Below, one piece after another: positions 1 through 64,000 of a stretch of DNA of 64,000 nucleotides. Origin of the DNA: Bacteroidota bacterium (GTDB taxonomy: Bacteria; Bacteroidota; Bacteroidia; Bacteroidales; FEN-979). The position numbers and the translations under genes were made by a program. The notes under the pieces were generated by a model. That model saw nothing but the letters and a program-made list of their open reading frames with translations. It was not told the origin of the DNA and made no database searches. The stretch is from positions 142,315-206,314 of the forward strand of contig JBAXIO010000002.1 of the NCBI GenBank assembly GCA_037138335.1, written 5' to 3'. The first letter of the stretch is position 1, and each line of letters opens with the position of its first letter.

Positions 1-38
1 TCATGGCTTCCCAGGTATATATCTTGGCTTTTACAATT

Positions 39-1082
39 TTAAGCTTTCCCATCTTCTGACCGTTTAATAGATAAAAGTAATAAAGAAACACCACCCACAA
101 CAAGGATCATCAGTGTTTGGGCTGTCCATGCGATCCAGCCAAGCGCCAGGCCGGTAGGTTTGGCGATTCCATAAAGAAGAAGCGTTTCCTGCACAATGGC
201 AGGATACAGACCAATGCCCCCGGGAGTGATCATGATGCCAACGCTGCCGAGGACCAGCGACGAAAGTCCCGCACCCGGGCCGAGGCCCGATGTTTCGCTA
301 AAACAAAAGAAAATAACATAAAGCATGAAAAAATAAAGCACCCAGATCATGACTGAATAGAATACGAAAAGACCGGGTTTCCTCACCTGGCTGAGAGATT
401 TCAGACCTTCCCAAAATCCAATCACGAGGGTTTTTAGCTTCAGGTAAGTTTTTGATGCAAGTAATCTCTTCCTGATGGCTAACCATAATACGATAATGAA
501 TAAAGCCAGGCCGCCAAGCGAAAGAAAAATCATGCGGGAATAATGCAGGGTCCCGAATTTTGCCACCATCTTGGGATAAATATTCTGATCGAGATAATCT
601 TTAATGGTTCCAAGCTGGGTGAAAAACATCAGGAGGAACAACAGGAAAAAAATCAGCATGTCAATAGCCCTTTCGGTAACAACAGTTCCCAATGCTTTCT
701 GGAAGGGAACCTTTTCATACTTCGACATGATCCCGCATCGGGTCACCTCTCCAAGCCTCGGGAAGGCCATGTTGGCAAAATAACCTACCATCACCGCGTA
801 AAATGTTGTTTTTAGTTTGGGCTTAAATCCCATAGGCTCAAAAAACAAGATCCAGCGCGCCGAACGCAGTATATGGCTAAAAATGCCTAACACAATAGCC
901 AGGCCTACCCAGTAATAGTTTGCAGTACGAAAGGAATGAAGGATCTGCGCCCTTTCTTCGGCTGTAAGGTCTTTAAGTGAAAGCCATATGATGAACAATC
1001 CCAATCCAAGAAAAAAAGAAAACTTCAAAGCGGTAATTATCTTCTTCGCTGGGGAGGAAGCCCCGGTTACAGTCTTCGTCAT
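39..1082 (-). CDS. Polytopic membrane protein, LPG-synthase-TM / flippase-like (UPF0104) type
   Basis: 347-aa ATG-initiated ORF with about eight hydrophobic helices. Segments 'SHILRSARWILFF' and 'PRLGEVTRCG' resemble PF03706-type proteins. Family assignment is from memory, not a search. Confidence 0.55.
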   Translation of the reverse strand: MTKTVTGASSPAKKIITALKFSFFLGLGLFIIWLSLKDLTAEERAQILHSFRTANYYWVGLAIVLGIFSHILRSARWILFFEPMGFKPKLKTTFYAVMVGYFANMAFPRLGEVTRCGIMSKYEKVPFQKALGTVVTERAIDMLIFFLLFLLMFFTQLGTIKDYLDQNIYPKMVAKFGTLHYSRMIFLSLGGLALFIIVLWLAIRKRLLASKTYLKLKTLVIGFWEGLKSLSQVRKPGLFVFYSVMIWVLYFFMLYVIFFCFSETSGLGPGAGLSSLVLGSVGIMITPGGIGLYPAIVQETLLLYGIAKPTGLALGWIAWTAQTLMILVVGGVSLLLLSIKRSEDGKA

Positions 1083-1085
1083 TTA

Positions 1086-1451
1086 TTAATCCTTTTTACC
1101 TGAAGATAGCCTGTTCTTCTCGTCAGGAAACGCCATCGAAGGCCTGAACTTCTTTGCCTGGTCAAAATCCATGGTGGCGTATGACACGATAATAACCATG
1201 TCGCCTTTCAGGAATTTACGGGCAGCAGCGCCGTTCAGACAAATTACCCCACTGCCTTTTCTGCCTTTAATGACATATGTTTCTATACGCTCACCGTTGT
1301 TTATATTCAGCACCTGAACTTTTTCAAATTCAATCAGGTTTGCCTCCTTCATTAATTTTTCATCAATGGTAATGCTGCCAACATAGTTGATGTTGGCATC
1401 CGTAACCGTGGCGCGATGAATCTTGGATTTAAGTACTTCAATCTGCATCAT
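1086..1451 (-). CDS. panD: Aspartate 1-decarboxylase (pyruvoyl-dependent)
   Basis: 121 aa. '[24 protein letters not shown]' contains the Gly-Ser self-processing site. 'CLNGAAAR' block present. Adjacent to panC. Confidence 0.92.
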
Positions 1452-1460
1452 GCCGCAAAA

Positions 1461-2312
1461 TTACAAAAAAAGTTCAACATTGTCTATCAGCCTCACATCC
1501 CCCAGAAAGACCGCAGTAAGGGCGACCAGCTGGTTTTTATGTCCCCAGGCCTCTACCGGCATCAGTGTCTCACGGTCGGCTATCTCGAAATATTCAACCC
1601 TGAACCTTGAATCCTCCTGGATTTTTTTTATAGCCCATTCCTTGAGTTCCCATACAGGGGTTTTGGTCCCTTTTTCCCTTACTTTGCACAGCACTTCAAA
1701 AATCCTCCGGGCAACCTGCCTTTCGCCTATGGTAAGCATGAGGTTTCTCGAACTCATTGCCAGTCCGTCATCTTCCCTTACCGTTTCACAGCCGATGATG
1801 TTTAACGGCAATCCAAGAGATGCCTGCATATGTTTAATGATCATCAGTTGCTGGTAGTCTTTCTTGCCAAAGTAAGCATTGGAAGGCCCGATGATATCAA
1901 AAAGCGTCTTAACCACGGTCACCACCCCTTTGAAATGCCCCGGGCGAAATTTCCCTTCCATGACCTTGTCGAGCATCCCGTATTCCAGGTCCACCTGATC
2001 CTGTTTGCCATTGGGGTACATCTCTTCAACTGAAGGGCAAAACATCATATTGCATCCGTGGCTTTTTAACAGTCGGGCATCCAGGGATAAGTTCCTCGGG
2101 TATTTGGCAAGGTCTTCGGGATTGTTAAACTGGATGGGGTTAACAAAAACGCTGCATACTGTAACGTCATTTTCGGCCCTTGACTGGCCGATAAGCCTGA
2201 AGTGCCCGTCATGCAATGCCCCCATGGTAGGAACGAACCCGATCTTCAGGTTCTTTTTCTGGTACGGTTTTAGCCAGAGTTTAGCCTCTTTGATCGTCGT
2301 GATCTCTTTCAT
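1461..2312 (-). CDS. panC: Pantoate--beta-alanine ligase
   Basis: 283 aa with the PanC blocks 'GFVPTMGALHDGHFRLI', 'VFVNPIQFNNPEDL', 'GKKDYQQL' and 'AMSSRN'. Confidence 0.92.
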   Translation of the reverse strand: MKEITTIKEAKLWLKPYQKKNLKIGFVPTMGALHDGHFRLIGQSRAENDVTVCSVFVNPIQFNNPEDLAKYPRNLSLDARLLKSHGCNMMFCPSVEEMYPNGKQDQVDLEYGMLDKVMEGKFRPGHFKGVVTVVKTLFDIIGPSNAYFGKKDYQQLMIIKHMQASLGLPLNIIGCETVREDDGLAMSSRNLMLTIGERQVARRIFEVLCKVREKGTKTPVWELKEWAIKKIQEDSRFRVEYFEIADRETLMPVEAWGHKNQLVALTAVFLGDVRLIDNVELFL

Positions 2313-2321
2313 CTTCAGTAT

Positions 2322-2981
2322 TTACAGGTTGATTAGTTTATTGCGGATTGCAAATTTCACCATTTCGACCGGTGACCGTATCCCGAGTTTTTTCATGATA
2401 TGGTTCTTATGCGTTTCAACCGTGCGAACAGAGATATTAAGTTTTACACCTATTTCCTTGTTGTTGAATCCCTCTGCATAAAGCCTGAGGATCTCCAGTT
2501 CCCTGGATGAAAGGTTGTACGCAGGTTTCTCCTGCTGATCCTCCTTCTCAACCGCTGACCGGATAAAACTTTTAAGCAGTATCTTGGATATGGTTTCCCC
2601 AAAGAATTCCTCACCCCTGAATATCGCATAAATGGCCTTGACCAGCTCATCCCTTGAGGTGTTTTTAGGAAGGTAGCCTTTTGCACCTGATTTGATCGCC
2701 CCGGTCACAAAATCTTCATGGGTATACATTGACAGGATGAGCACCCTGATCTGGGGGTATTCATGCCTAAGCCGTTTTGTTATCTCTATACCCGAGACAT
2801 CGGGCAGGGAGATATCCAGCACAATGATATCGGGTTGTACTATTTTCAGTTTCTCAAACAGGCTTTTGCCCGTGGAAGCTTCCCCGATGATAGAGATATC
2901 GGGGATGGAAGTCAGCAGGGCCTTTAACCCGTCACGCACCAGGTCGTGGTCCTCAACAAGAAATATCTTAATCGTTTCCAT
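2322..2981 (-). CDS. Response regulator, NarL/LuxR family
   Basis: 219 aa. Receiver domain ('IFLVEDHDLVRDGL', 'DIIVLDISLPDVSG', 'GYLPK') plus LuxR-type HTH ('LSSRELEILRLYAEGFNNKEIGVKLNISVRTVETHKNHIMKKLG'). Its ATG directly abuts the kinase stop codon. Confidence 0.88.
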   Translation of the reverse strand: METIKIFLVEDHDLVRDGLKALLTSIPDISIIGEASTGKSLFEKLKIVQPDIIVLDISLPDVSGIEITKRLRHEYPQIRVLILSMYTHEDFVTGAIKSGAKGYLPKNTSRDELVKAIYAIFRGEEFFGETISKILLKSFIRSAVEKEDQQEKPAYNLSSRELEILRLYAEGFNNKEIGVKLNISVRTVETHKNHIMKKLGIRSPVEMVKFAIRNKLINL

Positions 2982-3647
2982 TTACAGGTACCTTGGAACT
3001 TTAATCTGTATCAGGGTCCCTTTTCCCGTTGCCGAATTAAGGTCGATCAGCCCGCCCAGCAGTTTCACCCTTTCCTGCATATTATGAAGGCCGTGCCCTC
3101 CCTGGCTTCCCGAGTCATGGGGCCTGAATCCCTTGCCGTTATCCTGTATGCTGAGGTAGATAAAATCATGGTCGTTCATCAGTTTGATATAGGCCTGGTC
3201 GGCATTCGAATGTTTAATGATGTTGTTAAGGGCTTCCTGAACTATACGGTAAAGATACGTCTGTATTTTTTTATTCCATTCATCGGTACTCACTTTATGT
3301 TCGAATTTGATCCTGACCGATGAATGCCTGCCCGTATCCTCGCATAAATTGAACAGGGCGATCACAAGCCCGAATTCCTCGAGTACAGGCGGCATCAGGT
3401 CGGTGGTGATCCGCCTTATTTCATCAACGATCTGGTCGAACTGCCTTTTGATGCCTTCCAGCTGGGGTTTTATCTCCTTTTCGGGTATATAGCTGAGGCT
3501 TTCAAGTTTCATCTTGATGGCAACCATCGACTGCCCTATACCGTCGTGCAGTTCCCTCGACAAACGCTGGCGTTCAAGTTCCTGCCCGTCGATCACCGAC
3601 AGTATGTGCGACATTCTTGACTTTTTGTTACTTTTGGGGACGGCCAT
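2982..3647 (-). CDS. Sensor-less histidine kinase (HisKA_3 + HATPase_c only)
   Basis: H-box 'ERQRLSRELHDGIGQSM'. ATPase boxes 'EALNNIIKHSNA', 'DNGKGF', 'GHGLHNMQERV'. The ORF-track start at 3674 is TTG; the first ATG is at 3647 (alternative 3614). No hydrophobic or recognisable input domain. Confidence 0.78.
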   Translation of the reverse strand: MAVPKSNKKSRMSHILSVIDGQELERQRLSRELHDGIGQSMVAIKMKLESLSYIPEKEIKPQLEGIKRQFDQIVDEIRRITTDLMPPVLEEFGLVIALFNLCEDTGRHSSVRIKFEHKVSTDEWNKKIQTYLYRIVQEALNNIIKHSNADQAYIKLMNDHDFIYLSIQDNGKGFRPHDSGSQGGHGLHNMQERVKLLGGLIDLNSATGKGTLIQIKVPRYL

Positions 3648-3694
3648 AGGGTTAAAAAAACGTAGAGGCCACAAAGGTAAAAAAATAGCATCTC

Positions 3695-6088
3695 ATGAAT
3701 TTGCGAAAATATCCAGGCCTCCTGGCATTGATTTTATGTGCCAGCCAGCTTTTTTCACAGGAAAAGACGGTTACATACTACCAGGATCCCGCATCCTTTC
3801 CGCCCGATCTTATTGTTACATTAAAACATGTGAAGGCTGAAGTAAGTTTTAAACCTGCCGAGAACCTGGTTATAGGTAACGCCGAACTTACTATTGTGGC
3901 CAACCGTTATCATACCGATTCAATCAGCATATACACCCCCGATTTCAATATCGGTAAAGTCATTTTGATGACTGTGGATGAGGGAGCCCAAAAACCCGGG
4001 GCCGGAAACGCGGGCAAGCAGACATCCGCCCTAATCCCGATAAAATGGAAGCTGGTAGGACCTAACCTGGTGATCACTCCCGCTACGGGACCTTCATTCC
4101 TCAGTAAAGGCAAAACGTATATCATCAGCATTTCCTACCAGGCCAAGCCCCAGGCCGGCCCAATCTATTTTATAGGCTGGAGGCCCGAAGAAGAAGGGAA
4201 ACGCAGGATAATCTGGGCCCACCGTCCGCATAACTGGCTGCCTTATATAGAAGCCAGGGTTACTAGCGACATGTTCTTTACTTTTGACGGCAGGTACAAG
4301 ATATTCTCAAATGGCGAACGCCTCGGAGTCATCTCAAATGCCGACGGTACAAAGACCTGGCATTATGCCATGCGAAAAGACCATCCTTATTTTTCCACCT
4401 CCCTGGTCATAGGCGATTACGAGTATCAGGCTTCGGTGACAAAAAGAGGGGTCCCGCTTGAATACTGGTATTATCCGGGTATGGCCGACAGGGTAAAGGT
4501 TACCTACAAATACACCGAAAAGATGTTCGACTTCCTTGAAAAGGAGATCGGCGTGAATTATCCTTACGCCCAGTACCGGGAAGCCCCGCTCATCGATTAT
4601 ATGTACGGGGGCATGGAGACTACCACATCCACTGTTTTCGGCGATTTTATGCTTATTGACCCCCATGCATGGTGGCAGAGGAATTATGTGAATGTCAACG
4701 TACATGAACTGGCCCACCAGTGGTTTGGCGACGGGATAGCCCACCTGGTCAACAGGGACGTATGGCTTACCGAAAGCTTCGCCACCTATTTTGCAAAGAT
4801 GTTTGAACGCTCCGTATATGGTGAGGAACAGTATGAAAATATCAGGAACGACGAGATGAACATGGCTTTTGAGGCTGCGAAAAAAAATGATTACCCTGTG
4901 GGTGGCAGCCAGGGCGGGGTCCAGAGGATCTACCAGAAAGGATCCCTGGTCATGGATATGCTCAGGGACGTGATGGGGGAAAAGGAGTTCCATGATGCTG
5001 TCAACCTGTATGCCTCGAAGTATATGTACCGTTATGCCCAGGCCTGCGATTTTATGCGTTGTGTATATGATGCAACTGGAAAGCCTTACACATGGTTTTT
5101 CGATGAATGGATACTGAGGGGAGGTGAACCTTTTTACAAGGTCAGTTATGCTTCGAAGGAAGATTCCCTTGGCAGGCCGCTAACCGAGGTGAGCGTGGAG
5201 CAGACCTTGGAGGTGACTGAGCTGAGGCCTTTGTTCAGGATGCCTGTCGGGATCAGGGTTTACTATAAAAACGGCTTATGCGACAGTCTCACGGCCTGGA
5301 TAGAAAAAAAGGAGCAAAAGATCAGCATCCCGAACCCTGCGAAAGCCGACATAGATTTTGTGCTGTTTGATCCCGGCCGCAGGATACTGAAAAAACTCAG
5401 TTTTGAACGATCATACGGGGAGCTGGCGTCCCAGCTGATGAGGGCTCCTCATATGATTGACAGGTATGATGCGCTCCAGGAATTACGCAATATCCCGCTG
5501 GAAAAAAAGAAGGAAGTGCTAATAGTGGCGTATGGTAAAAACCAGTTTCACCTGATACGTTCGGCTATACTGGAGCAGTTCCCGAAAGACCGGTCGGAAG
5601 AAGTTGTGGCCCTCTTCAGGCAGGCGCTTCACGACAGGGATGCCAATGTAAGGAAGTCGGCGCTTATAGTCCTGGATACCGTACCCCCCTCGCTTCGACA
5701 GGATGTTGAAGCTCTCCTGGCCGACTCTTCCTACCTGAATATTCAGTTTGCACTGGAACGCCTCTGCTCTTCTTTCCCGGCCGGGCAGGACCATTATCTT
5801 GATCTGACAAAGGAAATGGAAGGCTGGAGGGGTAAGAATATCAGGATGGCCTGGCTTGAGATTGCCATCCGCAGTGGAAAATATGAATATCTTAAAGAAC
5901 TTATCCCTTACACCGGACCCAAATACGAGTTCGAGACCCGAATGAATGCTTTTTCGGCCCTTCAGAAGCTCAAATACATGGACCCGATTACAGTAGAGAA
6001 TGCAAAATCCGCCGCAAAACACTGGAATTCCAAACTGGCAAATGCGGGGAAAGCTTACCTGGTTTTTTTTAAGATCGAGCAACCATGA
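3695..6088 (+). CDS. Secreted M1-family zinc aminopeptidase with C-terminal helical repeats
   Basis: 797 aa with an N-terminal signal peptide. 'GGMETTT' (GxMEN-type) motif and 'HELAH-x18-E' zinc site ('HELAHQWFGD...WLTESFATY'). Confidence 0.87.
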   Translation: MNLRKYPGLLALILCASQLFSQEKTVTYYQDPASFPPDLIVTLKHVKAEVSFKPAENLVIGNAELTIVANRYHTDSISIYTPDFNIGKVILMTVDEGAQKPGAGNAGKQTSALIPIKWKLVGPNLVITPATGPSFLSKGKTYIISISYQAKPQAGPIYFIGWRPEEEGKRRIIWAHRPHNWLPYIEARVTSDMFFTFDGRYKIFSNGERLGVISNADGTKTWHYAMRKDHPYFSTSLVIGDYEYQASVTKRGVPLEYWYYPGMADRVKVTYKYTEKMFDFLEKEIGVNYPYAQYREAPLIDYMYGGMETTTSTVFGDFMLIDPHAWWQRNYVNVNVHELAHQWFGDGIAHLVNRDVWLTESFATYFAKMFERSVYGEEQYENIRNDEMNMAFEAAKKNDYPVGGSQGGVQRIYQKGSLVMDMLRDVMGEKEFHDAVNLYASKYMYRYAQACDFMRCVYDATGKPYTWFFDEWILRGGEPFYKVSYASKEDSLGRPLTEVSVEQTLEVTELRPLFRMPVGIRVYYKNGLCDSLTAWIEKKEQKISIPNPAKADIDFVLFDPGRRILKKLSFERSYGELASQLMRAPHMIDRYDALQELRNIPLEKKKEVLIVAYGKNQFHLIRSAILEQFPKDRSEEVVALFRQALHDRDANVRKSALIVLDTVPPSLRQDVEALLADSSYLNIQFALERLCSSFPAGQDHYLDLTKEMEGWRGKNIRMAWLEIAIRSGKYEYLKELIPYTGPKYEFETRMNAFSALQKLKYMDPITVENAKSAAKHWNSKLANAGKAYLVFFKIEQP

Positions 6089-7260
6089 AAGCCCGGATCT
6101 TAACCAGGACCATTTTACTGGTTTCATTTGTAAGCCTGTTTACCGATGTGGCATCAGAGATGCTTTACCCTGTGATGCCTGTTTACCTGAGGTCCATCGG
6201 GTTTTCGGTTCTGTTAATAGGCATCCTTGAAGGGATTGCCGAGGCGGTGGCAGGCTTAAGCAAGGGGTATTTCGGGCAGAGTTCCGACAGCCTGCAAAAA
6301 AGGCTGCCTTTTGTGAGGGCTGGTTACAGCCTCAGTGCGCTTTCAAAGCCCATGATGGCAGTACTGACCTGGCCCTGGTGGATCTTCCTTGCCCGGACGA
6401 TGGACAGGCTCGGCAAGGGCATACGTACAGGCGCGAGGGATGCCATCTTAAGCGATGAGACCACGCCTGAGCATAAGGGAAAGGTTTTCGGGTTTCACAG
6501 GAGCATGGATACGGTGGGGGCTGCTATCGGTCCTTTTCTGGCCCTTGTCTACCTTTGGTTTTATCCCGGGGAATATAAAATGCTGTTTCTGCTGGCATTT
6601 TTTCCCGGGCTGATCGCGATCGGGCTTACTTTCTTCCTGAAGGAGAAGAAGCCAGAAGTTAAAGCTTCTGTTGCCAGGCCGGGTTTTCTTTCATACCTGA
6701 AATACTGGAACCGTTCGGCAGTTTCTTACCGTTACCTTGTCGCAGGCATGCTGTTATTCACTTTATTCAATAGCTCCGATGCCTTTCTGTTACTGGCCAT
6801 AAAGGAAAAGCATGTCTCCGATTCGGGGATGATTTCAATGTATATTTTTTACAACCTGGTATACGCTTTGGCCTCGTATCCTCTGGGTATACTTGCCGAC
6901 AGGATAGGCTTGAAGACCATGCTGGTATGCGGCTTATTTTTATTTGCCGGGGTTTACCTGAATTTTGGCTTTGCTGCCTCAGTTACCGGTTTCCTTTTAC
7001 TATTCTTTTTTTATGGGGTTTATGCTGCAAGCACTGAAGGGATATCCAAGGCCCTGATAAGCAATATTGCTGTGAAGACAGATACAGCAACCGCGATTGG
7101 GTTTTACACGAGTTTCGCCAGTGTTTTTTCTCTTCTCTCGAGCAGCATTGCCGGGGTGTTATGGTTTACCCTTGGGATGAAGATGATGTTTATGGTCTCC
7201 GGGGCCGGGGTTCTTCTGGTAGGGATCTATTTCCTTATTATCAGGAAGAAGCTGGGGTAG
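6085..7260 (+). CDS. MFS transporter
   Basis: 391 aa with 10-12 hydrophobic helices arranged in two halves. ATGA start/stop overlap with the upstream peptidase gene. Confidence 0.7.
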   Translation: MKARILTRTILLVSFVSLFTDVASEMLYPVMPVYLRSIGFSVLLIGILEGIAEAVAGLSKGYFGQSSDSLQKRLPFVRAGYSLSALSKPMMAVLTWPWWIFLARTMDRLGKGIRTGARDAILSDETTPEHKGKVFGFHRSMDTVGAAIGPFLALVYLWFYPGEYKMLFLLAFFPGLIAIGLTFFLKEKKPEVKASVARPGFLSYLKYWNRSAVSYRYLVAGMLLFTLFNSSDAFLLLAIKEKHVSDSGMISMYIFYNLVYALASYPLGILADRIGLKTMLVCGLFLFAGVYLNFGFAASVTGFLLLFFFYGVYAASTEGISKALISNIAVKTDTATAIGFYTSFASVFSLLSSSIAGVLWFTLGMKMMFMVSGAGVLLVGIYFLIIRKKLG

Positions 7261-7266
7261 AGAAAA

Positions 7267-7300
7267 ATGCGGCCGCAACGGGTTCCCGCTGCGGCCGCAT
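7267..7300. terminator. GC-rich hairpin between convergent genes (likely intrinsic terminator, best fit for the minus-strand gene)
   Basis: 'ATGCGGCCGCAACGGG-TT-CCCGCTGCGGCCGCAT' forms a 16-bp stem with one mismatch. On the minus strand it is followed by TTTTTCT. It lies between the stops at 7260 (+) and 7324 (-). Confidence 0.55.
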
Positions 7301-7323
7301 AAGTTTATCACGATCAAATTCTG

Positions 7324-10005
7324 TTAATACAAATTATTCGCATTCTGGTAACCTGGTTTCAGCATGTACCAGTCCTGGTAACTTGTTCCATTAGATTGGG
7401 CCCAGTCGGCAAAATGCAGATGGGTTTGAATGATATCGATCATTTCCTGGGGATAAGACCAGTCAATGGGGATCTCAATAGCCCAGCATAATCCCGTGGT
7501 TGACCTGTAATATTTCCCCTGGGCAGGGTTACTTGCATCAACCCAGGTGTCAAAATAGATGGGATTTACAAGTTCTGAAGGTGGCTGGTCCTTGAGATGG
7601 ATTTCCTTGCCTCTCTCCTGGTTCACGAAAATAAACGGATTAAAAGGAGCAGTCCCGATATTCGCCTGTGGGGTTGAGAAATGAACGTTCACGGTTTGTT
7701 CTGTTGTCTGTATCGTATTCCCTCCATGCACGGTGTTGACAATATCGGCACCTAGCAAGGTGTTAATAGCATCTACAGGAATAATGACTGTTTCATTGGT
7801 GTGCCCGGCTTCATAGCCCTTGGGGTCCATGGTAACCGCCGAACCAACTTTAATACATCCGGTAACACTTGCAATATTGGAAGGGGGCGTATTCAGGATA
7901 AAACCAAAACCGTTGTTCATCTGTGCTCCTGCAGCTTTGATTTTGTAGCGTACAATGATGTCGACCACCTTATTCTGGGCATTGGTCACGATCTTGTAAT
8001 TAAAGTTCATCACAAGGTCATTCATATCATAATCACCGTATGCCGGCCAGAGGTCCTCAAAGGCAACCGTTCCATAATCCGATACATTAGGATAGTAGGA
8101 ATTGAAAGCCCTGGTGGGGTCAAGCGGATACGCATCAAGGTTATCGGGAACGCCGTCACCGTCGGTATCAAGAGGGGGAGGGCTTGCAATTGTTATTACC
8201 AGCACCTTGTTGTCGGCACCGGCCAGATTAGTTGCACTCAGGTTTACACTGAAAATGCCGGCGGCTGTAGGTATGCCCGAGATCGTACTGCCGCTGAAAG
8301 TGAGGCCGGCAGGCAGGTTCGTGGCGTTGTAGGTTATCGGTGTGGTGCCGCTTGCGGTTATTGTATAGCTGAACGACTGGTTCACGGTTGCGGTAGCTGT
8401 AAGTGAGCTTGTAATAACCGGCGACTGGGGAGGCTGTGCAACCGTGATCACCAGGACCTTGGTATCGGTACCGACTGAATTCGTAGCCGTAAGCGTGACA
8501 TTATATGTTCCTGCAGTTGTTGCATTCCCGCTGATGGTCGATCCGCTGAAGTACAAACCGGCGGGAAGGCCTGTAGCATTGTATGTAATAGGGGAAGAAC
8601 CGGATGCAGTAATATTATAGGTGAACTGTGATCCGATCAGTGCTGTTGCAGTGAGTGCACTGGTAATTGTCGGCCCAATCAATGCATTGCAACTGGGAAT
8701 AGCAATTGTATAAGCACAGAAAGTAACATGGTTCCCGTAATTCCCGTTATTAGGTTGTATGCCTTTGGATGAGCAAAGATCAACATACCCGCTAACCGTG
8801 CAACCTCCGGTTGTCTTGCTTTTCGATTCGTTACTGAGAGCTTTGATCTGGGCTCCCTGGCTGCCGGGACCTGTTACGGTTCCTTCAAGGTCAAAAGTCA
8901 AACACTTAATGAGGCTGCTCAGGCCAAGGGTTGTGGTTGACCCCCCCTGTGCCTGGAAATTTCCGTTACAAACAGAAATATAACCGGTATTGGTAAGCGA
9001 GCCGTTCTGCATGAAATCATGATTTTCGCCTGTCAATGTCATGGAACAGGAATTGGTTACCACTCCCTGCCCGTTTATTGTAAGGTCATCAGAAATGGTC
9101 ATGGGGCCATCGTTGGTGAGCGTGCCGTTAATGTTAAATTTTGATGGGATGTTCATTGTCCCGTAATTGTGGACTGCCGCCGAACTATTGATCTGGAATG
9201 TGCCACCGTCTATAACGTCGAGGGTCCCGTAATTGTTCAGGATGCCGTCAAAATTGTTGTTGGGCAGGTTGTAAACCAGGCTGTAGTTATTAACGGTCCT
9301 CCCGGTAAGGGAATAATTACCGTTCATATTTCCTGTCGAAGTCAGAAGAATTGTACCCCCGCTTCCGTTAATGTTGTTCCAATGAACAGTTCCGCAGATG
9401 CGCACGGTACCGCCAGAATTCAGCACCGGTGTGTTAAGGGTTACCGTGACACCGGCAGGAACACAAAGAACTGCGCCTGTGCCGATGGTGAGATTACTAT
9501 AGGTGCCGGCGGCCAGTGTTTGGGTGCAGCCTGAACTGCAATCGGCTGATCCGGCATTCTCTGCCGACTTCAGCCCGGACCCAAAGGTATAAACCAGGGT
9601 AGAACCTGTAACCGGGACCGATACATAATTGTTGATTCCATCAGGACTGATCTTGCCTATATAAATCGCTTTAATACTGGAAGGTATGCGGATCTTAGTC
9701 AAATACTGGAAACTGGCATCCGTTGCCCCGGTGCCGATAAGCTTTCCTCCATTTGCAGGATCACCGTTGAACAACTGGATAACAAACATGTTGAAAGCAG
9801 TTGTTTGCTGCACATTAACGGTTACATCAATATCCAGGTACGAACTGAATTTGAAATTCTGGTCCACCTGCAATTCGGTGAACTTTGTGGGAGCCGGTTT
9901 CTCACTACTGGTGTTTTTCTTGCAGCCGGTCTGCGTCATAAGAGCCCCGGATATCAGCAACAAAATGAAAACCCGTAAAATGAAATTTTGTTTAAAATTG
10001 TTCAT
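7324..10005 (-). CDS. Surface lipoprotein with an LruC-like C-terminal region, two Ig-like repeats and a Gly/Asn/Thr-rich N-terminal region
   Basis: 893 aa. Lipoprotein signal ('LISGALMTQTGCKK'). Calcium-binding-like 'DTDGDGVPDNLDAYPLDPTRA' is followed by 'YGTVAFEDLWPAYGDYDMNDLVMNFNY', which I recall as LruC-domain (TIGR04456-like). Two 83-aa tandem repeats precede it. Confidence 0.7.
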   Translation of the reverse strand: MNNFKQNFILRVFILLLISGALMTQTGCKKNTSSEKPAPTKFTELQVDQNFKFSSYLDIDVTVNVQQTTAFNMFVIQLFNGDPANGGKLIGTGATDASFQYLTKIRIPSSIKAIYIGKISPDGINNYVSVPVTGSTLVYTFGSGLKSAENAGSADCSSGCTQTLAAGTYSNLTIGTGAVLCVPAGVTVTLNTPVLNSGGTVRICGTVHWNNINGSGGTILLTSTGNMNGNYSLTGRTVNNYSLVYNLPNNNFDGILNNYGTLDVIDGGTFQINSSAAVHNYGTMNIPSKFNINGTLTNDGPMTISDDLTINGQGVVTNSCSMTLTGENHDFMQNGSLTNTGYISVCNGNFQAQGGSTTTLGLSSLIKCLTFDLEGTVTGPGSQGAQIKALSNESKSKTTGGCTVSGYVDLCSSKGIQPNNGNYGNHVTFCAYTIAIPSCNALIGPTITSALTATALIGSQFTYNITASGSSPITYNATGLPAGLYFSGSTISGNATTAGTYNVTLTATNSVGTDTKVLVITVAQPPQSPVITSSLTATATVNQSFSYTITASGTTPITYNATNLPAGLTFSGSTISGIPTAAGIFSVNLSATNLAGADNKVLVITIASPPPLDTDGDGVPDNLDAYPLDPTRAFNSYYPNVSDYGTVAFEDLWPAYGDYDMNDLVMNFNYKIVTNAQNKVVDIIVRYKIKAAGAQMNNGFGFILNTPPSNIASVTGCIKVGSAVTMDPKGYEAGHTNETVIIPVDAINTLLGADIVNTVHGGNTIQTTEQTVNVHFSTPQANIGTAPFNPFIFVNQERGKEIHLKDQPPSELVNPIYFDTWVDASNPAQGKYYRSTTGLCWAIEIPIDWSYPQEMIDIIQTHLHFADWAQSNGTSYQDWYMLKPGYQNANNLY
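8178..8676 (-). repeat. Two in-frame tandem copies of an 83-aa (249-nt) Ig-like module inside the LruC-like gene
   Basis: 'ITSALTATALIGSQFTYNITASGSSPITYNATGLPAGLYFSGSTISGNATTAGTYNVTLTATNSVGTDTKVLVITVA' versus 'ITSSLTATATVNQSFSYTITASGTTPITYNATNLPAGLTFSGSTISGIPTAAGIFSVNLSATNLAGADNKVLVITIA'. Confidence 0.85.
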
Positions 10006-10076
10006 GGTTTTTCCTGTTTGTGGTTAATTATTTAAAATATCGTAATCTATGTACAAGTAAAATTTCTTAATCGTCA

Positions 10077-10107
10077 CAAAATTATTCACATATTAATGAG
10101 CCTGCAA
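10077..10107 (-). promoter_or_regulatory. Candidate Bacteroidota sigma-A promoter for the LruC-like gene
   Basis: The minus strand reads TTG-N20-TAATTTTG, matching the TAnnTTTG -7 consensus. It lies 72 nt upstream of the ATG at 10005. Motif match only. Confidence 0.3.
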
Positions 10108-10293
10108 GGCATAATAAGTAAGTGAAGAGATAAATTTAGTTTATGTCATTTTTTGGCAGAAATTTGAAATGAACATGGTCAGGGCTATGGATCATTCTGT
10201 TTCATTTCCATGCATAAATATACAAAAATTTAATGCTAGGTAATTGATTTGCTGTGAATTTATTTTTACATTCGTTTTTTAAAACCAGGAAAT

Positions 10294-12537
10294 ATGAAAA
10301 ATTGTTTTCTTCTTGTTGCTTTTTCTTTCTTTTTGCTCGCCGGGTTGAAAGCCCAGACTTATATCCCGCTGACCGATAATTTGCAGATCCCAAGCAATGT
10401 CAGTATCAAATTCATACCCGATAACTATGTTTTTTCTGACCTCGATTCAAACGGGGTCATCCAGATCGACGGGCAGCATAACATTATCCTTGACGGTGAC
10501 AGCTGCAGGGTGAACGGGCAGATTTATAAGGGATATTTTATCAGGATTAAAAATTCCCATTTTATTACGATCAGGAACTTCGATTCGGTTTTTAATTATA
10601 AATATGCAGTTTGTATCACCAACTCAGACCATATAACCATTGACAGCAACAGGTTTTGCCGCAATAAAGTGGATTCGGCCGGATGGATAGATGTATGGGC
10701 CGATTATACCAGGGCACTTGGAGGAGGTGTAATGATGTACCAGAGCCGGGCAGCCGATATCCATCACAACCTGATGAATGTGCAGAATGACGGTGTGGCC
10801 TTGTACCATTGTGATTCGATCAGGATCCACGATAATGATTTTTCCTGGAATACCTCCTATGGTATCAGGATGTTCTGGTCCGACAGCTGTAACATATACG
10901 GGAACAACTGTTCACATGTCAACCGTCCCAGGACCGACCCGAGTGACTGCGGAGCCCTGCTGATGATAGTATCCAATAACAATACTGTGACAAACAACGA
11001 CCTCTCATGGTCAGGCGACGGAGTTTTCCTGGGCCAGTACCAGCATTCCTCCACACCTAATAACAATTACTTTGCCTACAACGAATGCTCCTATTCCCCG
11101 CATAATGCCATTGAAGCGACTTTCGCCAGGGGGAATGTATACAGGCATAACAAGTGTAATTTCAGTGATTACGGTATGTGGCTGGGGTATTCATTCATGT
11201 CGGTCGTCGACAGCAATGAGATCAACGGAAATTATGAGGATGGGATTGCCATCGACAGGGGATACGGCAACCTTATCACAAATAACCAGCTGCAGGATAA
11301 TCCAACCGGGATTGCCCTTTGGGAAGGCAGCCCCATTTCAGGTTACACGAATCAATATTCGAAGGATTATGACATTCATTCCAATACGTTCACCGGTAAT
11401 ACCCTTGCTGTTTCCCTCTCCAAAACCGAGCATACCCATATGACCGGAAACGCTTTTCTTTTCAGCCAGGCAGCTTCCCTGCATTTCGACGGGCAGTCTG
11501 ATCTTGACACCATCACAGGAAACTCTTTCACAGAGCCTACGGCATATCATTTTCAAAATAATTCCGCCTACGATATTTATGCCCCCGGTAATCTGTTTAA
11601 TCCCTCCGACAGCCTGATGATCCTGAATAAAATGTACGACAGCCACCGCGTTTCGTCGCTGGGACAGGTGATCTGGTGGCCATATACCCATGGTGCGCAA
11701 GCTGCAGTTCAGCCGGATCCTCCCTGTGATATGGCCGAGCCTCCCTCGGTCTGGTTTGCCTATCCTGAAACCGGCTATCCTGCCGTAAACAGGTTTGGCG
11801 ACTCGGTGTATTTTGATACGGTGATCAAAAAGCTTGGGATTGCCTCGGTGAAAATGGTAACCAGCAGGGGTTGGGACCTTGCCCTGAATTACAGGCCTTC
11901 GGCCGATTCGGTTTCAAGATGGACCCTGTCGGATTCAGATACCCTGTTTTTCTGGGTCAGGACTAAAAAAAACCCCTATGGGTTTCAGTATTTCTCGGTC
12001 AGGATAGGAAACTCCACCGGGGGGTATTATAAATATACCTGTTCTCCTTCGCTGCTGAACAGCGCTAACCTCAGCTGGAAGCTTTTAAAGTGCCCTGTCG
12101 CCGGCGGGGCCGGTTACAGCAGAACAACGGTGGGCGGTATGACCTACGACTCGGTAAATTATGTAGAGATCCATGCCGACTGCTGGGACCTTGGATTCTC
12201 TCTCTGGGTTGACGGTGTACAATTCACTCAATGCACCCCAACAACATCTGTACCCGGAAATCAGCCATCCGCAGTGAATACATTGTATGCTTATCCTAAT
12301 CCTTTTAGCAATGGAACGGCCATTTCATATGAGTTGACAAAACCCGGACCGGTCAAACTCGAAGTGTTCAGTATCGAAGGACAATTGCTCGAGACCCTTG
12401 TGAATGGCTACCAGCTTGCAGGACTTCATGAGATACAATATAACTCCATTGTCGCGCAACCCGCATCCCGCATAAGGATAGTAAGGTTAACCAGTCAGGA
12501 ATTCACCAGGGCCATCAGGATAATCCAAGCGAAATAA
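10294..12537 (+). CDS. Secreted right-handed parallel beta-helix repeat protein with T9SS type-A C-terminal sorting domain
   Basis: 747 aa with a signal peptide. Recurrent PbH1-like 'I.I.n/d N.f..N' turns ('ITIDSNRF', 'IHHNLM', 'IRIHDNDF', 'NIYGNNC', 'VTNNDL', 'ITNNQL'). C-terminus 'LYAYPNPFSNGTAISYEL...VKLEVFSIEGQLLETL' is typical of Por_Secre_tail. Confidence 0.72.
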   Translation: MKNCFLLVAFSFFLLAGLKAQTYIPLTDNLQIPSNVSIKFIPDNYVFSDLDSNGVIQIDGQHNIILDGDSCRVNGQIYKGYFIRIKNSHFITIRNFDSVFNYKYAVCITNSDHITIDSNRFCRNKVDSAGWIDVWADYTRALGGGVMMYQSRAADIHHNLMNVQNDGVALYHCDSIRIHDNDFSWNTSYGIRMFWSDSCNIYGNNCSHVNRPRTDPSDCGALLMIVSNNNTVTNNDLSWSGDGVFLGQYQHSSTPNNNYFAYNECSYSPHNAIEATFARGNVYRHNKCNFSDYGMWLGYSFMSVVDSNEINGNYEDGIAIDRGYGNLITNNQLQDNPTGIALWEGSPISGYTNQYSKDYDIHSNTFTGNTLAVSLSKTEHTHMTGNAFLFSQAASLHFDGQSDLDTITGNSFTEPTAYHFQNNSAYDIYAPGNLFNPSDSLMILNKMYDSHRVSSLGQVIWWPYTHGAQAAVQPDPPCDMAEPPSVWFAYPETGYPAVNRFGDSVYFDTVIKKLGIASVKMVTSRGWDLALNYRPSADSVSRWTLSDSDTLFFWVRTKKNPYGFQYFSVRIGNSTGGYYKYTCSPSLLNSANLSWKLLKCPVAGGAGYSRTTVGGMTYDSVNYVEIHADCWDLGFSLWVDGVQFTQCTPTTSVPGNQPSAVNTLYAYPNPFSNGTAISYELTKPGPVKLEVFSIEGQLLETLVNGYQLAGLHEIQYNSIVAQPASRIRIVRLTSQEFTRAIRIIQAK

Positions 12538-12546
12538 ATACTACCT

Positions 12547-13671
12547 TTGCTGCCGGATTTTTTATTTAATGATCTGGTTTTGAATAACGATAAGACTGTG
12601 CTCGTAGGTTTAAGCGGGGGAGTGGATTCCTCCGTTGCTGCATATATTTTAAAACAGCAGGGGTATAATGTTGTCGGGATCACCATGGCTATCTGGGATG
12701 GGAAAAAACTTCCCCCGACTTCAGGCGGGAAACACGCCTGTTACGGCCCTGATGAGGAAGAAGAGATCAGGGAAGCAAGGGAAATTGCCGGAATACTGAA
12801 CATCCCTTACGAGGTTTTTGATTGCTCCGCGGAATATAAAAAGGCGGTCCTGGACTATTTCAGGAATGAATATTATGAAGGAAGAACGCCGAATCCCTGC
12901 ATTCAATGCAACCAGCATATCAAATTCGGTTTACTGCCTGAATTGGCCCGGCAAAAGGGATTTACTTTTGATTTCTTCGCCACCGGGCATTATGCCAGGG
13001 TTGAACTTGATGCTGAAACCGGCCGGTACCTGCTAAAAAAGGGGGCGGACCAGAAAAAGGACCAGACCTATTTTATTTACCGGCTTACACAGCAGCAGCT
13101 CTCCAGGGCCATGCTCCCGGTTGGCATTTATACCAAGACCAGGATCAAGGAGATCGCAAAAGAAGCCGGCCTGCCGGTATATGATAAAGAGGAAAGCCAG
13201 GATTTTTACAGCGGGAACTATAAGGATCTCCTGGAACAGGATGCTGTTTCGGGAAATATAGTCCATACCAGCGGAAAAGTGATTGGATCCCACCAGGGTA
13301 TATGGAACTATACCATAGGGCAAAGAAAGGGAATGGGAATAGCCTGGTCGGAACCGCTCTACGTAATCAGGATTGAAAAAGAAACAAATACTGTTATTGT
13401 CGGGAGCAGGGAAGAAACCTTCAATACGAGTTTCCTTGTCAACGACCTGAACTGGATAGGGATAGAGAGTTTGAAGGCCCCGATGGATGCCAGCATAAAG
13501 ATCCGCTCGGCCCAAAAGGAAAAAGACGCTCTTATCGAGCCGTTTGGGGAGGGCCTTGTGAAAGCCACTTTCTTTCATCCGAATGATTCAATAACTCCGG
13601 GACAGAGTGCGGTGTTTTACGATGGGGATATAGTGCTTGGGGGAGGAGTTATTAAAAACGTGATTACATGA
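12547..13671 (+). CDS. mnmA: tRNA 2-thiouridine(34) synthase
   Basis: PP-loop 'VLVGLSGGVDSSVAAYIL', plus 'NPCIQCNQHIKF' and 'ATGHYAR'. The ORF-track start is TTG, so the exact start is uncertain. Confidence 0.9.
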   Translation: MLPDFLFNDLVLNNDKTVLVGLSGGVDSSVAAYILKQQGYNVVGITMAIWDGKKLPPTSGGKHACYGPDEEEEIREAREIAGILNIPYEVFDCSAEYKKAVLDYFRNEYYEGRTPNPCIQCNQHIKFGLLPELARQKGFTFDFFATGHYARVELDAETGRYLLKKGADQKKDQTYFIYRLTQQQLSRAMLPVGIYTKTRIKEIAKEAGLPVYDKEESQDFYSGNYKDLLEQDAVSGNIVHTSGKVIGSHQGIWNYTIGQRKGMGIAWSEPLYVIRIEKETNTVIVGSREETFNTSFLVNDLNWIGIESLKAPMDASIKIRSAQKEKDALIEPFGEGLVKATFFHPNDSITPGQSAVFYDGDIVLGGGVIKNVIT

Positions 13672-15473
13672 CGAATATTAAAACATATCAAATGATAAAA
13701 CGAGTTCTGATTTATTTGGTGATCGCAGTGATCACCCTTCCGGCTTTTGCGCAAAAAGGAGGGATGGCTGCAAAGGATTTGAAGAATTATGTGTATTTCC
13801 TGGCTTCCGATTCCCTTAAAGGCAGGAAACCCGGCACTGCCGAAATGAATGTGGCCGCGCAATACATCCTTGACCATTTTATTGCAGCCGGGCTGAAGCC
13901 TATGGCTGATAAAGGCTTCCAGAACTTCGATATTGTCACCGACGTAAGCCTGGGCCCCGAAAATAGAATTTCCCTTGATGGTTACGATGCAAAGTTCAGG
14001 AAGGAGTTCATTCCCCTGGCTTATTCTTCCAGCGGGGAAGTTAAGGCGGCCGTGGTTTTTGCCGGATATGGTTTCGACCTGGATCTCGACAGCCTCAAAT
14101 GGAGCGATTATTCAGGGATTGACGTGAAGGGCAAGTGGGTGATGATCTTCAGGGCCGACCCCGAGCTCGACAAAACCGACAGTAAATTCATCCCGTTCAG
14201 TGATGCCCGAAGCAAGGTGCTTACAGCCAAAGATAAAGGGGCAGCCGGGGTATTGCTTGTCACCCCAAGGGGGCTCGACAAAGATGATAAGCTCATGGCG
14301 GTAGTCGTTGAAAACAATGAAGTCACCAGCGGCATCCCGGTGGTGAATATAAGGCATGAACTTGCCGACCGCATCCTGGCGGCAAAAGGGATCTCGGCCG
14401 ACAGCCTGGAACGCCTTATTACCTCGAAGCAGAAACCATACAGTTTTGAAACCGGCACCATTGCCGGAGTGAAGGTCGACGTGCTGCAAAAGCACGCAAA
14501 GACTGCAAATGTGGTTGCCTTGCTTGAAGGCAGCGATCCTGTGCTTAAAGATGAGTACCTGGTGGTAGGAGGGCATTATGACCACCTGGGATTCGGCGGA
14601 CCAGGTTCCGGGTCGCGGGTCCCCGACACAAACGCCATTCATAACGGTGCCGATGACAATGCTTCCGGGGCTGCCATGGTCATGGCCCTTGCAAAGGCCC
14701 TGGGCCAGCAGAAGTCTAAGCTTAAAAGGAGCATCCTTTTTATTGCGTTCTCAGGTGAGGAAATGGGGCTTCTCGGATCAAAATATTTCGTAAACAACCC
14801 GGTGGTCGACCTGAAAAAGATCAAAGCCATGTTCAATTTCGACATGGTGGGCCGCTTTGATAAGGAAAAGAACTCCATCTCGGTCAGCGGGACCGGGACA
14901 TCCGCCGAAGGCGACAGCATATTAAGGGTTTTTGAAAAAGGCCTGCCGTTCATGGTTACACATTCCCCCGATGGTTACGGCCCTTCGGATCATGCATCAT
15001 TCTATTCTTCGAACATACCGGTATTCTTCTTCACAACCGGGGTGCACATGGATTATCATACGCCCGCCGATGATGCTGACAAACTGGATTACAATGCCGA
15101 AAAGAAGATCGGCGATTTCAGCGTGGCTCTCATTGCCGATATTGACAACCTCAGCAAGGATCTTACCTTTAAGGAATCAGGGAAAAAGGAAAGCACCGGC
15201 AGAAGCGGCCGCCGGTTTAAAGTCACCCTTGGCATTATGCCCGATTTTGCAGGCTCCGAAAAAAAGGGGCTGAGGGTCGACGGGGTTACAAAAGACGGCC
15301 CTGCTTATAAAGGAGGGATGTTGAAAGGTGATATCATTATTTCTGTCCATGGCATGAAAGTCGAGAGCATTTACGACTATATGGCCCGCCTCAGCAAACT
15401 GAAAGCAGGTATGACCGTGAATGTTGAGGTGATCAGGAGCGGGAAGGTGGTGATATTGATAATACAATTGTAA
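13668..15473 (+). CDS. Secreted M28-family metallopeptidase with PA-like insert and C-terminal PDZ domain
   Basis: M28 blocks 'GGHYDHLGFG', 'NGADDNASGAAMVMALAK', 'FIAFSGEEMGLLGS', 'NFDMVG'. PDZ 'GLRVDGVTKDGPAYKGGMLKGDIIISVHG'. ATGA overlap with the mnmA stop. An alternative start at 13692 gives a cleaner signal peptide. Confidence 0.82.
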   Translation: MTNIKTYQMIKRVLIYLVIAVITLPAFAQKGGMAAKDLKNYVYFLASDSLKGRKPGTAEMNVAAQYILDHFIAAGLKPMADKGFQNFDIVTDVSLGPENRISLDGYDAKFRKEFIPLAYSSSGEVKAAVVFAGYGFDLDLDSLKWSDYSGIDVKGKWVMIFRADPELDKTDSKFIPFSDARSKVLTAKDKGAAGVLLVTPRGLDKDDKLMAVVVENNEVTSGIPVVNIRHELADRILAAKGISADSLERLITSKQKPYSFETGTIAGVKVDVLQKHAKTANVVALLEGSDPVLKDEYLVVGGHYDHLGFGGPGSGSRVPDTNAIHNGADDNASGAAMVMALAKALGQQKSKLKRSILFIAFSGEEMGLLGSKYFVNNPVVDLKKIKAMFNFDMVGRFDKEKNSISVSGTGTSAEGDSILRVFEKGLPFMVTHSPDGYGPSDHASFYSSNIPVFFFTTGVHMDYHTPADDADKLDYNAEKKIGDFSVALIADIDNLSKDLTFKESGKKESTGRSGRRFKVTLGIMPDFAGSEKKGLRVDGVTKDGPAYKGGMLKGDIIISVHGMKVESIYDYMARLSKLKAGMTVNVEVIRSGKVVILIIQL

Positions 15474-15551
15474 CCAGTGATCAGTGAATAGTGACTGGTG
15501 AATAGTGAACATGACTTTATTTAGTCACCAGTCACCAGTCACCATTCACTC
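15474..15551. repeat. Inverted arrays of heptamer repeats (5 x NNRGTGA, 15-nt spacer region, 4 x TCACYNN) forming a long imperfect hairpin
   Basis: 'CCAGTGA TCAGTGA ATAGTGA CTGGTGA ATAGTGA' then 'TCACCAG TCACCAG TCACCAT TCACTCA'. 15483-15501 pairs with 15532-15550 (18 of 19 bp). The array starts one nt after the stop codon of the M28 peptidase gene. Confidence 0.75.
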
Positions 15552-15563
15552 AAATACCAAGCT

Positions 15564-15965
15564 ATGAACTACGATCAGATTTTTAACGAGGCCTTCGCGC
15601 TGAAGTTCATCAAGTTCTGCATGGTTGGCTTTTCAGGTGTATTCGTTGATTTCGGGATTACCTTCATATGCAAGGAATTCCTGAAGATCCAGAAATATTT
15701 CTCTAACGCGATAGGCTTCACCATAGCGGCCACGACAAATTACATGATGAACCGGATGTGGACCTTTCACAGCCACAACCCGCAAATAGGCCTGGAATTC
15801 ACAAGGTTTTTCCTTATCGCCCTGATAGGACTGGGGATCAACCTGTTAATAATCTGGACCCTGACAGGAAAGTTTAAAGTGAATTTCTATGTTTCCAAAC
15901 TGTTTGCCACCATCCTGGTGACCATCTGGAATTTCATGATCAACGCGTATTTCACTTTCGCCTGA
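15564..15965 (+). CDS. GtrA-family membrane protein
   Basis: 133 aa with four predicted helices. 'KFCMVGFSGVFVDFG' and the C-terminal 'WNFMINAYFTF' are typical of GtrA-like proteins. Confidence 0.72.
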   Translation: MNYDQIFNEAFALKFIKFCMVGFSGVFVDFGITFICKEFLKIQKYFSNAIGFTIAATTNYMMNRMWTFHSHNPQIGLEFTRFFLIALIGLGINLLIIWTLTGKFKVNFYVSKLFATILVTIWNFMINAYFTFA

Positions 15966-15968
15966 CGG

Positions 15969-16973
15969 CTACTCGTCATCATCGTCGGCCGAGTTCTCCT
16001 GAACAACAGGCTTTTTCCTGGATTCTTTGGATTTATTTTTGTCGGCGGATGGCTTTGCGGCTCCCCCGAACATTGGATCACTGGCATAGGTTTTCGTCAT
16101 ATCCGACGGGATCACGATGATAAAATCGGCTTTGCCCTCATTTGATTTTTCAAGATCACCCAGGTCTTCCTGTTCAACGCAGCCAATGGTCAGGATCTTC
16201 GGGGATGTGCTTCCGCGGCGGATATACTGCTGGACCATCCATACAATGCCTTCATGGTTTTCGCTGTGATATGACCCGTTGAAATGCAGGAATATGGTAC
16301 TGTCGATCAGGAAATTTTTTAAAAGGAAATGAGCCATTGTAGCGTCTTTCATCGCCTGTGCCTTAGCAATGTTGTCACCCATATGGGGCGCACCCTGCAT
16401 AGCTGCACTGATGTTTTTATAACAACTCAGTGATGAATCGTACGGGATTGGCAGGGGGGCGATCAAACCACGTTCATTGGCCATGATATTGTTAAAACCA
16501 TCAAAGCCTTTCAGGTTAACAAGCGCGGCAAACCTTCTTGGGATGCTTGTTGCAATGAACCTGATCCCGTTATCCCTTGCGAATTCTACCAGGGGGGAGT
16601 AATCGGTCTTGTAATTCTGCCACAATTTAGCCTCCGCATCAAAATCTTTTTTACGGATGATCTGTCTTGTGACATATTCATTCAGGAGCAACTGGTTGTC
16701 GGCTTCAAACATTTCGGCTCCCAGCACAAGGGTTTTCCCTTTCACATCCGACAGGTCTTTTGCCAGCTGGAGTTCCAGCCAGTGACAAATGGGGTTGTCA
16801 TGCATTTCTCCGAAAAAAATAATATCCGAAGAACTTGCGGTTTTAATAACATCTGAATAATCAGATTGTTTCCCTTTAGAAGTAAAAACTTTATAAGCAG
16901 GTTTATCTGAACGGAATCCCGTTGATAAATATCCTGCAAGAATTATGCAGATAACTGTTAATGATCTTTTCAT
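15969..16973 (-). CDS. ChaN/DUF399-like (heme-binding uptake, Tiki-superfamily) secreted protein
   Basis: 334 aa with an N-terminal signal or anchor. 'IIFFGEMHDNPICHWLE' and 'GAEMFEADNQ' blocks. Lys/Asp-rich low-complexity tail. Family recalled from memory. Confidence 0.55.
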   Translation of the reverse strand: MKRSLTVICIILAGYLSTGFRSDKPAYKVFTSKGKQSDYSDVIKTASSSDIIFFGEMHDNPICHWLELQLAKDLSDVKGKTLVLGAEMFEADNQLLLNEYVTRQIIRKKDFDAEAKLWQNYKTDYSPLVEFARDNGIRFIATSIPRRFAALVNLKGFDGFNNIMANERGLIAPLPIPYDSSLSCYKNISAAMQGAPHMGDNIAKAQAMKDATMAHFLLKNFLIDSTIFLHFNGSYHSENHEGIVWMVQQYIRRGSTSPKILTIGCVEQEDLGDLEKSNEGKADFIIVIPSDMTKTYASDPMFGGAAKPSADKNKSKESRKKPVVQENSADDDDE

Positions 16974-16990
16974 ATGTTTAACTGAATTAT

Positions 16991-18730
16991 TTATTGGCCG
17001 TCGGCCGGATGTAATTCTTCCTCAACTGAACCGGGTAAACTGTTATCAGGCTGGGAGTATTTCCCTGCAAGTATCCCTGCATACCTGTCGGCATCGCTTA
17101 GCACTCCGATGGCTTCTTTCAGCACAGTATCGGTTTTAAGGGAACCTATGATCTTTCCTTTCTGGTAATAGTACCTGGCGAGGATGTCCATTTTAAGGAG
17201 TTCATGAACCTGGTCGCTGTATTTGTTCAGGTCTTCCTTTTTATCATTATCCATGCTGGTTTGAAGAAGATCAAGTTCCCCTTTAATGGCATCGTAATAC
17301 TTCTCTTTTTCAGCTTCTTTTCTTAGTTTCTCCAGGGCAAGTTCGCTCCGGGTGGTATACTTGTAGTCCTTGTCCTTCAGGAAGTTCAGGAAGTCGTTAT
17401 ATATGCTGTCGGTGATCTCGAACTGGTCGGCAGGAAGAATTCCGGGATGCGAACGTTCGAACCTTGTTCCATAGTCGAAGATGAGGAATTTGTTATAAAG
17501 GGCCAGGGCGATGTTGCTGATTTTACGCTCACTGGTTTTCACATCCGGGCTGATTCCGCCCCCGTCGTAAACTTTACGGCCATGCTTTGTTTTGAACTCG
17601 CGTATCAGTGAATCGGGTATTTTATCGAAAGCGCCCTGTTTGTTTTTATGGGAATAGTCGATGGCTTGGATACAACGCCCGCTGGGGATATAGTACTTCG
17701 CCACGGTAATCTTCATCTGGGCATTGAAACTAAGGGGCACAACATTCTGCACCAGGCCCTTGCCGAATGTACGCTGACCCAGCACAACGCCGCGGTCAAG
17801 GTCCTGTATCGACCCTGCGAGGATTTCAGAAGCCGAGGCGCTCTGGTTGTCGACCAGGATGACTATAGGTATCTCTGTGTCAACGGGGGTCGAAGAGGTA
17901 TAATGCACCTGGTTTTTGTCGGCTTTTTGTCCTTTGGTGGAAACTATCTCCTGGCCCTTTTCGACGAACAGGTTGGCGATGTCGACGGCCTCGTTCAGCA
18001 AACCACCCCCGTTCCCGCGGATGTCGATGATAAGACCTTTCAGGGTATTGTTTTCCTTGAGTTTCATGAAGGCCTGGCGGAATTCCTTTGATGCATTCTG
18101 GGTGAAGCCCGTGAGTTTGATATAGGCTATGCCGTCGGAAAGTATACCGGCATAAGGGACATTATCAATTTTAATGTTTTCACGGATGATGTTTTTAGTC
18201 AGGGTGTCGGCGGGGGATTTGCGCTCTATAACCAGGTTCACCTGTGTGCCGGCCTGTCCTTTGAGTACTGCGCTTACATCATCGTATGTCTTATTGACCG
18301 CGGCCTGTCCGTTGATCCTGATAATTTTGTCGCCTGCCTTAAGGTCGGATTTCTGGGCCGGGGATCCCTCGTAAGGCTCGGAAATAACAACGTATTTGCC
18401 CTGCTGGTGGATCAGGGCTCCGATGCCTCCGTACTGGCCAGTGGTGATAAACCGGTAATCTTCAACCTGGTTCTCGGGGATGAAATTTGTATACGGGTCA
18501 AGGGATTCAAGCATTGCATCGATGCCGGTCTGGGTAAGCTGGCCCGGGTTGATCACATCGACGTAATCGGTACTTAGTTCTTTCATCATACTGGAATAAA
18601 TATCCAGGTTCTTTAAAAGTTCGAAACCGATTTGTGTATTGTTATCCTTTTTTGCTCCCTTATCCTGGGCATCAACAGAAAAAGAAATTCCCAGTAATAT
18701 TATGAAAAGGATGATTCTCGATTTTATCAT
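16991..18730 (-). CDS. S41-family carboxyl-terminal processing peptidase with PDZ domain
   Basis: 'LIIDIRGNGGGLL', 'VILVDNQSASASEILAGSIQD', 'GQRTFGKGLVQ'. PDZ 'LKAGDKIIRINGQ'. The ATG at 18730 yields the signal peptide 'MIKSRIILFIILLGISFSVDA'. The ORF-track start at 18781 is GTG and lies inside a repeat. Confidence 0.86.
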   Translation of the reverse strand: MIKSRIILFIILLGISFSVDAQDKGAKKDNNTQIGFELLKNLDIYSSMMKELSTDYVDVINPGQLTQTGIDAMLESLDPYTNFIPENQVEDYRFITTGQYGGIGALIHQQGKYVVISEPYEGSPAQKSDLKAGDKIIRINGQAAVNKTYDDVSAVLKGQAGTQVNLVIERKSPADTLTKNIIRENIKIDNVPYAGILSDGIAYIKLTGFTQNASKEFRQAFMKLKENNTLKGLIIDIRGNGGGLLNEAVDIANLFVEKGQEIVSTKGQKADKNQVHYTSSTPVDTEIPIVILVDNQSASASEILAGSIQDLDRGVVLGQRTFGKGLVQNVVPLSFNAQMKITVAKYYIPSGRCIQAIDYSHKNKQGAFDKIPDSLIREFKTKHGRKVYDGGGISPDVKTSERKISNIALALYNKFLIFDYGTRFERSHPGILPADQFEITDSIYNDFLNFLKDKDYKYTTRSELALEKLRKEAEKEKYYDAIKGELDLLQTSMDNDKKEDLNKYSDQVHELLKMDILARYYYQKGKIIGSLKTDTVLKEAIGVLSDADRYAGILAGKYSQPDNSLPGSVEEELHPADGQ

Positions 18731-18763
18731 ATTCAGCTTTTCTTTTCTCTTAATGCTTTCTTT

Positions 18764-18791
18764 ACACTGATCACCATTCACTGATCACCGT
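18764..18791. repeat. Third array of the TCACYNN heptamer repeat family
   Basis: 'ACACTGA TCACCAT TCACTGA TCACCGT'. The reverse complement of 18768-18785 matches 15477-15494 at 17 of 18 positions. Lies 15 nt downstream of the yidD stop. Confidence 0.7.
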
Positions 18792-18805
18792 TGACGGCTC
18801 CCGGT

Positions 18806-19027
18806 CTAAGGTACCGGGTCATACCCCTGCCCGCCCCAGGGATGGCATCGTCCCAAACGCCTCAATGTCATCCACCCTCCCCTGAACGGACCGTGTTTGC
18901 GTATAGCCTCCATCCCGTATTCGGAACAACTTGGCGTAAAACGGCAGGAAGGCATAAGGTAGGGTGAAACAGCTCCCTGGTAGAACCTTATAAGAAGGAT
19001 GAAAAAACAACTAAGAACCTGTTTCAC
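18806..19027 (-). CDS. yidD: Membrane protein insertion efficiency factor
   Basis: 73 aa. '[35 protein letters not shown]' and 'RLGRCHPW' are the YidD signature. GTG start. Overlaps the rnpA stop. Confidence 0.86.
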
Positions 19028-19400
19028 TCTCTTCTTTTAAACGGCGTAAAAGTAAGATTATTTTATCTTGTATTGCCTTATAGCTCAGGATTTCTTTCGA
19101 TGTATAGGTTATGCAAAAACCGAGGCTTGAAATGCCTGAAGGACCTTCGCCGCAGAGGGCTGATTTGTTCAGCCGGTAAGCTTCCCTGATTCGACGCTTC
19201 AACAGGTTGCGATCTGTAGATCTCCTGTGGATTGCTTTAGGGACGCTGATCAGGATCCGGTTGTAAGGCCCCGGCTGAGCATCTGTTTTCATCCATGTGA
19301 CCTTTAAAGGATGCATTGTAAAGGTATGGCCGGTTGAAAACAGGGCCCTGATTAACCTGAACCCATGGAGCCGTTCGTTTTTTGAAAATGTAAGAGGCAT
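19011..19400 (-). CDS. rnpA: Ribonuclease P protein component
   Basis: 129 aa, basic. '[15 protein letters not shown]' and '[19 protein letters not shown]' (RNR-type motif). Conserved rnpA-yidD adjacency. Confidence 0.82.
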
Positions 19401-19450
19401 TTAATGGTGAATTTACCCGGTTCACTTAAGCGGTGGACGCCGGCCCCGGT

Positions 19451-20209
19451 TTACTTTTTCCTGGCTTCCTTTGAGAGGAACTGTTCAATAGCGCTTGTGA
19501 TGGACGGAGCTTCTTTTGTTGGGGCTTCGATGTCAAGCCTCAAACCTGAATCCTGGATAGTTTTGGCAACACTTGGGCCAAGGGCGGCAAGGACGGTATT
19601 ACCCTGTTCGAAGTCGGGGTAATTCTTAAACAGCGATTTGATCCCCGAAGGGCTGAAGAAAACCAGCATGTCGAATTTGGTGATGTCGGTGTCGGACATA
19701 TCACGGGCCAGGGTACGGTATATAATGGCCTTTTTATAAACTACTTTACTGTCTTCAAGCATTTTCGGCACATCCTGCTTATGCACGTCTGAGCATGGAA
19801 GGAGGAATTTCTCGTTTTTATGCTTTTTTATCAGGTCCACAAATAATGAAAAATTTTCCTTGCTGTGGAATATCTTTCTCTTCCTGAACTGAACATATTT
19901 CTGAAGGTAATAAGCTGTTGATTCTGAAATACTGAAATACTTCATGGTTTCGGGAACCTCAACCCTCATTTCCTTGCAGATCCTGAAAAAATGGTCGACG
20001 GCATTTTTTGAAGTGAAAATTATAGCCGTGTAATCAAGTATATTGATCCTGTCTTTCCTGAATTCTTTTGCCGGTACACCTTCAATCCTTATTAATTGCC
20101 GGAAAGTGAAGTTGACACAGAATTTACGGCCGATCTCTGCATACGGAGATTTTTCAAAATCGGTCGGCTGGGGCTGAGAAACAAGGATATTCCTGATCTT
20201 CAATTTCAA
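19451..20209 (-). CDS. hemD: Uroporphyrinogen-III synthase family protein
   Basis: 252 aa. Two-lobed HemD-like pattern ('ILVSQPQP', 'AIIFTSKNAVDHFF', 'MLVFFSPSGIKSLF'). TTG start in the track. Followed by a DUF4271-type gene, a pairing I recall as common in Bacteroidota. Confidence 0.65.
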   Translation of the reverse strand: MKLKIRNILVSQPQPTDFEKSPYAEIGRKFCVNFTFRQLIRIEGVPAKEFRKDRINILDYTAIIFTSKNAVDHFFRICKEMRVEVPETMKYFSISESTAYYLQKYVQFRKRKIFHSKENFSLFVDLIKKHKNEKFLLPCSDVHKQDVPKMLEDSKVVYKKAIIYRTLARDMSDTDITKFDMLVFFSPSGIKSLFKNYPDFEQGNTVLAALGPSVAKTIQDSGLRLDIEAPTKEAPSITSAIEQFLSKEARKK

Positions 20210-20238
20210 TGGTGTATTTAGTCAGACAATCAATGAAA

Positions 20239-21027
20239 TCAAAAGCCCTTATTGAACAGGTAAAGCCCTTTCAGGATTACCAGCAGGGGCAGGATTTCGA
20301 GGCTGCAAAGATACACAAATAAAAATAAATAGGAAAATTTCTTAAGTGAAATTCCTATAAAAAAACCTCGCATCACCCTAAAAAAACTCATTAATCCAAT
20401 GATAACCAATGTAATATATAGCAGAATGTTTGATTGCAGGAACAGGACCAGGATCAGGAGTGGAAGCAGGATAAGACCGGTAATAAAGGAAAAGGAAAGA
20501 AGGTTTTGAAGATAGACATGGGTCGTAGGCATTGTTTTAAATACAATACCAAGAAAGCGGATGGCTGAAATTTTAATCGACCAGAAAACAATGAACCCGG
20601 CAGTGCAAGCGAGAAAAACCTGGTACTCGGGGAAACGGGAAATGATATCCGGAAGCCATTCTTTAATAGTAAGTACCAGAAAGAAGCTGAAAGTGAAAAT
20701 GTAAACGATCGAAAGCGCCATGCTGACCCTTTCCTTGAACAGGCTTCCTTCTTTTGTCAGGATGTTCAGGAAGCGCTGGGAGAGGGGTGCGCGATAGATT
20801 TGCCGCAGGCGTTTAAAATAAAAGAAATGGGACCAGGCGAAAATGATCAGGCAGGCGAGAAACGAGAGGATGATCCAGTCGGCAGGATAATGCTGGTGTT
20901 CTGAATTCCTGAATGCAGTAGGGTGTAGATGGTGTGAGCTGAACAGGGAAGATCGGTAATTAAAAGACGGCCTGTCAATACTTTGCAGGGTAAAGGTTGT
21001 GTCGGTTGAATGTGTGGTGGACCTCAT
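20239..21027 (-). CDS. DUF4271-like polytopic membrane protein
   Basis: About six hydrophobic helices. The start is placed at the ATG that forms an ATGA overlap with the upstream pseudouridine synthase stop; the ORF-track start is 21066. Confidence 0.5.
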   Translation of the reverse strand: MRSTTHSTDTTFTLQSIDRPSFNYRSSLFSSHHLHPTAFRNSEHQHYPADWIILSFLACLIIFAWSHFFYFKRLRQIYRAPLSQRFLNILTKEGSLFKERVSMALSIVYIFTFSFFLVLTIKEWLPDIISRFPEYQVFLACTAGFIVFWSIKISAIRFLGIVFKTMPTTHVYLQNLLSFSFITGLILLPLLILVLFLQSNILLYITLVIIGLMSFFRVMRGFFIGISLKKFSYLFLFVYLCSLEILPLLVILKGLYLFNKGF

Positions 21028-21734
21028 GTTGCTGAAGGGGTGAACAGGGCTGCAAAGTGGTTCCACAGGGTGTCGTCGGGAGTAGGAGCTACGATCACCA
21101 GCGGCTCTTTTCTTACAGGGTGGACCAGGGTGACCGACCTTGCATGGAGATGGATTGAGCCGTCGGGGTTTGACCTGGGGTAACCATATTTAAGGTCCCC
21201 GCGGATAGGGCATCCGATATGGGAAAGCTGCGCCCTGATCTGGTGATGCCTTCCTGTGATCAGCTCAACCCCGATCAGGTAATAATCTTTACTTTTTCCT
21301 AGCACATTGTAGTTGAGTTCGGCGAGCTGGGTATGTTTGTCGGGTTCAGGCCTGATAAAGGATTTGTTTTTGACCTCATCCCTCCAGAGATGGTTTTGAA
21401 GGTGGCCGCTCTCCTGTGGCGGCATGGTTTTAACAACGGCCCAGTAGGTTTTATGAATCGTGCCGGCCTTGAGCATTTCATTCAGGCGGCTCAGTGATTT
21501 GGAGGTCCTGGCAAAGATCACCGCCCCGCTTACGGGCCTGTCGATGCGGTGTACCACCCCCAGAAAAACCTCGCCGGGCTTGTTGTACCTGACCTTGATA
21601 TACGCCTTGATCTTTTCGCTGAGGGGCTGGTCACCTGTTTTATCCCCCTGGACTATCTCGGAAGGAAGTTTATTAACAACCAGGAGGTGATTGTCGGCAT
21701 ACAAAATACGGCTCTCAATACTGCTCACGTTCAT
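21024..21734 (-). CDS. RluA-family pseudouridine synthase
   Basis: 236 aa. Catalytic block '[21 protein letters not shown]' and '[11 protein letters not shown]'. Confidence 0.84.
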
Positions 21735-22539
21735 TCGGGAAATTGAGCGATTTTATATCGTTTATGTATGAATCCACTGCTCCTTTTATTTCTTCTGAAA
21801 GGTTGTGATACCGCCTCAGGAACCTCGGCGAGAATTCCATGGTGATACCAAGCATGTCATGAAGCACAAGCACCTGTCCGTCAACTTCGGCTCCTGCCCC
21901 GATCCCGATCAGGGGGATCTTCAGCTCCCTGGCAACCTGCCCGCCGAGTTTTGCGGGGATCTTTTCCAGGACAATTGCGAAACATCCCGAGTTTTCAAGC
22001 AAATGGGCATCTTCAACGAGCTTGGCGGCTTCCGACTCATTGGTGGCCCGCACAACATAGGTGCCGAACTTATGTATCGATTGAGGGGTTAGGCCCAGGT
22101 GCCCCATCACAGGGATACCTGCCGAAAGTATCCTGTCGACCGATTCTATGATCTCCTTGCCGCCTTCCATTTTTACTGCATCGGCGCCGCTTTCCTTCAT
22201 GATGCGGATAGCTGAATTGAGCGCTTCCTTGGAATTCCCCTGGTAGGTGCCAAACGGCAGGTCAACAACAACCAGGGCGCGTTTTACGGCCCTTACCACC
22301 GACGAGGCATGGTAGATCATCTCATTGAGAGTGATAGGCAGAGTTGAAGTGTAACCTGCCATCACATTGGAAGCGGAATCCCCCACAAGTATTATATCAA
22401 TACCTGTGCTTTCCAGGATCTTGGCAAAAGAAAAATCATATGCCGTAAGCATGGCAATTTTTTCCCCCTTGGATTTCATCTCCTGTAAAACATGTGTGGT
22501 CACCTTAGTGACATTGCGAAAGGAATACGAAGCCGACAT
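21715..22539 (-). CDS. panB: 3-methyl-2-oxobutanoate hydroxymethyltransferase
   Basis: '[36 protein letters not shown]', '[11 protein letters not shown]', 'AVKMEGG'. The ORF-track start at 22560 is TTG; the first ATG is at 22539. Confidence 0.9.
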
Positions 22540-22658
22540 AAGCTCAGAATTTGAACGCAAAGGTATTACAATAAAATTTGTTTCCGACTGAATCGTTTAT
22601 TTCAAATAATTCATGCTTTATAATTATATTTGCAAAACCAATGTCATCCTGCCAATTC

Positions 22659-23651
22659 ATGAAAAAATACTATTCTCTGCTGATTCTTGCCTGCGCACTG
22701 CTCATGCTGGGTTCCTGCAAAAAGACCCTGGTTGTGAATGCCGACTGGAAAGATGTTACCATTGTATACGGCCTTCTTGACCAGACTGAATCCGTTCATT
22801 ATGTAAAAATCACCAAAGCCTACCTTGGCCCGGGGGATGCCATTAAATTTGCACAAATCCCCGATTCAAGCGAATATTCCCACCCGCTTAAGGCGACTAT
22901 GGAGGAACTGAACGGCTCAACCCTCCTTCGCACGATTACCCTTCATGATACCCTGATCCAAAACAAGGACAGCGGTGTCTTCTATTTCCCTGTTCAGCAT
23001 ATGTTTTGCACTTATGCCCAGCTATCACCTGATCTTACATATCATCTTATCGTAAAAGACAGCGTTACGAATAAAGTGATTGAAGGCACTGCCACCCTGG
23101 TCAGTGATTTCGATATAGAACGACCCACTATTTTCACCCGGGCTACTACCTTCCAGTCGGGTAAAAGCTCCGAAGTGAAATGGATCTCGGCCAAATCGGG
23201 GAAACGTTACCAGGTTAATCTAAGGATACGCTATGCAGAAGCTACCATAGGGGTCCCTAATTCAACAGTTATTAAAAGCCTTGACTGGCTTGCACTTACC
23301 GATATCAAGTCGCTCTCTGAAAAAGGCGGGCAAACCATGGACTATTTTATCAACGGGGATGCATTCTATATTTTTATGGGATCACATATCCCGGTTGACC
23401 CAACGGTTACACGGGCCCTGAGGGATTGTGATTATATTTTCACTGTTGGTTCGGAAGACCTGAGCACGTATATGGATGTAACCGCACCCTCCAATACCAT
23501 CATCCAGGAGAGACCTGCTTTCTCAGATATTGTCAACGGCATCGGACTGTTTACTGCCCGGGTTGTAAAATCAGTAGACACCCTGCGGTTCAGTACCTTT
23601 ACCCTCGACGAGATCAAAACAAACCAGTATACCAAAGACCTGGGTTTCTAA
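22659..23651 (+). CDS. Hypothetical lipoprotein (possibly DUF4249-like)
   Basis: The ATG at 22659 gives 'MKKYYSLLILACALLMLGSCKK' (lipobox). No catalytic motif recognised. The DUF assignment is tentative. Confidence 0.5.
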   Translation: MKKYYSLLILACALLMLGSCKKTLVVNADWKDVTIVYGLLDQTESVHYVKITKAYLGPGDAIKFAQIPDSSEYSHPLKATMEELNGSTLLRTITLHDTLIQNKDSGVFYFPVQHMFCTYAQLSPDLTYHLIVKDSVTNKVIEGTATLVSDFDIERPTIFTRATTFQSGKSSEVKWISAKSGKRYQVNLRIRYAEATIGVPNSTVIKSLDWLALTDIKSLSEKGGQTMDYFINGDAFYIFMGSHIPVDPTVTRALRDCDYIFTVGSEDLSTYMDVTAPSNTIIQERPAFSDIVNGIGLFTARVVKSVDTLRFSTFTLDEIKTNQYTKDLGF

Positions 23652-23769
23652 TCTTCCTTTCACATTTTCTGTCTTTTTGTCATTTTTTGTCAGGGATTTT
23701 TCTTTTGGCACAATGATTGACATTTAAGACGTACTTCTCAAAATATACTTAGAAAGGAGATAATTTAAT

Positions 23770-25692
23770 ATGGGAAAAATAATTGGAATTGATTTAGGAA
23801 CTACAAACTCCTGCGTTGCAGTGATGGAAGGTAATGAACCTGTTGTTATTGCAAACAGTGAAGGAAGAAGAACAACCCCTTCGATTGTTGCATTTACCGA
23901 TAACGGTGAAAGAAAAGTCGGGGATCCTGCCAAACGTCAGGCAATCACAAACCCCACGAATACGGTTTCTTCAATAAAACGTTTCATGGGCGAAACCTAT
24001 GACCAGGTTCAGGTTGAAATAAAACGTGTACCGTATAAAGTTGCCAAGGGTGACAACAATACCCCCAGGGTTGACATTAACGGAAAGCTGTATACTCCCC
24101 AGGAGATATCAGCCATGGTTCTTCAGAAGATGAAAAAAACTGCCGAAGATTATCTCGGGCAGGAAATAAAGGATGCTGTGATCACGGTTCCTGCTTACTT
24201 CAGCGATTCGCAGAGGCAGGCAACAAAGGAAGCCGGCGAGATTGCAGGCCTGAATGTTAAACGTATTATCAATGAACCTACTGCTGCAGCCCTTGCCTAC
24301 GGCCTCGATAAAAAGCATAAAGATATTAAGGTTGCCGTGTATGACCTGGGTGGCGGTACATTCGATATTTCAATTCTCGAGCTGGGCGACGGTGTGTTTG
24401 AAGTTAAATCCACCAATGGGAATACCCACCTGGGAGGTGATGATTTTGACCAGATCGTGATCGACTGGCTGGCCGATGAATTTCTGAAAGACGAAGGGAT
24501 TGACCTGCGTAAGGACCCGATGGCATTACAGCGCCTGAAAGAAGCTGCAGAAAAAGCCAAGATAGAACTCTCAAGTTCTGCTGAAACAGAGATCAACCTG
24601 CCTTACATTATGCCGGTTGACGGAGTTCCCAAGCACCTTGTGAAGAAGCTTACAAGAGCTAAATTCGAACAGCTTGTCGATCGCCTTATGCAATCGACCA
24701 TTCCTCCCTGCCAGCAGGCATTGAAGGATGCCGGGATGAACCCTTCCGACGTTGATGAAGTGATCCTGGTAGGTGGATCTACAAGGATCCCCGCCATCCA
24801 GAAGATAGTCAAGGATTTCTTCGGAAAAGAGCCTTCCAAAGGCGTAAATCCCGATGAGGTTGTTGCAGTTGGTGCAGCTATCCAGGGAGGCGTTCTTACA
24901 GGCGAGGTAAAAGATGTACTGCTTCTTGATGTAACCCCGCTTTCACTCGGGATTGAGACCCTGGGCGGTGTTATGACAAGGCTGATAGAATCGAATACCA
25001 CTATACCTACAAAGAAATCAGAGGTGTTCTCGACTGCGGCGGATAGCCAGACAACTGTTGAGATCCATGTCCTCCAGGGTGAACGCCCTATGGCTACCCA
25101 GAACAAAAGCATAGGAAGGTTCCACCTTGACGGTATACCGCCTGCTCCCAGGGGGATTCCGCAGGTCGAAGTCATTTTCGATATAGACGCTAACGGGATA
25201 CTGCATGTGACCGCAAAGGATAAAGCAACAGGCAAATCCCAGCAGATCAGGATAGAAGCTTCATCGGGCCTTTCCGACGACGATATCAGGAAGATGAAGG
25301 AGGAAGCCCAGCGCAATGCCGATATCGACAAGAAAATGAAGGAAGAGGTCGATAAGATCAACCAGGCCGATACCATGATATTCCAAACGGAAAAGCAGCT
25401 GAAGGAATTCGGCGACAAGGTTCCTGCCGACAAGAAAGGCGGCATCGAACATGCCCTTGAAGAACTTAAAACCGCTCATAAAAACCGCGACGTGGCAGCT
25501 ATTGACAAAGCTCTTGCAAACCTGAATGCCATATGGCAAACAGCAAGCGAAGAGATGTACAAGAACTCCCAGGGAGCCCAGCAGGGACCGCAGGGCGGAC
25601 CCCAGCCAGGCCAGGAACAGGGGGCAGGCCAGAAAAGTTCGGGAAATGATGAAGTCACCGATGTAGACTTCGAGGAAGTCAAAGACAAATAA
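23770..25692 (+). CDS. dnaK: Molecular chaperone DnaK (Hsp70)
   Basis: 640 aa. '[13 protein letters not shown]', '[10 protein letters not shown]', '[11 protein letters not shown]' and the C-terminal '[10 protein letters not shown]'. Confidence 0.98.
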
Positions 25693-25714
25693 TCAGGTTA
25701 TCAACATCAATGCA

Positions 25715-25745
25715 GGGCCGTCATGCACAGTGACGGCCTTTTTTT
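25715..25745 (+). terminator. Rho-independent terminator of dnaK
   Basis: 'GGGCCGTCA-TGCACAG-TGACGGCC' followed by TTTTTTT, 23 nt after the dnaK stop. Confidence 0.75.
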
Positions 25746-25815
25746 ACTCATAGCTGTATTTCATGTATCACTTTTACGGCTTCGCCGGATAAAGGAGTAC
25801 GATAATCTCAGCTAT

Positions 25816-26592
25816 ATGAAAACAATTGGAACGCTTGTTTGCTCTGTCCTGCTGTCAGTGTCAGCGATAAGGGGCCAGGGCTTTGAAACATTTCAGAATT
25901 TCCCGGTACTGTCGGGGAGCTATGCCAACGGCAGCTTCACGGGGACCGACGGCTCTGACTGGACTTATATTCAATGCCGTGGTGATAAGGTTATTGAACT
26001 GCCTACTCCCTGCCTTGGAAAGAAACGGAATGCACTTCCCAAACTGGTTTCAGGTATGATCCACCATGGATGCGGCAAGATTATATTTACATACCGCCAG
26101 GCCTTCTCAACTGCGGTTAACCTGGATCTGCTCATCAATGGGGATCTTGTGAAGAATGTCATCAGCGCCGGGGGAAATGCCGATACAAGCCTGGTACATT
26201 CTTCCGACAGCATTAATGCAGGCATCCCGGGTGATTTTATAATTGAATTCAGGCAGGCCGACAGTCTGAACTCCGGGCAGGTGTGTATCGACAATGTTTA
26301 CTGGACACCCTATGAATCCGGTCTCGGAAGCGAAGAAAAAATTGCAGGCGGTTCTCCCCACAGGCCGTTGAAATTCATCTGGCTGGGAAAACCGATCAGC
26401 ATTTATTGCCAGGTGGAAGGAATAAAAGAACTTGCCATTTATTCAACAGAAGGGGGGCTGGTCAGGGACCTGTTCTTTTCAGGGTTTTACGCATCCCTGT
26501 TCCTTGACAATTGTCCTGAGGGTATTTACATAGCCATCCTCCGTGATAAAGAAAAGAACTTCATAAGCAAAGGGAAATTGGTTTTTTATTGA
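25816..26592 (+). CDS. Hypothetical secreted protein, probable T9SS type-A C-terminal domain
   Basis: The ATG at 25816 gives the signal peptide 'MKTIGTLVCSVLLSVSAIRGQ'. The last ~75 aa ('LAIYSTEGGLVRDL...CPEGIYIAILRDKEKNFISKGKLV') fit the usual CTD pattern. The N-terminal domain is unassigned. Confidence 0.45.
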   Translation: MKTIGTLVCSVLLSVSAIRGQGFETFQNFPVLSGSYANGSFTGTDGSDWTYIQCRGDKVIELPTPCLGKKRNALPKLVSGMIHHGCGKIIFTYRQAFSTAVNLDLLINGDLVKNVISAGGNADTSLVHSSDSINAGIPGDFIIEFRQADSLNSGQVCIDNVYWTPYESGLGSEEKIAGGSPHRPLKFIWLGKPISIYCQVEGIKELAIYSTEGGLVRDLFFSGFYASLFLDNCPEGIYIAILRDKEKNFISKGKLVFY

Positions 26593-26632
26593 GGACGCTT
26601 TTTCGCTATTTTTGCGGAGCCAACAAGCTCTT

Positions 26633-28198
26633 ATGCGCAGCCTGATCATTCTTTTGCTTTCGTTTGTACTTGCACACCCAATCATTATGGCCCAGAAAGG
26701 GAATGAAGGAAAAGACGAAGAAACAGCGAGGATTGAAATCACGGCAAGAAGCGACCAGGAATCGTACCGTGCAATCCCATGCGGCCACCACGGGGCACTG
26801 GTTTTCTTTAAAAGCGTTGAAATAGCAGATAACCTGAGAGTCAAATGGTATTTTTCGTTTTATGACCAGAACCTGAAACAGCTTTGGGTAAAAAGCTTTC
26901 CGGTGCTTAATGATCTTGATTTCAGGTTTAAAACATTTTCGGGCGACACCCTTATCCTTGTTTTTGTATACAAAGGCAAGATGAAAAGCGAGGATCAGCC
27001 ACTTGAAATTGTCAGGATTGCCCTCAACAAAGGCAACTTCATTCCAAACATAACTAAAGTCCCCGCCAATTCAGAGCCTGTTTTTTTCAATATCCTCGGG
27101 AGAAATGCTTTCCTGGCACTGAATCATAAAACAGGACAGGCGGCTATTGAGATCCTTGACCTGAAGTCGAATCACAGCAAGGGCTTCCTGGTTGACCCTC
27201 AGGCAGAGGCAGCCTTCCGCTGGTTCGGGACCGACAGCATTACGGGAAGTTTAAAGGCTGTGGTTTCCAAAGCAATAAGTAAAAAAGAGACCGGGCACTG
27301 GTACCAGGTTTTTGATACGACAGGAAAGGTGTTGAACTCGGTAAACCTCAGCACGATTAACAACGACAGGGAATTTTCGGGTTTCGAAGCAGTCTCAAAC
27401 CAGAAAGGGGAGGAGATGGTCATCGGTACGTACAGGCTTAAGAATAGCGGTTCCGGGCAGAAAAACAAGCCCATTACTGAATCCACGGGTATTTTTACGA
27501 GTCTGCTTCAGCAGGGGAACCAGAAAAATTTGAATTTTGTAAACTTTCTTCAGTTAAAGAGCATTAATTCATTGCTTAGTGCAAAAGACCTGCTTGATCT
27601 GAAAAAGAAAGCTCTGAAGAAGAATAAAAACATTGCTGAATATTCTGTTGATTTCAATGTTCTTCAGGATGAGCCTTTTGAACAGGATGGCAGGATAATA
27701 CAGGTTTCTGAAGTGTATTTTCCGCAGTATCATGTTGAAAATTTTACAGATTTCGATTTTTACGGAAGGCCTTATACGAATTCTTATTCAACGTTCGACG
27801 GATACCGGTTTACCGGCGCACTCATCACCGCCTACGATCCAGAGGGGATGTTGTTGTGGGATAATGCATTGGAAATAAATGAACTGATCAGCCCTGAACT
27901 CAGCCCGAAAGTGGTGGTGAAAGTGATGGGCGATAAACTGCTTCTTGCATTTTGTGCTGCCGGAAAAATAGGTTCGAAGATCATACATAATAGCGAAACC
28001 AGCGGTAAACTGGAATTCAGCCTGCTGGAATCAAAATATCCAGATGACAAGCTGCTCTCTGAAACAAAAAGCGGGTTGCAGGGATGGTACGACGATTTCT
28101 TCCTCTGCTATGGATTCCAGGAAATAAAAAATGTAGCCATTGAAACCAATAACAAGCGGCTGGTATTCTATTTAACAAAAATAAAATTCGAGGAGTAG
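26633..28198 (+). CDS. Hypothetical secreted protein
   Basis: Long uninterrupted ORF. The ATG at 26633 gives the signal peptide 'MRSLIILLLSFVLAHPIIMAQ'. No recognisable motif. Confidence 0.5.
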   Translation: MRSLIILLLSFVLAHPIIMAQKGNEGKDEETARIEITARSDQESYRAIPCGHHGALVFFKSVEIADNLRVKWYFSFYDQNLKQLWVKSFPVLNDLDFRFKTFSGDTLILVFVYKGKMKSEDQPLEIVRIALNKGNFIPNITKVPANSEPVFFNILGRNAFLALNHKTGQAAIEILDLKSNHSKGFLVDPQAEAAFRWFGTDSITGSLKAVVSKAISKKETGHWYQVFDTTGKVLNSVNLSTINNDREFSGFEAVSNQKGEEMVIGTYRLKNSGSGQKNKPITESTGIFTSLLQQGNQKNLNFVNFLQLKSINSLLSAKDLLDLKKKALKKNKNIAEYSVDFNVLQDEPFEQDGRIIQVSEVYFPQYHVENFTDFDFYGRPYTNSYSTFDGYRFTGALITAYDPEGMLLWDNALEINELISPELSPKVVVKVMGDKLLLAFCAAGKIGSKIIHNSETSGKLEFSLLESKYPDDKLLSETKSGLQGWYDDFFLCYGFQEIKNVAIETNNKRLVFYLTKIKFEE

Positions 28199-28200
28199 GC

Positions 28201-28536
28201 CTATTTTTTTGCCGGGTTGATCACAACCAGTTTATTATCACAATTTTGCACCAGCATCGTGGTGTCTTTCAGATTCCCTGAATAAGCCGGTCCGGAATAT
28301 TTAATAGTATAAGTTGTACCGCCTGCAAAGGTCTTGCACTGCATTTCATCATGCTGAAGATTTATGGTTGCATGAAGCTGTACGATGTTAACGGTAAGTA
28401 GTGAATCTCTTTTATTTTCAAAGCAAACAGTCGCCAGGCCATCGCAAGGCTGTGAAGTGGAAGCCTTTTTGCAGGAGGTTGAAAATAACATTGTACCAAG
28501 GATCAGTGCTGTTAAAATAAGGAGGTTGTTTTTCAT
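28201..28536 (-). CDS. Small Cys-containing hypothetical lipoprotein
   Basis: The ATG at 28536 gives 'MKNNLLILTALILGTMLFSTSCKK' (lipobox). 111 aa. A good promoter match lies just upstream. Confidence 0.5.
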   Translation of the reverse strand: MKNNLLILTALILGTMLFSTSCKKASTSQPCDGLATVCFENKRDSLLTVNIVQLHATINLQHDEMQCKTFAGGTTYTIKYSGPAYSGNLKDTTMLVQNCDNKLVVINPAKK

Positions 28537-28555
28537 AATCAAAATCTTCGCTTTG

Positions 28556-28585
28556 CAAAAGTACAAGGAATAAATTAATATCAAA
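28556..28585 (-). promoter_or_regulatory. Candidate Bacteroidota sigma-A promoter (TTTG-N18-TACTTTTG)
   Basis: The minus strand reads 'TTTGatattaatttattccttgTACTTTTG'. The -7 element ends 19 nt before the ATG at 28536. Confidence 0.4.
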
Positions 28586-28663
28586 ATGCAGATTGACATA
28601 ACAAAAGACAGAAATAGTTTGTTAGGGTTGTATGGGAAACACTAAAAAATTGAAAATTAATTT

Positions 28664-28671
28664 TACTTTTG
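28664..28671 (+). promoter_or_regulatory. Candidate -7 promoter element (TACTTTTG) for the giant PKD gene
   Basis: Exact TAnnTTTG match 105 nt upstream of the ATG at 28777. No well-spaced -33 TTG is present. Confidence 0.25.
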
Positions 28672-28776
28672 TAGATTCTGAAAAAAATCGAATTTCAGGC
28701 AACCATACAACTGCAACCATTGTCATCTAAATCAAGTATAAGTTAATTATTGTAAACGTCTTCTAATATCAACCCT

Positions 28777-31700
28777 ATGCGGAATTTAACATTGCGCCTT
28801 TTTTTCATTTGCGGGTTCCTGCTACTGTCTTCCCCTTTTCTGATTGCACAAAATGCTCCTAATGCCGCCTGTCCCGATACTCAACCGGTTGTTATAGGCC
28901 CTGATGTGGTCAGGGCAGGGCAAACCGTAACCTATATGACTTATGACATTCCAGGTCATAGTTATACATGGGTAGTTCCTGCAGGCGGAAGTGCAAGCAT
29001 ACTCAACCAGAACCAGGTCACGATTACATGGGGGAGCACTCCGATGACAGTGGTGCTTAAAATTAGAGAAGGCAATAGCGCTAAGCCAGGCTGTGTTGAG
29101 GTAGAAACACAGAAGAAGATTACAATTCAGCCTTTGCTGCATGCTTTTTATTATTATCAGTATGAAACCGGCACCTGCTTTTACAATAAAGTCGACTTCA
29201 CAGGTGATGTATCGGTGCACCCGGGGCAAACAATAACCTACGCATGGGATTTTGGAGATCCGGCTTCAGGGGTTAGCAACACATCTGTCTTACCAAATCC
29301 ATCCCATATTTTCCCGACAGTATCCGGTCTAACGTACACGGTCACGCTGACTTTGACCAATACTGCAGGGCAGCAGGACATGATTACCGATTATGTTTAC
29401 GTTGATCCTGACACTTATAAGCCGATTGCCGTACTGCCGGTGCCGGCCAATCCGAACTGCCTCAGCCAGGCATATACATTCAATGCAGCAGGGAGCCAGC
29501 CTACGTTTAAACCCACCTCCGAAACCTTTTTATACGTTGATTGGGATTTTGGCGACGGCACAACGGCCCATTATGAAAAATTTGGCAGCACGCCTCCTGT
29601 ATTGCAAACAACGCATATCTATGCTTCTTATGGAACTAAAACGGTGACATTAACCCTGACCAATACCGTTCATTGCATGGTGACTAAAACCATCCAGGTT
29701 GATGTTCCGAACACCATGCCTGTTGCCGGGTTCCTTGTTGCCAAATCCTGCGTGAACGAACCCACTTCTTTTACAGATATTTCTTCAACACCAATTGCAC
29801 CCCTCGTTATAACAGACTGGAGTTGGGACTGGAACGACGGATCCAACTCAACCTATAATTACATAACGAATCCTCCGCCCGTTCCGGTGATCCATCCATT
29901 TATGGATCTGGCCTCGCATAATGTTACGCTTACTGTCACCAACAGTAACGGTTGTAAAAACATATATTCCCTGCCTGTTCAGGCAGAACCTTCACCCCAG
30001 GCCAATTTCTCTTATCCTGTTGTGATCTGTTCCGGCGACGTTGTGCAGTTCAAAGATATGAGTTCACCCCTGACGGGCAGCCCTATCGTTAGCTATCAGT
30101 GGAACTTCGGCGATCCTACATCGCCCAGCAACACCTCAATCCTGCAAAATCCAACCCATCTTTTTTCAGGTGCGGGAAATTTCATCATTACACTCACGGT
30201 AGCGAACAATGCAGGATGTGTCAACACAAAAACGCTTCCTGTGGCCAATCCTCTTGTTGTAAACCCCCATCCTGATATTGACTTCACCCAGGTGCAGGGA
30301 GTTACTGCCTATGAACAGATTTTTACATCAATAATCAATCCCGCACAGCACGTAGGGAATAATGTGTACTGGGAATTCGGAGATGGAACCAATGGATTCG
30401 GTTCACCCATCACCCACAATTACCCGGGGCCGGGCAGCTTCACAGCCCGCTGTACAGCCACCGACATGGTAACCGGGTGCACCAACGTAGTGACCCACGA
30501 TATGATGCTTGGAGGGCCGCCTGCTGCCTGCTTTACTGCCAATCCACCCAATGAATGCCAGAATGTCAATATTTTATTTGTGCCTTGTCCCCCTGGGGGC
30601 CAGATCGATTTTGAGGATTGGGATTTTGGGGATGGGACGCCTGTACAGCATTTCGTTCCTCCCTTCACACCGGCTTCTCCGACTCATTCATATATCGCAC
30701 CTGGGCCTTATCATGTGAAAAGGGTTGTTAACCAGGGAACCCCGCTTGAAGCATCATTTGATCTCTGGGTAACGATTTATGATTCCCCCACTGCGAATTT
30801 CATATGGTTCAGTGATCCCGCCCACCTGCATCAAAGCCAGGCCTGCGACGGACAGGATGTTTATTTCGTGGATCAATCGTTTGCAAATTCCACCCCCCCG
30901 GGAACAATTTACCAGTGGTTGTGGACCTTTGATGATCCTCTTTCAGGAGCCGCCAATACTTCAACCCTGCAAAACCCCACCCATACTTTCATGAGTGGAC
31001 AAACATCGTATAATGTGACATTGCAGGCCTGGGAAAACCTTGAGAACTGCCCAAGTCCTGTCAAGACAATCAATGTGCCGATCAATACTCCTATTCCCGT
31101 AGAATTCGGTTACGGAACTAATGTCTGCCTTGATCAGGCGGTTAACTTCACGACAGATCCTGCAGCTTTGCCTCCTTCAGATTACACCTGGCTATGGGAT
31201 TTTGGAGATGGCAACAATTCGGCAGCGCCGGGAAGTGTTTCGCATTTGTATGCTTCTGTGGGGGATTATACCGTAACCCTGACGCTTACCGATGTCAATG
31301 GCTGCAGCAAGTCAAAACAGCATATTATCAGCATTATTCCAAAGCCAATTGCCAATTTCATGTTTGCTTCACCTACCTGTTTTGGCTCAGCGATCCAATT
31401 TACCGACCTTTCCGTAGTCCCCTTGCCATATAACGACGTGATCGTTGGATGGGACTGGGATTTTGGGGACGGCACTCTGCATGACCTTACAAGGAATCCC
31501 ACACATATTTATGCAGTATACAGCTCTACAGGATGGAATGTGACACTCACCGTAACAACGAACCGCGGTTGTTCCCAGACCAGGACTATTAATGTACAGC
31601 AGGTTGCCTCCCCTCTGGCTGATTTCCAGGTTACAGGAGGGACTTTTTCCTGCGTTGCGCCACAATCGGTTCATTTCAGTGATCTCTCCCAGACCAATGG

Positions 31701-34700
31701 GGGCGGGAACCTGATGTCATGGTCCTGGGATTTCGGAGACCCCGCTTCAGGAGCATTCAATTTCTCAACAGCACAGAACCCATCGCATATATACAACACT
31801 TCGGGGCCTAAGAGGATTACTTTAATCGTAAGCAACACGAATTATTGTAACGATACCATTTTTCACGATATTACCATTAATGCGCTTCCTTTACCTGACT
31901 TTGCTTTTTCAACCCCCTGCCTGGGTAACAATACCTTGTTTACCGACAACACCATTCCAAATGCTGCGGGAATCTTGTCCTGGGCCTGGGATTTTGGCGA
32001 CGGAGGCACATCACCCCTTCAGAATCCGCAACATCTCTTTGCCACAGCGGGAACACACACTGTTACTCTCGTGGTTGTTAACTCAAACGGTTGTACAAAC
32101 ACCAAGGTGAAAACCATTAATGTAAACCCGAAACCGGTTGTTGATTTTATAGAGACAAGCCCCTTCTGCCAGCATGCACAGGTTACTTTTACAAGCCAGG
32201 CATATGTGCCGGCAGGTTTTACCAGCTTCATTAATAACTGGATGTGGAGATTCGGCGACGGTTCAGCTGTTGGGATCGGACCTGTTGTCACCCATACCTA
32301 CCTTGATGCTTCGATTTCCCATACGGTCACACTGATCGCCACGACAACCGACGGATGCGTTGACTCTGTTTCCAAAGTCGTAACAGGAATCGCGGCACCT
32401 ATTGCCGACTTTACCAATCTTGGCGTTGGCTGTCTTGGCCAATCATTGAGTTTTGTTGATAATTCCCAAAGCAATGGAGGCGGTACAATCAGCCAATGGT
32501 CTTGGAATTTTGATGATCCGGGCTCAGGCTCATCCAACACTTCTACTTTGCAGAACCCGACGCATAGTTTCACCAGCGCGGTAGTTCATCATGTCTCCCT
32601 CACAGTCACAAACGTAAACGGATGCACAGCTACAAAGACAAATGATGTTAGCATAGCGGCAAAACCCGTTGCCGACTTCACCTCATCCAGCAGCTGCCTG
32701 GGCAACCTGACAGTATTTACTGACAAATCTACAACACTGACAGGGTCCCTGGTTCTTTGGGCCTGGGATTTTGGTGACGGGGGGACTGCACTTACGCAAA
32801 ACCCCACATACATGTTCAGCACTCCGGGACTCCATTATGTTACATTGACCGTAACCAATTCCAACGGTTGCACACAGAGTGTTACCTACCCTGTTGAAGT
32901 ATACCCTTACCCGGTTACATCATTCGGTTTCTCTTCACCCACCTGCGCGGGCAACAGCGTGACATTTACAGATATGTCGATCACGGGTCATGGTTATATT
33001 GTCAGAAGGATGTGGGATTTCGGTGACGGGAATTTACTGAACACAACATCCGTTTCAACCACACATCAGTATGCCAACGGAGGAACATATAATGTCACCC
33101 TCATAGTGAAAACCTCCGACAGTTGCACGGGAACGAAAACAATATCGGTACCCATTCAATTTGCCCCTGTTGCATCATTTACTGCCATAAATTCACTTTG
33201 TGTTCTCACTCCTGTCCAATTCAACGACAACTCCCAGCCTAACGGGGGAGGGACCATAACACAATGGAACTGGAATTTCGGAGATCCCGGCTCAGGTGGA
33301 AACAACAACTCAACCCAGCAGAACCCGGTTCATAATTTCAGCGCTTCAGGTGTTTTTAAAGTACGTCTGACTGTAGCCAATGCCGATGGCTGTATAGGAA
33401 AGGATTCCATGATGGTTACCATCAATGCAAATCCTGTCGCTAATTTTACGGCCACCAATGCATGCCAGGGCAATGCAACTACGTTTACCGACAATTCAAT
33501 CCCCAATGCAGGTGTGATCGTGTCATGGTTGTGGAATTTTGGTGACGGCGGCAGTTCCGCAGTCCAGAATCCAACCTATACCTATGTTACAGGAGGCATT
33601 TTTAATGTCACACTTACAGTGACTACTTCAAACGGATGTATACATTCAGTAAGCAAACCTGTGGAAGTATGGGCCAGGCCAAACATCCAGTTCAGTTATA
33701 CTTCCCCCACCTGTGCCGGGAGTTCAGTTACTTTTACCGATATTTCGGTTCCGTCGCATGGTTATATCACCAACAGGAACTGGGATTTCGGCGATGGAAA
33801 TACAGGCACCAGCGCCAGCCCGACCATTTCACATACATATACCACGGGAGGGAACTACCAGGTTATACTTAGCATTACCACTTCCGATAATTGTACAGGG
33901 AACAATACCATTTCTGTTCCTATCCAGTACAACCCGATCTCCGGATTCCAATGGTCAAATGCCGTCTGTGCACTGGCCCCTGTCCAGTTCACTGATATCT
34001 CCCAACCCAACGGGGGCGGGCAGATCACTCAATGGAACTGGACTTTCGGTGATCCCGGATCAGGCGGAAACAATACTTCCACCCAGCAGAACCCTGCACA
34101 CAATTTTAGTGCAGCAGGTCAATTTATGGTGCATCTTAAAGTTACCAATGCAAGTGGATGTTATAAAGACAGCAGCGCCCAGATCACTATCGAAGCAAAT
34201 CCGACCGCGACTTTTACTGCAACAAGTGTGTGCAAAGGCAGCCCAACGGTATTCACCGGGACTCCTGGTGCCGGAACAATTGCTACCTGGTCCTGGGATT
34301 TCGGTGACGGCGGAACAGGATCGGGCCAGAACCCTTCATACACTTATGCTAACGATGGAACATATACGGTCGTTCTGAATGTGGCGAGCTCGGGCGGGTG
34401 CCTTGGAACGTACAGCAAAACGATACAGGTTTATGGTTCCCCGGTTTCTCAATTCAAGTTCTCTTCACCGACTTGTGCCAGTGATTCGGTACAATTCACC
34501 GATCTTTCAGTTACGGCTCACGGAAGTATTAATAAATGGGAATGGGATTTCGGTGATGGTGGGACTATTACCATAACCTTCCCGGGCAATGCGAATGTGA
34601 AACACAAATACGCAAATGGCGGGAATTACAATGTAAAGCTAAAAATCACGACTTCCGACAATTGTACCAATGAGATCACCTTACCGGTATCTGTAGAATT

Positions 34701-37605
34701 CAAACCAATCGCCAACTTCAGCAATGCCTCCGGTGCCTGCGCCCTGATGACCAACGAGTTCACCGACCTCTCCCAGTCGAACGGCGGAACAGCTGTTGTA
34801 GGCTGGCTTTGGGACTTCGGCGACCCCTCTACTGGTTCCAACAACACTTCAGACCAGAAGAACCCCACGCATGCGTTTTCGGCAGGCGGGCCTTTCTGGG
34901 TCAAACTGAAAGTAACCAACGCAACCGGATGTTATGATACATTGAAAAAACAGATCTCTGTGAATGCGGCTCCGGTTCCATTGTTCTCGTTTGACACGGC
35001 CTGTGTGGTCAGCTTAACACAATTCCACGACCTTTCAACATCATCGAGCGGTTCTATTAACGCATGGTCATGGAACTTTGGCGATCCTTCTTCAGGCGGG
35101 AATAATACCTCCACCTTGCAAAATCCTACGCATAATTATTCAAGTCCGGGAAATTACATGGTGAAGCTCAGTGTTACAACAACAAACAATTGTACCAGGG
35201 ATACCATAATGCAGATTGCGGTCAGCCCGAAACCTGTGGCCTTGTTCCAATACACTGCAGCCTGTGCCCAGGATTCTACACATTTTACTGACCTGTCGAT
35301 TGCACCCAACAGCCAGGTTGTGGCCTGGTCCTGGGATTTCGGTGATGGTGGCACTGCAACCATCAAAAATCCCAATCATAAATTTGCTACGGGAGGAACC
35401 TACAATGTCAAGGAGGTTGTGACTAATCTCAGCGGTTGCAAGGACTCGGTGGTCGTTGCAGTTCTGGTACATCTGAAACCGGTTTCCGCTTTCCAGTATA
35501 ACAGCAAATACTGCCCGAAAGGACAGATTACGTTCCAGGATATGTCAACGGCATCAGGTGCTGTTATTACCGACCGTTTGTGGATATTTGAACAAGGGGC
35601 CACCTCAACTGTCGCAAATCCTGTATACACATTCCCGGTAACCGATACAATTTACCTGGTGACACTGATGGTAACCGATACCTATGGTTGCAAGGATACC
35701 ATCGTCGACAGCGTCAGGGTGAAACCCGGCTTCAGGTTCTCCTTTGTTGACAGTACGGTATGCTTCGGCAATCCTACTATTTTCCATCCGGTCAATTACA
35801 ATATGGGTCAGGACTCGTTATATTCCCCGAGATGGGATTTCGGTGACCCGAATTCCGGCCCGGCGAATTACTCAGGCTTATATAATACAACCCATGTCTT
35901 TACTGCTCCGGGATTATATAACGTTAAACTGAGAGTTTTCAACACCGATAATTGTGTTGACAGCGTTTTCAGAACAGTTCAGGTATATGCCCTGCCCAAA
36001 CCTCATTTCTCGGCTGCAATCGCCCAGTGCGACAGCATAATGCATTTCACAGATACGACCAGTAATTACGGTACGGGTACCATTAAACAATGGGAGTGGA
36101 TATTCGGCGACGGTTCTCCTAATGTGATCATTACAACACCTCCCGGCGACACCTCCCATTGGTACGTTGCTACGGGTGATTACCGGGTCACTTTGATCGT
36201 TACAAATACCAAGGGATGCGTCGACAGCATATCCCAGGGTGTGACCAGGCTCCCGTGCATCAGGGCAAATTACAATTACCCGGATACCAATTGTATGAAC
36301 TATATGGTAACATTCCAGGATACTTCAGTGCCGACATACAGGATCAAGCAATGGAAATGGTCATGGGGTGACGGGAAAGACACATCATATATCCAATACA
36401 GCAAGTTCGTAGTACATAAATTTACGAGCCCGGGTACTTTCAAGGTCAAACTATGGATCAAGGCCGTTGTAAATGCGAAGAACATCCTCGACAGTCTCAC
36501 TCAGGATGTCCTGATACATCCCACACCAAAAACCTTGTTCTCAAATGTTCCCGTTTGCCTGAAACAGCCTGCAATGTTCAGGGATACTTCGTTTACTAAC
36601 GGTGAAGCTGTCTCGGCATGGAGTTGGGATTTTGGTGAACCTTCATCAGCCCCCAGGAATACATCCACACTGAGTAATCCTAACCATATTTATGCCACAA
36701 GGGATACTTTTAATGTGAAGCTCGTAGTCATGAACAGGTTTGGATGTAAGGATTCGCTTACAAAACCCTTGAGAATATATGGACTTCCGCTTGCCCGCTT
36801 CAAATACACAGCGGCATGTACGGGCGACCCCACATTCTTCAGGGATTCCTCATCCATTTCCGACACCACCATTGGATTCTGGCGCTGGAAATTCAACCCG
36901 TCGGTTATGAAGGACACTTCATTGCTGAAGGATCCCAGTTTTAAATACAAAAATGCCGGAGATTACCTTGTTCGCCTGATTGTTAAAGATTACTTCGGAT
37001 GCCTGGATACTATTATTGATACCGTTTCGGTGCATGTGACCCCGGTCTCCGCCTTTACCCTGATCAACGGATATGACGGGACCCCGGGTAAAGTCAAGCT
37101 TAATAACCTCTCATCCGGGGCCACAGGGTATTCATGGGATTTCGGTAACGGGAAGACCAGTAATGATACCAACCCGGTCGCCTCATTTACCGAGGACGGT
37201 ACTTATACTATCAGATTGATTTCCTCAAACCAGTATGGTTGTGTGGATACGACTTATTACGAATATAAAATACTGTTCCGCGGACTTTTTGTACCAAATG
37301 CATTTGCACCAAACAGCGGGAATATGGCAGTTCGGTTGTTCAAACCTGTGGGGATGAATCTGAAAACATACCATATCCAGGTATTTGATACCTGGGGGCA
37401 TCAGGTTTGGGAATCCAACAAGCTCGACAATAACGGGGCTCCTTATGAAGGATGGGACGGTACGTTAAATGGGGCGTTGATGCCGCAGGGTAATTATTTC
37501 TGGAAAGTCACTGCCACCTTCGTCGACGATTCCCCGTGGACCGGTTCTGATACCGGGGTGAAAGGCGGAAACGGTACTATGGGGACAGTAATTTTATTAA
37601 GATAA
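28777..37605 (+). CDS. Giant cell-surface protein: about 31 PKD domains plus T9SS type-B (gliding-motility, CHU_C) C-terminal sorting domain
   Basis: 2942 aa with a signal peptide. I counted 31 recurrences of the 'W(D/N)FGD(G/P)' block, each followed by 'Y.V.L.V.N..GC'. The last ~100 aa (nt ~37275-37602), 'FVPNAFAPNSGN...YEGWDGTLNGALMPQGNYFWKV', match the TIGR04131-type CTD. Confidence 0.92.
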   Translation: MRNLTLRLFFICGFLLLSSPFLIAQNAPNAACPDTQPVVIGPDVVRAGQTVTYMTYDIPGHSYTWVVPAGGSASILNQNQVTITWGSTPMTVVLKIREGNSAKPGCVEVETQKKITIQPLLHAFYYYQYETGTCFYNKVDFTGDVSVHPGQTITYAWDFGDPASGVSNTSVLPNPSHIFPTVSGLTYTVTLTLTNTAGQQDMITDYVYVDPDTYKPIAVLPVPANPNCLSQAYTFNAAGSQPTFKPTSETFLYVDWDFGDGTTAHYEKFGSTPPVLQTTHIYASYGTKTVTLTLTNTVHCMVTKTIQVDVPNTMPVAGFLVAKSCVNEPTSFTDISSTPIAPLVITDWSWDWNDGSNSTYNYITNPPPVPVIHPFMDLASHNVTLTVTNSNGCKNIYSLPVQAEPSPQANFSYPVVICSGDVVQFKDMSSPLTGSPIVSYQWNFGDPTSPSNTSILQNPTHLFSGAGNFIITLTVANNAGCVNTKTLPVANPLVVNPHPDIDFTQVQGVTAYEQIFTSIINPAQHVGNNVYWEFGDGTNGFGSPITHNYPGPGSFTARCTATDMVTGCTNVVTHDMMLGGPPAACFTANPPNECQNVNILFVPCPPGGQIDFEDWDFGDGTPVQHFVPPFTPASPTHSYIAPGPYHVKRVVNQGTPLEASFDLWVTIYDSPTANFIWFSDPAHLHQSQACDGQDVYFVDQSFANSTPPGTIYQWLWTFDDPLSGAANTSTLQNPTHTFMSGQTSYNVTLQAWENLENCPSPVKTINVPINTPIPVEFGYGTNVCLDQAVNFTTDPAALPPSDYTWLWDFGDGNNSAAPGSVSHLYASVGDYTVTLTLTDVNGCSKSKQHIISIIPKPIANFMFASPTCFGSAIQFTDLSVVPLPYNDVIVGWDWDFGDGTLHDLTRNPTHIYAVYSSTGWNVTLTVTTNRGCSQTRTINVQQVASPLADFQVTGGTFSCVAPQSVHFSDLSQTNGGGNLMSWSWDFGDPASGAFNFSTAQNPSHIYNTSGPKRITLIVSNTNYCNDTIFHDITINALPLPDFAFSTPCLGNNTLFTDNTIPNAAGILSWAWDFGDGGTSPLQNPQHLFATAGTHTVTLVVVNSNGCTNTKVKTINVNPKPVVDFIETSPFCQHAQVTFTSQAYVPAGFTSFINNWMWRFGDGSAVGIGPVVTHTYLDASISHTVTLIATTTDGCVDSVSKVVTGIAAPIADFTNLGVGCLGQSLSFVDNSQSNGGGTISQWSWNFDDPGSGSSNTSTLQNPTHSFTSAVVHHVSLTVTNVNGCTATKTNDVSIAAKPVADFTSSSSCLGNLTVFTDKSTTLTGSLVLWAWDFGDGGTALTQNPTYMFSTPGLHYVTLTVTNSNGCTQSVTYPVEVYPYPVTSFGFSSPTCAGNSVTFTDMSITGHGYIVRRMWDFGDGNLLNTTSVSTTHQYANGGTYNVTLIVKTSDSCTGTKTISVPIQFAPVASFTAINSLCVLTPVQFNDNSQPNGGGTITQWNWNFGDPGSGGNNNSTQQNPVHNFSASGVFKVRLTVANADGCIGKDSMMVTINANPVANFTATNACQGNATTFTDNSIPNAGVIVSWLWNFGDGGSSAVQNPTYTYVTGGIFNVTLTVTTSNGCIHSVSKPVEVWARPNIQFSYTSPTCAGSSVTFTDISVPSHGYITNRNWDFGDGNTGTSASPTISHTYTTGGNYQVILSITTSDNCTGNNTISVPIQYNPISGFQWSNAVCALAPVQFTDISQPNGGGQITQWNWTFGDPGSGGNNTSTQQNPAHNFSAAGQFMVHLKVTNASGCYKDSSAQITIEANPTATFTATSVCKGSPTVFTGTPGAGTIATWSWDFGDGGTGSGQNPSYTYANDGTYTVVLNVASSGGCLGTYSKTIQVYGSPVSQFKFSSPTCASDSVQFTDLSVTAHGSINKWEWDFGDGGTITITFPGNANVKHKYANGGNYNVKLKITTSDNCTNEITLPVSVEFKPIANFSNASGACALMTNEFTDLSQSNGGTAVVGWLWDFGDPSTGSNNTSDQKNPTHAFSAGGPFWVKLKVTNATGCYDTLKKQISVNAAPVPLFSFDTACVVSLTQFHDLSTSSSGSINAWSWNFGDPSSGGNNTSTLQNPTHNYSSPGNYMVKLSVTTTNNCTRDTIMQIAVSPKPVALFQYTAACAQDSTHFTDLSIAPNSQVVAWSWDFGDGGTATIKNPNHKFATGGTYNVKEVVTNLSGCKDSVVVAVLVHLKPVSAFQYNSKYCPKGQITFQDMSTASGAVITDRLWIFEQGATSTVANPVYTFPVTDTIYLVTLMVTDTYGCKDTIVDSVRVKPGFRFSFVDSTVCFGNPTIFHPVNYNMGQDSLYSPRWDFGDPNSGPANYSGLYNTTHVFTAPGLYNVKLRVFNTDNCVDSVFRTVQVYALPKPHFSAAIAQCDSIMHFTDTTSNYGTGTIKQWEWIFGDGSPNVIITTPPGDTSHWYVATGDYRVTLIVTNTKGCVDSISQGVTRLPCIRANYNYPDTNCMNYMVTFQDTSVPTYRIKQWKWSWGDGKDTSYIQYSKFVVHKFTSPGTFKVKLWIKAVVNAKNILDSLTQDVLIHPTPKTLFSNVPVCLKQPAMFRDTSFTNGEAVSAWSWDFGEPSSAPRNTSTLSNPNHIYATRDTFNVKLVVMNRFGCKDSLTKPLRIYGLPLARFKYTAACTGDPTFFRDSSSISDTTIGFWRWKFNPSVMKDTSLLKDPSFKYKNAGDYLVRLIVKDYFGCLDTIIDTVSVHVTPVSAFTLINGYDGTPGKVKLNNLSSGATGYSWDFGNGKTSNDTNPVASFTEDGTYTIRLISSNQYGCVDTTYYEYKILFRGLFVPNAFAPNSGNMAVRLFKPVGMNLKTYHIQVFDTWGHQVWESNKLDNNGAPYEGWDGTLNGALMPQGNYFWKVTATFVDDSPWTGSDTGVKGGNGTMGTVILLR
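31620..34695 (+). repeat. Four tandem copies of a 3-PKD-domain super-repeat (~765-775 nt each), in frame
   Basis: Unit starts are near 31620, 32398, 33160 and 33928. Each unit has domain type A ('SQ.NGGG.I..W.W.FGDPGSG..N.S..QNP.H.F'), type B ('IPNA..I..W.W.FGDGG......NP'), then type C ('FTD.S...HGYI....WDFGDGN'). Confidence 0.8.
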
Positions 37606-37630
37606 TATAATCTAACTAACATACAGCTCG

Positions 37631-38740
37631 ATGAAAAAGCTCTCATGTATTCTTTGCCTGCTGGTTCTGGGGTGGATATTGCCGATGACATCCGCCCTGG
37701 GACAGGACATGAATTTCACGCAGTATTTCAGTGCACCCCTCTATGTGAACCCTGCTTTTACCGGCATCAATACCGGTGTGCGTGCAAGGTTCCTGTTCAG
37801 GGATCAATGGCCTGCTGCCCCTATTGCTTACAAATCATATTATTTTTCGGCTGACCTGGGTGACCGTGCATTGCCTGGCGCAGGCGGCCTTGGGCTCGTT
37901 GTACAATCGGACAACCCCGGCGCGGGCCTGATCAATAACCTGAATGCCGCCCTGACTATCGGCGTACGTATTCCTATCACAAGTTTCCTGGTGGCCCAGG
38001 TTGGTGTTAAAGCGGGGATCATGCAAAGGAGGATTTCCTATGATGACCTTGTTTTTACGAGCAGCCTTGACCCCAGGTACGGAAATATATACCAGAGCGG
38101 GTTCACTGATTTCAACGCGAGCAAGAGAGTGGTTCCTGATTTCGGCGCAGGTGGTTTGTTACAATTCTCTTCAACAGAAGGTAATATTACCGGTAATATC
38201 GGATTTGCAGTTGATCATATTTTCAAACCTGATGTGTCTTTTCTTTCTGTCGGTTCTTCACAGTACCCCAGGAAATGGGTGGGGCATTTCGACCTTGTAA
38301 TTTCAACCGGTCCGGGAGGAAATTCTAATGCCATGTATGCCAGTTCCTCTGAACCTCTTAAAGTCAACATCGGAGGTTTATATATGAATCAGGCTAACCT
38401 GAATTCACTGGAAGTCGGCCTAAACCTGTTAAAATACAATATTTACCTGGGTTGCTGGTACAAGAGCACGCTCACCGGCATCGTCAATAGTTCCTGTGCA
38501 ATCCTGGCCGGGTATAAGTTCAATTTCTATGAGAATATGAGTGTGAAATTTATTTACTCCTACGATATACAGATTAGCGGTGCATTACAGGGAACCGGAG
38601 GTGCGCATGAGATAAGCCTTATACTTGAGTTTGACAAGCTGTCAATCTTCGGAGGCGGAGGCGGTGGCAGTTCACTCCCAGGAGGGACCGGAGGTTCCAA
38701 GAGATATGGCGGGCCAATGGAATGCCCGAGTTTCTATTAA
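37631..38740 (+). CDS. PorP/SprF-family type IX secretion system membrane protein
   Basis: 369 aa with a signal peptide. N-terminal signature 'QDMNFTQYFSAPLYVNPAFTG'. Gly-rich tail ending in 'CPSFY'. Starts 25 nt after the type-B-CTD cargo gene. Confidence 0.86.
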   Translation: MKKLSCILCLLVLGWILPMTSALGQDMNFTQYFSAPLYVNPAFTGINTGVRARFLFRDQWPAAPIAYKSYYFSADLGDRALPGAGGLGLVVQSDNPGAGLINNLNAALTIGVRIPITSFLVAQVGVKAGIMQRRISYDDLVFTSSLDPRYGNIYQSGFTDFNASKRVVPDFGAGGLLQFSSTEGNITGNIGFAVDHIFKPDVSFLSVGSSQYPRKWVGHFDLVISTGPGGNSNAMYASSSEPLKVNIGGLYMNQANLNSLEVGLNLLKYNIYLGCWYKSTLTGIVNSSCAILAGYKFNFYENMSVKFIYSYDIQISGALQGTGGAHEISLILEFDKLSIFGGGGGGSSLPGGTGGSKRYGGPMECPSFY

Positions 38741-38764
38741 CATTCAAATCGGAATTGAAAAAAA

Positions 38765-38796
38765 GAAGCCGGGCATCAACCCGGCTTCTTTTTTTT
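38765..38796. terminator. Bidirectional intrinsic terminator between PorP/SprF and icd
   Basis: 'AAAAAA-GAAGCCGGG-CATCAA-CCCGGCTTC-TTTTTTT'. A-tract and T-tract flank a 9-bp GC-rich stem. Overlaps the icd stop codon. Confidence 0.75.
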
Positions 38797-40057
38797 ACAT
38801 GTTCGCAATAATCTCTGAACCGAATTCAGAGCATTTGAGCTTGGTGGCCCCTTCCATCTGGCGTTCAAAGTCATAGGTAACCCTTTTCTTCGCAATCGCC
38901 CCTTCCAGCCCTTTAACAATAAGGTCTGCCGCTTCGTTCCAACCCATATATTCCAGCATCATTACACCCGAAAGGATGACCGAGCCCGGGTTCACCTGGT
39001 CTTTATTGGCATATTTCGGAGCGGTGCCGTGCGTTGCTTCAAACACAGCATGGCCTGTTACATAATTGATATTGGCACCGGGAGCAATCCCGATCCCGCC
39101 TACAATAGCTGCCAGAGCATCGGAAATATAATCGCCGTTAAGGTTCAGGGTTGCTATTACCGAATACTCTGCCGGGCGGGTCAGGATCTGCTGGAGGAAT
39201 GCATCGGCAATCACATCCTTGATGATGATGCGGCCTTCCGCAACAGCCTTTTTCTGGGCATCTTCTGCAGCCTGTTCCCCATCCTTGTCCTTTATCTTAT
39301 CATACCGGGCCCAGGTAAAGACCTTATCCCCGAATTCTTTTTCGGCAAGATCATATCCCCAGGTCTTAAACATCCCTTCAGTGAATTTCATGATATTCCC
39401 TTTATGGACAATGGTGACCGAAGGAAGTTTCTTTTCAATGGCATACCCGATAGAAGCTCTTACCAGGCGCTCAGTTCCATCTTTCGACACAGGCTTTATG
39501 CCAATGGATGAACTTTCGGGGAACCGTATTTTTTTTACACCCATTTCCAGGATCAGGAAATCGAGGACCTTCTTTACTTCAGCTGTCCCCGCCATCCATT
39601 CAATACCGGCATAAATGTCCTCGGAGTTCTCACGGAAAATTACCATCTCGGTAAGTTCGGGCTTCTTAACCGGAGAAGGAACCCCCTTGAAATATCTCAC
39701 GGGCCTCAGGCAAACATAAAGATCAAGTATCTGCCTCAAAGCAACGTTGAGCGAACGTATCCCTCCGCCTACCGGTGTGGTGAGAGGCCCTTTGATGGCA
39801 ACAAGATATTCCCTGATTTCATCCAGGGTTGCCTGGGGTAACCATTCCCCTGTTTGCTTGAAAGCTTTCTCCCCTGCAAGGACTTCTTTCCAGTGTATCT
39901 TCCTTTTCCCGGCATATGCTTTTTCAACAGCTGCATCGAAAACTTTCACACTTGCATTCCATATGTCAGGGCCTGTGCCATCTCCTTCAATGAAAGGAAT
40001 TACCGGATTCTCCGGAACTACCAGCCTGCCACCAGACAATGTTATCTTTTCTCCCAT
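38795..40057 (-). CDS. icd: NADP-dependent isocitrate dehydrogenase (homodimeric prokaryotic type)
   Basis: 420 aa. '[25 protein letters not shown]' and '[26 protein letters not shown]' signature blocks. Confidence 0.95.
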
Positions 40058-40084
40058 GGTATATAATTATTAATTAGTAAATAT

Positions 40085-43000
40085 TCAGTCATTAATTACC
40101 TTCACAAGGGCACCCCATTTCCGGTCAATCTCAAAGAAATGCTTCATATAGTAATTACCGAAAAGGAAATGGGCCTTGATGACTTTGATCCCGTAAGCCG
40201 ACATGCTGACAAAGAAATTGGCGATCATGGCCGAAGCTATCCCTTTCCCCTGTAATGACGAAGTTACTACGATGCCATCAAACAGGGCGGTCGTCTCATC
40301 CAGGTAATGCCAGGTAAGCCCGCCGATGATCTTTCCACGGGCATCGGTAACAACATGCTGGTGATCATGTTTACTGATCTCTTTTGGATAATTCTCCCTG
40401 AAGAACATCTGGTATAACTGCCCGATCTCCCGGGGTTCTCCCGGCTCATATTGCACGTAATGTTTCCCCTCGGCGTCGTTGATGTCGAAACGGACAAGCA
40501 CATGCTCTTTTGAACGTTCACCTATTTTCAGCAGGTCAATATGCTGATCGGTTTGCAGTCGAGGGAAGACCATATGGCTGAAAATGTTTTTATCTTCTTC
40601 TGCCGACAACGATGATTGCAAGTCCGACAGCTCGATAAGCTGGATAGGCAAGGTTTCCTGCTCTTCCTGCATTTTTTCAAGGAGCTTGTCAAATGAGGCT
40701 CTGACACCCTCGTCTGAATCCATAAAGAAGGTATGCCTGTAAAAATAATACCTGATCAGGTCGGGCCATGAATTCAGCCTGAACAGGTCCATGAGCTCCG
40801 TGATGGTTTGTTCCTTGGCTGCTGCTGTAGTGAGGGGATTTATACGGTACCAGTCTATATACTGGTCTATAGCTGAGTATAACGACAGCGGCAGGTGGAA
40901 GCGTTTGATGTTTTCGGTCAGGTACTTATTCAGGTGGTCCTTCAGGCTGGTCAGATCATGGCAAACGACTTTGTGCTTTTTTAGTTCGACTCTGAGTTTG
41001 ACCAGGAATTCAATTGCTTCTTCCTTGCCCAGGGCTTCAATGCAGGCATCAAAAATCCAGTTGATTTCTATCTGCTTTTTAACCCAGGGATACAAAGCCG
41101 TGGTTTTGCAATAGTAGTCCAATACGATAGGGATGACCAGGGAAAGCGGGCCTTTGTATTCCGACCAGCCGGTAAGGGTAAGTATGACAGCCGATTCACG
41201 GAAATCCATTTCAGGTATGGAAATATTGGTAGGGGTAATTGCGCCGGGAACAATCTGGTAGCCGCTGTGGTGCCATGCTTTAAACACTGTTGCCAGGGAA
41301 CGGATGAACACTTTTTTCCATGCGTTCGGTTTTACATAGCCGGAGGAGCGGTGGATTTCGGCAAACTCCCTTATTTTATCCCATGCGGTAAGCCCTCCTA
41401 TATACTGTGTGCTGAGTAGTCCCAGGTTGGGCCTGCTGCTTCCCAGCAGGGAAGCAACAGCAGCCCCGTAAGGAAAACCCGCTAGCGAAGCCTGCCAGTA
41501 AAATGTATCGGGGTTGGGTTTGAATTCAGGGTTGTTGCTGATCACGAAGTGAAGATCAAAATGTTTCCCGGCCTTAGTGTTTACACTGAGCCTGTAATGC
41601 TTGAATTCCTTGTACGCAAGTAGCCTCAGCACCCATATGCCTCCCGGGGGCACGTCTTTCAGATCAAAATCCCATTCATTAAAAGTCAGGATAATGCTTT
41701 CTTCCAGGAACTTCGTAGTCCTGAAAATCTTTATTATCCTTTCTTTATCAGTTTCCTGGATCCCGTGTTCAAAAATGAGTTTAGGTTTCCATGTTGAAGC
41801 AGGATATTTAGGGCCTCTTGCTTCAATATGGTTTTCAAATACCCGGGCCAGCCTGTAAAAATATTCCTCTGCTTTTTTTGACAGGTAAGGATCCTGGCGG
41901 TGAAGGATCCACCTTGATAATTCAGCCCTGACCGGTACATAGAAATCAAGATGCTGGAGTGCAAAGTTGTAAAGCATCCTGAGAACATTTTCGAACTGCT
42001 GCCTCATTTTCACCGGTGCAGGCCAGGGGAAGTGGGTACGGTAGAAATAAAGCCTTTGCTTGAGTGCATCAAGCCTGTGTTTCCCGATTTTGGATGAAGC
42101 GATGGCACGGATCGACTGCTCATTTAAGAACGAAAGACCCGATTCGAGGAACATGGGCAGGTTGGAAATTGTCTCAGGCTGAGGGGCATGGATCAGGATG
42201 GTGCGATAGGCCAGGCATCGGATCTCTTCGGAAGGATGAAATGCCAGGGCTTCAAGCCTCAGCCTCATCACTTCGGCAAGCCGGGGTTCCGAGTCGCCGA
42301 AAATATCGCCTATCTTAACGATAGCGCTGATTGAAGAAGACTCAGGGCCGAACAGGGCCTGGCACAGCAGCAGGTTGGCATTGGCCAGGAACTGGTCTCG
42401 GATATTCCTTGGGGCCTTGCATTCATAATTGCCTGTCAGCCCGGGTTCTGCAAGATAAATGCCTTCGGCCATCCCCTTCACGGGGACATCCCAACCTTCC
42501 TTAACCGGACAGAAGGAAATCAGGGAAGGGTTCCCTGTCCAGAGCTTTGGGGAACGGGTGAAAAGCCCCAGGTCAATTGTATCGTCACTTAAAGTATATA
42601 CCAGGTCACCTATAATCCAGCTTCCCGGCTTGCGTTTCCTGATATTCAGAACCTGTTTTGTTCTCTTGTTTACAAGCTGGTCTTTGCCAAAAACAATATC
42701 CGTTTCAAGTATGCCAAGGTCCCTGTATACCCACTTTGGGACAGAACAGGAAACAGCCCCTTTTTTAATCAGGACTACATTGCTCTGATAGAGGGAATCT
42801 ATCAGTTTCAGAAACCCGTTTTCAATGGCTTTCCTGTTGTAGGAACCTTTGGGGGTTAATTCCCCTTTTTCGGCGCTGAAGTCCCTGTCGAGAAGGGCGA
42901 AATTCACTACCCTCTCATAAGGCGCAACATCCTTGTTCGCCGACATGACAATCTGGTGGAAATATTCCCTGAGGTTATCGCCTTTACAAGAGGCGAAGAG

Positions 43001-44716
43001 GGAATCGGATTTGTCGGGTACAATGAGAAGGACATTATAAGGCCTGTTGTCCCCGACAACAAAAGTGCTCTTTATGCCCGGTACATTATGAAATTTCTTT
43101 TCGATGACCTGGGGGGCGACTGTCTGGCCACGATTATTTTTGTAAATGTCCTTAACCCTGTCGACGATCTCATGATACCCGTCTTCATTGATGATGAAAA
43201 CATCTCCTGTTTTAAGCCAGTAATCATCTTTTTTCGAAACGGGATAAGGGATGGTGCCTCCCGGCGGGGAATCTTCGAGGTAGCGTGCGATATAATGCCC
43301 GCTGATCTCGAGTTCACGGTTCTCGTTGAGCCTTGTAAAAACCCCGGGGAGGGGTGTGCCTACTTTAAAATCCTGGTAACGGAACGGGGGGGTCATAGTG
43401 ATGCCGCCGGTTGCTTCTGTCATTCCAAAGCCGCTGGATAATGCGATGCCGTTTTCGTTGAAGAAACGGAACACCTGGGGGTCAAGGTAACCTGCAGCGC
43501 TAAGCCCCCATTTCAGGCGGTTGCCGGTTATATCCTCGATGGCCCTGGTTCTTAATTCGGCACTCTCTATGCCGCTGATCCTTTCCTGGCACTTCTCAAA
43601 TAACTCCTGCCAGCGAAGCGGTATGCTGATAAACCCGCTTGGGTTGACCTTCGGAAATAAGGAAAACAATGTATCTGCGGAGTTGTTCCCGGCAAAAACA
43701 TAGGTGCCGTGCCAGTAAATCGCACCGCACATCTCAAGATAACGTCCGAATGTATGGAAAAGCGGAAGGTAGCAAAGGAATGTCTCATCCCCGACCTCTG
43801 GGAGGGCCGCAGCCCGGGCAAAGCGCTTGGATACAATATTATAAACCGAGAAAGAAACTCCCTTGGGCAAACCGGTGCTTCCCGAGGTGAACATGGTTGT
43901 TGCAACTTCATTGGTCGGTTTCAGCGGCCTGGCCGAAAGAAGGTTCTCAATCTCAGAACGGGAGATCTTTTTACATTCCTCCTGGAGGTATTTGTTGGCA
44001 GATCCCTTCTTTGATCCCGGGCCCATGGTAAAGATACGGAAAGGCCGGGCGGTCAGCTGGCAGACTTTTTCGAGGACCGAAACTCTCTGAGGCGTATCGG
44101 CAACGGCAATGTTGACCGAAAGTTTGTCAAACAACGGGGCCAGTATTTCAGCGCCAAAATGGGTGCTGAACGGAGAAACGAAAATCCCGGAACAAAGGCA
44201 GGAAAGATCCACACAGGCTCCTTCAACGCAGTTCTCGGTGTAAAGTGCAATCCTTGGCTCCTCTTCAACGGCCATGTAAAAAACGGCGGCAATCTCCCTA
44301 AGGTGGCGGTATATCTGCTCATAAGTCCAATCCACCGTGGGCGAAACCGACATGTCCCGGAAAAGGACCTGACGCGGGTGCTCGTTTACCCTTTGGGCCA
44401 ACAAGTCATTCAGCGAATACTGTGTCCTTTGCAGGACGGTGAACACTGTTTCTGCCCAGCGGTCTCTTTGCCCTTGATCAAGATTCCGCAGGAAGCCTGG
44501 CCTGCCGGTCAAGTCAAGGAAATCCATCCAGGATCCCCTGCCGGGTAAACCGGCCGCGGGTTTTCTATGGGAAATGCCTGGTTTGGGTTTGCGTTTTGCT
44601 GTCGAATGATCCCATGATGAAACCGCTGCTTCCGCCTCAGCCAGAACTTTAGATGCCAAAGCCTGCTTTTGCTTGTCTTTCGCATTCTTCCAGGAACCAA
44701 GTACTTCAGCCAGCAT
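40085..44716 (-). CDS. 1543-aa fusion protein: long-chain acyl-CoA-synthetase-like adenylating module + ~700-aa unassigned helical region + C-terminal GNAT acyltransferase
   Basis: AMP-binding core motifs 'TSGSTGLPKGV', 'SSGFGMTEATGG', 'WLKTGD', 'IVDRVKDIYKNNRGQTVAPQVIE', 'FVVGDNRPYNVLLIVP', 'ELTPKGSYNRKAI' (aa ~95-690). GNAT motif A 'IVVTSSLQGKGIASAMI' (aa ~1400-1543). No signal peptide or TM helix. The stop lies 27 nt upstream of the icd start. Confidence 0.85.
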   Translation of the reverse strand: MLAEVLGSWKNAKDKQKQALASKVLAEAEAAVSSWDHSTAKRKPKPGISHRKPAAGLPGRGSWMDFLDLTGRPGFLRNLDQGQRDRWAETVFTVLQRTQYSLNDLLAQRVNEHPRQVLFRDMSVSPTVDWTYEQIYRHLREIAAVFYMAVEEEPRIALYTENCVEGACVDLSCLCSGIFVSPFSTHFGAEILAPLFDKLSVNIAVADTPQRVSVLEKVCQLTARPFRIFTMGPGSKKGSANKYLQEECKKISRSEIENLLSARPLKPTNEVATTMFTSGSTGLPKGVSFSVYNIVSKRFARAAALPEVGDETFLCYLPLFHTFGRYLEMCGAIYWHGTYVFAGNNSADTLFSLFPKVNPSGFISIPLRWQELFEKCQERISGIESAELRTRAIEDITGNRLKWGLSAAGYLDPQVFRFFNENGIALSSGFGMTEATGGITMTPPFRYQDFKVGTPLPGVFTRLNENRELEISGHYIARYLEDSPPGGTIPYPVSKKDDYWLKTGDVFIINEDGYHEIVDRVKDIYKNNRGQTVAPQVIEKKFHNVPGIKSTFVVGDNRPYNVLLIVPDKSDSLFASCKGDNLREYFHQIVMSANKDVAPYERVVNFALLDRDFSAEKGELTPKGSYNRKAIENGFLKLIDSLYQSNVVLIKKGAVSCSVPKWVYRDLGILETDIVFGKDQLVNKRTKQVLNIRKRKPGSWIIGDLVYTLSDDTIDLGLFTRSPKLWTGNPSLISFCPVKEGWDVPVKGMAEGIYLAEPGLTGNYECKAPRNIRDQFLANANLLLCQALFGPESSSISAIVKIGDIFGDSEPRLAEVMRLRLEALAFHPSEEIRCLAYRTILIHAPQPETISNLPMFLESGLSFLNEQSIRAIASSKIGKHRLDALKQRLYFYRTHFPWPAPVKMRQQFENVLRMLYNFALQHLDFYVPVRAELSRWILHRQDPYLSKKAEEYFYRLARVFENHIEARGPKYPASTWKPKLIFEHGIQETDKERIIKIFRTTKFLEESIILTFNEWDFDLKDVPPGGIWVLRLLAYKEFKHYRLSVNTKAGKHFDLHFVISNNPEFKPNPDTFYWQASLAGFPYGAAVASLLGSSRPNLGLLSTQYIGGLTAWDKIREFAEIHRSSGYVKPNAWKKVFIRSLATVFKAWHHSGYQIVPGAITPTNISIPEMDFRESAVILTLTGWSEYKGPLSLVIPIVLDYYCKTTALYPWVKKQIEINWIFDACIEALGKEEAIEFLVKLRVELKKHKVVCHDLTSLKDHLNKYLTENIKRFHLPLSLYSAIDQYIDWYRINPLTTAAAKEQTITELMDLFRLNSWPDLIRYYFYRHTFFMDSDEGVRASFDKLLEKMQEEQETLPIQLIELSDLQSSLSAEEDKNIFSHMVFPRLQTDQHIDLLKIGERSKEHVLVRFDINDAEGKHYVQYEPGEPREIGQLYQMFFRENYPKEISKHDHQHVVTDARGKIIGGLTWHYLDETTALFDGIVVTSSLQGKGIASAMIANFFVSMSAYGIKVIKAHFLFGNYYMKHFFEIDRKWGALVKVIND

Positions 44717-44810
44717 TATTTTAAATTTAAATCAGAATGATTAAAGGAAACATGCAAATTTATTGATTCAAATTGTTAATTTTGAATTCGAATAAAAGAT
44801 ATTTTTTTAC

Positions 44811-47069
44811 ATGTTGCTCAAATTAGAAAACATAGAGGCTATCTATAAGAAAATCAGTGCTTCTGTAGAAAAAGCCAGGAAGATATTTAATCGGCCGTTA
44901 ACACTTACCGAGAAGCTTTTATACGGGCATTTGTTTGATGCGGTTCCTGATAAACCCTATGATAAGGGGAAGGATTATGTGAATTTCCTTATCGACAGGG
45001 TGGCTATGCAGGATGCCACGGCCCAGATGGCGCTGCTCCAGTTTATGACTGCGGGAAGGACCACATCGGCCGTTCCGGCAACGGTTCATTGCGATCATCT
45101 TATTCTTGCCAGGGAAGGTGTAAGCCCTGACCTTGCATCAGCGCTTTCACAAAATGCCGAAGTGTACAATTTCCTGCAATCAGTTTCGGCTAAATACGGT
45201 ATTGGTTTCTGGAAACCCGGTGCAGGCATCATCCACCAGGTGGTGTTTGAAAATTATGCTTTCCCCGGCCAGATGATGATAGGGACAGATTCACATACCC
45301 CGAATGCAGGCGGCCTGGGGATGCTTGCCATTGGCGTTGGGGGTGCCGATGCGGTAGATGTGATGTCGGGAATCCCGCTCGAGCTTAAAATGCCGAAGAT
45401 CATGGGAGTAGAGCTTACCGGCAGACTCAGCGGGTGGGTTTCGGCAAAAGATGTTATCCTGCTGCTCTCCGGCATACTTACGGTAAAGGGAGGTACAGGG
45501 TTCATCATCGAGTATTTCGGTGAAGGGGCCGAATCCCTTTCATGCACCGGAAAAGGTACTATCTGTAATATGGGCGCCGAAGTTGGGGCCACCTGCTCGG
45601 TTTTTCCATATGATGCCAGCATGAAGCGATACCTGGAATCAACCGGGCGCAAAGCCGTTGCCAACATCGCCAACCAGTATGCATCCTGTCTCAGGGCCGA
45701 TCCTGAAGTTGCGGCTGATCCCGCAAAATATTACGACCAGGTCATCACAATAAACCTTTCGGAACTTGAGCCTTATGTGAACGGCCCGTTTACCCCCGAC
45801 CTCGCCAACCCGGTCTCGGCACTGGCGGCTTTTCTCAAAGAGAATAATTATCCCGACACACTTGAGGTCGGGCTTATAGGTTCCTGCACCAACTCTTCAT
45901 ACGAAGACCTTTCAAGGGCCGCGTTCATTGCCCGCCAGGCAAAAGCCAAAAAACTGAACGTAAAATCAGGCTTTATCATCACGCCAGGCTCCGAACAGAT
46001 CAGGTTTACCGCCGAAAGGGATGGCATTCTTGAAGCCTTTGACGAAATCGGAGGGGTCATCATGGCCAATGCCTGCGGCCCCTGTATAGGCCAGTGGTCA
46101 AGGAAAATGGATGATCCCGGGAGGAAAAACTCCATTGTGACCTCATTTAACAGGAATTTCGCCAAGCGCAACGACGGCAATGCAGGCACGCATGCTTTCG
46201 TTGCATCCCCCGAAATGGTGACGGCCATGGCCCTTGCCGGGAGGCTTTCATTCAATCCTGCAAAAGATACTATTATAAATGCGGATGGCATAGCGGTTAT
46301 GCTCGACGAGCCTCAAGGTTACGAGCTGCCCCCAAAGGGTTTCGAAGTTGACGACCCGGGTTTCCTTGCCCCCCCCGACGATAGCGAAAATATAGTTGTT
46401 AAGGTGGATCCCGGCTCCGGCAGGCTGCAGCTCCTCGAGCCTTTCGATGCATGGGATGGAAAGGATATAAGGGGCATGCGCCTGCTTATCAAAGCACAGG
46501 GCAAGTGCACCACCGACCATATTTCAATGGCCGGGCCCTGGCTGAAATACCGCGGGCACCTCGACAAGATCTCCGACAATCTCCTGATGGGCGCGGTCAA
46601 TATATTCAACGGCAAAACCAATTCGGTCAGGAACGGGGTTACCGGTGAATATGCCGAAGTGTCAAAAACAGCAAGGTATTATAAAGCCAATGCCATCCCC
46701 TCACTGGTAATCGGCGATGAGAATTACGGAGAAGGGTCTTCACGTGAACATGCTGCGATGGAACCCAGGTACCTGGGAGTGAGAGCCGTCCTTGTAAGGT
46801 CTTTCGCAAGGATCCACGAGACCAACCTGAAAAAGCAGGGGATGCTGGCGCTTACCTTCGCCAATCCCTCTGATTATGATAAAATTCTCGAAGACGATGT
46901 ATTTGACATCATCGGCCTTGAGACTTTTACACCTGGCAAACCGCTGAAACTGAAAATCCACCATGCCGGTGGAAGTACGGAGGAAATACTCCTTAACCAT
47001 ACTTACAGCGACCTCCAGATCAAATGGTTCAAAGCAGGAAGCGCCCTGAATTTCATGAAAGAAAAGTAA
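44811..47069 (+). CDS. acn: Aconitate hydratase, mitochondrial-like type
   Basis: 752 aa. '[14 protein letters not shown]', '[13 protein letters not shown]', '[12 protein letters not shown]', '[11 protein letters not shown]' (three cluster cysteines). Length and N-terminus fit the mitochondrial-type enzyme rather than the ~890-aa AcnA/AcnB. Confidence 0.95.
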
Positions 47070-47099
47070 TAATTTTGAATTTATAACAAGCAGATTCAT

Positions 47100-48449
47100 A
47101 TGGATATACAGAAATTTATAACAGAGCATGCCCCTGAGACCCAGGCTTCATGCACTATTGACGAGCAGCTCTTCAAACAGTTTGATGTGAAACGGGGCCT
47201 GCGTAACGCCGACCATACCGGTGTGCTTGTCGGGCTAACCAGGGTCGGCAGTGTAGTGGGATATGAGAAAATTGACGGCAAACTTGAGGCTATTGACGGT
47301 AAGCTTATCTATCGCGGGATTGATATAAACGATCTCGTTCATGGGACACAAACCGAGAAACGGCCCGGCTTCGACGAAACCGTTTTTCTCCTGCTATTCG
47401 GAAGGCTCCCTAAAGCCGCGGAACTGAAAGCCTTCAGTGAAGGCCTGGCCGAGCAGAGGGCCCTGCCCGAAAATTTCAACCGTGACATGATCCTCACCAT
47501 GAAGGGCAAGGACATCATGAATATGATGGCCCGTTCGATCCTCGCCCTATACACCCTTGACGAGCAGGCCGACGATACTGAGATCCAGAATATCATCAGG
47601 CAATCGATAAGCCTTATCGCAAAGTTCCCCACCATTGCAGTGTATTCTTACCATGCAATGCGCCACCTGATTTATTATGATACCTTAAGTGTAAGGTACC
47701 CCGATAAAAAACTGGGCACGGCCGAGAATTTCCTGTATATGCTCAAGGGAAATGACTACACGCCACTTGAAGCCGAACTTCTCGACCTCTGCCTTGTGCT
47801 CCATGCCGAACACGGAGGCGGTAACAATTCAACCTTTACCACCCGGGTCGTGAGTTCCAGCGGCACCGATACCTACTCGGCCATTGTTGCGGCCATCGGC
47901 TCCCTTAAAGGGCCCCTGCACGGAGGCGCTAACATCGAGGTCATCCACATGATGAACAACATCAAAGCCAATATCAAGAATTGGGGCAATGATGATGAAG
48001 TTACCGATTACCTCCGCAAGATCCTGAAGAAAGAAGCCTATGACAAAAGCGGAAAGATCTATGGTTTCGGGCATGCCGTATACACCGTTTCAGATCCCCG
48101 CGCCATCCTCCTGAAAGAAAAAGCCAGGCTGTTGTCAAAGGAAAAAGGACGCGAAAAGGAAATGGCGCTCTATGAAGCTATCGAGCGCATAGGACCTGAG
48201 ATCTATTATGAATTCAAGGGAACCAGGGATAAACTCATCTCCCCGAATGTTGACTTCTACAGCGGTTTCGTTTACGAATGCATCAAGATACCCAAGGAAC
48301 TGTATACCCCGCTTTTTGCTATATCCCGGATCTCAGGATGGTGTTCCCACCGGCTTGAAGAACTCATCAGCGGCCGCAGGATCATACGCCCTGCATACAA
48401 GGCAGTTGAGCCCAGTAACAGCTACATCCCACTTACCGAGAGAGGTTAG
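47100..48449 (+). CDS. gltA: Citrate synthase
   Basis: 449 aa with catalytic blocks 'LVLHAEHGGGNNSTF', 'GFGHAVYTVSDPR' and 'NVDFYSG'. Confidence 0.9.
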   Translation: MDIQKFITEHAPETQASCTIDEQLFKQFDVKRGLRNADHTGVLVGLTRVGSVVGYEKIDGKLEAIDGKLIYRGIDINDLVHGTQTEKRPGFDETVFLLLFGRLPKAAELKAFSEGLAEQRALPENFNRDMILTMKGKDIMNMMARSILALYTLDEQADDTEIQNIIRQSISLIAKFPTIAVYSYHAMRHLIYYDTLSVRYPDKKLGTAENFLYMLKGNDYTPLEAELLDLCLVLHAEHGGGNNSTFTTRVVSSSGTDTYSAIVAAIGSLKGPLHGGANIEVIHMMNNIKANIKNWGNDDEVTDYLRKILKKEAYDKSGKIYGFGHAVYTVSDPRAILLKEKARLLSKEKGREKEMALYEAIERIGPEIYYEFKGTRDKLISPNVDFYSGFVYECIKIPKELYTPLFAISRISGWCSHRLEELISGRRIIRPAYKAVEPSNSYIPLTERG

Positions 48450-49218
48450 GGTAGATACTGCGCATCGTCCTGTTCACGAAGTAAGAAGAAAGTGAAGCAG
48501 GCAGCATCACAGAGAGGATGAAATAATTCAGGCGGTTTGCCCATCCGTGGATGCAAACCGCTTTTTTTCCGCACATCCTTATAGCATACCCTGCAACCTT
48601 ATCCGGATCAGCCATTCTCACAGGGCCGCCGGGTTTGCTTTCCAGGAATTTAGGCGTGTTGATTATCCCGGCGCAGCAAACACTTATCCCGATATCCAAT
48701 GGTTTAAACTCGTAATAGAGTGAACGCGCAAGTGAAATGAGAAATGCCTTGCTGGCTGCATAGGGAGTTACATAGACAGGTGACAGCAATCCGGCCAGGG
48801 ATGACATTAACAGTATTTTTCCAGGTTTTTTTGCATCCCTGAGATACCTGGCAAAAGCATGCACAAGAAGCATCGTTGTGAGGTTGTTTACTTCAATGAA
48901 CCTTTCGAGGTTCCCCGCATCATGTTCCAGGAAGGGTTTAACCTCCGACATGGCCGCACAATACACCAGCATCCGGCATCCTGTTTCCTCTACCTGGCCC
49001 ATGCATATCTTCCAGGCATCCTCTCCGGCCAGGTCAATGCAAGATGTCAGGGTTTTAACCTTGTATTTTTTTTCGGCCTTTTCAGCGGTCTTCTTCAGCG
49101 CTTCCGGCTGCCGGTCAATAAGGACCAGGTTAAACCCTTGCTCAGCAAGGAGTGTGGTGAATGCCTCTCCCAAACCATCAGCCGATCCTGCGATCATGGC
49201 CCATTGCCCTTCTTTCAT
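48433..49218 (-). CDS. Short-chain dehydrogenase/reductase (SDR)
   Basis: 'AMIAGSADGLGEAF' (Gly-rich NAD(P) motif), 'SSLAG', 'YAASKAF' (YxxxK). The ATG at 49218 is preferred over the TTG at 49245. The 3' end overlaps the citrate synthase stop by 17 nt (convergent). Confidence 0.8.
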   Translation of the reverse strand: MKEGQWAMIAGSADGLGEAFTTLLAEQGFNLVLIDRQPEALKKTAEKAEKKYKVKTLTSCIDLAGEDAWKICMGQVEETGCRMLVYCAAMSEVKPFLEHDAGNLERFIEVNNLTTMLLVHAFARYLRDAKKPGKILLMSSLAGLLSPVYVTPYAASKAFLISLARSLYYEFKPLDIGISVCCAGIINTPKFLESKPGGPVRMADPDKVAGYAIRMCGKKAVCIHGWANRLNYFILSVMLPASLSSYFVNRTMRSIYPNLSR

Positions 49219-49265
49219 GATATTTCCTAAATTTGCGGCCTGCAATAATACTTAAATTCCCGGGA

Positions 49266-50447
49266 ATGTCTAAGTTGCTTTTTTTCTTCCTCCGCTTAAT
49301 GAAGGCCTGGCAATCCTTTATTTTAAGGATTAAAGGTAAGACTGCGGATGATATCCACCAGGAGCGTATCGTTTCGGGTAAGGCATGGGATGAATTCTGC
49401 GATAACCTTAAAGCCGCCGGGGCCGCCCTGAAAATGCCGGGTACTCCAAAGGATGCTTTCAACCAGGCCGAAGGCTTGCGTTACCTGAGCCGCCTGACCA
49501 GGGGAGGGCTTGAAGCCTTCATGGAATACAACGACCCCGCATTTCCTGTCCTTAGGCGCACCGCCCATGAAACAATCAAACTGGGGGCCGATAACCCCGA
49601 CAATTATTACTTCAACGCCCAGATCAGCGGGGAATATGAATACCGGCTTAAGGGAAAACGCAATACCGTCCATTACTTCGGGCTGTTCACCCAGAACGGG
49701 AATTACGGGACAACAGGCGGAATGGCGCCCTGTGCAGTCCTCGAGCATAATGAGATTCAATATGAGCCCGACGGCAGTTTTGAAGTCATCCTCAGCAGGG
49801 AAAAGAAAGGAAAGAACTGGCTTAAGATTGAGGAATCTACAAGCATGCTCATGCTTCGCCAGACCTTCCTCGACCGCTTTGCCGAAACTCCGGCGGAAGT
49901 TTGCATAGAAAACCTTGACGGACGAATAAGTCCGGGCAATATTACACCGGCCATGGTGGATGAAGGACTTAAAACCGCATCCATGTTCGTGGGGGGTGCA
50001 GCCCTTATGTTTTCCAGCTGGGCTAAGGGATTCCGTGAGCACGCAAACAAACTGCCCCTGTTTGACCCGAAAAAATCAAACGATGCCGGGGGCGATGCCT
50101 CTATAATTTATTATCACAGCTACTGGAAGCTGGCTGCCGGCGAGTCTTTGATTATCGAAGTAAAACCGCCCGCCTGCGATTCCTGGAACTTCCAGCTGAA
50201 CAATTACTGGTTGGAGTCGCTTGACTACCGGTATTTCACCATTTGCATAAACAAAGCTTCTGCAAAATATGAGCCTGACGGCTCCGTGAAGGTGGTTGTG
50301 GCACATTCAGACCCGGGTGTGCCGAACTGGATCAATACATGCGGGCATAACGAGGGAACCATGTTATGGCGCTGGTACCGCCTTGCCCCCGGTTCGGAAG
50401 CAATTGAACCGGCATGCAGGGTGATAAAAGACGGCAGTCGGTTATAA
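49266..50447 (+). CDS. Hypothetical protein, tentatively DUF1214-like
   Basis: Long ORF; the ATG at 49266 is preferred over the TTG at 49233. 'LGADNPDNYYF' and 'GLRYLSRLTRGG' remind me of DUF1214/DUF1254-type proteins, but I cannot verify this. Confidence 0.4.
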   Translation: MSKLLFFFLRLMKAWQSFILRIKGKTADDIHQERIVSGKAWDEFCDNLKAAGAALKMPGTPKDAFNQAEGLRYLSRLTRGGLEAFMEYNDPAFPVLRRTAHETIKLGADNPDNYYFNAQISGEYEYRLKGKRNTVHYFGLFTQNGNYGTTGGMAPCAVLEHNEIQYEPDGSFEVILSREKKGKNWLKIEESTSMLMLRQTFLDRFAETPAEVCIENLDGRISPGNITPAMVDEGLKTASMFVGGAALMFSSWAKGFREHANKLPLFDPKKSNDAGGDASIIYYHSYWKLAAGESLIIEVKPPACDSWNFQLNNYWLESLDYRYFTICINKASAKYEPDGSVKVVVAHSDPGVPNWINTCGHNEGTMLWRWYRLAPGSEAIEPACRVIKDGSRL

Positions 50448-50448
50448 G

Positions 50449-50469
50449 CAGTCGGCAGTCGGCAGTCAG
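50449..50469. repeat. Tandem heptamer repeat (GCAGTCG)2-GCAGTCA
   Basis: Three direct heptamers start 2 nt after the stop codon at 50447. Same stop-proximal placement as the arrays at 15474 and 18764. Confidence 0.7.
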
Positions 50470-50492
50470 TAAGGAAGAAATGAAACGAAGTA

Positions 50493-51746
50493 ATGAACAA
50501 TAAAAATTTCTCAAAAAGGCCGCTTTTATTCAGGGGCATAAACTCAGCATGGAAGGGAACCTATTTTCTCGGGACAAAAATAAAACTTGACAAGGACGAC
50601 CTGATCAGCAAAGCGAAAAAGCAAACCGGCCTGAATGACCTTGGCAGGGAGTTTTCGGATGAGCCGGTTGAACGCATGCTCAAATCCATCAATGAGGAAG
50701 CGAACCTTCATCCTGCAGGGCGGTTTATTACCAGGGAAAGACTGGCCAGTCTTATCAGCATCAGGCTGAGGGCAGAATATTTTTTTAAGAAGCACCCCGG
50801 AATACTTGAACAGGAGTTATACCCGGCCTGGATCATCGTAGGCCTTCAAAGGACAGGGACCACCAAACTTCACCGCCTGCTCGCGGTTGATCCGAACCAC
50901 AGGGTTATACCCAGTTGGGAAGTTATCAATCCCATGCCGTTGAACCTTGATTACATGCCTTCGGGGGGTCATGAAGACCCGAAGAGGCTTAAGGTGGCCC
51001 GTACTTCAGTTAAGGCAGTGGAGCTCATGTCGCCGGGCTTCTTTGCTATCCATCCCATAGATGCCATCCAGCCTGAAGAGGATATTTTGATGCTGGATGT
51101 AAGTTTCCTCAGTACCACTACCGAGGCCATGATGAATGTCCCGTCGTATGCTGCCTGGCTTGAAACAACCGACCAGTCGCCTGCATATGAATATGCCGTT
51201 AAACTCCTGAAGTTCCTGCAATGGGCAAAACCGGCAAAGAGGTGGGTCCTGAAAACTCCCCATCATCTTGAGTTCCCTCATCTCATCACGAAATATTTCA
51301 ATGATGTGAAGTTTATCTGGCCCCACCGGAACATATACGAATCGGTTCCATCGTATTTAAGCATGCTCACTTATAATTACATGATGTTCAGTGATGATGT
51401 GGATGAACGGAAGATCGCGGCCCACTGGGTCAGGAAAACCGGTTACATGCTTGAACAGGCGCTGGATTTCAGGCTGAAAGGAAATAACGGGGACAAGTTT
51501 CTCGATATTTATTACAAGGATCTCATCGGTGATTCGATGAAGGAGATGGGCAGGATCTATTCCATGGACGGGGGATTAAACCCGGCCCTGGTTGAGAGTT
51601 TCAGGCAACATGAGCTGGACCACCCTCACCGCAAGCATGGTATTCACCAGTACTCCCTTGGCGATTTCGGTCTTACCGAAGCCGACATTGACCGTCATAC
51701 TTCGCATTACCAGGATTTTATGAAAGAGCATTATGGAAGAAAATAA
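50493..51746 (+). CDS. Sulfotransferase-family protein (PAPS-dependent type)
   Basis: 417 aa. 5'-phosphosulfate-binding loop 'IIVGLQRTGTTKLHRLL', then 'LKTPHHLEF'. Cytoplasmic (no signal peptide). Confidence 0.72.
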   Translation: MNNKNFSKRPLLFRGINSAWKGTYFLGTKIKLDKDDLISKAKKQTGLNDLGREFSDEPVERMLKSINEEANLHPAGRFITRERLASLISIRLRAEYFFKKHPGILEQELYPAWIIVGLQRTGTTKLHRLLAVDPNHRVIPSWEVINPMPLNLDYMPSGGHEDPKRLKVARTSVKAVELMSPGFFAIHPIDAIQPEEDILMLDVSFLSTTTEAMMNVPSYAAWLETTDQSPAYEYAVKLLKFLQWAKPAKRWVLKTPHHLEFPHLITKYFNDVKFIWPHRNIYESVPSYLSMLTYNYMMFSDDVDERKIAAHWVRKTGYMLEQALDFRLKGNNGDKFLDIYYKDLIGDSMKEMGRIYSMDGGLNPALVESFRQHELDHPHRKHGIHQYSLGDFGLTEADIDRHTSHYQDFMKEHYGRK

Positions 51747-52833
51747 GCAGGAGAAATATAAAGACCCTTTCAGGGCGACGCTTACAGGCATCATGGACCT
51801 GTTTAAAAAGCAGGTAGCTGTCGGGACCATCAGTGATACCGACAGGCTTGACGGTAAGACCGTGGTTGTTGACGGGGCCAGTTCGGGCCTGGGTTTTGCC
51901 ATTGCTGTTGAAGTTGCCAAACGAGGAGCGAAAACTATCATGGCCTGCAGGAGCGGAATTCCGGCAAAAGGGGAGGAGGTCAAAAAACTCAGCGGGAACC
52001 AGGATGTTCACATGCTGAAGGTTGATTTCTCGGATGCCGTAAGCATTGAAAAGCTCGTGTCGGAATTAAAAGAGAAATTCTCACCTATAGATATCCTGAT
52101 CTGCAATGCAGGTGTGGTACCGAACAAAGCAAGGAAAACGCCCCAGGGGTTTGAAGAGATGTTCATGGTGAATTATTTCTCTAAGTTCCTTTACGTTACA
52201 GCCCTGATCGAAAACGGAAGCTTCGGCAGGATCGGATTTGAGGCCAGGGCGGTAAGGCCCAAGGCCGGTGATGCGCCCACAACCGTTATATCAAAGAACA
52301 CTGATAAGGAAGCCCTCCCTGCCAACCCGGGCATAGTTTCAGAAAATAAGGGAGCAGCCATTCCGAGGATCATTTTCGTTTCCTCCGAATCACACAGGAA
52401 CCCGGCAGCCATAAAATGGGATGATTTCGGGAAGTTCTCACCTTACGGTATCAAGCAGTCAATGGAGCATTACGGCCAGAATAAACTCCTGCTGACAACT
52501 TTTGCCGTGGAATTGTCAAGAAGGCTCAACACAAATGGCCATACTGCAGCTTCGGTGTTTGCCCTATGCCCAGGTCCTGTCAATTCAAACATCGCCAGGG
52601 AAACGCCAAAAGTGTTCCAGCCACTGCTGAAAGTGGTCTTCAGGTTATTTTTCAAGTCGCCCAAAGATGCTGCAGCCCCGGTTATTTATTTTTCCGTATC
52701 AAAGGATGTGGAAGGGAAAGCTTTTAATTACCTTTTTCTTATGAATCGCAAAGACGTGGATTCCAAAGCAATGGATCTGGCCAACGGATTAAAATTATGG
52801 GAAATGTCATCCGCCTTCAGGAAAAATTTGTAA
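51733..52833 (+). CDS. SDR-family oxidoreductase with an internal ~45-aa insertion
   Basis: 'VVVDGASSGLGFAIA', 'ICNAG', 'FVSSESH', 'YGQNKLL' (YxxxK). The start overlaps the sulfotransferase stop by 14 nt. Confidence 0.8.
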   Translation: MEENKQEKYKDPFRATLTGIMDLFKKQVAVGTISDTDRLDGKTVVVDGASSGLGFAIAVEVAKRGAKTIMACRSGIPAKGEEVKKLSGNQDVHMLKVDFSDAVSIEKLVSELKEKFSPIDILICNAGVVPNKARKTPQGFEEMFMVNYFSKFLYVTALIENGSFGRIGFEARAVRPKAGDAPTTVISKNTDKEALPANPGIVSENKGAAIPRIIFVSSESHRNPAAIKWDDFGKFSPYGIKQSMEHYGQNKLLLTTFAVELSRRLNTNGHTAASVFALCPGPVNSNIARETPKVFQPLLKVVFRLFFKSPKDAAAPVIYFSVSKDVEGKAFNYLFLMNRKDVDSKAMDLANGLKLWEMSSAFRKNL

Positions 52834-52895
52834 TTTTGTACTTTAATTAAAATTTGAACGTTTATTAAATGTTAAATCATAAAACAGAACAATCG

Positions 52896-53150
52896 ATGAA
52901 AAAAGTAACATTATTTGTTGGAATGATTGCCATGGCAGCATTCTTATCAACCTCAGTTTTAGCTCAGGATAAAACCCAGGATAAAACCAAGGAAGCCAAG
53001 CCTGCAACAACCCAGGCAGCTCCTGCAAAGACCGATGCAAAAGCTCCTGCTTCAAAGGAAGCCTGCAAGCCCGGTTGCACAATGCATAAAGAAGGAAGCA
53101 AATGCTGCGATAAAGACAAGAAAACAACAGCTACTCCTGAAAAGAAGTAA
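52896..53150 (+). CDS. Small secreted Lys/Ala/Thr-rich protein with a C-x3-C-x8-CC cluster
   Basis: The ATG at 52896 gives the signal peptide 'MKKVTLFVGMIAMAAFLSTSVLA'. The mature protein (~61 aa) contains 'CKPGCTMHKEGSKCC'. A strong terminator follows. Confidence 0.5.
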   Translation: MKKVTLFVGMIAMAAFLSTSVLAQDKTQDKTKEAKPATTQAAPAKTDAKAPASKEACKPGCTMHKEGSKCCDKDKKTTATPEKK

Positions 53151-53174
53151 GGTGTCATACCTTTTAATAAAAAA

Positions 53175-53202
53175 GCCCCGTCAATTCAGCGGGGCTTTTT
53201 TT
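53175..53202. terminator. Bidirectional intrinsic terminator
   Basis: 'AAAAAA-GCCCCG-TCAATTCAG-CGGGGC-TTTTTTT' between convergent genes (stops at 53150 and 53219). Confidence 0.72.
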
Positions 53203-53218
53203 ATGGTTTGACCGGGGC

Positions 53219-53956
53219 TTATTTCTTCAAACCGGCGTCTTCCAGGATGAGTTCATAGAAGTACCCTGCGCCAAAATCCTTGTCTAGAGTTACTTTTCCT
53301 TCAAAGATTACTGTTTCCCCTACTTTTACCATGTCCTGGGTGGTAATTGTAAGATCGAAGTTCTCGCCTTCCTTGCTGCCGTCCTGGAGATGAACCCAGT
53401 TCTTGTCCATGATGCCTGGTGAAAATTTCACAACCTCTCCCCTGATCTTTACGGTTTTCCCTTCAAAGTTCTTGCGCCCTTTATATAGTTCTGCAATTGT
53501 TACTCCCCCGGCAAGCTTTGGAACAGAGATCCCTTTATGTTCAACCGCGGGCATTTTACCTGCTGAGGCTGCCTGGTGCATCTGGCCCATCTGCTGGTCG
53601 GCCGGCGCCTGGTTGGCAGCAAGGATGGGTTCTGATGAGAAATCCTGGATAAAAAATATGCTGCGGAAAGTCCGTTTAAGTTCTTTGCTTGTAAACTCCT
53701 GCATTTCAGATCCCTGGGACCAATAATAAGTGTCACCCGCTTTAATATCCATTTTTGCAACGGCAACCCAGTAGTCCCTTCCTTCGGCTGAAACCCTTGC
53801 ATAGGTGTATGCGCTGGTTTGTATGACTTCTTCGGCTTTAACCTGGTGGGCATTGGGTGCAAGACCAGCCGTTTTTTTATCGCTCCCGTTCTGGCACGAA
53901 AGCAGGAGTGAAGAGATTAATGCTACCAGAAAGAGGCTTCTATAGTGGATTTTCAT
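53219..53956 (-). CDS. Hypothetical lipoprotein with two OB-fold-like halves
   Basis: 245 aa. Lipobox 'LISSLLLSCQNG'. The C-terminal half, 'GKTVKIRGEVVKF...NWVHLQDGS...FDLTITT...VGETVIFEGKVTLDKDFG', resembles BOF/YgiW-type OB folds. The N-terminal half has a similar pattern. Confidence 0.5.
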   Translation of the reverse strand: MKIHYRSLFLVALISSLLLSCQNGSDKKTAGLAPNAHQVKAEEVIQTSAYTYARVSAEGRDYWVAVAKMDIKAGDTYYWSQGSEMQEFTSKELKRTFRSIFFIQDFSSEPILAANQAPADQQMGQMHQAASAGKMPAVEHKGISVPKLAGGVTIAELYKGRKNFEGKTVKIRGEVVKFSPGIMDKNWVHLQDGSKEGENFDLTITTQDMVKVGETVIFEGKVTLDKDFGAGYFYELILEDAGLKK

Positions 53957-53963
53957 ATCTTTG
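53956..53963 (+). promoter_or_regulatory. Candidate -7 promoter element (TATCTTTG) upstream of the cytochrome locus
   Basis: Exact TAnnTTTG match 62 nt upstream of the ATG at 54025. The same 'ATATCTTTGTAT' string recurs at 63871. No clear -33 element. Confidence 0.28.
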
Positions 53964-54024
53964 TATATTGATATTTATGTGCGCAAAGCTATGAATTTCC
54001 TTTGGTTTAAAAAATCTCCGCCAC

Positions 54025-54891
54025 ATGTCGTACATTCATAAAGCATACATTTTTGCTCTGAGTGTTGTTGTTCTTCTCACACTGGGTTTCCTTTTTTATC
54101 ATGGGTATACATATTACAGGCTCCCAATAGAGGAAAGGTTTTTTCACCAGGGCCACGCCCTGTTGAAGCCGGGTGGAAATTGGGGGCATGGATTCGGCAT
54201 TATTGGTTCCCTTTGCATGATATTTGGCATTGTTCTTTATATGATCAGGAAAAGAAGCAGGTTCCTGGCCCGGTTTGGGCTATTAAAGTATTGGCTGGAG
54301 TTTCATATATTTCTCTGCACCCTTGGGCCTGTATTAGTTCTGTTTCATACTTCATTTAAATTCGGGGGGCTTGTTGCAGTCAGCTTTTGGAGCATGGTCG
54401 CAGTTTTCCTGAGCGGAGTCGTGGGCCGGTTTATATATATTCAGATTCCAAGGACAATAGAAGGGCGTGAATTGAGTTTAAATGAAGTAAGGGATATGAA
54501 AAGTAATATCGGAACGATCTTATCCGAATCCTATAATCTCGACGAAGAAAGCTACAACCTTATAATTGACTCAACCAAAAAGAAAGTTGAATTATACCAG
54601 AGCAACCTATTCTTAAAATTTACAAGGAAGTATTTCGATGACCGTAAGACTATCAGCAGGGTGAAAGCTGCTGTGAAGAAGAATAATCTTTCGCGGGCCG
54701 ACAGGAAAGAAGTTGTGAACCTTGTAAAGCATGATATAACCTTGAACAGACGTATTGACAGGCTGGTTACGATGCAGAACCTTTTTAAATACTGGCACGT
54801 CGCACACCTGCCATTTGCAATTGTGATGCTTATCATCATGGTAATTCATGTAAGCGTGACTATAGTGCTTGGTTACCGCTGGATCTTTTAA
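54025..54891 (+). CDS. Five-helix membrane protein with histidines in or near the helices and a ~100-aa charged cytoplasmic loop
   Basis: 288 aa. Helices carry 'WGHGFGIIG', 'LEFHIFLCT', 'VLFHTSF', 'YWHVAHLPF', 'MVIHVS'. Possible heme-b or ferric-reductase-like role, but this is inference only. Confidence 0.6.
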   Translation: MSYIHKAYIFALSVVVLLTLGFLFYHGYTYYRLPIEERFFHQGHALLKPGGNWGHGFGIIGSLCMIFGIVLYMIRKRSRFLARFGLLKYWLEFHIFLCTLGPVLVLFHTSFKFGGLVAVSFWSMVAVFLSGVVGRFIYIQIPRTIEGRELSLNEVRDMKSNIGTILSESYNLDEESYNLIIDSTKKKVELYQSNLFLKFTRKYFDDRKTISRVKAAVKKNNLSRADRKEVVNLVKHDITLNRRIDRLVTMQNLFKYWHVAHLPFAIVMLIIMVIHVSVTIVLGYRWIF

Positions 54892-54900
54892 GTTTTAAGA

Positions 54901-56238
54901 ATGGAAACCCTTTTCGAAAACATCCTGATCTACTCTGTTGTATTTATTTTTTGCCTTGCGGTAGTAATTCTCTATCTGCGCAGGCAAAAGAGGAATTCCA
55001 ATCTTGTAGAGGAAAAGATATTAAAAGCCAAGCAGGATGGCTTGTATGAACCGGTATCACTGCATCCTGTCGTTGACCCGAATACCTGCATTCAAACCGG
55101 TGCATGCATCTCTGCATGTCCCGAGAAAGATATCCTGGGCATAAGGGACGGGAAGGCAACCACGATCAATGCATCGCACTGCATAGGGCATGGGGCCTGT
55201 TTCCATGCCTGTCCCACCCAGGCAATTTCCTTATGCATTGGTACTGAAAAACGAGGGGTTGAACTGCCTCATGTAAATTATAATTTTGAGACAAATATCC
55301 AGGGGATATATATTGCAGGTGAACTTGGTGGAATGGGCCTTATCAAGAATGCTGTCGAACAGGGCAGGCAGGCCGTTGAAAATATTGTCAAGGCTGGCAG
55401 GAAGCATCATAATGCCTCTTATGACCTGATCGTTGTTGGCGCTGGCCCTGCAGGCATTTCGGCCTCCCTGAATGCAAAAAAGCATAACCTTAACTGCCTT
55501 ATGCTAGAACAGGAGACCCTTGGCGGAACTGTCTTCAATTTTCCCAGAGCGAAAATCGTCATGACTTCACCTATGGACTTGCCGCTTCACGGCAAGCTGA
55601 AACTATATGAGACCAGCAAATCTGAACTCCTGGAGTTATGGAATACCGTTATTCAGAAGAATGATATCAGCATCAAGGAAAATTCAAAAGTCGAATCGAT
55701 TGTTCAGGAAAACGGGAATTTCAGGGTTGAGACCCTGAATGGTGAAAAATACACCTCGCGTTTCGTTTTGCTTGCAATAGGCAGGAGGGGAACTCCCAGG
55801 AAACTGAACATTCCCGGTGAGGGACTGGAGAAAGTTGCCTACCGTATGCTTGAACCCGAGATTATCAGCGGAAAAGAAATTATTGTAGTGGGTGGGGGGG
55901 ACTCGGCCATAGAGTCGGCTTTGCTTCTTGCTCCCCAAAACAAAGTTATTCTTTCATACAGGGGGGATGCCTTTAGCCGTCTCAAACCGCAAAACAAAGA
56001 GAATTTAGATGAGGCTGTTGAAAAGGGACTGGTTGATGTAAGGCTGAATACTAACCTTGAATCCATTGAACCGGATGAAATAACCCTGGTATCCGGAGGA
56101 GCAGGAGAGGAAAAGACCAGATTGAGAAATGACCTGGTTTATATTTTTGCCGGCGGTGAGCTTCCAACGGAGTTTTTAAAAAAAGTAGGATTGCAGATAA
56201 CTAAAAAATTCGGGGAGGCAGTACTGAAGCATCGATAG
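54901..56238 (+). CDS. Membrane-anchored 2x[4Fe-4S] ferredoxin domain fused to an FAD/NAD(P)-binding thioredoxin-reductase/YpdA-like oxidoreductase
   Basis: 445 aa. N-terminal TM helix. 'CIQTGACISACP' and 'CIGHGACFHACP' cluster motifs. Rossmann motifs 'DLIVVGAGPAGISASL' and 'IIVVGGGDSAIESAL'. Confidence 0.82.
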   Translation: METLFENILIYSVVFIFCLAVVILYLRRQKRNSNLVEEKILKAKQDGLYEPVSLHPVVDPNTCIQTGACISACPEKDILGIRDGKATTINASHCIGHGACFHACPTQAISLCIGTEKRGVELPHVNYNFETNIQGIYIAGELGGMGLIKNAVEQGRQAVENIVKAGRKHHNASYDLIVVGAGPAGISASLNAKKHNLNCLMLEQETLGGTVFNFPRAKIVMTSPMDLPLHGKLKLYETSKSELLELWNTVIQKNDISIKENSKVESIVQENGNFRVETLNGEKYTSRFVLLAIGRRGTPRKLNIPGEGLEKVAYRMLEPEIISGKEIIVVGGGDSAIESALLLAPQNKVILSYRGDAFSRLKPQNKENLDEAVEKGLVDVRLNTNLESIEPDEITLVSGGAGEEKTRLRNDLVYIFAGGELPTEFLKKVGLQITKKFGEAVLKHR

Positions 56239-56289
56239 ATTGCCAGGTAATCAGCCACTTCCGGATTCAATATATATACCATCACTACT

Positions 56290-57879
56290 ATGCGGAGAAT
56301 ATTTTTATTAAATATTTTCTTGTGGGTACTCTTGCCATCCCTCCCCTTGATCGCACAGATCTCACCCGGGAAACTGGCTTCGGTTCATTCTCACCTGGAA
56401 GGCATCTCCAACTGCACCAATTGCCATACCTTGGGCGACAAGGTCACCAATGACAAATGTCTTTCCTGCCATACCGAGCTTAAAGCCCGCCTTGACCTTC
56501 ACAAAGGGTATCATGCCTCTTTCGAGGTAAAAGGCAAAAACTGCACTTCCTGCCATAGTGATCATCATGGCCTGGCATTTCAGATCATTCGTTTTGACAA
56601 GGAGAAATTCAATCATACTCTTACCGGCTACCCTTTATCAGGAGCCCATGCAAAGAAAGTTTGCAAAGATTGCCATAAGCCTGACTTTATCAGTAACAGC
56701 AAGATAAAAAGCAAAAAATTCACTTACCTTGGCCTGAATACCAACTGTTTGCCCTGCCATAAGGATTATCATCAAAAAACATTGACGGCTCCATGCCAGA
56801 GTTGCCATGGAGATGCCTCCTTTAAACCGGCCACTAATTTCAATCATGCTTCGACTAAATTCTCACTCCAGGGAATGCACCAGACTGTTCCCTGCATCAA
56901 ATGCCACCCGGTCACTGTTACCAATAATGTTAATTTCCAGAAGTTTGCTGGGGTGCAATTTAAGCAGTGTTCCAGTTGTCATCCCGATCCGCATCATGGC
57001 CAGTTCGGAGTGAATTGCATGTCGTGCCATTCCGAAACTTCCTTCCATACGGTAAAAGGGATAAGCAACTTTGACCACGCTAAAACAAGGTACCCCCTTG
57101 AGAATAAGCATCAGGCAGTCGCCTGCAAATCCTGCCATAAGAATAATATCACCGACCCTGTTAAACACGAACGCTGCATCGACTGCCATACCGATTACCA
57201 TTACGGACAGCTCGCAAAGCAAGGGGTTGTGCCCGATTGTTCGGGTTGTCACACGACCAAAGGTTTCACAGGGGCTTCATTTACAATTGAGCAGCATAAT
57301 ACTGCGAATTTCAAGTTGCAGGGTGCCCATCTTGCAACCCCGTGTTTCGCCTGCCATAAAAAAAAGGAAAAATGGAGTTTCAGGCAGATCGGGATGCTTT
57401 GTGCCGATTGCCATAAGGACGTTCACGCAGGCTATATCAATAAAAAATACTATCCCGGAAATAATTGTGAAATCTGTCATAACCCTTCACTTTGGGGCAG
57501 TGTAAGCTTTGACCATTCACAAACACAGTTTGCAATTACAGGATCTCATGCAACTATCAGCTGCCGCGCCTGTCATTTTAAGAAGGATAGTACAGGAACT
57601 GAACACCAGCAATTTGCCGATATGCAGACCAACTGTTCGGGCTGCCATAAGGATAATCACAACCGGCAGTTTGAAACGAACGGAATAACTGATTGTTTGC
57701 GCTGTCATAATGCCAGTCTCTGGAAGATTGCAAATTTTGATCATAATAAAACGGCATTTAAACTTGACGGGAAGCACCAGAGTGTTCCCTGCGCCAAATG
57801 CCATAAAACGGTAACGGAACAGAATATTGCTTATGTACTTTATAAAATAAAGGATACAAGATGCGAAAGTTGTCATTAA
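56290..57879 (+). CDS. Periplasmic multiheme c-type cytochrome, 20 CXXCH motifs
   Basis: 529 aa with a Sec signal peptide and no lipobox. I counted 20 CXXCH motifs. Six 'F(D/N)H...(F/Y).L.G.H....C..CH' c3/c7-like units. The protein ends exactly on 'CESCH'. Confidence 0.92.
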   Translation: MRRIFLLNIFLWVLLPSLPLIAQISPGKLASVHSHLEGISNCTNCHTLGDKVTNDKCLSCHTELKARLDLHKGYHASFEVKGKNCTSCHSDHHGLAFQIIRFDKEKFNHTLTGYPLSGAHAKKVCKDCHKPDFISNSKIKSKKFTYLGLNTNCLPCHKDYHQKTLTAPCQSCHGDASFKPATNFNHASTKFSLQGMHQTVPCIKCHPVTVTNNVNFQKFAGVQFKQCSSCHPDPHHGQFGVNCMSCHSETSFHTVKGISNFDHAKTRYPLENKHQAVACKSCHKNNITDPVKHERCIDCHTDYHYGQLAKQGVVPDCSGCHTTKGFTGASFTIEQHNTANFKLQGAHLATPCFACHKKKEKWSFRQIGMLCADCHKDVHAGYINKKYYPGNNCEICHNPSLWGSVSFDHSQTQFAITGSHATISCRACHFKKDSTGTEHQQFADMQTNCSGCHKDNHNRQFETNGITDCLRCHNASLWKIANFDHNKTAFKLDGKHQSVPCAKCHKTVTEQNIAYVLYKIKDTRCESCH

Positions 57880-59816
57880 TCCTCCTGCTCGTGCAATTAT
57901 TTCCGCTGATGGCGTTCAGGTTGATGGCCGATTCACCACACGGCAAGGATTTTAAGCTAAGCTGTGATCTTTGTCATAGTTCAAAAGGGTGGAGTTTCGA
58001 TAAATCAATATACGCTTTCGATCATAATAGAACCGCTATGCCCCTTAACGGCCAGCACCAGGTGATCAGCTGCAGGCAATGCCATAAAAGTCTAGTTTTC
58101 TCTGAAGCTAAAACAGCCTGCGTGGATTGCCATACCGATATGCATAATCAGACTGTAGGGCCCGAATGCGGAAGGTGCCATACATCATCTTCCTGGATCG
58201 TAGAGAACATAACTGAGATGCACCAGAAAAGCAGGTTCCCACTTATTGGCCCGCATTACACTCCCGACTGTTCACGCTGCCATCCTTCGGCCTCCATGCT
58301 CAGGTTTGAGCCCCAGGGCGTAGAATGTTACGACTGCCATTCGAAAGATTATCTTGCCGCCACAAAGCCCAATCATGTCCAGGGCGGGTATTCAAAGAAT
58401 TGCGTGGAATGCCATTCAATTTTTAATAACACATGGAATACGACCAATGTAAATCACGATTTTTTCCCGCTTAAAAACGGGCACGCCATCAGTGATTGCG
58501 GGCAATGCCATGCAAATGGCAATTATTCCAACCTGTCAAAAGAATGTGTTTCCTGCCACCAGTCAAATTACAATGCAACTTCCAACCCGAATCATACCAC
58601 TGCCGGTTTCCCTGTGACGTGCAGCGATTGCCATACCAACATGCCTGGATGGAAACCTGCAACATTTACATCGCATGATGCCCAATTTTTCCCGGTTTAT
58701 TCCGGAAAACATGCAGGGACCTGGAATGCCTGTTCGGAATGTCATACGACCCCGGGCAGCCTTAAAACTTTCAGTTGCATCGATTGCCATGCTCATAACC
58801 AGGCCGATATGGACAGCAAACATAACGCAGTAGGAGGGTATTCCTATGCAAGCCTGCCTTGTTATGAATGCCATCCAACAGGAAGTGTTTCAGGAGCTTT
58901 TAATCATAATAACGGCGGCTTCCCTCTGACCGGGGCTCATATTACAACCCCATGCCTGCAATGTCATGCCAGTGGGTTCCAGGGTACACCAACAGACTGC
59001 TTTGCCTGCCACCAGGCAAGTTATAATACAACTATAAATCCGAACCACCCGGCAAAGAACATTCCGAATACCTGCGCTACCTGCCATTCCACAGCCCCCG
59101 GGTGGAAACCAGCAACATTTGCTATACACGGCAATTATTATCCGTTAACGGGAGCTCATACCACCGTGGCCTGCGCCACCTGCCATAACGGCAATTACAA
59201 CACTACACCGAATACCTGCGCCGGATGCCATCAGGCTAATTACAACGCAACCACAAATCCGAATCACGCAAGCCTGGGTATCCCAAATAACTGCAATAAC
59301 TGCCATACAACCAATCCCGGCTGGAAACCTGCTACTTTCGCGATTCACAATAATTATTATGTGCTGCAGGGCGCCCACACAACACTCTCATGTACAGCCT
59401 GCCATACCGGTAATTATACCAGTGCGCCGACCACCTGCGTAGGATGCCATCTTGCAAATTATAACCAGACTACCAATCCGAACCATACAGCAGCCCAGTT
59501 TCCTACCGACTGCGCTTCATGTCATTCACAAACTGCATGGACCCCTGCTTCGTTCAACCATGACGGGTCATATTTCCCTATTTATTCAGGGAAACACAAG
59601 AATAAATGGAACCTGTGTTCCGACTGCCACCCGAATCCCAGCAGTTTCCAGGTATTCACCTGCACTACGTCCTGTCATCCGCAGTCTTCAATGGATAATC
59701 ATCACCAGGGTGTTTCAGGGTATTCATACAACAGCCCAGCCTGTTACAGTTGCCATCCTACCGGCAATAGTGGAAAAATGTTCCAGAGACAGGATAACTT
59801 TTTGAGAAAGGAATAA
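57861..59816 (+). CDS. Periplasmic or outer-membrane-associated multiheme c-type cytochrome, 24 CXXCH + 1 CX3CH
   Basis: 651 aa with a signal peptide and no lipobox. Heme motifs counted by eye. Recurrent 'C..CH.(A/S)NYN.T.NPNH' blocks. The start overlaps the upstream cytochrome gene by 19 nt. Confidence 0.92.
   Translation: MRKLSLILLLVQLFPLMAFRLMADSPHGKDFKLSCDLCHSSKGWSFDKSIYAFDHNRTAMPLNGQHQVISCRQCHKSLVFSEAKTACVDCHTDMHNQTVGPECGRCHTSSSWIVENITEMHQKSRFPLIGPHYTPDCSRCHPSASMLRFEPQGVECYDCHSKDYLAATKPNHVQGGYSKNCVECHSIFNNTWNTTNVNHDFFPLKNGHAISDCGQCHANGNYSNLSKECVSCHQSNYNATSNPNHTTAGFPVTCSDCHTNMPGWKPATFTSHDAQFFPVYSGKHAGTWNACSECHTTPGSLKTFSCIDCHAHNQADMDSKHNAVGGYSYASLPCYECHPTGSVSGAFNHNNGGFPLTGAHITTPCLQCHASGFQGTPTDCFACHQASYNTTINPNHPAKNIPNTCATCHSTAPGWKPATFAIHGNYYPLTGAHTTVACATCHNGNYNTTPNTCAGCHQANYNATTNPNHASLGIPNNCNNCHTTNPGWKPATFAIHNNYYVLQGAHTTLSCTACHTGNYTSAPTTCVGCHLANYNQTTNPNHTAAQFPTDCASCHSQTAWTPASFNHDGSYFPIYSGKHKNKWNLCSDCHPNPSSFQVFTCTTSCHPQSSMDNHHQGVSGYSYNSPACYSCHPTGNSGKMFQRQDNFLRKE
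58999..59655 (+). repeat. Three in-frame tandem 73-aa (219-nt) triheme modules
   Basis: Module starts at 58999, 59218 and 59437: 'C.(A/G)CH.ANYN.T.NPNH....(I/F)P..C..CH...(P)GW.PA.F..H...Y.(L).G.H.....C..CH'. A more diverged copy starts at 58546. Confidence 0.8.
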
Positions 59817-59823
59817 ACGCCGG

Positions 59824-61476
59824 ATGAGATATTTTCTGCCCGTATTTTTCTTTCTATTCTCAGTATTCGCCGTGAGAGGTCAAACTGCAGGTATTACAGA
59901 AGAGGGGACTGTCACATTTATCAGTTCCCAGAATGTATATGTCAGGTTTATTTCAACCTCCCATATAAAGCAGGGTGATACTTTATATATCACAATCGGA
60001 AATAAGCAAGTACCTTCCCTTATTGTCAGGGACCTTTCATCGATCTCCTGTGTTTGCAGCCAGGTTTCATCAAATGCCGCAGCGGTTGGCGACAGGGTCT
60101 ATTTCAGGACCATGGAAGTAAAGGCTGTAAAACCGGCTGAACCTGCCCCGCCACCTGCAGTTGCGCAAGCCGGGAAGAAGCCCGATTCCACTGCCGTTGT
60201 TGCTGTTAGTGCAGTAACTCCAGCCGTGGGAAATCCTAAAGCCAGGGTAAGCAGGCAAGCCATTCACGGGTTTTTCCAGATCGCCTCCTATACCGATTTT
60301 TCAAATAATGCTTCTACCGCCCAACGGATGAAGTATACCTTCTCCCTGATCGGAAGGAACCTGGGAAATACGAACCTTTCGACCGAAATATTCCTGTCAT
60401 TCAATCACAGCAACACTAACTGGAACGAAATACAATCGGATATTTTCAACGGGCTGAAAATCTACAATCTGGATTTTAACTATGATTTCGGAACGAAAGC
60501 AAGCCTTCTCATTGGCCGTAAGATAAATCCCAAACTTTCAAACATGGGGGCTAACGACGGATTGCAGTTTGAGTTGAAGTTCAAACCGCTCAGTATCGGG
60601 TTGATCGCCGGGTTCAGACCCGATTATACCGACTATAGTTTCAATGCAAGCCTGTTTCAGTTCGGAGCATACCTGTACAATGAAACCCGAGCCAGGTCAG
60701 GGAGGACAATGCAAACCACCCTTGCCTTTATCAACCAGACCAATAACTGGAATACCGACCGCAGGTTTCTTTACCTGCAACATGTTAACACCCTGGTTAA
60801 AAACCTTACGTTTTTCGGATCTGCCGAAATGGATCTTTACAAAGTTGTATTCAACCAGCCTGACAGTACCTATAAATCAGGTAATACATTCAGCCTGACC
60901 AACCTGTATGTTTCGTTAAATTACCGGGTGATAAAGCAGCTCAATCTTTCGTTTTCATACAGTGCAAGGCAGAATGTGGTCTATTATGAGACTTATAAGA
61001 ACCTTCTTGACAAACTTACCGATCCGCAGACCCTTCAAGGTTATACGCTTCAGGCGGTTATAAGGCCTGCCAACAGGCTGGCCATAGGATTGACAGGAGG
61101 TTACCGTTTCGAGAAAGCCGACCCCAGGCCCAGTAAAAATTTTTACGGTTATATAACTTACACCCAGATCCCGGGAATTAATATGGCCGCCACTGCAACA
61201 GTGACTATTTTGCAAACAAGTTATATCAGCGGGAATATATACGGGATCGGACTGTCAAAGGACCTTGTTGGCGGGAAACTGTTTGCCAGCATTTCATACA
61301 GGTATACCGATTACAGTTTCTACAACAATGAGACGAGGGCGATTCAGAATGTTGGTGAAGTTGATCTGAGCTGGAGGATCTGGAAAAAGTTTTCCATGTC
61401 GGTATACTATGAAGGTACTTTTGAAACATCAAATCAGTATAACCGCATCTATGCTCAACTTAACCTTGGTTTTTAA
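59824..61476 (+). CDS. Predicted outer-membrane beta-barrel (porin-like) protein with N-terminal globular domain and Pro/Ala-rich linker
   Basis: 550 aa. Signal peptide 'MRYFLPVFFFLFSVFAVRGQ'. 'KPAEPAPPPAVAQAGKKP' linker. About 400 aa of alternating aromatic/polar strand-like segments. C-terminus 'YAQLNLGF' ends in a terminal Phe. Starts 7 nt after the cytochrome gene. Confidence 0.6.
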   Translation: MRYFLPVFFFLFSVFAVRGQTAGITEEGTVTFISSQNVYVRFISTSHIKQGDTLYITIGNKQVPSLIVRDLSSISCVCSQVSSNAAAVGDRVYFRTMEVKAVKPAEPAPPPAVAQAGKKPDSTAVVAVSAVTPAVGNPKARVSRQAIHGFFQIASYTDFSNNASTAQRMKYTFSLIGRNLGNTNLSTEIFLSFNHSNTNWNEIQSDIFNGLKIYNLDFNYDFGTKASLLIGRKINPKLSNMGANDGLQFELKFKPLSIGLIAGFRPDYTDYSFNASLFQFGAYLYNETRARSGRTMQTTLAFINQTNNWNTDRRFLYLQHVNTLVKNLTFFGSAEMDLYKVVFNQPDSTYKSGNTFSLTNLYVSLNYRVIKQLNLSFSYSARQNVVYYETYKNLLDKLTDPQTLQGYTLQAVIRPANRLAIGLTGGYRFEKADPRPSKNFYGYITYTQIPGINMAATATVTILQTSYISGNIYGIGLSKDLVGGKLFASISYRYTDYSFYNNETRAIQNVGEVDLSWRIWKKFSMSVYYEGTFETSNQYNRIYAQLNLGF

Positions 61477-62747
61477 TGCGCAGAAAATTCGACGTCCTTA
61501 TCGTGGGCGGAGGCCCGGCAGGTGTTTCAACCGCGCTTTGTCTCAGGGATTCCGGGCTTAGTGCGGCGCTTATCGACAAAGCCGTCTTCCCCCGCGAAAA
61601 GATCTGCGGCGACGGTTTAACCCTTGATGTGGTCAAGCAACTGGCCCTGATTTCTGAGGAACTTGCTGCTTCGTTCGGGAATTTTACCTCCAAATGGCCC
61701 TGTTACAGTGCCGAAATATTCTCCCCCGATTACAGTCAGATAAGCATAGCAGTGAGGCCAAAGCAGGAGCAGCGGCCGATGTTCACCTGCCGCCGGGCCG
61801 ATTTCGACAAGTTTCTAATAGACCAGGCAAAAAAGCTTGAAAATATCAGTATTTTTGAGAATACACATCCGCAGAAACTTGTTATTGATAAAGACAAGGT
61901 GCTGCTGGAAGCAGGCGAAGATACCTTTGAAGGCCGCGTTATTGTCGGAGCCGACGGGGTTAATTCTTTCGTTGCAAGGGAACTTGGAGTTGAACGGATT
62001 GGCAGGGGACAGCAGTGTGTGGCCCTCCGGACCTATTATACAGGCTTAAAACCCCTTCGTGAAGGCAGCCAGATCGAGATGTACCTGCCCGTTGAAACAC
62101 TCCCCGGTTATTTATGGATATTTCATCTTGGCGACGGCACTTCGAATGTGGGCGTTGGCATGCCTGCTCCGGTAATCAATAAAAAAGGGATAAACCTGAG
62201 GAAGTGTTTTGAAGGGCTGCTGATGTCAGAACCCCTGAAAAGCCGGCTTGCCGGCGCTATGCGCATGGAAGCTGTGAAGGGGTATACCATCCCCTATGGA
62301 GGACGCAGGCGTTCAATATCTGGCCACAGCTTCCTTTTAGCGGGAGATGCGGCGGCCCTGGTTGACCCGATAAGCGGTGAAGGTGTAGGAAATTCGATCA
62401 GGAGCGGAAGGGTAGCTGCCGGGCATATTATTAATTGTTTCAGGGCGGATGATTTTTCGGCGGGATTTAACAAAGCATACGATGACGAGATATACCGCAG
62501 GATGATGCCCGAGTTTAAGTTTCATATTATGTTAAGGTCCCTGTTAAAATATCCTTCCCTCCTGAATTATTTTGTTGGTACCGCCTCAGGCCACCCCCGT
62601 GTGGGACGCTCCCTCCAAAAGCTTGTCTGGAACCTTGGGATTAATAAATTAGGGTCAAGGATCCGTTTGGTCTTAAGCTTAACGTATATGTTCACCCTCC
62701 AGGGATTATTTGAACCGGTATCCCGCCCTGAAAGAAAAAGGGCGTAA
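61476..62747 (+). CDS. Geranylgeranyl-reductase-family FAD-dependent oxidoreductase
   Basis: 423 aa. 'FDVLIVGGGPAGVSTAL', 'KICGDGL', 'LLAGDAAALVDPISGEGVGNSIRSG'. The ATG shares one base with the upstream stop (TAATG). Confidence 0.85.
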   Translation: MRRKFDVLIVGGGPAGVSTALCLRDSGLSAALIDKAVFPREKICGDGLTLDVVKQLALISEELAASFGNFTSKWPCYSAEIFSPDYSQISIAVRPKQEQRPMFTCRRADFDKFLIDQAKKLENISIFENTHPQKLVIDKDKVLLEAGEDTFEGRVIVGADGVNSFVARELGVERIGRGQQCVALRTYYTGLKPLREGSQIEMYLPVETLPGYLWIFHLGDGTSNVGVGMPAPVINKKGINLRKCFEGLLMSEPLKSRLAGAMRMEAVKGYTIPYGGRRRSISGHSFLLAGDAAALVDPISGEGVGNSIRSGRVAAGHIINCFRADDFSAGFNKAYDDEIYRRMMPEFKFHIMLRSLLKYPSLLNYFVGTASGHPRVGRSLQKLVWNLGINKLGSRIRLVLSLTYMFTLQGLFEPVSRPERKRA

Positions 62748-62757
62748 TTTTACCCTG

Positions 62758-63783
62758 ATGTACATTGTTAGCTTATTCAGGGCTGTTGTATTCGTAAAGC
62801 GGTTTTTCAAAACCCAGGGGGAATTCAATTCACGATTTGTTGATGAGTTTATTGAACCCTTATGCAGAAAGTACGATACACGCCCCGGCACGGAGGTCCT
62901 TCATAAAATCAAAAAATATTACTGTATCGGCGTCCCCGTAGTTTGTGCAGGGTTTGCGAGGATATACGGGAGGGAGCTGACGCCGGAGGAGCGTGAAAAC
63001 GCCACAATGGGAGGGATAATCACCCCTCTCATCGATGACTTTACCGATAAAAACCAGCTTTCGCCAGGTCAGCTGAATACATTATTGTCCTTCTCGGCCC
63101 AGGCCGACCCCCCAACCCTTGAGGAAGCCATAGTCAACGCAATACTTGTAAAGTTATATGAGCGGGTAAGCAGCAGGGAGGGTACGGTGGATGCCTTCAT
63201 GCGGACTTTGCTGGCTCAGCGGGAATCGGCAAGACAGACCCGGAAAGGGCTTCCGCAGTCAGATCTCCTGAAAATAACCATGGATAAAGGAGCCTGGTCG
63301 CTGATATTATACCATTACCTGATAAAGGAAGTGCCCAACCGGCAGACCATCGGCATGATTTACCAGATGGGCGGGGTGCTGCAGATAGCCCAGGATATTT
63401 TTGATGTATATAAGGATTTTCATGAAGGAGTGAACACCCTTGCAAACACTTGCGGAGATTACAGTGAGTTTGAAAAATTTTACCTGGATGAATGCAGGAA
63501 GTTTTGTGCGCTGGCCAGGGCTTTACCTTACAGGAAGTCCGACCTGGAATTCTTCATTGTATTTGCGGCCAACAGCATGGCCAGGGGTATTGTTGCATTG
63601 AGAAAGTTGCAGAAGCTCCAGAGGAAGATGGGAGGTGGAGTGTTGCCATTCCCTGAGATTGAAAGGAGAAAGCTCATCTGCGATATGGAAAAGCCCGTTA
63701 ATTTCCTGAAGATGAACTGGTACGGGTATCTGATACTGGGCAAAAAAGCCAGGGCAGAGATCGTGCCTGGGGAACAGATTTGA
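62758..63783 (+). CDS. Class-1 isoprenoid synthase superfamily protein (squalene/phytoene-synthase-like)
   Basis: Asp-rich motif 'PLIDDFTD' (DDxxD) and second motif 'LQIAQDIFDVYKDFHEG', which resembles 'QLTNILRDVGED' of head-to-head synthases. The ATG at 62758 is preferred over the TTG at 62710. Confidence 0.45.
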   Translation: MYIVSLFRAVVFVKRFFKTQGEFNSRFVDEFIEPLCRKYDTRPGTEVLHKIKKYYCIGVPVVCAGFARIYGRELTPEERENATMGGIITPLIDDFTDKNQLSPGQLNTLLSFSAQADPPTLEEAIVNAILVKLYERVSSREGTVDAFMRTLLAQRESARQTRKGLPQSDLLKITMDKGAWSLILYHYLIKEVPNRQTIGMIYQMGGVLQIAQDIFDVYKDFHEGVNTLANTCGDYSEFEKFYLDECRKFCALARALPYRKSDLEFFIVFAANSMARGIVALRKLQKLQRKMGGGVLPFPEIERRKLICDMEKPVNFLKMNWYGYLILGKKARAEIVPGEQI

Positions 63784-63872
63784 AAACGGCTTCAGGAATT
63801 GCAGGGAGAGGCGTGATTTATCAATACTTATTCACAGTTTCTCATAATCAGTAATGCTATAAATATCTTTGT

Positions 63873-63880
63873 ATTAAATC
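63873..63880 (+). promoter_or_regulatory. Candidate -7 promoter element (TATCTTTG)
   Basis: Exact TAnnTTTG match 50 nt upstream of the ATG at 63931. Confidence 0.28.
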
Positions 63881-63930
63881 AATAATCCTATTCAGGGAAA
63901 ATTGACTGGTTTAATATAAGTCAAGAGATT

Positions 63931-64000
63931 ATGAGAAAATTTTATCTATTGATCCTGTTTAACATTTTCATGCTATCCGGGATTGGTCAAAATAACACAC
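63931..64000 (+). CDS. 5' end of a secreted protein gene (truncated by the window edge)
   Basis: The ATG at 63931 encodes 'MRKFYLLILFNIFMLSGIGQNNT', which looks like a signal peptide. Only 23 codons are visible. Confidence 0.35.
   Translation, partial: MRKFYLLILFNIFMLSGIGQNNT

What the first reader, a model, noticed from the sequence alone, without database searches (positions are those of the whole stretch)
40085..44716. 1543-aa cytoplasmic fusion (acyl-CoA-synthetase-like + ~700-aa unknown + GNAT) in an operon-like position upstream of icd
The N-terminal ~600 aa carry all the core motifs of a long-chain-type AMP-forming acyl-CoA synthetase. The last ~140 aa are a GNAT fold with an intact acyl-CoA-binding motif A. 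Between them lie ~700 aa that I cannot assign: helical, with a HEAT-like stretch 'LRLEALAFHPSEEIRCLAYRTIL'. One polypeptide could therefore both make an acyl-CoA or acyl-adenylate and transfer the acyl group. It is conceptually parallel to, but different from, Pat/YfiQ-type protein acetyltransferases, which fuse an NDP-forming synthetase-like domain to a GNAT. The gene ends 27 nt before icd on the same strand and faces the acn-citrate synthase pair. This raises the hypothesis of an acylation-based regulator or metabolite-conjugating enzyme tied to the TCA branch. I do not recognise it as a described enzyme.
Basis: partly seen in the sequence, partly recalled or inferred. Interest (0 to 1): 0.7.

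Follow-up and report, generated by a model that had tools for sequence, protein, structure and literature searches.

The report
Ligase–pseudokinase–acetyltransferase fusion linked to citrate synthase
This is a real, widespread but unstudied 1,500-residue bacterial protein that joins an acyl-CoA-making enzyme, a degenerate kinase-like domain and an acyl-transferring enzyme, and its gene sits next to citrate synthase in very distant bacteria, so it is probably an unknown acylation device at the entry to the TCA cycle.

Summary
The 1543-aa ORF (40085..44716, minus strand) is real. It is cytoplasmic and conserved, with 316 representatives at the 50% identity level, all sharing the same ~1500–1700-aa architecture.

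The N-terminus is an ANL adenylating / acyl-CoA-ligase domain with every catalytic residue invariant. The C-terminus is a GCN5-type GNAT.

The "unknown" middle matches no Pfam, NCBIfam or PDB sequence. High-confidence AlphaFold2 models (pLDDT 90 and 94) resolve it into three parts:
- a small beta domain;
- a HEAT-like helical domain;
- a divergent protein-kinase-like domain.

In the window's clade the kinase-like domain has lost the catalytic Asp and the alphaC Glu, so it is a pseudokinase. A distant Acidobacteriota/Gemmatimonadota clade keeps both residues.

The conserved gene neighbour across the family is citrate synthase, not icd. It is found near the gene in three deeply diverged clades, in different arrangements and with two citrate synthase types. 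In the distant clade 34 of 86 loci have it, against about 0.2 expected by chance. The icd and acn linkage is specific to one lineage.

AceK-like and prpE/prpC-like readings were tested and rejected. No paper in the searched library and no curated family describes this protein.

The most likely function is Pat-like in logic: an acyl-CoA-generating protein acyltransferase acting at the citrate synthase node. The acceptor and the carboxylate substrate are unknown.

The parts
40085..44716 (-). Whole gene: 1543-aa multidomain protein (ANL, beta domain, helical domain, kinase-like domain, GNAT)
   Evidence: ORF list and translation. Full-length homologues.
44432..44716 (-). N-terminal extension, residues 1-95. 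The first ~60 residues are poorly conserved. A conserved 'LDxT..FL..R.RWA' segment precedes the ANL core.
   Evidence: Consensus of alignment A1. Homologues at ~62% identity cover only 96% of the query.
42782..44431 (-). ANL (AMP-forming adenylating / acyl-CoA ligase) domain, residues ~96-645, of the long-chain FAA1/FadD11-like type with an AMP-binding_C_3 C-terminal subdomain
   Evidence: Pfam PF00501 and PF23562. NCBIfam best hits are long-chain ligases, all far below their cut-offs. PDB sequence hits are CAR A-domains, malonyl-CoA synthetase and 4CL. Catalytic residues are invariant.
42437..42769 (-). Small beta-rich domain, residues ~650-760. G703, Y707 and N729 are invariant across the family. 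'FCPVKEGWD' is invariant in clades A-C.
   Evidence: Secondary structure (DSSP) of the AF2 model. Conservation. No match in any library.
41780..42394 (-). All-helical, HEAT-like domain, residues ~775-979. It contains the conserved 'RRRLEALAxHPxEEVRxxAYRxLL' stretch.
   Evidence: AF2 model helices H126-H330 at pLDDT about 90-97. Invariant R/E/L/R positions. The whole-model Foldseek top hits are helical-plus-kinase proteins such as Vps34, mTOR and PI4KA, but these matches are weak.
40550..41779 (-). Divergent protein-kinase-like domain, residues ~980-1389. In this protein it is a pseudokinase: T1071 replaces the alphaC Glu and A1159 replaces the catalytic-loop Asp. N1164 and D1171 are retained.
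   Evidence: Domain model with pLDDT 94 and pTM 0.91. 94 PDB hits at E<=1e-3; the 50 listed are all kinase-fold. Column statistics by clade.
40088..40540 (-). GCN5-type GNAT acyltransferase domain, residues ~1393-1543. Motif A is Q1489-G-K-G1492-I-A. An acidic residue, D1480, lies on strand beta4.
   Evidence: Pfam PF00583. Profile against PDB sequences: Tetrahymena GCN5, E 2e-7. Foldseek: GCN5 (TM 0.60-0.63), PatZ GNAT, HP0935, SACOL1063. Conservation.
40058..40084 (-). 27-nt AT-rich junction to icd with no terminator-like hairpin. Co-transcription is plausible but not shown.
   Evidence: Sequence. Consensus scan. In related genomes the spacing is about 30-258 nt, median about 99 nt.
38795..40057 (-). 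icd, prokaryotic NADP-isocitrate dehydrogenase. Its linkage to the big gene is clade-specific.
   Evidence: NCBIfam NF005425, 744 bits. Found downstream on the same strand in 43 clade-A loci.
44717..44810 (.). 94-nt divergent intergenic region between the big gene and acn; presumed to hold promoters for both directions
   Evidence: Sequence. No function was tested.
44811..47069 (+). Aconitase, mitochondrial type. Its linkage to the big gene is clade-specific.
   Evidence: TIGR01340, 1098 bits. Synteny.
47100..48449 (+). Citrate synthase (PRK14032 type): the conserved genomic partner across the family
   Evidence: NF010635, 665 bits. Linkage statistics across clades A, B and D.

Best explanation
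The gene encodes a soluble five-module enzyme.

(1) An ANL domain with an intact active site adenylates a carboxylic acid and, most likely, converts it to an acyl-CoA. The acid is probably not acetate. The domain resembles long-chain or medium-chain ligases, and Gly sits where acetyl-CoA synthetase has its pocket-closing Trp.

(2-4) A small beta domain, a HEAT-like helical domain and a kinase-like domain form one rigid body. In this clade the kinase-like domain has lost the catalytic Asp and the alphaC Glu but keeps the two metal-ligand positions. It is best read as a pseudokinase that serves as a scaffold, as a nucleotide sensor, or as a docking platform for a target.

(5) A GCN5-type GNAT at the C-terminus uses an acyl-CoA to acylate an amine, most likely a protein lysine.

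The only gene neighbour conserved across the family is citrate synthase. The most likely role is therefore a Pat/AcuA-like acylation switch at the acetyl-CoA-to-citrate entry of the TCA branch. Citrate synthase would be the favoured target. In this lineage Icd or aconitase may be targets as well.

Shown here: domain identities, active-site conservation, architecture, and the gene linkage. Inferred: CoA-thioester formation, the hand-over of the acyl group from ANL to GNAT, a protein acceptor, and citrate synthase as the target.
For: Architecture and reality of the gene:
- ORF, domain calls and homologues.
- The middle region occurs only inside this architecture: 316 representatives, with the region always starting about residue 630-720.

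ANL domain under catalytic selection:
- K285, E434, D505 and K526 in 56/56 and K623 in 54/56, down to 25% identity.

GNAT domain:
- Motif A and an acidic beta4 residue are conserved (G1492 in 52/56; D/E1480 in 52/56).
- The closest solved relatives are protein lysine acetyltransferases: GCN5 by sequence profile at E 2e-7, and GCN5, PatZ and HP0935 by fold.

Middle region:
- AF2 model with pLDDT 90 and pTM 0.85, consistent with a rigid multidomain body.
- Kinase-like fold: 94 hits at E<=1e-3.
- The loss of catalytic residues is specific to clades A-C.

Citrate synthase linkage:
- Clade A: 27/47 loci, and 20/26 of those with at least 5 kb of flank on both sides.
- Clade B: 5/9 loci, in the co-directional order cs-UPF0047-gene.
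- Clade D: 34/86 loci, and 10/16 with at least 5 kb on both sides, against about 0.14-0.28 expected by chance.
- The linkage covers three arrangements and two citrate synthase types that are only 25-29% identical.

Precedents:
- GNAT genes next to their target's gene, and a stable GNAT-ANL complex: acuA-acsA (PMC11255334).
- A GNAT that acetylates and inhibits ICDH: Rv2170 (PMC5428333).
- An acyl-CoA synthetase coupled to lysine acyltransferases, including GCN5/KAT2A, for local donor supply (PMC12356255).
Against: - No direct evidence identifies the acceptor. Similarity between GNATs predicts substrate poorly.
- Clade C (8 loci: 5 Acidobacteriota/Thermoanaerobaculia, plus Fibrobacteraceae, Krumholzibacteriia and one unclassified MAG) has no citrate synthase within 8 kb. 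About 40% of well-flanked clade-D loci also lack it.
- The ANL domain is of a fatty-acid-ligase type, and its connection to citrate synthase is not obvious.
- No deacylase, carrier protein or other partner recurs nearby.
- The linkage is equally compatible with a pathway relationship, in which the enzyme supplies acyl-CoA or acetyl-CoA, as with a regulator-target relationship.
- The full-length protein could not be modelled, so the position of the ANL domain relative to the GNAT domain is unknown.
Confidence: 0.38

Rival explanations
1. Self-regulating acyl-CoA synthetase. The ANL domain is the metabolic enzyme, activating a fatty or other organic acid whose carbon enters the TCA cycle through acetyl-CoA and citrate synthase. 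The fused GNAT acylates the ligase's own catalytic A10 lysine (K623), in cis or between subunits, as feedback. The pseudokinase senses adenine nucleotides. This would be an all-in-one version of Acs/FadD plus sensor plus AcuA/Mt-Pat.
For: - ANL ligases are the archetypal substrates of bacterial GNAT lysine acetyltransferases. Mt-Pat, which has a cAMP sensor domain fused to its GNAT, acetylates and inactivates Acs and several FadD enzymes (PMC8856561). AcuA forms a stable complex with AcsA (PMC11255334).
- K623 is present in 54/56 members.
- The retained Asn and Asp metal ligands in the pseudokinase are compatible with nucleotide binding.
- Two clade-B loci (L042, L049) place a short-chain fatty acid transporter, IDH and citrate synthase upstream on the same strand, which looks like a pathway.
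Against: - The sequence around K623 ('ELTPKGS') lacks the PX4GK context recognised by Pat-type enzymes.
- A 750-aa scaffold is a large investment for simple feedback.
- Ordinary FadD or Acs genes are not typically linked to citrate synthase.
- No structural model places the GNAT near K623; the full-length protein could not be folded.
Confidence: 0.25
2. Small-molecule conjugating enzyme. The ANL domain makes an acyl-CoA and the GNAT transfers the acyl group to a metabolite amine, for example an amino acid derived from the TCA branch such as glutamate. This is the logic of the ACSM plus glycine N-acyltransferase pair or of N-acyl amino acid synthases. The kinase-like domain binds the acceptor, or in the distant clade phosphorylates it.
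For: - Both catalytic domains are conserved.
- The best single Foldseek hit of the kinase-like domain is a small-molecule (APH-type) kinase, the corramycin phosphotransferase 8agy.
- Kinase-plus-GNAT fusions acting on one small molecule exist, for example AAC(6')-APH(2'') (general knowledge).
- Glutamate dehydrogenase lies two genes upstream in L070.
Against: - The GNAT's closest relatives by profile and by fold are protein acetyltransferases.
- No biosynthetic, export or tailoring genes recur nearby.
- Linkage to citrate synthase specifically, and not to GDH or an amino-acid pathway, is not predicted by this model.
Confidence: 0.2
3. The TCA linkage carries no functional meaning. The gene is a generic fatty-acid ligase / acetyltransferase fusion that merely sits in a conserved housekeeping neighbourhood.
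For: - Within clade A the arrangement could be simple inherited synteny.
- Clade C shows no linkage.
- UvrA, a housekeeping gene, also recurs next to citrate synthase in 12 clade-D loci.
Against: - Citrate synthase adjacency recurs in three clades that are only 25-50% identical to one another, in different orientations and at different distances.
- It involves two non-orthologous citrate synthase types.
- It is more than 100-fold above expectation in clade D.
Confidence: 0.07
4. AceK-like regulator: the kinase-like domain phosphorylates or dephosphorylates the adjacent isocitrate dehydrogenase.
For: - A kinase-fold domain preceded by a helical domain lies directly upstream of a prokaryotic-type NADP-IDH, the enzyme class that AceK controls.
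Against: - hhalign of the family profiles against E. coli AceK gives a probability of 0.2-1.2%.
- AceK is not among the top 50 structural hits.
- The window protein lacks the catalytic Asp and the alphaC Glu.
- The icd linkage is absent from the clade that keeps those residues.
Confidence: 0.03

Closest known systems
Pat / PatZ / YfiQ protein lysine acetyltransferases (large acyl-CoA-synthetase-like domain + C-terminal GNAT)
   Same: - A large multidomain cytoplasmic protein with a C-terminal GNAT.
- The GNAT resembles the PatZ GNAT structurally (Foldseek 9it0 and 9isq, E about 2-4e-3).
- An N-terminal domain related to acyl-CoA synthetases.
- A role in central carbon metabolism is plausible.
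   Different: - The N-terminal domain here is AMP-forming (ANL, PF00501), not the NDP-forming CoA-ligase / ATP-grasp type.
- It keeps all catalytic residues, whereas the Pat domain is regarded as regulatory (general knowledge).
- An extra ~750 aa (beta domain, HEAT-like domain and kinase-like domain) has no counterpart in Pat.
- The genomic partner is citrate synthase, not acs.
AcuA-AcsA and Mt-Pat-FadD/Acs systems (a GNAT that acylates the A10 lysine of ANL ligases, with a sensor domain or partner)
   Same: - They combine an ANL ligase, a GNAT and a small-molecule sensor: cAMP for Mt-Pat (PMC8856561), and the energy charge sensed by AcuB for AcuA (abstract of PMC13121692, listed).
- AcuA and AcsA form a physical complex, and their genes are neighbours (PMC11255334).
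   Different: - Here all parts are one polypeptide.
- The candidate sensor is a pseudokinase, not a cNMP-binding or CBS domain.
- The ligase is of the long-chain type and lacks the PX4GK context.
- Self-acylation has not been shown.
ACSS2 coupled to lysine acyltransferases, including GCN5/KAT2A (local acyl-CoA supply to a protein acyltransferase)
   Same: - The same two enzyme superfamilies (an ANL acyl-CoA synthetase and a protein lysine acyltransferase, for GCN5/KAT2A of the GNAT type) are proposed to work as a donor-maker plus transferase unit (PMC12356255 and its reference to Zhu et al. 2025).
   Different: - The eukaryotic case is a non-covalent nuclear complex acting on histones.
- Here the two are covalently fused in bacteria, a kinase-like scaffold lies between them, and the linkage is to citrate synthase.
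Protein-kinase-like superfamily (ePKs, Bud32/PRPK, APH-type small-molecule kinases, ABC1/UbiB-like Rv3197)
   Same: - A bilobal kinase fold.
- A catalytic-loop-like 'xGDxSPxN' motif and a 'DF/DY' motif. In the distant clade these come with an alphaC Glu.
   Different: - TM-scores are only 0.26-0.56.
- No sequence-level match to any kinase family.
- The Asn-to-Asp spacing is 7 residues, against about 13 in canonical kinases (general knowledge).
- The window protein lacks the catalytic Asp and the alphaC Glu.
Rv2170 of M. tuberculosis (a GNAT that acetylates and inhibits isocitrate dehydrogenase)
   Same: - It is a precedent for GNAT-mediated lysine acetylation controlling a TCA-branch enzyme (PMC5428333).
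   Different: - No relationship beyond the shared GNAT superfamily was tested; the architecture of Rv2170 was not examined here.
- The target here is unknown, and the conserved partner is citrate synthase, not ICDH.

Membership tests
ANL superfamily (AMP-forming adenylating enzymes) | Core motifs: the A3 P-loop T/S-S/G-G-T/S-T-G-x-P-K-G, the A5 (G/Y)xTE, the A7 (T/S)GD, the A8 hinge Rx(D/K)x6G, and the A10 catalytic Lys. A two-subdomain fold. | tested here: met
   Pfam PF00501 at E 3e-41 and PF23562 at 6e-12. T277, K285, E434, D505 and K526 in 56/56; R520 in 55/56; K623 in 54/56.
A named acyl-CoA ligase equivalog (FadD, FadD11, Acs, MenE, malonyl-CoA synthase, and so on) | A score above the curated NCBIfam cut-off of the family | tested here: not met
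   The best hit is PRK06187 at 124 bits against a cut-off of 476. FadD11 scores 103 against 950. All 77 hits are far below their cut-offs.
Acetyl-CoA synthetase (Acs) | A Trp that closes the acyl pocket in the 'WWQTE' segment, restricting the substrate to acetate | tested here: not met
   The corresponding segment is G429-F-G431-M-T-E434, with G431 invariant in 56/56. Which position is equivalent to the Trp is from general knowledge of ACS biochemistry.
GNAT superfamily | The GNAT fold, and motif A (Q/R-x-x-G-x-G/A) that binds the pyrophosphate of acyl-CoA | tested here: met
   PF00583, 26 bits against a cut-off of 20.7. Profile against PDB sequences: GCN5, E 2e-7. Foldseek: GCN5 with target-normalised TM 0.60-0.63, SACOL1063 with 0.69. 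Q1489-G-K-G1492-I-A, with G1492 in 52/56.
GCN5/Pat-type protein lysine acetyltransferases | A general-base Glu on strand beta4, and a peptide-binding cleft | tested here: inconclusive
   An acidic residue (D/E1480, 52/56) lies on beta4, but two residues C-terminal to the position aligned with the residue taken here as Tetrahymena GCN5's catalytic Glu, the E of 'FAEVAF' (the catalytic role of that Glu is from general knowledge). The acceptor cleft could not be examined.
Pat / PatZ / YfiQ | An N-terminal ~700-aa domain homologous to NDP-forming acetyl-CoA synthetase (CoA-binding, succinyl-CoA-ligase-like and ATP-grasp modules) | tested here: not met
   Pfam finds only AMP-binding domains in the N-terminal 650 aa and nothing of the NDP-forming type anywhere in the protein.
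Protein-kinase-like (PKL) superfamily: fold | A bilobal fold with a beta-rich N-lobe, an alphaC helix and a helical C-lobe | tested here: met
   The domain model has pLDDT 94. 94 PDB hits at E<=1e-3; the 50 listed are all kinase-fold, with Foldseek probability 1.00, but target-normalised TM is only 0.26-0.56.
Protein-kinase-like superfamily: catalytic competence | A beta3 Lys (or equivalent basic residue) paired with the alphaC Glu; a catalytic-loop Asp and Asn; a DFG Asp | tested here: not met
   Window protein: T1071 in place of the Glu, A1159 in place of the Asp, N1164 and D1171 present, R1042 on beta2. In clades A-C the Asp is present in about 2 of 39 members and the Glu is replaced by Thr or Ser in 34 of 39. 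Clade D keeps the Glu in 14/17, the Asp in 12/17, the Asn in 12/17 and the DFG-like Asp in 16/17.
AceK (isocitrate dehydrogenase kinase/phosphatase) | Homology to the AceK regulatory and kinase domains | tested here: not met
   hhalign of profiles A3 and A6 against E. coli AceK gives probabilities of 0.2% and 1.2%. No AceK Pfam hit. AceK is not in the top 50 Foldseek hits.
PI3K/PIKK-like kinases (helical domain followed by a kinase domain) | A helical solenoid packed on an atypical kinase domain with a PI3K-type catalytic loop | tested here: inconclusive
   The whole-model top hits are Vps34, mTOR and PI4KA, but E is only about 4e-4, TM is 0.2-0.28 and rmsd is 17-20 Å. With the kinase-like domain alone, the top hits are ePKs and APH-like kinases.
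PrpE/PrpC (methylcitrate cycle ligase with 2-methylcitrate synthase) | The linked synthase is a 2-methylcitrate synthase (TIGR01800 or related), and prpB/prpD are nearby | tested here: not met
   The linked synthases score 565-751 bits on citrate (Si)-synthase NF007128 (cut-off 344), but only 120-169 bits on TIGR01800 (cut-off 421). The window's synthase fits NF010635. No prpB or prpD was seen.
NRPS / carboxylic acid reductase-type A-domain systems | A phosphopantetheine carrier domain downstream of the adenylation domain | tested here: not met
   There is no PP-binding hit. The segment after the ANL domain is a beta-rich domain, not a four-helix carrier. The CAR similarity is confined to the A-domain.

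The most novel reading that the evidence does not exclude
This family is a previously unrecognised class of central-metabolism regulator. It is a single polypeptide that senses a carboxylic acid by converting it to an acyl-CoA, integrates the energy state through a kinase or pseudokinase domain, and writes an acyl mark on citrate synthase. In the Acidobacteriota/Gemmatimonadota clade it may add a phosphate as well. It would thereby gate carbon entry into the TCA cycle in Bacteroidota, Acidobacteriota, Gemmatimonadota and related phyla.
Probability: 0.2. Interest if true: 0.85.

Novelty: new variant of a known kind. Interest (0 to 1): 0.66.

Why it matters
Control of citrate synthase, and of the oxidative TCA branch generally, is almost unstudied in Bacteroidota, Acidobacteriota and Gemmatimonadota, which are abundant in environmental samples.

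A conserved 1500-aa protein fuses an active acyl-CoA ligase, a kinase-derived domain and a GCN5-type acyltransferase, and it is genetically tied to citrate synthase across phyla. That makes it a concrete, testable candidate for such control.

It would also be a bacterial, covalently fused counterpart of the 'metabolic enzyme feeds an acyltransferase locally' principle known from eukaryotic chromatin.

The family contains a natural active-kinase versus pseudokinase split that could be exploited experimentally.

Independently of function, the middle region defines at least one new kinase-like family and two unassigned domains that have no Pfam model.

Tried and rejected
Searches that found nothing for the middle region:
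- Pfam at E<=10 and NCBIfam: nothing.
- Single-sequence and profile searches of PDB sequences: only the ANL and GNAT parts match. The middle profile's best E is 0.099.

Rejected readings:
- AceK. hhalign against E. coli AceK gives a probability of at most 1.2%.
- Methylcitrate (prpE/prpC). The linked synthases are bona fide citrate (Si)-synthases.
- A cryptic carrier-protein or NRPS-like reading. There is no PP-binding domain and the post-ANL segment is beta-rich.

Search for a second conserved partner (deacetylase, phosphatase, transporter):
- Clade B has UPF0047/YjbQ in 5 loci, an SCFA transporter in 3 loci, and an APH-like kinase downstream in 2 loci.
- Clade D has UvrA, unrelated SDRs and peptidases.
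- Nothing recurs across the family.
- The SDR next to the window's citrate synthase is not orthologous to the clade-D SDRs, at 18-27% identity.

Other:
- Literature searches for the architecture returned nothing relevant.
- Cluster look-ups gave no informative names.
- The first attempt to scan metagenomes, with a 9-sequence alignment, failed for lack of a conserved stretch. It was repeated with 4 sequences.
The ANL-GNAT geometry is therefore unknown.
- The beta and helical domains could not be searched separately by fold.

Full report
**1. The observation**

The window contains a 4632-nt ORF on the minus strand (40085..44716, ATG start, 1543 aa).

Pfam places these domains:
- AMP-binding at residues 107-464 (E 3e-41).
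- AMP-binding_C_3 at residues 529-645 (E 6e-12).
- A GNAT (Acetyltransf_1) at residues 1443-1529 (26 bits, above the 20.7 cut-off).

Nothing is found between about residues 650 and 1440, even at E<=10.

- A prokaryotic NADP-isocitrate dehydrogenase gene starts 27 nt after the stop codon on the same strand (38795..40057). No terminator-like hairpin lies in the gap.
- A mitochondrial-type aconitase (44811..47069) and a citrate synthase (47100..48449) are divergently oriented across a 94-nt spacer.
- A PorP/SprF gene and a 2942-aa PKD-repeat protein with a type IX secretion signal lie further downstream. Together with the homologues' names, they place the window in Bacteroidota.

The protein has no signal-like N-terminus and no transmembrane-like segment.

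**2. It is a conserved family with a fixed architecture**

- At least 120 full-length proteins (about 1529-1560 aa) share 56-96% identity. Where they are named, they come from Bacteroidota or Bacteroidales MAGs and carry only generic names.
- An exhaustive HMMER search of 1.84 billion representatives with the middle region alone found 316 representatives. Every full-length hit is 1470-1710 aa, and the middle region always starts about residue 630-720. The shorter hits look like fragments. The middle region is therefore never found on its own or in another architecture.
- A scan of species-representative genomes found 64 loci, all of them MAGs. They fall into three clades:
  - Clade A: 55-96% identity, uncultured Bacteroidales and Prolixibacteraceae-like.
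  - Clade B: 42-50% identity, Bacteroidales.
  - Clade C: 33-36% identity in the middle region (36-40% over the whole protein); Acidobacteriota/Thermoanaerobaculia, Fibrobacteraceae, Krumholzibacteriia.
- A fourth clade, D (about 1600 aa, 25-28% identical), is abundant in metagenomes. It is named only in Acidobacteriota and Gemmatimonadota MAGs.

**3. The two terminal enzymes look catalytically competent**

In a 56-sequence alignment reaching down to 25% identity:
- The ANL P-loop (T277, K285), E434, D505 and K526 are invariant.
- R520 is present in 55/56 and the A10-position lysine K623 in 54/56.

The domain is of the long-chain FAA1/FadD11-like type (PF23562; NCBIfam best hits). It is far below every curated cut-off, so it belongs to no named equivalog. 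The closest solved structures are CAR adenylation domains and assorted CoA ligases.

The residue aligned with the pocket-closing Trp of acetyl-CoA synthetase is an invariant Gly (G431). Acetate is therefore unlikely to be the preferred substrate. This is an inference from known ACS biochemistry combined.

For the GNAT domain:
- It has motif A (Q1489-G-K-G1492-I-A; G1492 in 52/56) and a conserved acidic residue on strand beta4 (D/E1480 in 52/56).
- A profile of the C-terminal 170 aa finds Tetrahymena GCN5 as the best solved relative (E 2e-7).
- The model superposes on GCN5 (TM 0.60-0.63), the GNAT of E. coli PatZ, HP0935 and SACOL1063.

**4. The 'unknown' middle**

An AlphaFold2 model of residues 650-1543, built with a 67-sequence alignment, is confident (pLDDT 90, pTM 0.85). 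It shows four parts:
- A small beta-rich domain (about residues 650-760). It carries the most conserved non-ANL residues: G703, Y707 and N729 are invariant, and 'FCPVKEGWD' is invariant in clades A-C.
- An all-helical domain (about residues 775-979).
- An alpha/beta domain (about residues 980-1389).
- The GNAT domain.

Foldseek with the whole model returns helical-plus-kinase proteins (Vps34, mTOR, PI4KA), protein kinases and GNATs. These whole-model matches are weak.

Refolding residues 974-1394 alone gives pLDDT 94 and pTM 0.91. Foldseek then finds 94 PDB hits at E<=1e-3. The 50 listed all have the protein-kinase-like fold: CDC7, PRPF4B, Eph, FGFR and KIT kinases, PRPK/Bud32, the APH-type corramycin phosphotransferase, and Rv3197. 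TM-scores are only 0.26-0.56. This is a divergent kinase-like domain, not a member of a known kinase family. No sequence method detects it.

**5. Pseudokinase here, probably an active kinase in the distant clade**

The family has a catalytic-loop-like motif, P-G-x-x-S-P-x-N-V-x-V-P-E-x-D-F.

| Position (window residue) | Clade D (17 members) | Clades A-C (39 members) |
|---|---|---|
| alphaC-like Glu (T1071) | Glu in 14 | Thr or Ser in 34 |
| Catalytic-loop Asp, five residues before the Asn (A1159) | Asp in 12 ('ADPSPxNVIVPxHDY') | essentially absent (about 2) |
| Asn (N1164) | 12 | 38 |
| DFG-like Asp (D1171) | 16 | 31 |
| beta2 Arg (R1042) | 14 | 35 |

In the window protein the domain is best read as a pseudokinase that may still bind nucleotide and metal. 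In clade D it may be active.

AceK is the obvious candidate for a kinase-like domain next to icd. It is excluded at the sequence-profile level (hhalign probability 0.2-1.2%) and is absent from the top structural hits.

**6. What the gene is linked to**

*Clade A.* icd follows on the same strand in 43 loci, with spacing of about 30-258 nt (median about 99 nt) and one 2.6-kb exception. The acn-cs pair is divergent upstream. Taken alone, this could be inherited synteny.

*Clade B.* The order is citrate synthase - UPF0047/YjbQ - big gene on one strand. In L042 and L049 this block is preceded by a short-chain fatty acid transporter and a eukaryotic-type NADP-IDH.

*Clade D.* Citrate synthase lies next to the gene, or within about 6 kb, in 34 of 86 loci, many of which have very short flanks. 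Among loci with at least 5 kb on both sides the figure is 10 of 16. It is mostly convergent downstream, sometimes co-directional or upstream, at distances of 40 to 5724 bp. With about 565 kb of flank examined, chance predicts about 0.14-0.28 such loci.

*Citrate synthase types.* The citrate synthase of clades B and D is the mitochondrial-type citrate (Si)-synthase. It is only 25-29% identical to the window's PRK14032-type enzyme, and it is not a 2-methylcitrate synthase.

*Clade C.* No linkage: 0 of 8 loci.

*Other neighbours.* No other gene recurs across the family. No deacylase, phosphatase or carrier was found.

The conserved partner is therefore citrate synthase.

**7. How it most likely works**

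*Shown:* five modules, intact ANL and GNAT active sites, a rigid scaffold containing a degenerate kinase fold, and linkage to citrate synthase.

*Inferred:* the ANL domain activates a non-acetate carboxylate to an acyl-CoA. The GNAT transfers an acyl group to an amine, most likely a protein lysine. The HEAT-like and pseudokinase body positions the GNAT, docks a target, or senses nucleotides.

I favour a Pat/AcuA-like acylation switch at the citrate synthase node, with confidence about 0.38. The reasons are:
- The GNAT's closest relatives are protein acetyltransferases.
- Bacterial GNAT regulators are often encoded next to their target, as with acuA-acsA (PMC11255334).
- GNAT control of a TCA-branch enzyme has precedent: Rv2170 acetylates ICDH (PMC5428333).
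- Coupling of an acyl-CoA synthetase to lysine acyltransferases, including GCN5/KAT2A, is known in eukaryotes (PMC12356255).

The main rival (about 0.25) is a self-regulating ligase whose GNAT acylates its own K623. This would be a fused analogue of Mt-Pat acting on FadD and Acs (PMC8856561), with the citrate synthase linkage reflecting a shared pathway.

A small-molecule conjugating enzyme is the next rival (about 0.2).

Meaningless synteny (about 0.07) and an AceK-like kinase (about 0.03) are unlikely.

**8. Comparison with known systems, and novelty**

- The protein meets the definitions of the ANL and GNAT superfamilies and has a kinase-like fold.
- It fails the defining feature of Pat/PatZ, which is an NDP-forming synthetase-like domain.
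- It fails the tests for AceK, for PrpE/PrpC and for carrier-dependent A-domain systems.
- It does not reach any curated ligase family cut-off.
- No paper in the searched library and no source annotation describes the architecture.

I classify it as a new variant of a known kind: large multidomain GNAT acyltransferases that carry an acyl-CoA-synthetase-related domain. It contains a new kinase-like family and two unassigned domains. If the citrate synthase regulator reading is right, it would be a new class of central-metabolism regulator.

**9. Limits**

- All carriers are MAGs or metagenome contigs.
- The full-length protein could not be modelled.
- The substrate, the acceptor, and co-transcription with icd are untested.
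- The linkage statistics are not phylogenetically corrected. However, the three arrangements and the two citrate synthase types argue against simple inheritance.

Noticed in passing
window 28777..37605 (+) and 37631..38740 (+): A 2942-aa protein with about 28 PKD domains and a C-terminal CHU_C type IX secretion signal. It is followed directly by a PorP/SprF family membrane protein, which is a typical T9SS cargo-plus-PorP pair. This pair is also syntenic with icd in most clade-A loci.
   Followed up: partly
window 44811..48449 (+) and 38795..40057 (-): The TCA oxidative-branch genes are clustered: a mitochondrial-type aconitase (TIGR01340), a PRK14032-type citrate synthase and a NADP-IDH. The big gene is inserted between them.
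   Followed up: partly
window 54901..57879 (+): A 4Fe-4S plus pyridine-nucleotide-disulphide oxidoreductase fusion is followed by a multihaem cytochrome (cytochrome c7/c3, MtrC/MtrF-like domains). Extracellular-electron-transfer-like cytochromes are unexpected in a Bacteroidales genome. The ORFs further downstream (57861..63783) were not annotated.
   Followed up: no
window 48433..52833: After citrate synthase comes a run of genes: an SDR (minus strand), a DUF1214 protein, a sulfotransferase-family protein and a second SDR-like protein. The SDR and DUF1214 genes are syntenic with the locus in many clade-A genomes. Their function is unknown.
   Followed up: partly
L042:1052-5719, L043, L046, L049, L063 (clade B loci): A UPF0047/YjbQ gene always sits between citrate synthase and the big gene. 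In L042 and L049 a short-chain fatty acid transporter (PF02667) and a eukaryotic-type NADP-IDH lie upstream on the same strand. In L043 and L063 an APH-like kinase gene and a RapZ-C-like gene follow the big gene.
   Followed up: partly
L033 (clade A), between the big gene (ends about 5258) and icd (7848..9104): In this one genome about 2.6 kb is inserted between the big gene and icd. In the other 42 loci the spacing is about 30-260 nt. The content of the insert was not examined.
   Followed up: no
L065-L151 (clade D loci): UvrA recurs beside the linked citrate synthase in 12 loci. In one sub-lineage an SDR is convergent with the big gene. L065 has CBS-domain and LplA-B_cat genes next to citrate synthase. 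L070 has glutamate dehydrogenase and a sodium:dicarboxylate symporter nearby.
   Followed up: partly
all 151 related loci: Every genome or contig found to carry the family is a MAG or metagenome contig. No cultured isolate was identified, which will constrain experimental follow-up.
   Followed up: partly

Follow-up and report, generated by a model that had tools for sequence, protein, structure and literature searches.

The 64,000-nucleotide window analyzed here carries a five-gene cassette (g1–g5) that is widespread and, judging by its sequences, looks suited to take electrons from NAD(P)H inside the cell through both membranes and out of it. The cassette resembles the PCC3 conduit proposed in iron-oxidizing bacteria and is not a wholly new kind of system. 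The chances are judged to be evenly balanced that g1–g5, together with the accessory gene g0, form a self-contained PCC3-type conduit that spans the cell envelope and runs outward from NAD(P)H.

Seven co-directional ORFs (g1 to g7) occupy positions 54025–63783 of the + strand (Table 1), as the earlier note on this DNA had read the locus, with intergenic gaps from g1 to g7 of, in order, +9, +51, −19, +7, −1 and −38 nt (the last if g7 is read from its longest TTG start). The proposal that all seven genes form the conserved unit was not borne out: among the 84 related loci fetched, a g6 homolog was found in none and g7 in one, and these genes, counted in that note as an isoprenoid part of the system, are local neighbors only. 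Across the 57 loci used for cassette conservation, g5 and the g2/cytochrome cluster were present throughout (57/57) and g1 in 51, the remaining loci being cut by contig ends, with the order g1-g2-g3-g4-g5 the same in all related loci with sufficient flank. No further gene was conserved, and a g0 homolog was present in 26 of the 57. The functional unit is g1–g5, joined in about half of these loci by the divergent lipoprotein gene g0, and the constant gene order supports the view that the multiheme cytochromes and the barrel belong to one unit of the porin-cytochrome type.

Table 1. Features of the cassette and its surroundings (positions are those of the window).
Feature	Position	Strand	Description	Basis
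g0	53219..53956	-	245-aa lipoprotein, lipobox LLSC, GW/SH3-like domain; accessory cassette gene	
g0/g1 intergenic region	53957..54024	.	divergent, 68 nt, TAnnTTTG once per strand	
g1	54025..54891	+	288 aa, five TM helices, inner membrane; predicted PCC3-type "IMP"	
g1 TM3 motif	54292..54348	+	WX3HX13H, W90-H108	motif and conservation
g1 TM5 motif	54793..54849	+	WX3HX13H, W257-H275	motif and conservation
g2	54901..56238	+	445 aa; N-terminal TM anchor, ferredoxin-like Fe-S domain, TrxR-fold FAD/NAD(P)H domain	
g2 Fe-S domain	55087..55212	+	two three-Cys motifs	conservation, 57 sequences
g3	56290..57879	+	529 aa, 20-heme c-type cytochrome, Sec signal peptide	
g4	57861..59816	+	651 aa, 25-heme c-type cytochrome, Sec signal peptide, g3 paralog	
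g4 repeats	58953..59609	+	three near-identical 73-residue triheme repeats (residues 365-583)	
g5	59824..61476	+	550 aa, outer-membrane protein, signal peptide, terminal Phe	
g6	61476..62747	+	geranylgeranyl-reductase-family flavoprotein; neighbor outside cassette	
g7	62710..63783 (longest TTG start)	+	neighbor outside cassette, without family match	

The 45 c-type heme sites were confirmed as 20 CXXCH in g3 (47 His) and 24 CXXCH plus one CX3CH in g4 (52 His), compared with ~0.3 motifs and a maximum of 3 in composition-preserving shuffles, and all cysteines lie inside heme motifs (40/40 in g3 and 50/50 in g4). The g3 sequence matched Pfam Cytochrome_C7 and c3, and g4 shares 28% identity with it (E 1e-47). 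Exactly 20 heme motifs were present in 59 of 63 g3 sequences (window plus orthologs) and likewise in a homolog at 35% identity from a 70% GC contig. The g4 orthologs range from 13 to 70 hemes, mostly following 13+3n through 73-residue triheme repeats (with CXXCH at +0, +15 and +40 in the g4 repeats), while both termini are conserved. It is therefore proposed that g3 may act as a fixed-length periplasmic wire and g4 as a modular, variable-length wire reaching the cell exterior. The number of His per heme (2.05–2.65 in g3 orthologs, 2.0–2.3 in g4 orthologs) is enough for bis-His ligation at every heme, consistent with wire-type rather than catalytic hemes, and both proteins have ~26 residues per heme, the value reported for PCC3 cytochromes (PMC5566968). 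As previously noted, neither cytochrome has a lipobox or a T9SS C-terminal domain, and no recognized route to the cell surface was found for them; a profile search of the locus likewise gave no NapC/NirT-type protein, in agreement with the reported absence of a NapC/NrfH/CymA-type quinol dehydrogenase.

The description of g5 as an OMP-like barrel with a signal peptide and terminal Phe was upheld by an AlphaFold2 model (pLDDT 75.8), in which the strand count was 22, loops were ≤23 residues and a plug domain was absent. The protein comprises a small N-terminal beta domain (residues 26–94) with a conserved CxC (C76 invariant, C78 ≥90% conserved), a disordered Pro/Ala-rich linker (98–141) and the beta-barrel (146–549). 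No Pfam family, MtrB_PioB included, matched g5 at E up to 10, and its >2000 homologs are all annotated as "hypothetical". Foldseek returned generic large outer-membrane barrels only (ushers, TonB-dependent receptors and AlgE, with MtrB at rank 48), headed by the pilus ushers FimD and PapC (E about 1e-9 to 1e-10); TM-scores of the matches were 0.3–0.45. Such top matches, a periplasmic N-terminal domain held usher-like on a flexible linker and the lack of a known export signal in g4 would suit a barrel that is not a cytochrome sheath, either an export pore or usher secreting g4 or an unrelated operon porin, with the cytochromes as free periplasmic or secreted wires. This is very unlikely, given that the TM-scores are low and the matches span all large outer-membrane barrel classes, MtrB included, and that g5 is universally linked and tightly coupled (7-nt gap); export followed by retention in the pore would moreover be compatible with a cytochrome-filled barrel rather than opposed to it. 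The cytochrome proposed to occupy the barrel is g4.

At the inner membrane, the five hydrophobic helices with histidines noted in g1 were borne out, the histidines being conserved: W90x3H94x13H108 lies on TM3, S130GVVG (SGXXG) on TM4 and W257x3H261x13H275 on TM5. Among relatives as distant as 29% identity, H94, H108, H261 and H275 are each invariant or kept in ≥90% of sequences, and the four are conserved across the 3165 50%-identity clusters of the family. No curated family in Pfam or NCBIfam matched g1 and no curated threshold was passed; among its relatives there were weak matches to DUF4405, Ferric_reduct, cytochrome b561 and PepSY_TM, all four of them heme-b membrane families, and heme b binding has been demonstrated experimentally for one DUF4405 protein (PMC11334425). 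AlphaFold2 modeled g1 poorly (pLDDT 62), and a fold search with that model was meaningless. The g1 protein carries the exact PCC3 "IMP" signature, with five helices, SGXXG and a pair of WX3HX13H motifs, and is predicted from these motifs to bind heme b as a transmembrane di-heme b cytochrome. It could equally well exchange electrons with menaquinone.

The membrane Fe-S flavoprotein pair g1/g2 does sit in the input position, as had been suggested. The g2 protein matched Pyr_redox_3 (E 1e-40) and Fer4_10 (E 7e-11), and among solved structures it comes closest to YpdA/Bdr and TrxR-type ferredoxin-NADP reductases; the redox CxxC disulfide is absent from its TrxR/FNR fold. The assignment as a canonical 2x[4Fe-4S] protein had to be dropped, as the second Cys is missing from each motif (C63xxT66xxC69xxxC73P and C94xxH97xxC100xxxC104P), leaving six Cys rather than eight. 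In the window sequence and 56 orthologs, the six Cys and H97 are conserved in 56–57 of 57 sequences, with T or S at position 66. A single TM helix (residues 8–26) followed by RRQKR would place the catalytic domain in the cytoplasm, so that g2 is predicted to face the cytoplasm, a topology that also fits one natural in-frame g2-g3 fusion running through a shortened g3 signal peptide. The input module recurs in 70% GC contigs as g1-like and g2-like genes with multiheme cytochromes.

On the preferred reading, the FAD of membrane-anchored, cytoplasm-facing g2 would oxidize NAD(P)H, and its two non-canonical Fe-S clusters would relay the electrons to g1, whose two bis-His b hemes would form a stack spanning the inner membrane. 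The 20-heme g3 would then carry them over the periplasm as a fixed-length wire to the modular 25-heme g4, which would sit inside the plug-less 22-strand barrel g5 or pass through it. From g4 they would go to acceptors outside the cell, for example Fe(III)/Mn(IV) minerals, humic substances, conductive particles or partner cells. Outward flow and an extracellular acceptor, both of which we infer, would regenerate NAD(P)+ while bypassing the quinone pool, providing a sink for mostly fermentative anoxic-water Bacteroidales; as such flow would dissipate membrane potential, the energetic benefit would be indirect.

The same hardware might be quinone-coupled or run inward, with g1 as a quinol/quinone-active cytochrome b and g2 as an auxiliary or regulatory branch, so as either to draw electrons from extracellular donors (Fe(II), reduced humics, Fe(0), a cathode) or to discharge menaquinol instead of NAD(P)H. 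He et al. read the g1 signature as that of a quinone-active di-heme cytochrome b in iron oxidizers (PMC5566968), PCC3 was put forward as an inward path from Fe(II) oxidation into the quinone pool, and the iron-oxidizing Sideroxydans expresses PCC3 genes; the hosts of the present cassette, however, are mostly heterotrophic Bacteroidales of anoxic waters and not lithotrophs. Some distant g1-like genes (L092) lack an adjacent g2, but the g2-g1 linkage is strict in the related Bacteroidota loci with sufficient flank and is also seen in high-GC relatives. On proteobacterial plasmids the place of g2 is taken by a non-homologous FNR-type NAD(P)H/2Fe-2S reductase adjoining a g1-like protein and a c3-type cytochrome, which points to cytoplasmic pyridine-nucleotide input, and inward transfer to NAD(P)+ would oppose both redox potential and the inside-negative membrane potential. 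Quinone coupling or inward flow is thus considered unlikely.

Relatives of g5 are encoded by at least 558 species genomes. In cultured Emticicia oligotrophica, an aerobic oligotroph, a complete copy of the cassette lies on plasmid pEMTOL02, with the fused cytochrome c maturation gene ccsBA just upstream. The analogous proteobacterial modules lie within metal-resistance islands (copper, mercury and P-type ATPase genes). The aerobic host and the metal-resistance islands are as consistent with metal reduction or detoxification as with respiration. They accord with a reductase for soluble or periplasmic substrates, serving metal detoxification or assimilatory metal reduction like NADPH-dependent ferric reductases, in which the barrel admits or releases substrate and the cytochromes stay periplasmic as reductase or electron capacitor; ferric reductases follow the same NAD(P)H-FAD-two-heme-b logic, and non-specific reduction of soluble metals and quinones is a known activity of multiheme cytochromes. 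A catalytic subunit and a specialized heme motif are however absent and the His count is that of bis-His wires, 45 to 90 hemes would be a heavy iron cost for iron uptake, the five-fold length range of g4 with conserved ends is hard to explain for a periplasm-confined enzyme, and the modeled plug-less, short-loop barrel of 22 strands would leak unless filled by a partner. A soluble-substrate function is accordingly rated as distinctly unlikely, and the extracellular conduit remains the preferred reading.

The claim of an undescribed system did not hold, as the architecture agrees with that of the "PCC3" cluster put forward in 2017, including the inner-membrane motif signature (PMC5566968), in a comparison of part lists and motif descriptions. 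PCC3 is a bioinformatically defined cluster, known for the most part from Proteobacteria, Sideroxydans and Leptothrix among them (He et al. 2017, PMC5566968; Hoover et al. 2023, PMC10734462). Shared features are an outer-membrane barrel (22 predicted strands in L. cholodnii, 22 in g5), a periplasmic ~21-heme triheme-repeat cytochrome with a second repeat-rich cytochrome of large and variable heme count, and a ~300-aa five-helix inner-membrane protein with SGXXG on TM4 and WX3HX13H on TM3 and TM5. The high heme counts previously remarked on are real (20 and 25) but usual for PCC3, whose median counts are 34 and 21. The cassette differs in its reversed and rearranged gene order (IMP-flavoprotein-periplasmic MHC-second MHC-porin versus porin-extracellular MHC-periplasmic MHC-IMP), in the additional NAD(P)-binding Fe-S flavoprotein g2, whose linkage is strict, and in many loci the GW-domain lipoprotein g0, in its periplasmic cytochrome (20 hemes versus 21, 24 or 27) and in its Bacteroidota heterotroph hosts. 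Earlier work has already catalogued this cassette, in Bacteroidales and in Lentimicrobium, as a putative porin-cytochrome cluster. A Lentimicrobium MAG, recovered from conductive-particle incubations only, is reported to carry adjacent 61- and 20-heme cytochromes and a porin, a cluster that matches the cassette (PMC13013709).

The placement outside the Mtr and Geobacter Pcc/Ext families was sustained, with no MtrB_PioB match and decaheme models far below cutoff. MtrCAB of Shewanella and MtoAB/PioAB also join a multiheme wire, with periplasmic and outer cytochromes, to a large barrel, and MtrB is among the structural matches of g5, but sequence relationship is absent (DmsE/MtrA model 38 bits versus a cutoff of 192), the barrel has 22 strands versus 26, the hemes number 20 and 25 (13–70) versus 10 and 10, the outer cytochrome is not a lipoprotein, and input is by a flavoprotein/cytochrome b versus the quinol dehydrogenase CymA. 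The Geobacter conduits (OmbB-OmaB-OmcB and ExtABCD/EFG/HIJKL) similarly co-encode porin, periplasmic and outer cytochromes independently of Mtr, but no family model passed (GSU2203, ExtN and ExtO matches were short and far below cutoff), their outer cytochromes are lipoproteins, and the ImcH/CbcL/CbcBA inner-membrane modules are quinol oxidases encoded elsewhere. The ~70-residue triheme chains of g3/g4 (Pfam Cytochrome_C7) recall the Geobacter c7-type "nanowire" cytochromes (GSU1996, GSU0592, GSU2210), although TIGR04257 was not passed (19.6 bits versus 40), the His count suggests all-bis-His ligation, and the g3/g4 genes stand together with those for a barrel and an inner-membrane module. Desulfovibrio Hmc/Tmc link a high-heme periplasmic cytochrome, a membrane cytochrome b and a cytoplasmic Fe-S protein, but run inward without an outer-membrane barrel; the HmcA model scored 40 bits versus a cutoff of 400, and HmcB-F homologs were absent.

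For the input, ferric-reductase-domain NOX/FRE and DUF4405/MsrQ/PepSY-type cytochromes b share the path from NAD(P)H through FAD and two stacked b hemes to an outside acceptor, with histidine pairs on two helices. They differ from g1 in its 13/13 His spacing and in the acceptor, here a cytochrome c wire; the dehydrogenase here is a separate TrxR-fold Fe-S subunit versus a fused FNR-type domain. Type B succinate:quinone/fumarate reductases (Bacillus, Wolinella) place a cytoplasmic flavoprotein and Fe-S centers on a five-helix di-heme b anchor through which electrons cross the membrane. The comparison is an analogy only: folds and substrates differ, homology was not detected, nor was a quinone site identified in the cassette.

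The accessory g0 (Pfam GW, E 2e-4) has homologs in one of two places, divergent on the upstream side or right behind g5; in Emticicia a "GW dipeptide domain-containing protein" is annotated immediately 3' of the barrel gene. The g0/g1 intergenic region is likely to hold the promoters of g0 and the g1–g5 operon, though its TAnnTTTG motifs are suggestive only, the motif not being enriched across the window (49 found versus 46 expected). On the other side, g6 belongs to the geranylgeranyl-reductase family as previously assigned (TIGR02032, 195.9 bits, cutoff 158.8), whereas g7, taken earlier as squalene/phytoene-synthase-like, matched no Pfam, NCBIfam or PDB family, that one included. The 45 members of the g7 family have ~329 aa, so that the true start is probably 62758 or 62794 and the g6-g7 gap positive; these relatives occur in unrelated contexts elsewhere and lie 3' of g5 only in the closest relatives.

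The seven ORFs that an earlier note on this sequence had read as one locus (g1–g7) were all recovered at their positions on the plus strand, with intergenic gaps from g1 to g7 of +9, +51, −19, +7, −1 and −38 nt. As relatives of g7 measure ~329 aa, its true start is probably later than the longest one, and the last gap would then be positive. Homology searching with the barrel gene g5 matched >2000 proteins, none of them named, and when one genome of each species was scanned, at least 558 species had a g5 relative. The 80 g5 loci kept were nearly all from uncultured Bacteroidales, Prolixibacteraceae, Draconibacterium, Lentimicrobiaceae, Marinilabiliales or Salinivirgaceae, and their sources were stratified lakes, groundwater, sediments and soils. 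Comparison of the window proteins with fetched loci, 84 in all, used tblastn; neighbouring ORFs were clustered over 57 loci. The order g1-g2-g3-g4-g5 was constant across the 57 loci wherever the contig was long enough; g5 occurred with the cytochrome/g2 cluster in all 57 and g1 in 51, while the lipoprotein gene g0 was present in 26, either upstream or directly 3ʹ of g5. Besides g0–g5, no gene was conserved across the clustered loci; g6 was found in none of the 84 related loci and g7 in the closest relative only. This pattern of linkage indicates a system of five genes and an accessory lipoprotein (hereafter the cassette) rather than a seven-gene unit, and the 3ʹ genes, which had been counted in as translationally coupled isoprenoid genes, are lineage-specific neighbours. 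Two related loci (L044, 11717–15262; L069, 10839–13490) have an additional cytochrome gene 3ʹ of the barrel gene; it is very large (46 or 34 hemes).

Features of the cassette and its neighbours in the window, with the counterparts in Emticicia oligotrophica and the plasmid-borne modules (positions refer to the window unless a locus is named)
Feature	Position	Strand	Length	Remarks
g0	53219–53956	−		divergent lipoprotein upstream of g1
g1	54025–54891	+	288 aa	membrane protein
g2	54901–56238	+	445 aa	Fe-S flavoprotein
g2 Fe-S domain	55087–55212	+		residues 63–104; CxxT/SxxCxxxCP + CxxHxxCxxxCP
g3	56290–57879	+	529 aa	multiheme cytochrome
g4	57861–59816	+	651 aa	multiheme cytochrome
g5	59824–61476	+	550 aa	barrel
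g5 CxC	60049–60057	+		residues 76–78, N-terminal periplasmic domain; only two Cys of g5
g6	61476–62747	+	423 aa	3ʹ gene
g7	62710–63783	+	357 aa	3ʹ gene; length if longest TTG start used
Emticicia fused ccsBA				upstream of cassette; cytochrome c maturation
Emticicia g1				49% identity to window g1
Emticicia g2				62% identity to window g2; same odd Fe-S motifs
Emticicia g3				39% identity to window g3
Emticicia g4				42% identity to window g4; 40 hemes
Emticicia g5				34% identity to window g5
Emticicia g0				39% identity to window g0; GW-domain lipoprotein, directly 3ʹ of g5
Plasmid module	L094, 7935–12654			reductase -> g1-like -> c3-type cytochrome
Plasmid module	L095, 7890–11734			reductase -> g1-like -> c3-type cytochrome
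Plasmid module	L096, 7007–10784			reductase -> g1-like -> c3-type cytochrome

The assignment of g6 to the geranylgeranyl reductase family was borne out by TIGR02032 (195.9 bits against a cutoff of 158.8). The squalene/phytoene-synthase likeness claimed for g7 was not: SQS_PSY gave no match, searches of Pfam (E up to 10), NCBIfam and the PDB were all empty, and a DDFTD motif is the only visible feature of the sequence. The g7 family comprises 45 proteins found here with no known domain, the annotated ones from Bacteroidota MAGs, and a NUDIX hydrolase adjoins the g7 relative in two of three other contexts. The idea that g6 and g7 tailor isoprenoids or quinones for the system was rejected on the grounds that the pair is not found in the related loci and that g7 relatives occur in unrelated contexts.

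The 20- and 25-heme cytochromes read from the sequence were confirmed by motif counts, g3 having 20 CXXCH and g4 24 CXXCH plus one CX3CH, with ~0.3 heme motifs (maximum 3) in composition-matched shuffles. All 40 Cys of g3 and all 50 of g4 lie inside heme motifs, and the remaining ORFs of the window have at most one CXXCH each. The two proteins are paralogous (28% identity, E 1e-47), consist of c7-like triheme modules and carry Sec signal peptides. In agreement with the earlier note, neither has a lipobox (for g4, no lipobox-like motif in the first 35 residues of any of 54 sequences, the window and orthologs together), no T9SS CTD family matched g3, g4 or g5, and a NapC/NirT-type protein is missing, heme motifs being confined to g3 and g4, neither of which matches Cytochrom_NNT. 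Elsewhere in the window, a 2942-aa protein (28777–37605) matches PKD_4 over 26 stretches and bears a CHU_C type IX secretion signal, and a PorP/SprF gene comes next (region 28777–38740); this confirms a Bacteroidota host with a T9SS, which g3 and g4 apparently leave unused. The His content (47 for the 20 hemes of g3, 52 for the 25 of g4, and 2.02–2.28 per heme in g4 orthologs) is barely above two per heme, so that every heme could be bis-His and of the wire type. A catalytic multiheme enzyme was rejected, the His count fitting bis-His ligation throughout and there being no CXXCK or other special motif in the two proteins.

The paralogs differ in how their lengths vary. Exactly 20 motifs were present in 59 of 63 g3 sequences (window and orthologs), nearly all of them 527–564 aa long, and a 35%-identical homolog on a 70% GC contig likewise has 20; in the window protein, 529 aa for 20 hemes gives 26.5 aa per heme. 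Orthologs of g4 range from 341 to 1738 aa with both termini conserved, the variation coming from 73-residue triheme repeats, and their motif counts are 13, 16, 19, 22, 25, 28, 31, 34, 37, 40, 46, 61, 67 and 70, a 13+3n rule obeyed by 47 of 54 sequences (window and orthologs). Solved multiheme wires such as MtrA and GSU1996 span roughly 8–10 Å per heme, at which spacing g3 would extend ~16–20 nm, on the order of a periplasm, and g4 ~10–60 nm. A fixed g3 beside a paralog free to grow fits one piece that spans the periplasm and another that the two membranes do not hem in.

For g5, the earlier OMP-like reading was strengthened by an AlphaFold2 model (mean pLDDT 75.8) predicting a barrel of 22 antiparallel strands, preceded by a 70-residue N-terminal beta domain and a disordered Pro/Ala-rich linker; the connecting loops are ≤23 residues and there is no plug. 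A C-alpha radius of ~20 Å was obtained from the barrel-geometry formula (n = 22, shear number assumed to be ~24) and not from the model. Foldseek gave generic large outer-membrane barrels only, at TM-scores of 0.3–0.45 (ushers, TonB-dependent receptors and AlgE, with MtrB at rank 48), no Pfam family matched at E up to 10, and a g5 profile run against the PDB found no sequence, MtrB included. The identity of a TonB-dependent receptor (22-strand barrels with a plug) was rejected given the empty Pfam search and an N-terminal domain of only ~70 residues on a disordered linker. The CxC of g5 is invariant or nearly so across 39 homologs and recalls the N-terminal CXXC of MtrB, which is functionally required.

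No curated family matched g1, and PDB-chain sequence and profile searches gave no match for g1, g3, g4, g5, g0 or g7. The protein has five hydrophobic helices with loop charges that obey the positive-inside rule, and an exhaustive profile search placed it in a family of 3165 clusters at 50% identity. His 5, 55, 94, 108, 258, 261 and 275 are invariant in the orthologs, and in relatives only 29–58% identical H108, H261 and H275 remain invariant with H94 at least 90% conserved. These residues contribute to the motifs W90x3H94x13H108 in helix 3 and W257x3H261x13H275 in helix 5, which, with S130GVVG in helix 4, are kept in orthologs and distant relatives alike. In the topology read from the sequence, each His pair has one member near the cytoplasmic and the other near the periplasmic face, as is classic where two bis-His b hemes stack across a membrane. 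Against the DUF4405 Pfam model g1 scored E 0.059, under the gathering threshold, and weak sub-threshold matches among its relatives were to DUF4405 (14 of 47) and Ferric_reduct (5 of 47), and also to cytochrome b561 and PepSY_TM; heme b binding has been shown for one DUF4405 protein (PMC11334425). The AlphaFold2 model of g1 was poor (pLDDT 62, shallow alignment), and a Foldseek search with it returned nothing below E = 1.

The N-terminus of g2 consists of one helix followed by RRQKR; as the arginines come after the hydrophobic helix, it does not read as a Tat-type signal. A ferredoxin-like domain is joined to a TrxR-fold FAD/NAD(P) domain, with YpdA/Bdr and TrxR-type ferredoxin-NADP reductases as the nearest solved structures (7a7b and 7a76, E 3e-28) and scores far below cutoff for TIGR04018 and TIGR01292. 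A thioredoxin- or bacillithiol-disulfide reductase would have this fold; the flavoprotein domain has no cysteine pair, and with the redox-active CxxC missing that identity was rejected. The canonical 2x[4Fe-4S] domain assumed earlier had to be revised, there being six Cys in two three-Cys motifs instead of an eight-Cys CxxCxxCxxxCP pair; the protein nevertheless matches the Pfam dicluster ferredoxin fold. The six Cys and His97 are kept in 56–57 of 57 sequences (window and 56 orthologs), and the clusters inferred from them are a three-Cys one ([3Fe-4S] or O-ligated) and a [4Fe-4S] one with a His ligand. In the relatives encoded on contigs L099 (70% GC) and L090 (35% GC), one motif is canonical with four Cys and the other is CxxIxxCxxxCP, and the motifs suggest clusters that are 3Fe-4S or His-ligated, the type differing by lineage. 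On one contig, labelled Alphaproteobacteria and probably mis-binned (L024, 5819–8701), g2 and g3 form a single 960-aa frame in which the g2 C-terminus leads into a g3 signal peptide that has been cut short. Either the two genes are naturally fused or the assembly is in error; a real fusion would fit a g2 that lies inside and a g3 that lies outside.

Together, the conserved linkage and the anatomy of its products give good support to the porin-cytochrome conduit reading of the earlier note, and the cassette very probably encodes an electron path across the entire cell envelope. Membership of Mtr, Geobacter Pcc/Ext, Hmc, NapC/CymA, TonB-receptor and T9SS-cargo systems was tested and failed in every case. 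The cassette differs from MtrCAB/MtoAB/PioAB in that TIGR03508 scored only 38.3 bits with g3 and 24.9 bits with g4 against a cutoff of 192, and in that g5 lies outside the MtrB/PioB family; in MtrCAB and Geobacter Pcc the outer cytochrome is a lipoprotein, whereas g4 is not.

Compared by published description, the closest known system is PCC3, a porin-cytochrome cluster proposed by He et al. 2017, which g1, g3, g4 and g5 resemble in each architectural feature. The PCC3 inner-membrane protein (IMP) has ~300 aa, five helices, SGXXG in helix 4 and WX3HX13H in helices 3 and 5 (PMC5566968); g1, with 288 aa and five hydrophobic segments, has SGXXG and both WX3HX13H. The periplasmic cytochrome of PCC3 has a median of 21 hemes and 66-residue triheme repeats (PMC5566968); its heme number is given as 21, 24 or 27 and the median aa per heme as 26, close to the 20 hemes and 26.5 aa per heme of g3. 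The extracellular cytochrome of PCC3 is repeat-rich, its heme count having a median of 34 and reaching 85, with ~26 residues per heme (PMC5566968), and is paralleled by the 25 hemes of g4 (13–70 in orthologs) and its 73-aa triheme repeats. PCC3 also includes a porin, which in Leptothrix cholodnii has 22 predicted strands, the number in the g5 model. The differences lie in gene order (IMP, flavoprotein, cytochrome, cytochrome, porin in the cassette, against porin, extracellular cytochrome, periplasmic cytochrome, IMP), in the four PCC3 genes lacking a cytoplasmic subunit whereas the cassette adds an always-present g2, in the frequent presence of g0 and in the host phylum, Bacteroidota. PCC3 remains a hypothetical system (PMC10734462; 10.1101/2025.02.27.639646). 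Cassettes of such make-up have previously been listed without analysis: consecutive 20-heme, 18-heme and porin genes in a Trout Bog Bacteroidales MAG appear as “Other putative PCC” (PMC6344600, Table S2), and unspecified Bacteroidetes porin-cytochrome operons are listed elsewhere (10.1101/2020.04.01.018762). The claim of an undescribed system therefore gives way to a variant of the hypothetical PCC3 kind, similar clusters being already on record. The searchable papers do not mention a flavoprotein/cytochrome b input, the fixed-20 against 13+3n pattern or the Emticicia copy, nor do they link the PCC3 IMP signature to these Bacteroidota clusters.

A cultured relative is available in Emticicia oligotrophica DSM 17448, an aerobic member of the Cytophagales, which has the whole cassette on plasmid pEMTOL02 (L093, NC_018749.1 78197–90781). 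Upstream, on the opposite strand, are genes for a Rieske protein, two beta-barrel proteins, YceI, a c-type cytochrome and an ECF sigma factor. Two 70% GC contigs have the genes rearranged: L099 carries homologs of all of g1–g4, its g3 again with 20 hemes, ahead of a Calx-beta protein, and L097 carries g1-, g2- and g3-like genes, so that the system is not confined to Bacteroidota and a Bacteroidota-only invention was rejected. More distantly, plasmids of Alteromonas, Qipengyuania and Methylophaga have a g1-like gene (21–27% identity to g1, E 5e-9 to 5e-4) between genes for a FNR-type reductase (FAD_binding_6 + NAD_binding_1 + 2Fe-2S), which is not homologous to g2, and a small c3-type cytochrome. 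These g1 alignments and the g1–g4 homologs on 70% GC contigs are the only, indirect hints of sequence kinship with the proteobacterial PCC3 proteins (e.g. the S. lithotrophicus ES-1 cluster). The recurrence of two unrelated NAD(P)H dehydrogenases beside a g1-like protein and a multiheme cytochrome is the best evidence here that a cytoplasmic pyridine-nucleotide dehydrogenase feeds g1. A DUF1622 protein follows the plasmid module in Qipengyuania and Methylophaga, and its surroundings include copper/mercury resistance genes in these two genera and [NiFe]-hydrogenase genes in Alteromonas. One further locus, a distant variant (L092, 1–6205), has a multiheme cytochrome, a g1-like protein and a FGE-sulfatase-domain protein in succession, twice and convergently, with g2 absent.

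In the mechanism proposed, electrons from NAD(P)H would enter the FAD and Fe-S clusters of g2 in the cytoplasm, pass to the two b hemes of g1 in the inner membrane and then to g3 in the periplasm, and would leave through g4, in or through g5 in the outer membrane, for extracellular acceptors. Outward flow is favoured by both redox potential and the inside-negative membrane potential, both of which would work against electrons running inward to NAD(P)+. What fermenters would gain is the regeneration of NAD(P)+ without hydrogen production. The input module is distinctive and probably quinone-independent, and an outward, NAD(P)H-fed mechanism is proposed with about even confidence. A fuller version is offered tentatively and may well not hold in all its parts: a complete quinone-independent wire from NAD(P)H to the outside, in which the flavo-Fe-S protein g2 and the di-heme b protein g1 would together form a split, NOX-like input, the 20-heme g3 would by its invariant length act as a periplasm ruler, and g4 would be a single-chain extracellular nanowire through the plug-less g5, its reach tuned by evolution three hemes at a time between 13 and 70 hemes (roughly 10–60 nm).

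If this is true, fermentative Bacteroidota would gain a direct electrical outlet to minerals, humics and partner cells. The Bacteroidales, Prolixibacteraceae and Lentimicrobiaceae are abundant fermenters of anoxic lakes, sediments, groundwater and digesters; on this reading they could unload reducing equivalents directly on iron minerals, humic matter or conductive particles, or on partner cells, and models of these habitats would have to treat carbon flow, the suppression of methane and mercury methylation guilds differently. A pyridine-nucleotide-fed, quinone-bypassing conduit would be a third inner-membrane design for extracellular electron transfer; quinol dehydrogenases are one of the other two, and the flavin-based route of Gram-positive bacteria is the second. 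The motif match between g1 and the PCC3 IMP ties the cassette to the hypothetical PCC3 complex of iron oxidisers, and the plasmid copy of E. oligotrophica offers a cultured organism for testing both. The 13+3n series of g4 is also of interest for bioelectronics, as a set of single-chain heme wires graded in length by nature.

Rfam and tRNA scans of the window were empty, and a scan for sigma-70 promoters and terminators gave a single convincing site, a strong bidirectional terminator with a 13-bp stem (53169–53201) that ends g0 and also follows a 93-aa ORF (region 52869–53201, terminator included) encoding a secreted-looking, Lys/Thr/Ala-rich protein with a C-terminal cysteine cluster (CKPGC...CC). 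Further upstream (38795–48449), genes for isocitrate dehydrogenase, aconitase and citrate synthase lie around that of a 1542-aa AMP-binding protein.

Follow-up and report, generated by a model that had tools for sequence, protein, structure and literature searches.

A 20-heme cytochrome gene of Bacteroidales that stops on a heme-binding motif, and its possible completion by the overlapping cytochrome of a PCC3-type cassette

Why would the gene of a 20-heme cytochrome stop on the very last residue of a heme-binding motif, with the start codon of the next cytochrome gene lying inside that same motif? This question is raised by a locus in a genome of the Bacteroidota (Bacteroidales, FEN-979), of which a stretch of 64,000 nucleotides was analysed (the window, to which all positions refer). 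The two cytochromes, named A and B here, are encoded in a five-gene cassette. The features on which the argument draws are as follows.

54025..54891, + strand: inner-membrane protein, 288 aa, five predicted transmembrane (TM) helices, with motifs read in the sequence
54901..56238, + strand: FeS-flavoprotein, TM-anchored at its N-terminus, that combines two [4Fe-4S] ferredoxin motifs with a FAD/NAD(P)-binding body resembling YpdA/TrxR
56290..57879, + strand: cytochrome A gene, an open reading frame of 529 aa with 20 CXXCH motifs
57736..57876, + strand: truncated module 7 of A (residues 483-529), taken from the module table and collinear with module 7 of single-chain homologues, where it is intact
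57861..57879, + strand: dual-coding overlap of 19 nt, read as C-E-S-C-H-stop in A and as M-R-K-L-S-L in B
57861..59816, + strand: cytochrome B gene, 651 aa, with its own signal peptide
57930..57977, + strand: predicted mature N-terminus of B, DSPHGKDFKLS-CDLCH, corresponding to the missing last third of module 7 (xSPHG-x6-CxxCH-W)
59824..61476, + strand: outer-membrane protein, 550 aa, with a signal peptide and a barrel that ends ...NLGF

Cytochrome A is a real multiheme protein of the c7 type. Its 529 residues hold 20 CXXCH motifs, 40 cysteines (all within motifs) and 47 histidines, which corresponds to 26.4 residues per heme and agrees with the roughly one motif per 26 residues given in the preliminary description of the locus. 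The protein begins with a Sec signal peptide (predicted cleavage between ...PLIA and QISPG), is probably periplasmic, and ends in CESCH, followed directly by TAA at 57877-57879. The hemes are spaced in strict three-heme periods, and the module table resolves the chain into triheme modules M1-M6 plus hemes 1 and 2 of M7. Pfam Cytochrome_C7 (PF14522) matches four stretches of A with 77.5 bits, compared to a gathering cut-off of 24.8 bits, and Cytochrom_c3_2 scores 65 bits; together with the three-heme periods, these matches bear out the wire-like chain of c3/c7-type triheme domains that had been suggested. The underlying repeat, F(D/N)H-x4-(F/Y)-x-(L/I)-x-(G/N)-x-H-x4-CxxCH, is real and present in six units (modules 2-7) as first described, but its spacing is x4 and not x3. 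The strict F[DN]H occurs in 4 of the 6 units, module 5 has EQH instead, and in module 4 an N replaces the G.

All 20 motifs and exactly 20 further histidines are invariant in an alignment of 88 A sequences, and none of the five methionines is. Every heme of A is predicted to be bis-His ligated, with a putative assignment of each distal histidine to its heme. An AlphaFold2 model of the monomer (mean pLDDT 79.7, pTM 0.37) found no significant match in a whole-chain fold search against the PDB (best E=2.7), which is expected for a long flexible chain. Cytochrome A is present as a single copy in its genome, which also encodes a CcmF/NrfE-like heme lyase and a second Cytochrom_C_asm gene.

Cytochrome B has 25 heme sites (24 CXXCH and one CX3CH, CTTSCH) at about 26 aa per heme and scores 90.1 bits with Cytochrome_C7 (PF14522). 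The sites are laid out as a lone N-terminal heme followed by eight triheme modules (M8-M15), and in this window B comprises two fused B-like units of 13 and 12 hemes, the second of which lacks a lone heme. Heme counts follow a simple rule in both families: A-type proteins have 3n+2 hemes (20, 23 or 26) in 46 of the representatives and in all 100 loci, and B-type reading frames have 1+3n sites in 73 of 76 loci, with a range of 13 to 67. The candidate distal histidine at the N-terminus of B is H26, 8 residues ahead of the first Cys of the heme-c motif; a P-H-G with a His-to-Cys distance of exactly 8 residues before B's first Cys is found in 76 of 76 loci. Signal-peptide cleavage sites are predicted ones for both A and B.

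As the preliminary description had stated, the ATG of B (57861-57863) lies 19 nt upstream of the end of A in another frame, which is the -1 frame relative to A. This ATG is composed of the last base of Arg524 (AGA) and the TG of Cys525 (TGC). The analysis covered 100 related loci, all from metagenome-assembled genomes, of which the 80 close ones come from independent assemblies with identities down to 53%. In 80 of 80, the last heme motif of A supplies the start of B, which is built from xxA+TGC at the first Cys codon of that motif; this codon is always TGC, whereas the other Cys codons are divided between TGC (1564) and TGT (1618). The overlap is 19, 22, 25 or 34 nt long, depending only on the length of the tail of A. 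Among 120 A homologues, 72 end exactly on CXXCH, 44 carry one further residue, 3 carry two and 1 carries five. The ATG-on-Cys start is retained in approximately 14 of 19 distant loci at 38-48% identity, and in most of these the B that follows has both a signal peptide and PHG. Since the start of B is embedded in a Cys codon of A, namely the first one of the last motif, synthesis of the two proteins is probably coupled and near-equimolar. Conservation of the overlap, together with the collinearity with single chains described below, lends support at the level of sequence to the translational coupling and stoichiometric complex proposed earlier. Across the loci, A forms without a tail pair mostly with D/E-SPHG and those with a one-residue tail with Q/K-SPHG, a pattern that is confounded by clades.

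The end of A falls within a module. Truncated module 7 reads FDH485...GKH496...CAKCH (heme 19)...YKIKDTR-CESCH (heme 20), and its last residue is the proximal His of heme b. Taken together, A and mature B contain 15 regular triheme modules with 45 hemes, and the break lies after heme b of module 7, so that A has 6 2/3 modules and B the other 8 1/3. The b-to-c linker across this break (CESCH/DSPHGKDFKLS-CDLCH) has 11 residues and a His at +4, the same as in modules 2, 3 and 8. Whether homologues ever occur as a single reading frame fused with the downstream protein had been asked at the outset, and such proteins do exist in other lineages, with 30-81 hemes, an A-type N-terminus and a B-type C-terminus (CYxCHPxG). 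The N-terminus of B aligns with VDPHAGAF or QDPHLGQL of these unsplit homologues, and a composite of A and B aligns with them in one HSP across the junction (E=2e-148 for P0267 and E=2e-173 for P0247). Split and unsplit forms are interleaved in the tree: its well-supported branches require at least five changes between the two states, and one sister pair (support 100/97) joins an unsplit protein of 30 hemes with a split one of 20. Therefore, the two states interconvert and are probably functionally equivalent. Some A-type proteins of other lineages retain an xDxHxGxF tail, and thus the break point is not identical everywhere.

Since mature B begins with the heme-c part that is missing from A, the two proteins most likely dock end to end, the C-terminus of A to the N-terminus of B, as homology and counting suggest. 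On balance, we slightly favour the view that A and B are a naturally split domain, which would be reassembled non-covalently in the periplasm to give a seamless 45-heme conductor. The cut would fall at the only three-residue seam that leaves the ligands of each heme on one chain; in module 7 this seam follows the proximal His of heme b and precedes the distal His of heme c. Such a position would explain why A ends exactly on CXXCH. Mature B would start with exactly the missing distal His and heme c, and docking would rebuild an intact triheme module and an uninterrupted heme chain. No published description of a split-module junction was found; in particular, neither the split module nor the start-in-motif overlap is described in the accessible parts of two relevant surveys (PMC5566968; PMC10734462).

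The neighbouring genes place this pair in a wider context. The membrane protein at 54025..54891 carries W90-x3-H94-x13-H108 in TM3, S130GVVG134 in TM4 and W257-x3-H261-x13-H275 in TM5. Across 67 homologues, conservation of its His, W and SG..G residues is 95% or higher, a homologue is encoded in 77 of 80 related loci, and no Pfam or NCBIfam family matches it; the motifs make it a candidate PCC3/PCC4-type dihaem-b carrier of electrons across the membrane. The FeS-flavoprotein (Pfam Pyr_redox_3 1.2e-40 and Fer4_10 6.6e-11; NCBIfam YpdA-like 3.4e-47, below the curated cut-off) is encoded in 78 of 80 loci, where its gene invariably separates those of the membrane protein and A. Most of the protein is predicted to lie in the cytoplasm, and it is a candidate electron-input enzyme. 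The outer-membrane protein, which has more than 2000 unnamed homologues, consists of a small N-terminal beta domain (about residues 26-94), a disordered Pro/Ala linker (98-141) and a beta-barrel of approximately 22-24 strands (146-549; AlphaFold2, pLDDT 76.9). Foldseek matches the barrel to FimD/PapC usher pores and the TonB-dependent receptor PfeA (E 1e-10 to 1e-8, TM about 0.4). The barrel gene follows B directly in 70 of 80 loci, and the synteny of the five genes (membrane protein, flavoprotein, A, B and barrel) holds in 70-78 of 80. The geranylgeranyl-reductase and DDxxD genes downstream, which had been counted as members of the cluster, are present in 0 and 1 of the 80 loci, which does not support their membership. 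No strong terminator-like hairpin was found in 54025-61476, the only strong terminator lies upstream of the cassette, at 53169-53201, and an Rfam scan of 52500-64000 returned no RNA family.

The cassette is already known from bioinformatic surveys. PCC3 is a predicted porin-cytochrome cluster, for which the membrane-protein motifs WX3HX13H (TM3, TM5) and SGXXG (TM4) were defined (PMC5566968), and it has been surveyed in Gallionellaceae, whose periplasmic cytochromes have 21, 24 or 27 motifs (PMC10734462). PCC3 has the same parts list and order as the cassette described here, a likeness judged on parts and motifs: a five-helix membrane protein of about 300 aa, a 'periplasmic' cytochrome with about 20 hemes, a variable multiheme cytochrome and a large barrel. 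Both are known from bioinformatic prediction, and both have repeat-built cytochromes with very few residues per heme (26 here). The features that mark PCC3 are found in the present cassette as a barrel gene beside multiheme cytochrome genes (adjacent in 70/80 loci), a 20-heme cytochrome in place of one with about 21 hemes together with a second many-heme cytochrome, both built of repeats (25 hemes in B, 13-67 in the B of relatives), and a conserved 288-aa five-TM protein with SGXXG and WX3HX13H (67 homologues). Unlike PCC3, the Bacteroidota cassette has a membrane-anchored 2x[4Fe-4S] flavoprotein inserted before A (78/80 loci), and its periplasmic subunit has 20 or 23 hemes (3n+2) compared with the 3n of Gallionellaceae (PMC10734462), a difference that weighs against the reading favoured here. 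A 'giant PCC cluster' of Lentimicrobium, with adjacent 61- and 20-heme cytochromes and no synteny to characterised PCCs, has also been reported (Nat Commun 2026, PMC13013709). Judged on heme counts, it is almost certainly the same cassette, with a 20-heme A and a 1+60-heme B; it was described without analysis of module phase, junction or partner genes (PMC13013709).

Among solved structures, the best relative of A in a PDB profile search is GSU1996 of Geobacter sulfurreducens, the 'periplasmic nanowire' (3OV0; E=1e-6, 31 bits), to whose family of polymeric c7 cytochromes an alignment had been proposed; the kinship is remote. GSU1996, A and B all consist of tandem c7-like triheme domains on one polypeptide, arranged as a linear wire with about 1 nm per heme. 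GSU1996 differs in having 12 hemes compared with 20+25 in A+B, in being unsplit and in not being encoded with a barrel. Each of its domains has one His-Met heme (PMC10138318), whereas A has 20 invariant distal-His candidates and no conserved Met. The GSU1996 segment that holds the axial Met, KRFTMADM, aligns with the conserved KKFTYLGL of A, the Met position falling on the nearly invariant Tyr146, and the third ligand comes after heme b in A but before heme b in GSU1996. Two further NCBIfam models fell short of their thresholds, namely nanowire_3heme (TIGR04257, 40 bits; no hit in A, 19.6 bits in B) and the hexadecaheme cytochrome HmcA (NF045713, 400 bits; 17.3 bits in A, 40.4 bits in B).

Adjacent genes and a heme chain that crosses an interface and passes through a barrel are features that the cassette would share with MtrCAB, MtoAB, PioAB and the OmaB-OmbB-OmcB complex of Geobacter. 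There is no family-level sequence relationship between A and MtrCAB-type cytochromes: the MtrA/DmsE decaheme model (TIGR03508), which requires 192.2 bits, scores 38.3 bits with A and 24.9 bits with B. MtrB is absent from the top 50 fold matches of the barrel, the best of which are barrels of usher or TonB-receptor size. Subunits of the MtrCAB-type and OmaB-OmbB-OmcB systems have 8-12 hemes and their interfaces lie between whole domains, whereas the proposed A/B interface would lie inside a domain.

As a whole, it is likely that A is the constant 20-heme subunit of a PCC3-type conduit and docks with B into a 45-heme chain. The dihaem-b-like membrane protein, the membrane-anchored FeS-flavoprotein, A, B and the large barrel would together form a trans-envelope conduit. 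Electrons from cytoplasmic NAD(P)H or ferredoxin would pass through flavin and FeS centres to the b-hemes of the membrane protein and on to A, which would be about as long as the periplasm is wide, and from there through B and the barrel to an acceptor outside; the reverse course may also be possible, and both the direction and the substrates are presumptive. The wiring would have a polarity, with the N-terminus of A at the inner membrane and the C-terminal end of B at or in the barrel.

Several other accounts of the A/B boundary can be weighed against this one. A single 45-heme gene might have been broken by a frameshift in sequencing or assembly, or by a recent pseudogene split, as overlapping reading frames in different frames and the existence of single-chain homologues might suggest. 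However, the same stop, the ATG-in-Cys start and a full n-h-c signal peptide of B recur in 80 of 80 independent assemblies, the arrangement is seen in more distant genomes as well, and 116 of 120 homologues end no more than one residue from CXXCH. This conservation rules out a pseudogene split as well as the sequencing error at 57861-57879 that the preliminary description had named as refuting its reading, and the chance of an artefact is practically nil. A programmed -1 ribosomal frameshift in the overlap, giving an A-B fusion besides A alone, would agree with the conserved overlap and with the -1 frame of B in nearly all loci, a relation that arises automatically because the ATG is built on xxA+TGY. 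No slippery heptamer was seen in the 19-nt overlap, the frame of B in this window has a stop only five codons upstream of the ATG, and a fusion would bury the hydrophobic signal peptide of B, an insert that natural single-chain homologues do not have. Programmed frameshifting was rejected on these grounds and is very improbable. Alternatively, A and B could be independent operon cytochromes, their overlap a matter of compact packing and their terminal hemes generic exposed contacts for transient collisions with several partners, so that neither a rebuilt module nor a stable complex would arise. In some distant loci, third cytochromes with a PH-x7-CxxCH N-terminus follow Bs that end on complete modules (L085, L087, L088, L091-L093), and so this N-terminus could be a general-purpose cap or connector that does not specifically complement A; the second unit of the fused B has no lone heme, so that the cap goes with a free N-terminus. 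On the other hand, the break lies at the orthologous position of a module that is intact in single-chain relatives, with which the pair is collinear, the 3n+2 and 1+3n counts are complementary in 73 of 76 loci, fission or fusion recurs at this same junction, and a protein is unlikely to end up with only two-thirds of a triheme core and a heme face left exposed. Independence of the two cytochromes is considered unlikely, with an appreciable residual chance.

A different kind of alternative concerns function, namely that the A-B chain is a periplasmic electron store (capacitor) or an inward uptake wire and not an outward conduit. GSU1996-type polymers have been discussed as capacitors (PMC10138318), the original proposal of PCC3 concerned inward electron flow in Fe(II) oxidisers (PMC5566968), and heme chains are reversible. 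A trans-envelope path nevertheless agrees with the conserved barrel directly after B and with a flavoprotein of the NAD(P) type that faces the cytoplasm. Among the carriers are many Bacteroidales of the anaerobic fermenter type, in which an electron sink makes sense, and conductive-particle incubations were the only ones to yield the Lentimicrobium that has the 61+20-heme cluster (PMC13013709). Flow direction itself is not readable from sequence. Storage or uptake is regarded as rather improbable, and a trans-envelope conduit in which A docks with B is retained as the preferred reading.

The cassette was found in approximately 10% of sampled Bacteroidota genomes (30 of 301, in 25 of 144 genera) and has thousands of metagenomic homologues; loci of Lentimicrobiaceae (L009, L019 and L029) are among the matches. 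In sediments, lakes, digesters and bioelectrochemical biofilms, fermenters of the Bacteroidota and related groups are abundant, and the cassette bears on whether and how they export electrons. Through the analysis of the junction, a list of genes becomes a wiring diagram that has a polarity. It also provides rules for annotation, with 3n+2 hemes in A, 1+3n hemes in B and the ATG of B on the first Cys codon of A's last motif, and these rules can help to detect assembly breaks. If the proposed conduit is correct, a constant 20-heme 'periplasm ruler', A, could take interchangeable B extensions of 13 to 67 hemes. A split module, if real, would represent a natural design for the end-to-end joining of heme wires.

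Cytochrome A and the cytochrome gene that follows it, B, read together as one regular chain of triheme modules in which the two genes meet inside the seventh module. The genes concerned are listed here.

53219-53956, minus strand: secreted or lipoprotein-like protein, 245 aa, weak GW-domain match
54025-56238 (shared span): membrane protein, 288 aa, five helices, W-x3-H-x13-H on TM3 and TM5, SGxxG on TM4
54025-56238 (shared span): TM-anchored flavoprotein, 2x[4Fe-4S] and YpdA/TrxR-like
56290-57879, plus strand: cytochrome A, open ORF of 529 residues
57861-59816, plus strand: cytochrome B, 651 aa, 24 CXXCH and one CX3CH
Outer-membrane protein: 550 aa, modelled as a small N-terminal beta domain, a disordered linker and a barrel of ~22-24 strands
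G000:C33:20143-20823 and G000:C3:121181-121639 (the window's own genome): cytochrome c maturation genes, a 699-aa CcmF/NrfE-like protein and a 233-aa Cytochrom_C_asm protein

As the preliminary description had counted, A has exactly 20 CXXCH motifs in 529 aa, or 26.4 residues per heme; all 40 Cys lie inside the motifs, and the protein contains 47 His and only 5 Met. Its N-terminus is a typical signal peptide (MRRIFLLNIFLWVLLPSLPLIA|QISPG) and its C-terminus, ...KDTRCESCH, is followed by TAA at 57877-57879. A word-indexed search with A found >5,000 homologues, the majority in Bacteroidota metagenome bins, with lengths clustering at 529 aa (20 hemes) or ~605 aa (23 hemes). In the best 120 of these >5,000, the residues after the final CXXCH number 0 in 72, 1 in 44, 2 in 3 and 5 in 1. 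All 20 heme motifs are invariant in an alignment of 88 A sequences, as are exactly 20 non-motif His (H33, 75, 92, 109, 120, 161, 186, 197, 235, 263, 274, 304, 336, 347, 379, 409, 420, 457, 485 and 496), which provides one candidate distal ligand per heme; the same alignment has no conserved Met. A is present as a single copy in the window's genome (4.0 Mb, 97.7% complete).

A passes the Pfam Cytochrome_C7 threshold and, with B, forms 15 triheme modules, which bears out the wire-like chain of small c3/c7-type domains proposed earlier. It scores below the cut-off of every curated NCBIfam model (DmsE/MtrA, 38 vs 192 bits; HmcA, 17 vs 400 bits). The comparison proposed with GSU1996, the c7-domain polymer of Geobacter sulfurreducens, was apt in that a profile search places it as the closest solved structure (3OV0, E=1e-6), ahead of HmcA and then the c7-like protein 8K9E, yet the NCBIfam model nanowire_3heme gives no match for A. 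The AlphaFold2 model of A has a mean pLDDT of 79.7 and a pTM of 0.37, and a whole-chain fold search with it returned no significant match. Judged by its sequence, A works like a c7-domain polymer, yet is outside the GSU1996 family as curated. Unlike GSU1996, A is probably all bis-His, given its conserved His. The GSU1996 segments KRFTMADM and KRYTMLDM, whose Met is the axial ligand of a His-Met heme, align with KKFTYLGL in A, where Tyr takes that place, and the third ligand in A appears to be shifted to the His after heme b. The sequence KIKSKKFTYLG occupies residues 139-149 of A (window 56704-56736) in module 2, and its KKFTYLGL segment is nearly invariant.

The module phase was examined by joining A and mature B as one string and cutting it every three hemes, which gave 15 regular modules. 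The first third of a module is F(D/N)H-x4-(F/Y)xLxGxH-x4-CxxCH (heme a), followed by a variable linker, and the rest is CxxCH-x-D-x-H (heme b, His at +4), a linker and CxxCH-x3-4-W/F (heme c). The six copies of the repeat unit described previously are present, two of them slightly degenerate, but the spacers are x4 rather than x3. A comprises modules 1-6 and hemes a and b of module 7, and the start of B, DSPHGKDFKLS-CDLCH-SSKGW, matches a b-to-c linker and heme c, with 11 residues and His at +4 as in modules 2, 3 and 8. A-type heme counts are 20, 23 or 26 (3n+2) throughout the loci and in 46 representatives of many different lineages, and complete B-type ORFs have 1+3n heme sites in 73/76 cases (range 13 to 67). 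Unlike these 3n+2 counts, the Gallionellaceae counts for the periplasmic cytochrome of PCC3, a predicted porin-cytochrome cluster type, are published as 3n (PMC10734462).

The chain breaks after the proximal His of heme b and ahead of the next His. In PpcA/c7, hemes I and III are ligated by two His that lie before heme I, and heme IV by a third ligand. From this analogy and the alignment of the GSU1996 axial-Met segment, the His after heme b should ligate heme c as its distal ligand. If so, the seam would lie in the only three-residue stretch that keeps each heme's ligands on one chain, which would explain why A ends exactly on CXXCH.

B carries its own n-h-c signal peptide (MRKLSLILLLVQLFPLMAFRLMA|DSPHG...). 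Across loci its heme sites range from 13 to 67, while A is steady at 20 or 23. B resembles two joined units, the lone heme with modules 8-11 (13 hemes, ending CYECHPTG) and modules 12-15 (12 hemes, ending CYSCHPTG); the first shares its ending with the minimal 13-heme B proteins found at other loci. A lone heme is absent from the second unit, so the single-heme cap accompanies a free N-terminus. Six distant loci of the same phylum (L085, L087, L088, L091, L092, L093) have a third cytochrome gene of 9-10 hemes after B, starting with a signal peptide and (S)PH-x7-CxxCH-W; its product could pair with A in place of B or act as a generic connector. The main caveat to complementation between A and B is that these third cytochromes bear the same N-terminal cap while following complete modules, and the cap may be a general connector.

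The ATG of B (57861) lies 19 nt before the stop of A in the -1 frame, as first reported. The junction was compared in 80 related loci from species-representative genomes at 53-85% identity (Bacteroidales, Prolixibacteraceae, Lentimicrobiaceae, Rikenellaceae and Marinilabiliales bins), being 79 fetched loci and the window, with L002, whose A is broken, left out. In 80/80 the ATG straddles two codons of cytochrome A: its first base closes the codon ahead of the last heme motif, always with an adenine, and its TG opens that motif's first Cys codon. The latter is always TGC (80/80), against 1564 TGC and 1618 TGT among the remaining Cys codons of these genes; the bias is as predicted by selection on the overlapping start, since TGT before a Glu/Asp codon would introduce TGA into the reading frame of B. 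Overlap lengths of 19, 22, 25 or 34 nt follow solely from the number of residues of A after CH (0, 1, 2 or 5). The ATG opens into a cytochrome in 76/80 loci, the other four being contig ends or rearranged loci (L012, L017, L041), and in 76/76 of the former B has M-R/Q-x-L-S followed by a hydrophobic core and then by P-H-G, whose His precedes the first heme Cys by exactly 8 residues. Among 19 genomes of the phylum sample at a greater distance (38-48% identity), the ATG is on the same Cys codon in 14/19, and in all of them A stops 1-7 residues past CXXCH and B starts (x)SPHG-CxxCH-W. A sequencing error at the boundary, named earlier as a possible refutation, is ruled out by the start conserved in 80/80 loci and by the family-wide ending (72+44 of the best 120).

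Among L001-L080, the close loci, B mostly reads D/E-SPHG where A ends exactly on CH, and mostly Q/K-(K)-SPHG where A runs one residue further; the pairing could compensate for length or charge at the seam, or merely follow the clades. In L012, L017 and L041 B is displaced, in another frame or without the SPHG start, and in L018 B is cut in two; assembly errors or decay of the copy probably account for these exceptions and for L002. The bins of L015 and L017 carry the labels Alphaproteobacteria and Syntrophothermus, probably through contamination during binning. Every carrier found is a MAG.

Single fused ORFs, whose existence had been raised as a question, were found by an exhaustive phmmer search of 1.84 billion cluster representatives (4,130 matches). 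In the best 150 of these, the heme count of proteins with an A-type N-terminus is 3n+2 in 54 cases and 3n in 14, about ten of the latter being long single chains of 27-81 hemes that mostly end in the characteristic C-terminus of B, CYxCHPxG. Module 7 of the single chains is contiguous and recognisably orthologous, with a YK/RP-L signature before heme b: it reads ...CESCH RTIEVLPGRKTSLYRPLPTA CEGCH VDPHAGAFRIGTAS CASCH ATASW in P0267, and ...CAKCH KTVTEQNIAYVLYKIKDTR CESCH|DSPHGKDFKLS CDLCH SSKGW across the junction of the window. BLASTP of the A+B composite gives single collinear HSPs spanning the junction (P0267 19-813 vs 5-734, E=2e-148; P0247 20-1075 vs 16-1096, E=2e-173; P0271 7-1062 vs 1-1096). 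Together with the conserved start, these chains support the tightly coupled, probably stoichiometric pair proposed earlier. In a maximum-likelihood tree of modules 1-6 from 70 A-type proteins, which is unrooted so that no direction of change is claimed, split and unsplit forms are interleaved, and well-supported branches force at least five changes. One clade (support 100/99) has six unsplit and six split members, the split ones keeping an xDxHxGxF tail on A, and the sister of one split 20-heme protein is an unsplit protein of 30 hemes (100/97). The interleaving implies repeated fission and fusion at the seam, which argues that the pair works like a single chain.

The gene order in the 80 loci is membrane protein (77/80), flavoprotein (78/80), A, B and outer-membrane protein (70/80), the last missing in 10/80 loci, mostly at contig ends. 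He et al. 2017 report the same W-x3-H-x13-H/SGxxG signature in the inner-membrane protein of predicted PCC3/PCC4 clusters, likened there to a dihaem ferric-reductase domain (PMC5566968), and a second source gives the PCC3 periplasmic MHC ~21 hemes, with the suggestion that it spans the periplasm (PMC10734462). The window's gene set matches PCC3 in parts list and order; it is evidently the same cassette as the published one, of a known, only predicted, PCC3-like kind. Judged by motifs and synteny, the five-helix protein and the FeS-flavoprotein that always follows it (78/80 loci) resemble a split NOX/ferric-reductase-like electron path from NAD(P)H to the outside that would bypass the quinone pool. 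The best fold matches of the 550-aa protein are usher pores and TonB-dependent receptors. At 61476-63783, a geranylgeranyl-reductase-family gene shares TAATG with the stop of the barrel gene; this coupling is local and outside the system, and this gene and the next downstream are ruled out as cassette members (0/80 and 1/80 loci). Homologues of the 245-aa protein lie close to the cassette in 22/80 loci, either downstream of the barrel gene or upstream on the other strand, and its gene may be an accessory with a loose link to the set.

Heme attachment is plausible, as the window's genome encodes a CcmF/NrfE-like heme lyase and a second Cytochrom_C_asm gene; these maturation genes look System-I-like, and ResB has no match in this genome. 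A would be exported by Sec, receive 20 hemes and span much of the periplasm with its N-terminal end facing the membrane module. Extended, it would measure roughly 20 nm, as GSU1996 is 12 nm for 12 hemes. Its C-terminal two-heme stub is predicted to dock with the N-terminal one-heme piece of B, rebuilding module 7; B would run on to and through the putative barrel, and the embedded start codon would couple synthesis of the two. We regard this docked-wire mechanism, taken as a whole, as reasonably probable. The literature searched and read contains no description of a split module, of the 3n+2 / 1+3n rule, of a start codon tied to a Cys codon of a heme-binding motif or of repeated fission and fusion at the A/B seam. 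The proposed docking offers a clear, testable structural prediction for an electron-transfer system that is abundant but uncharacterised.
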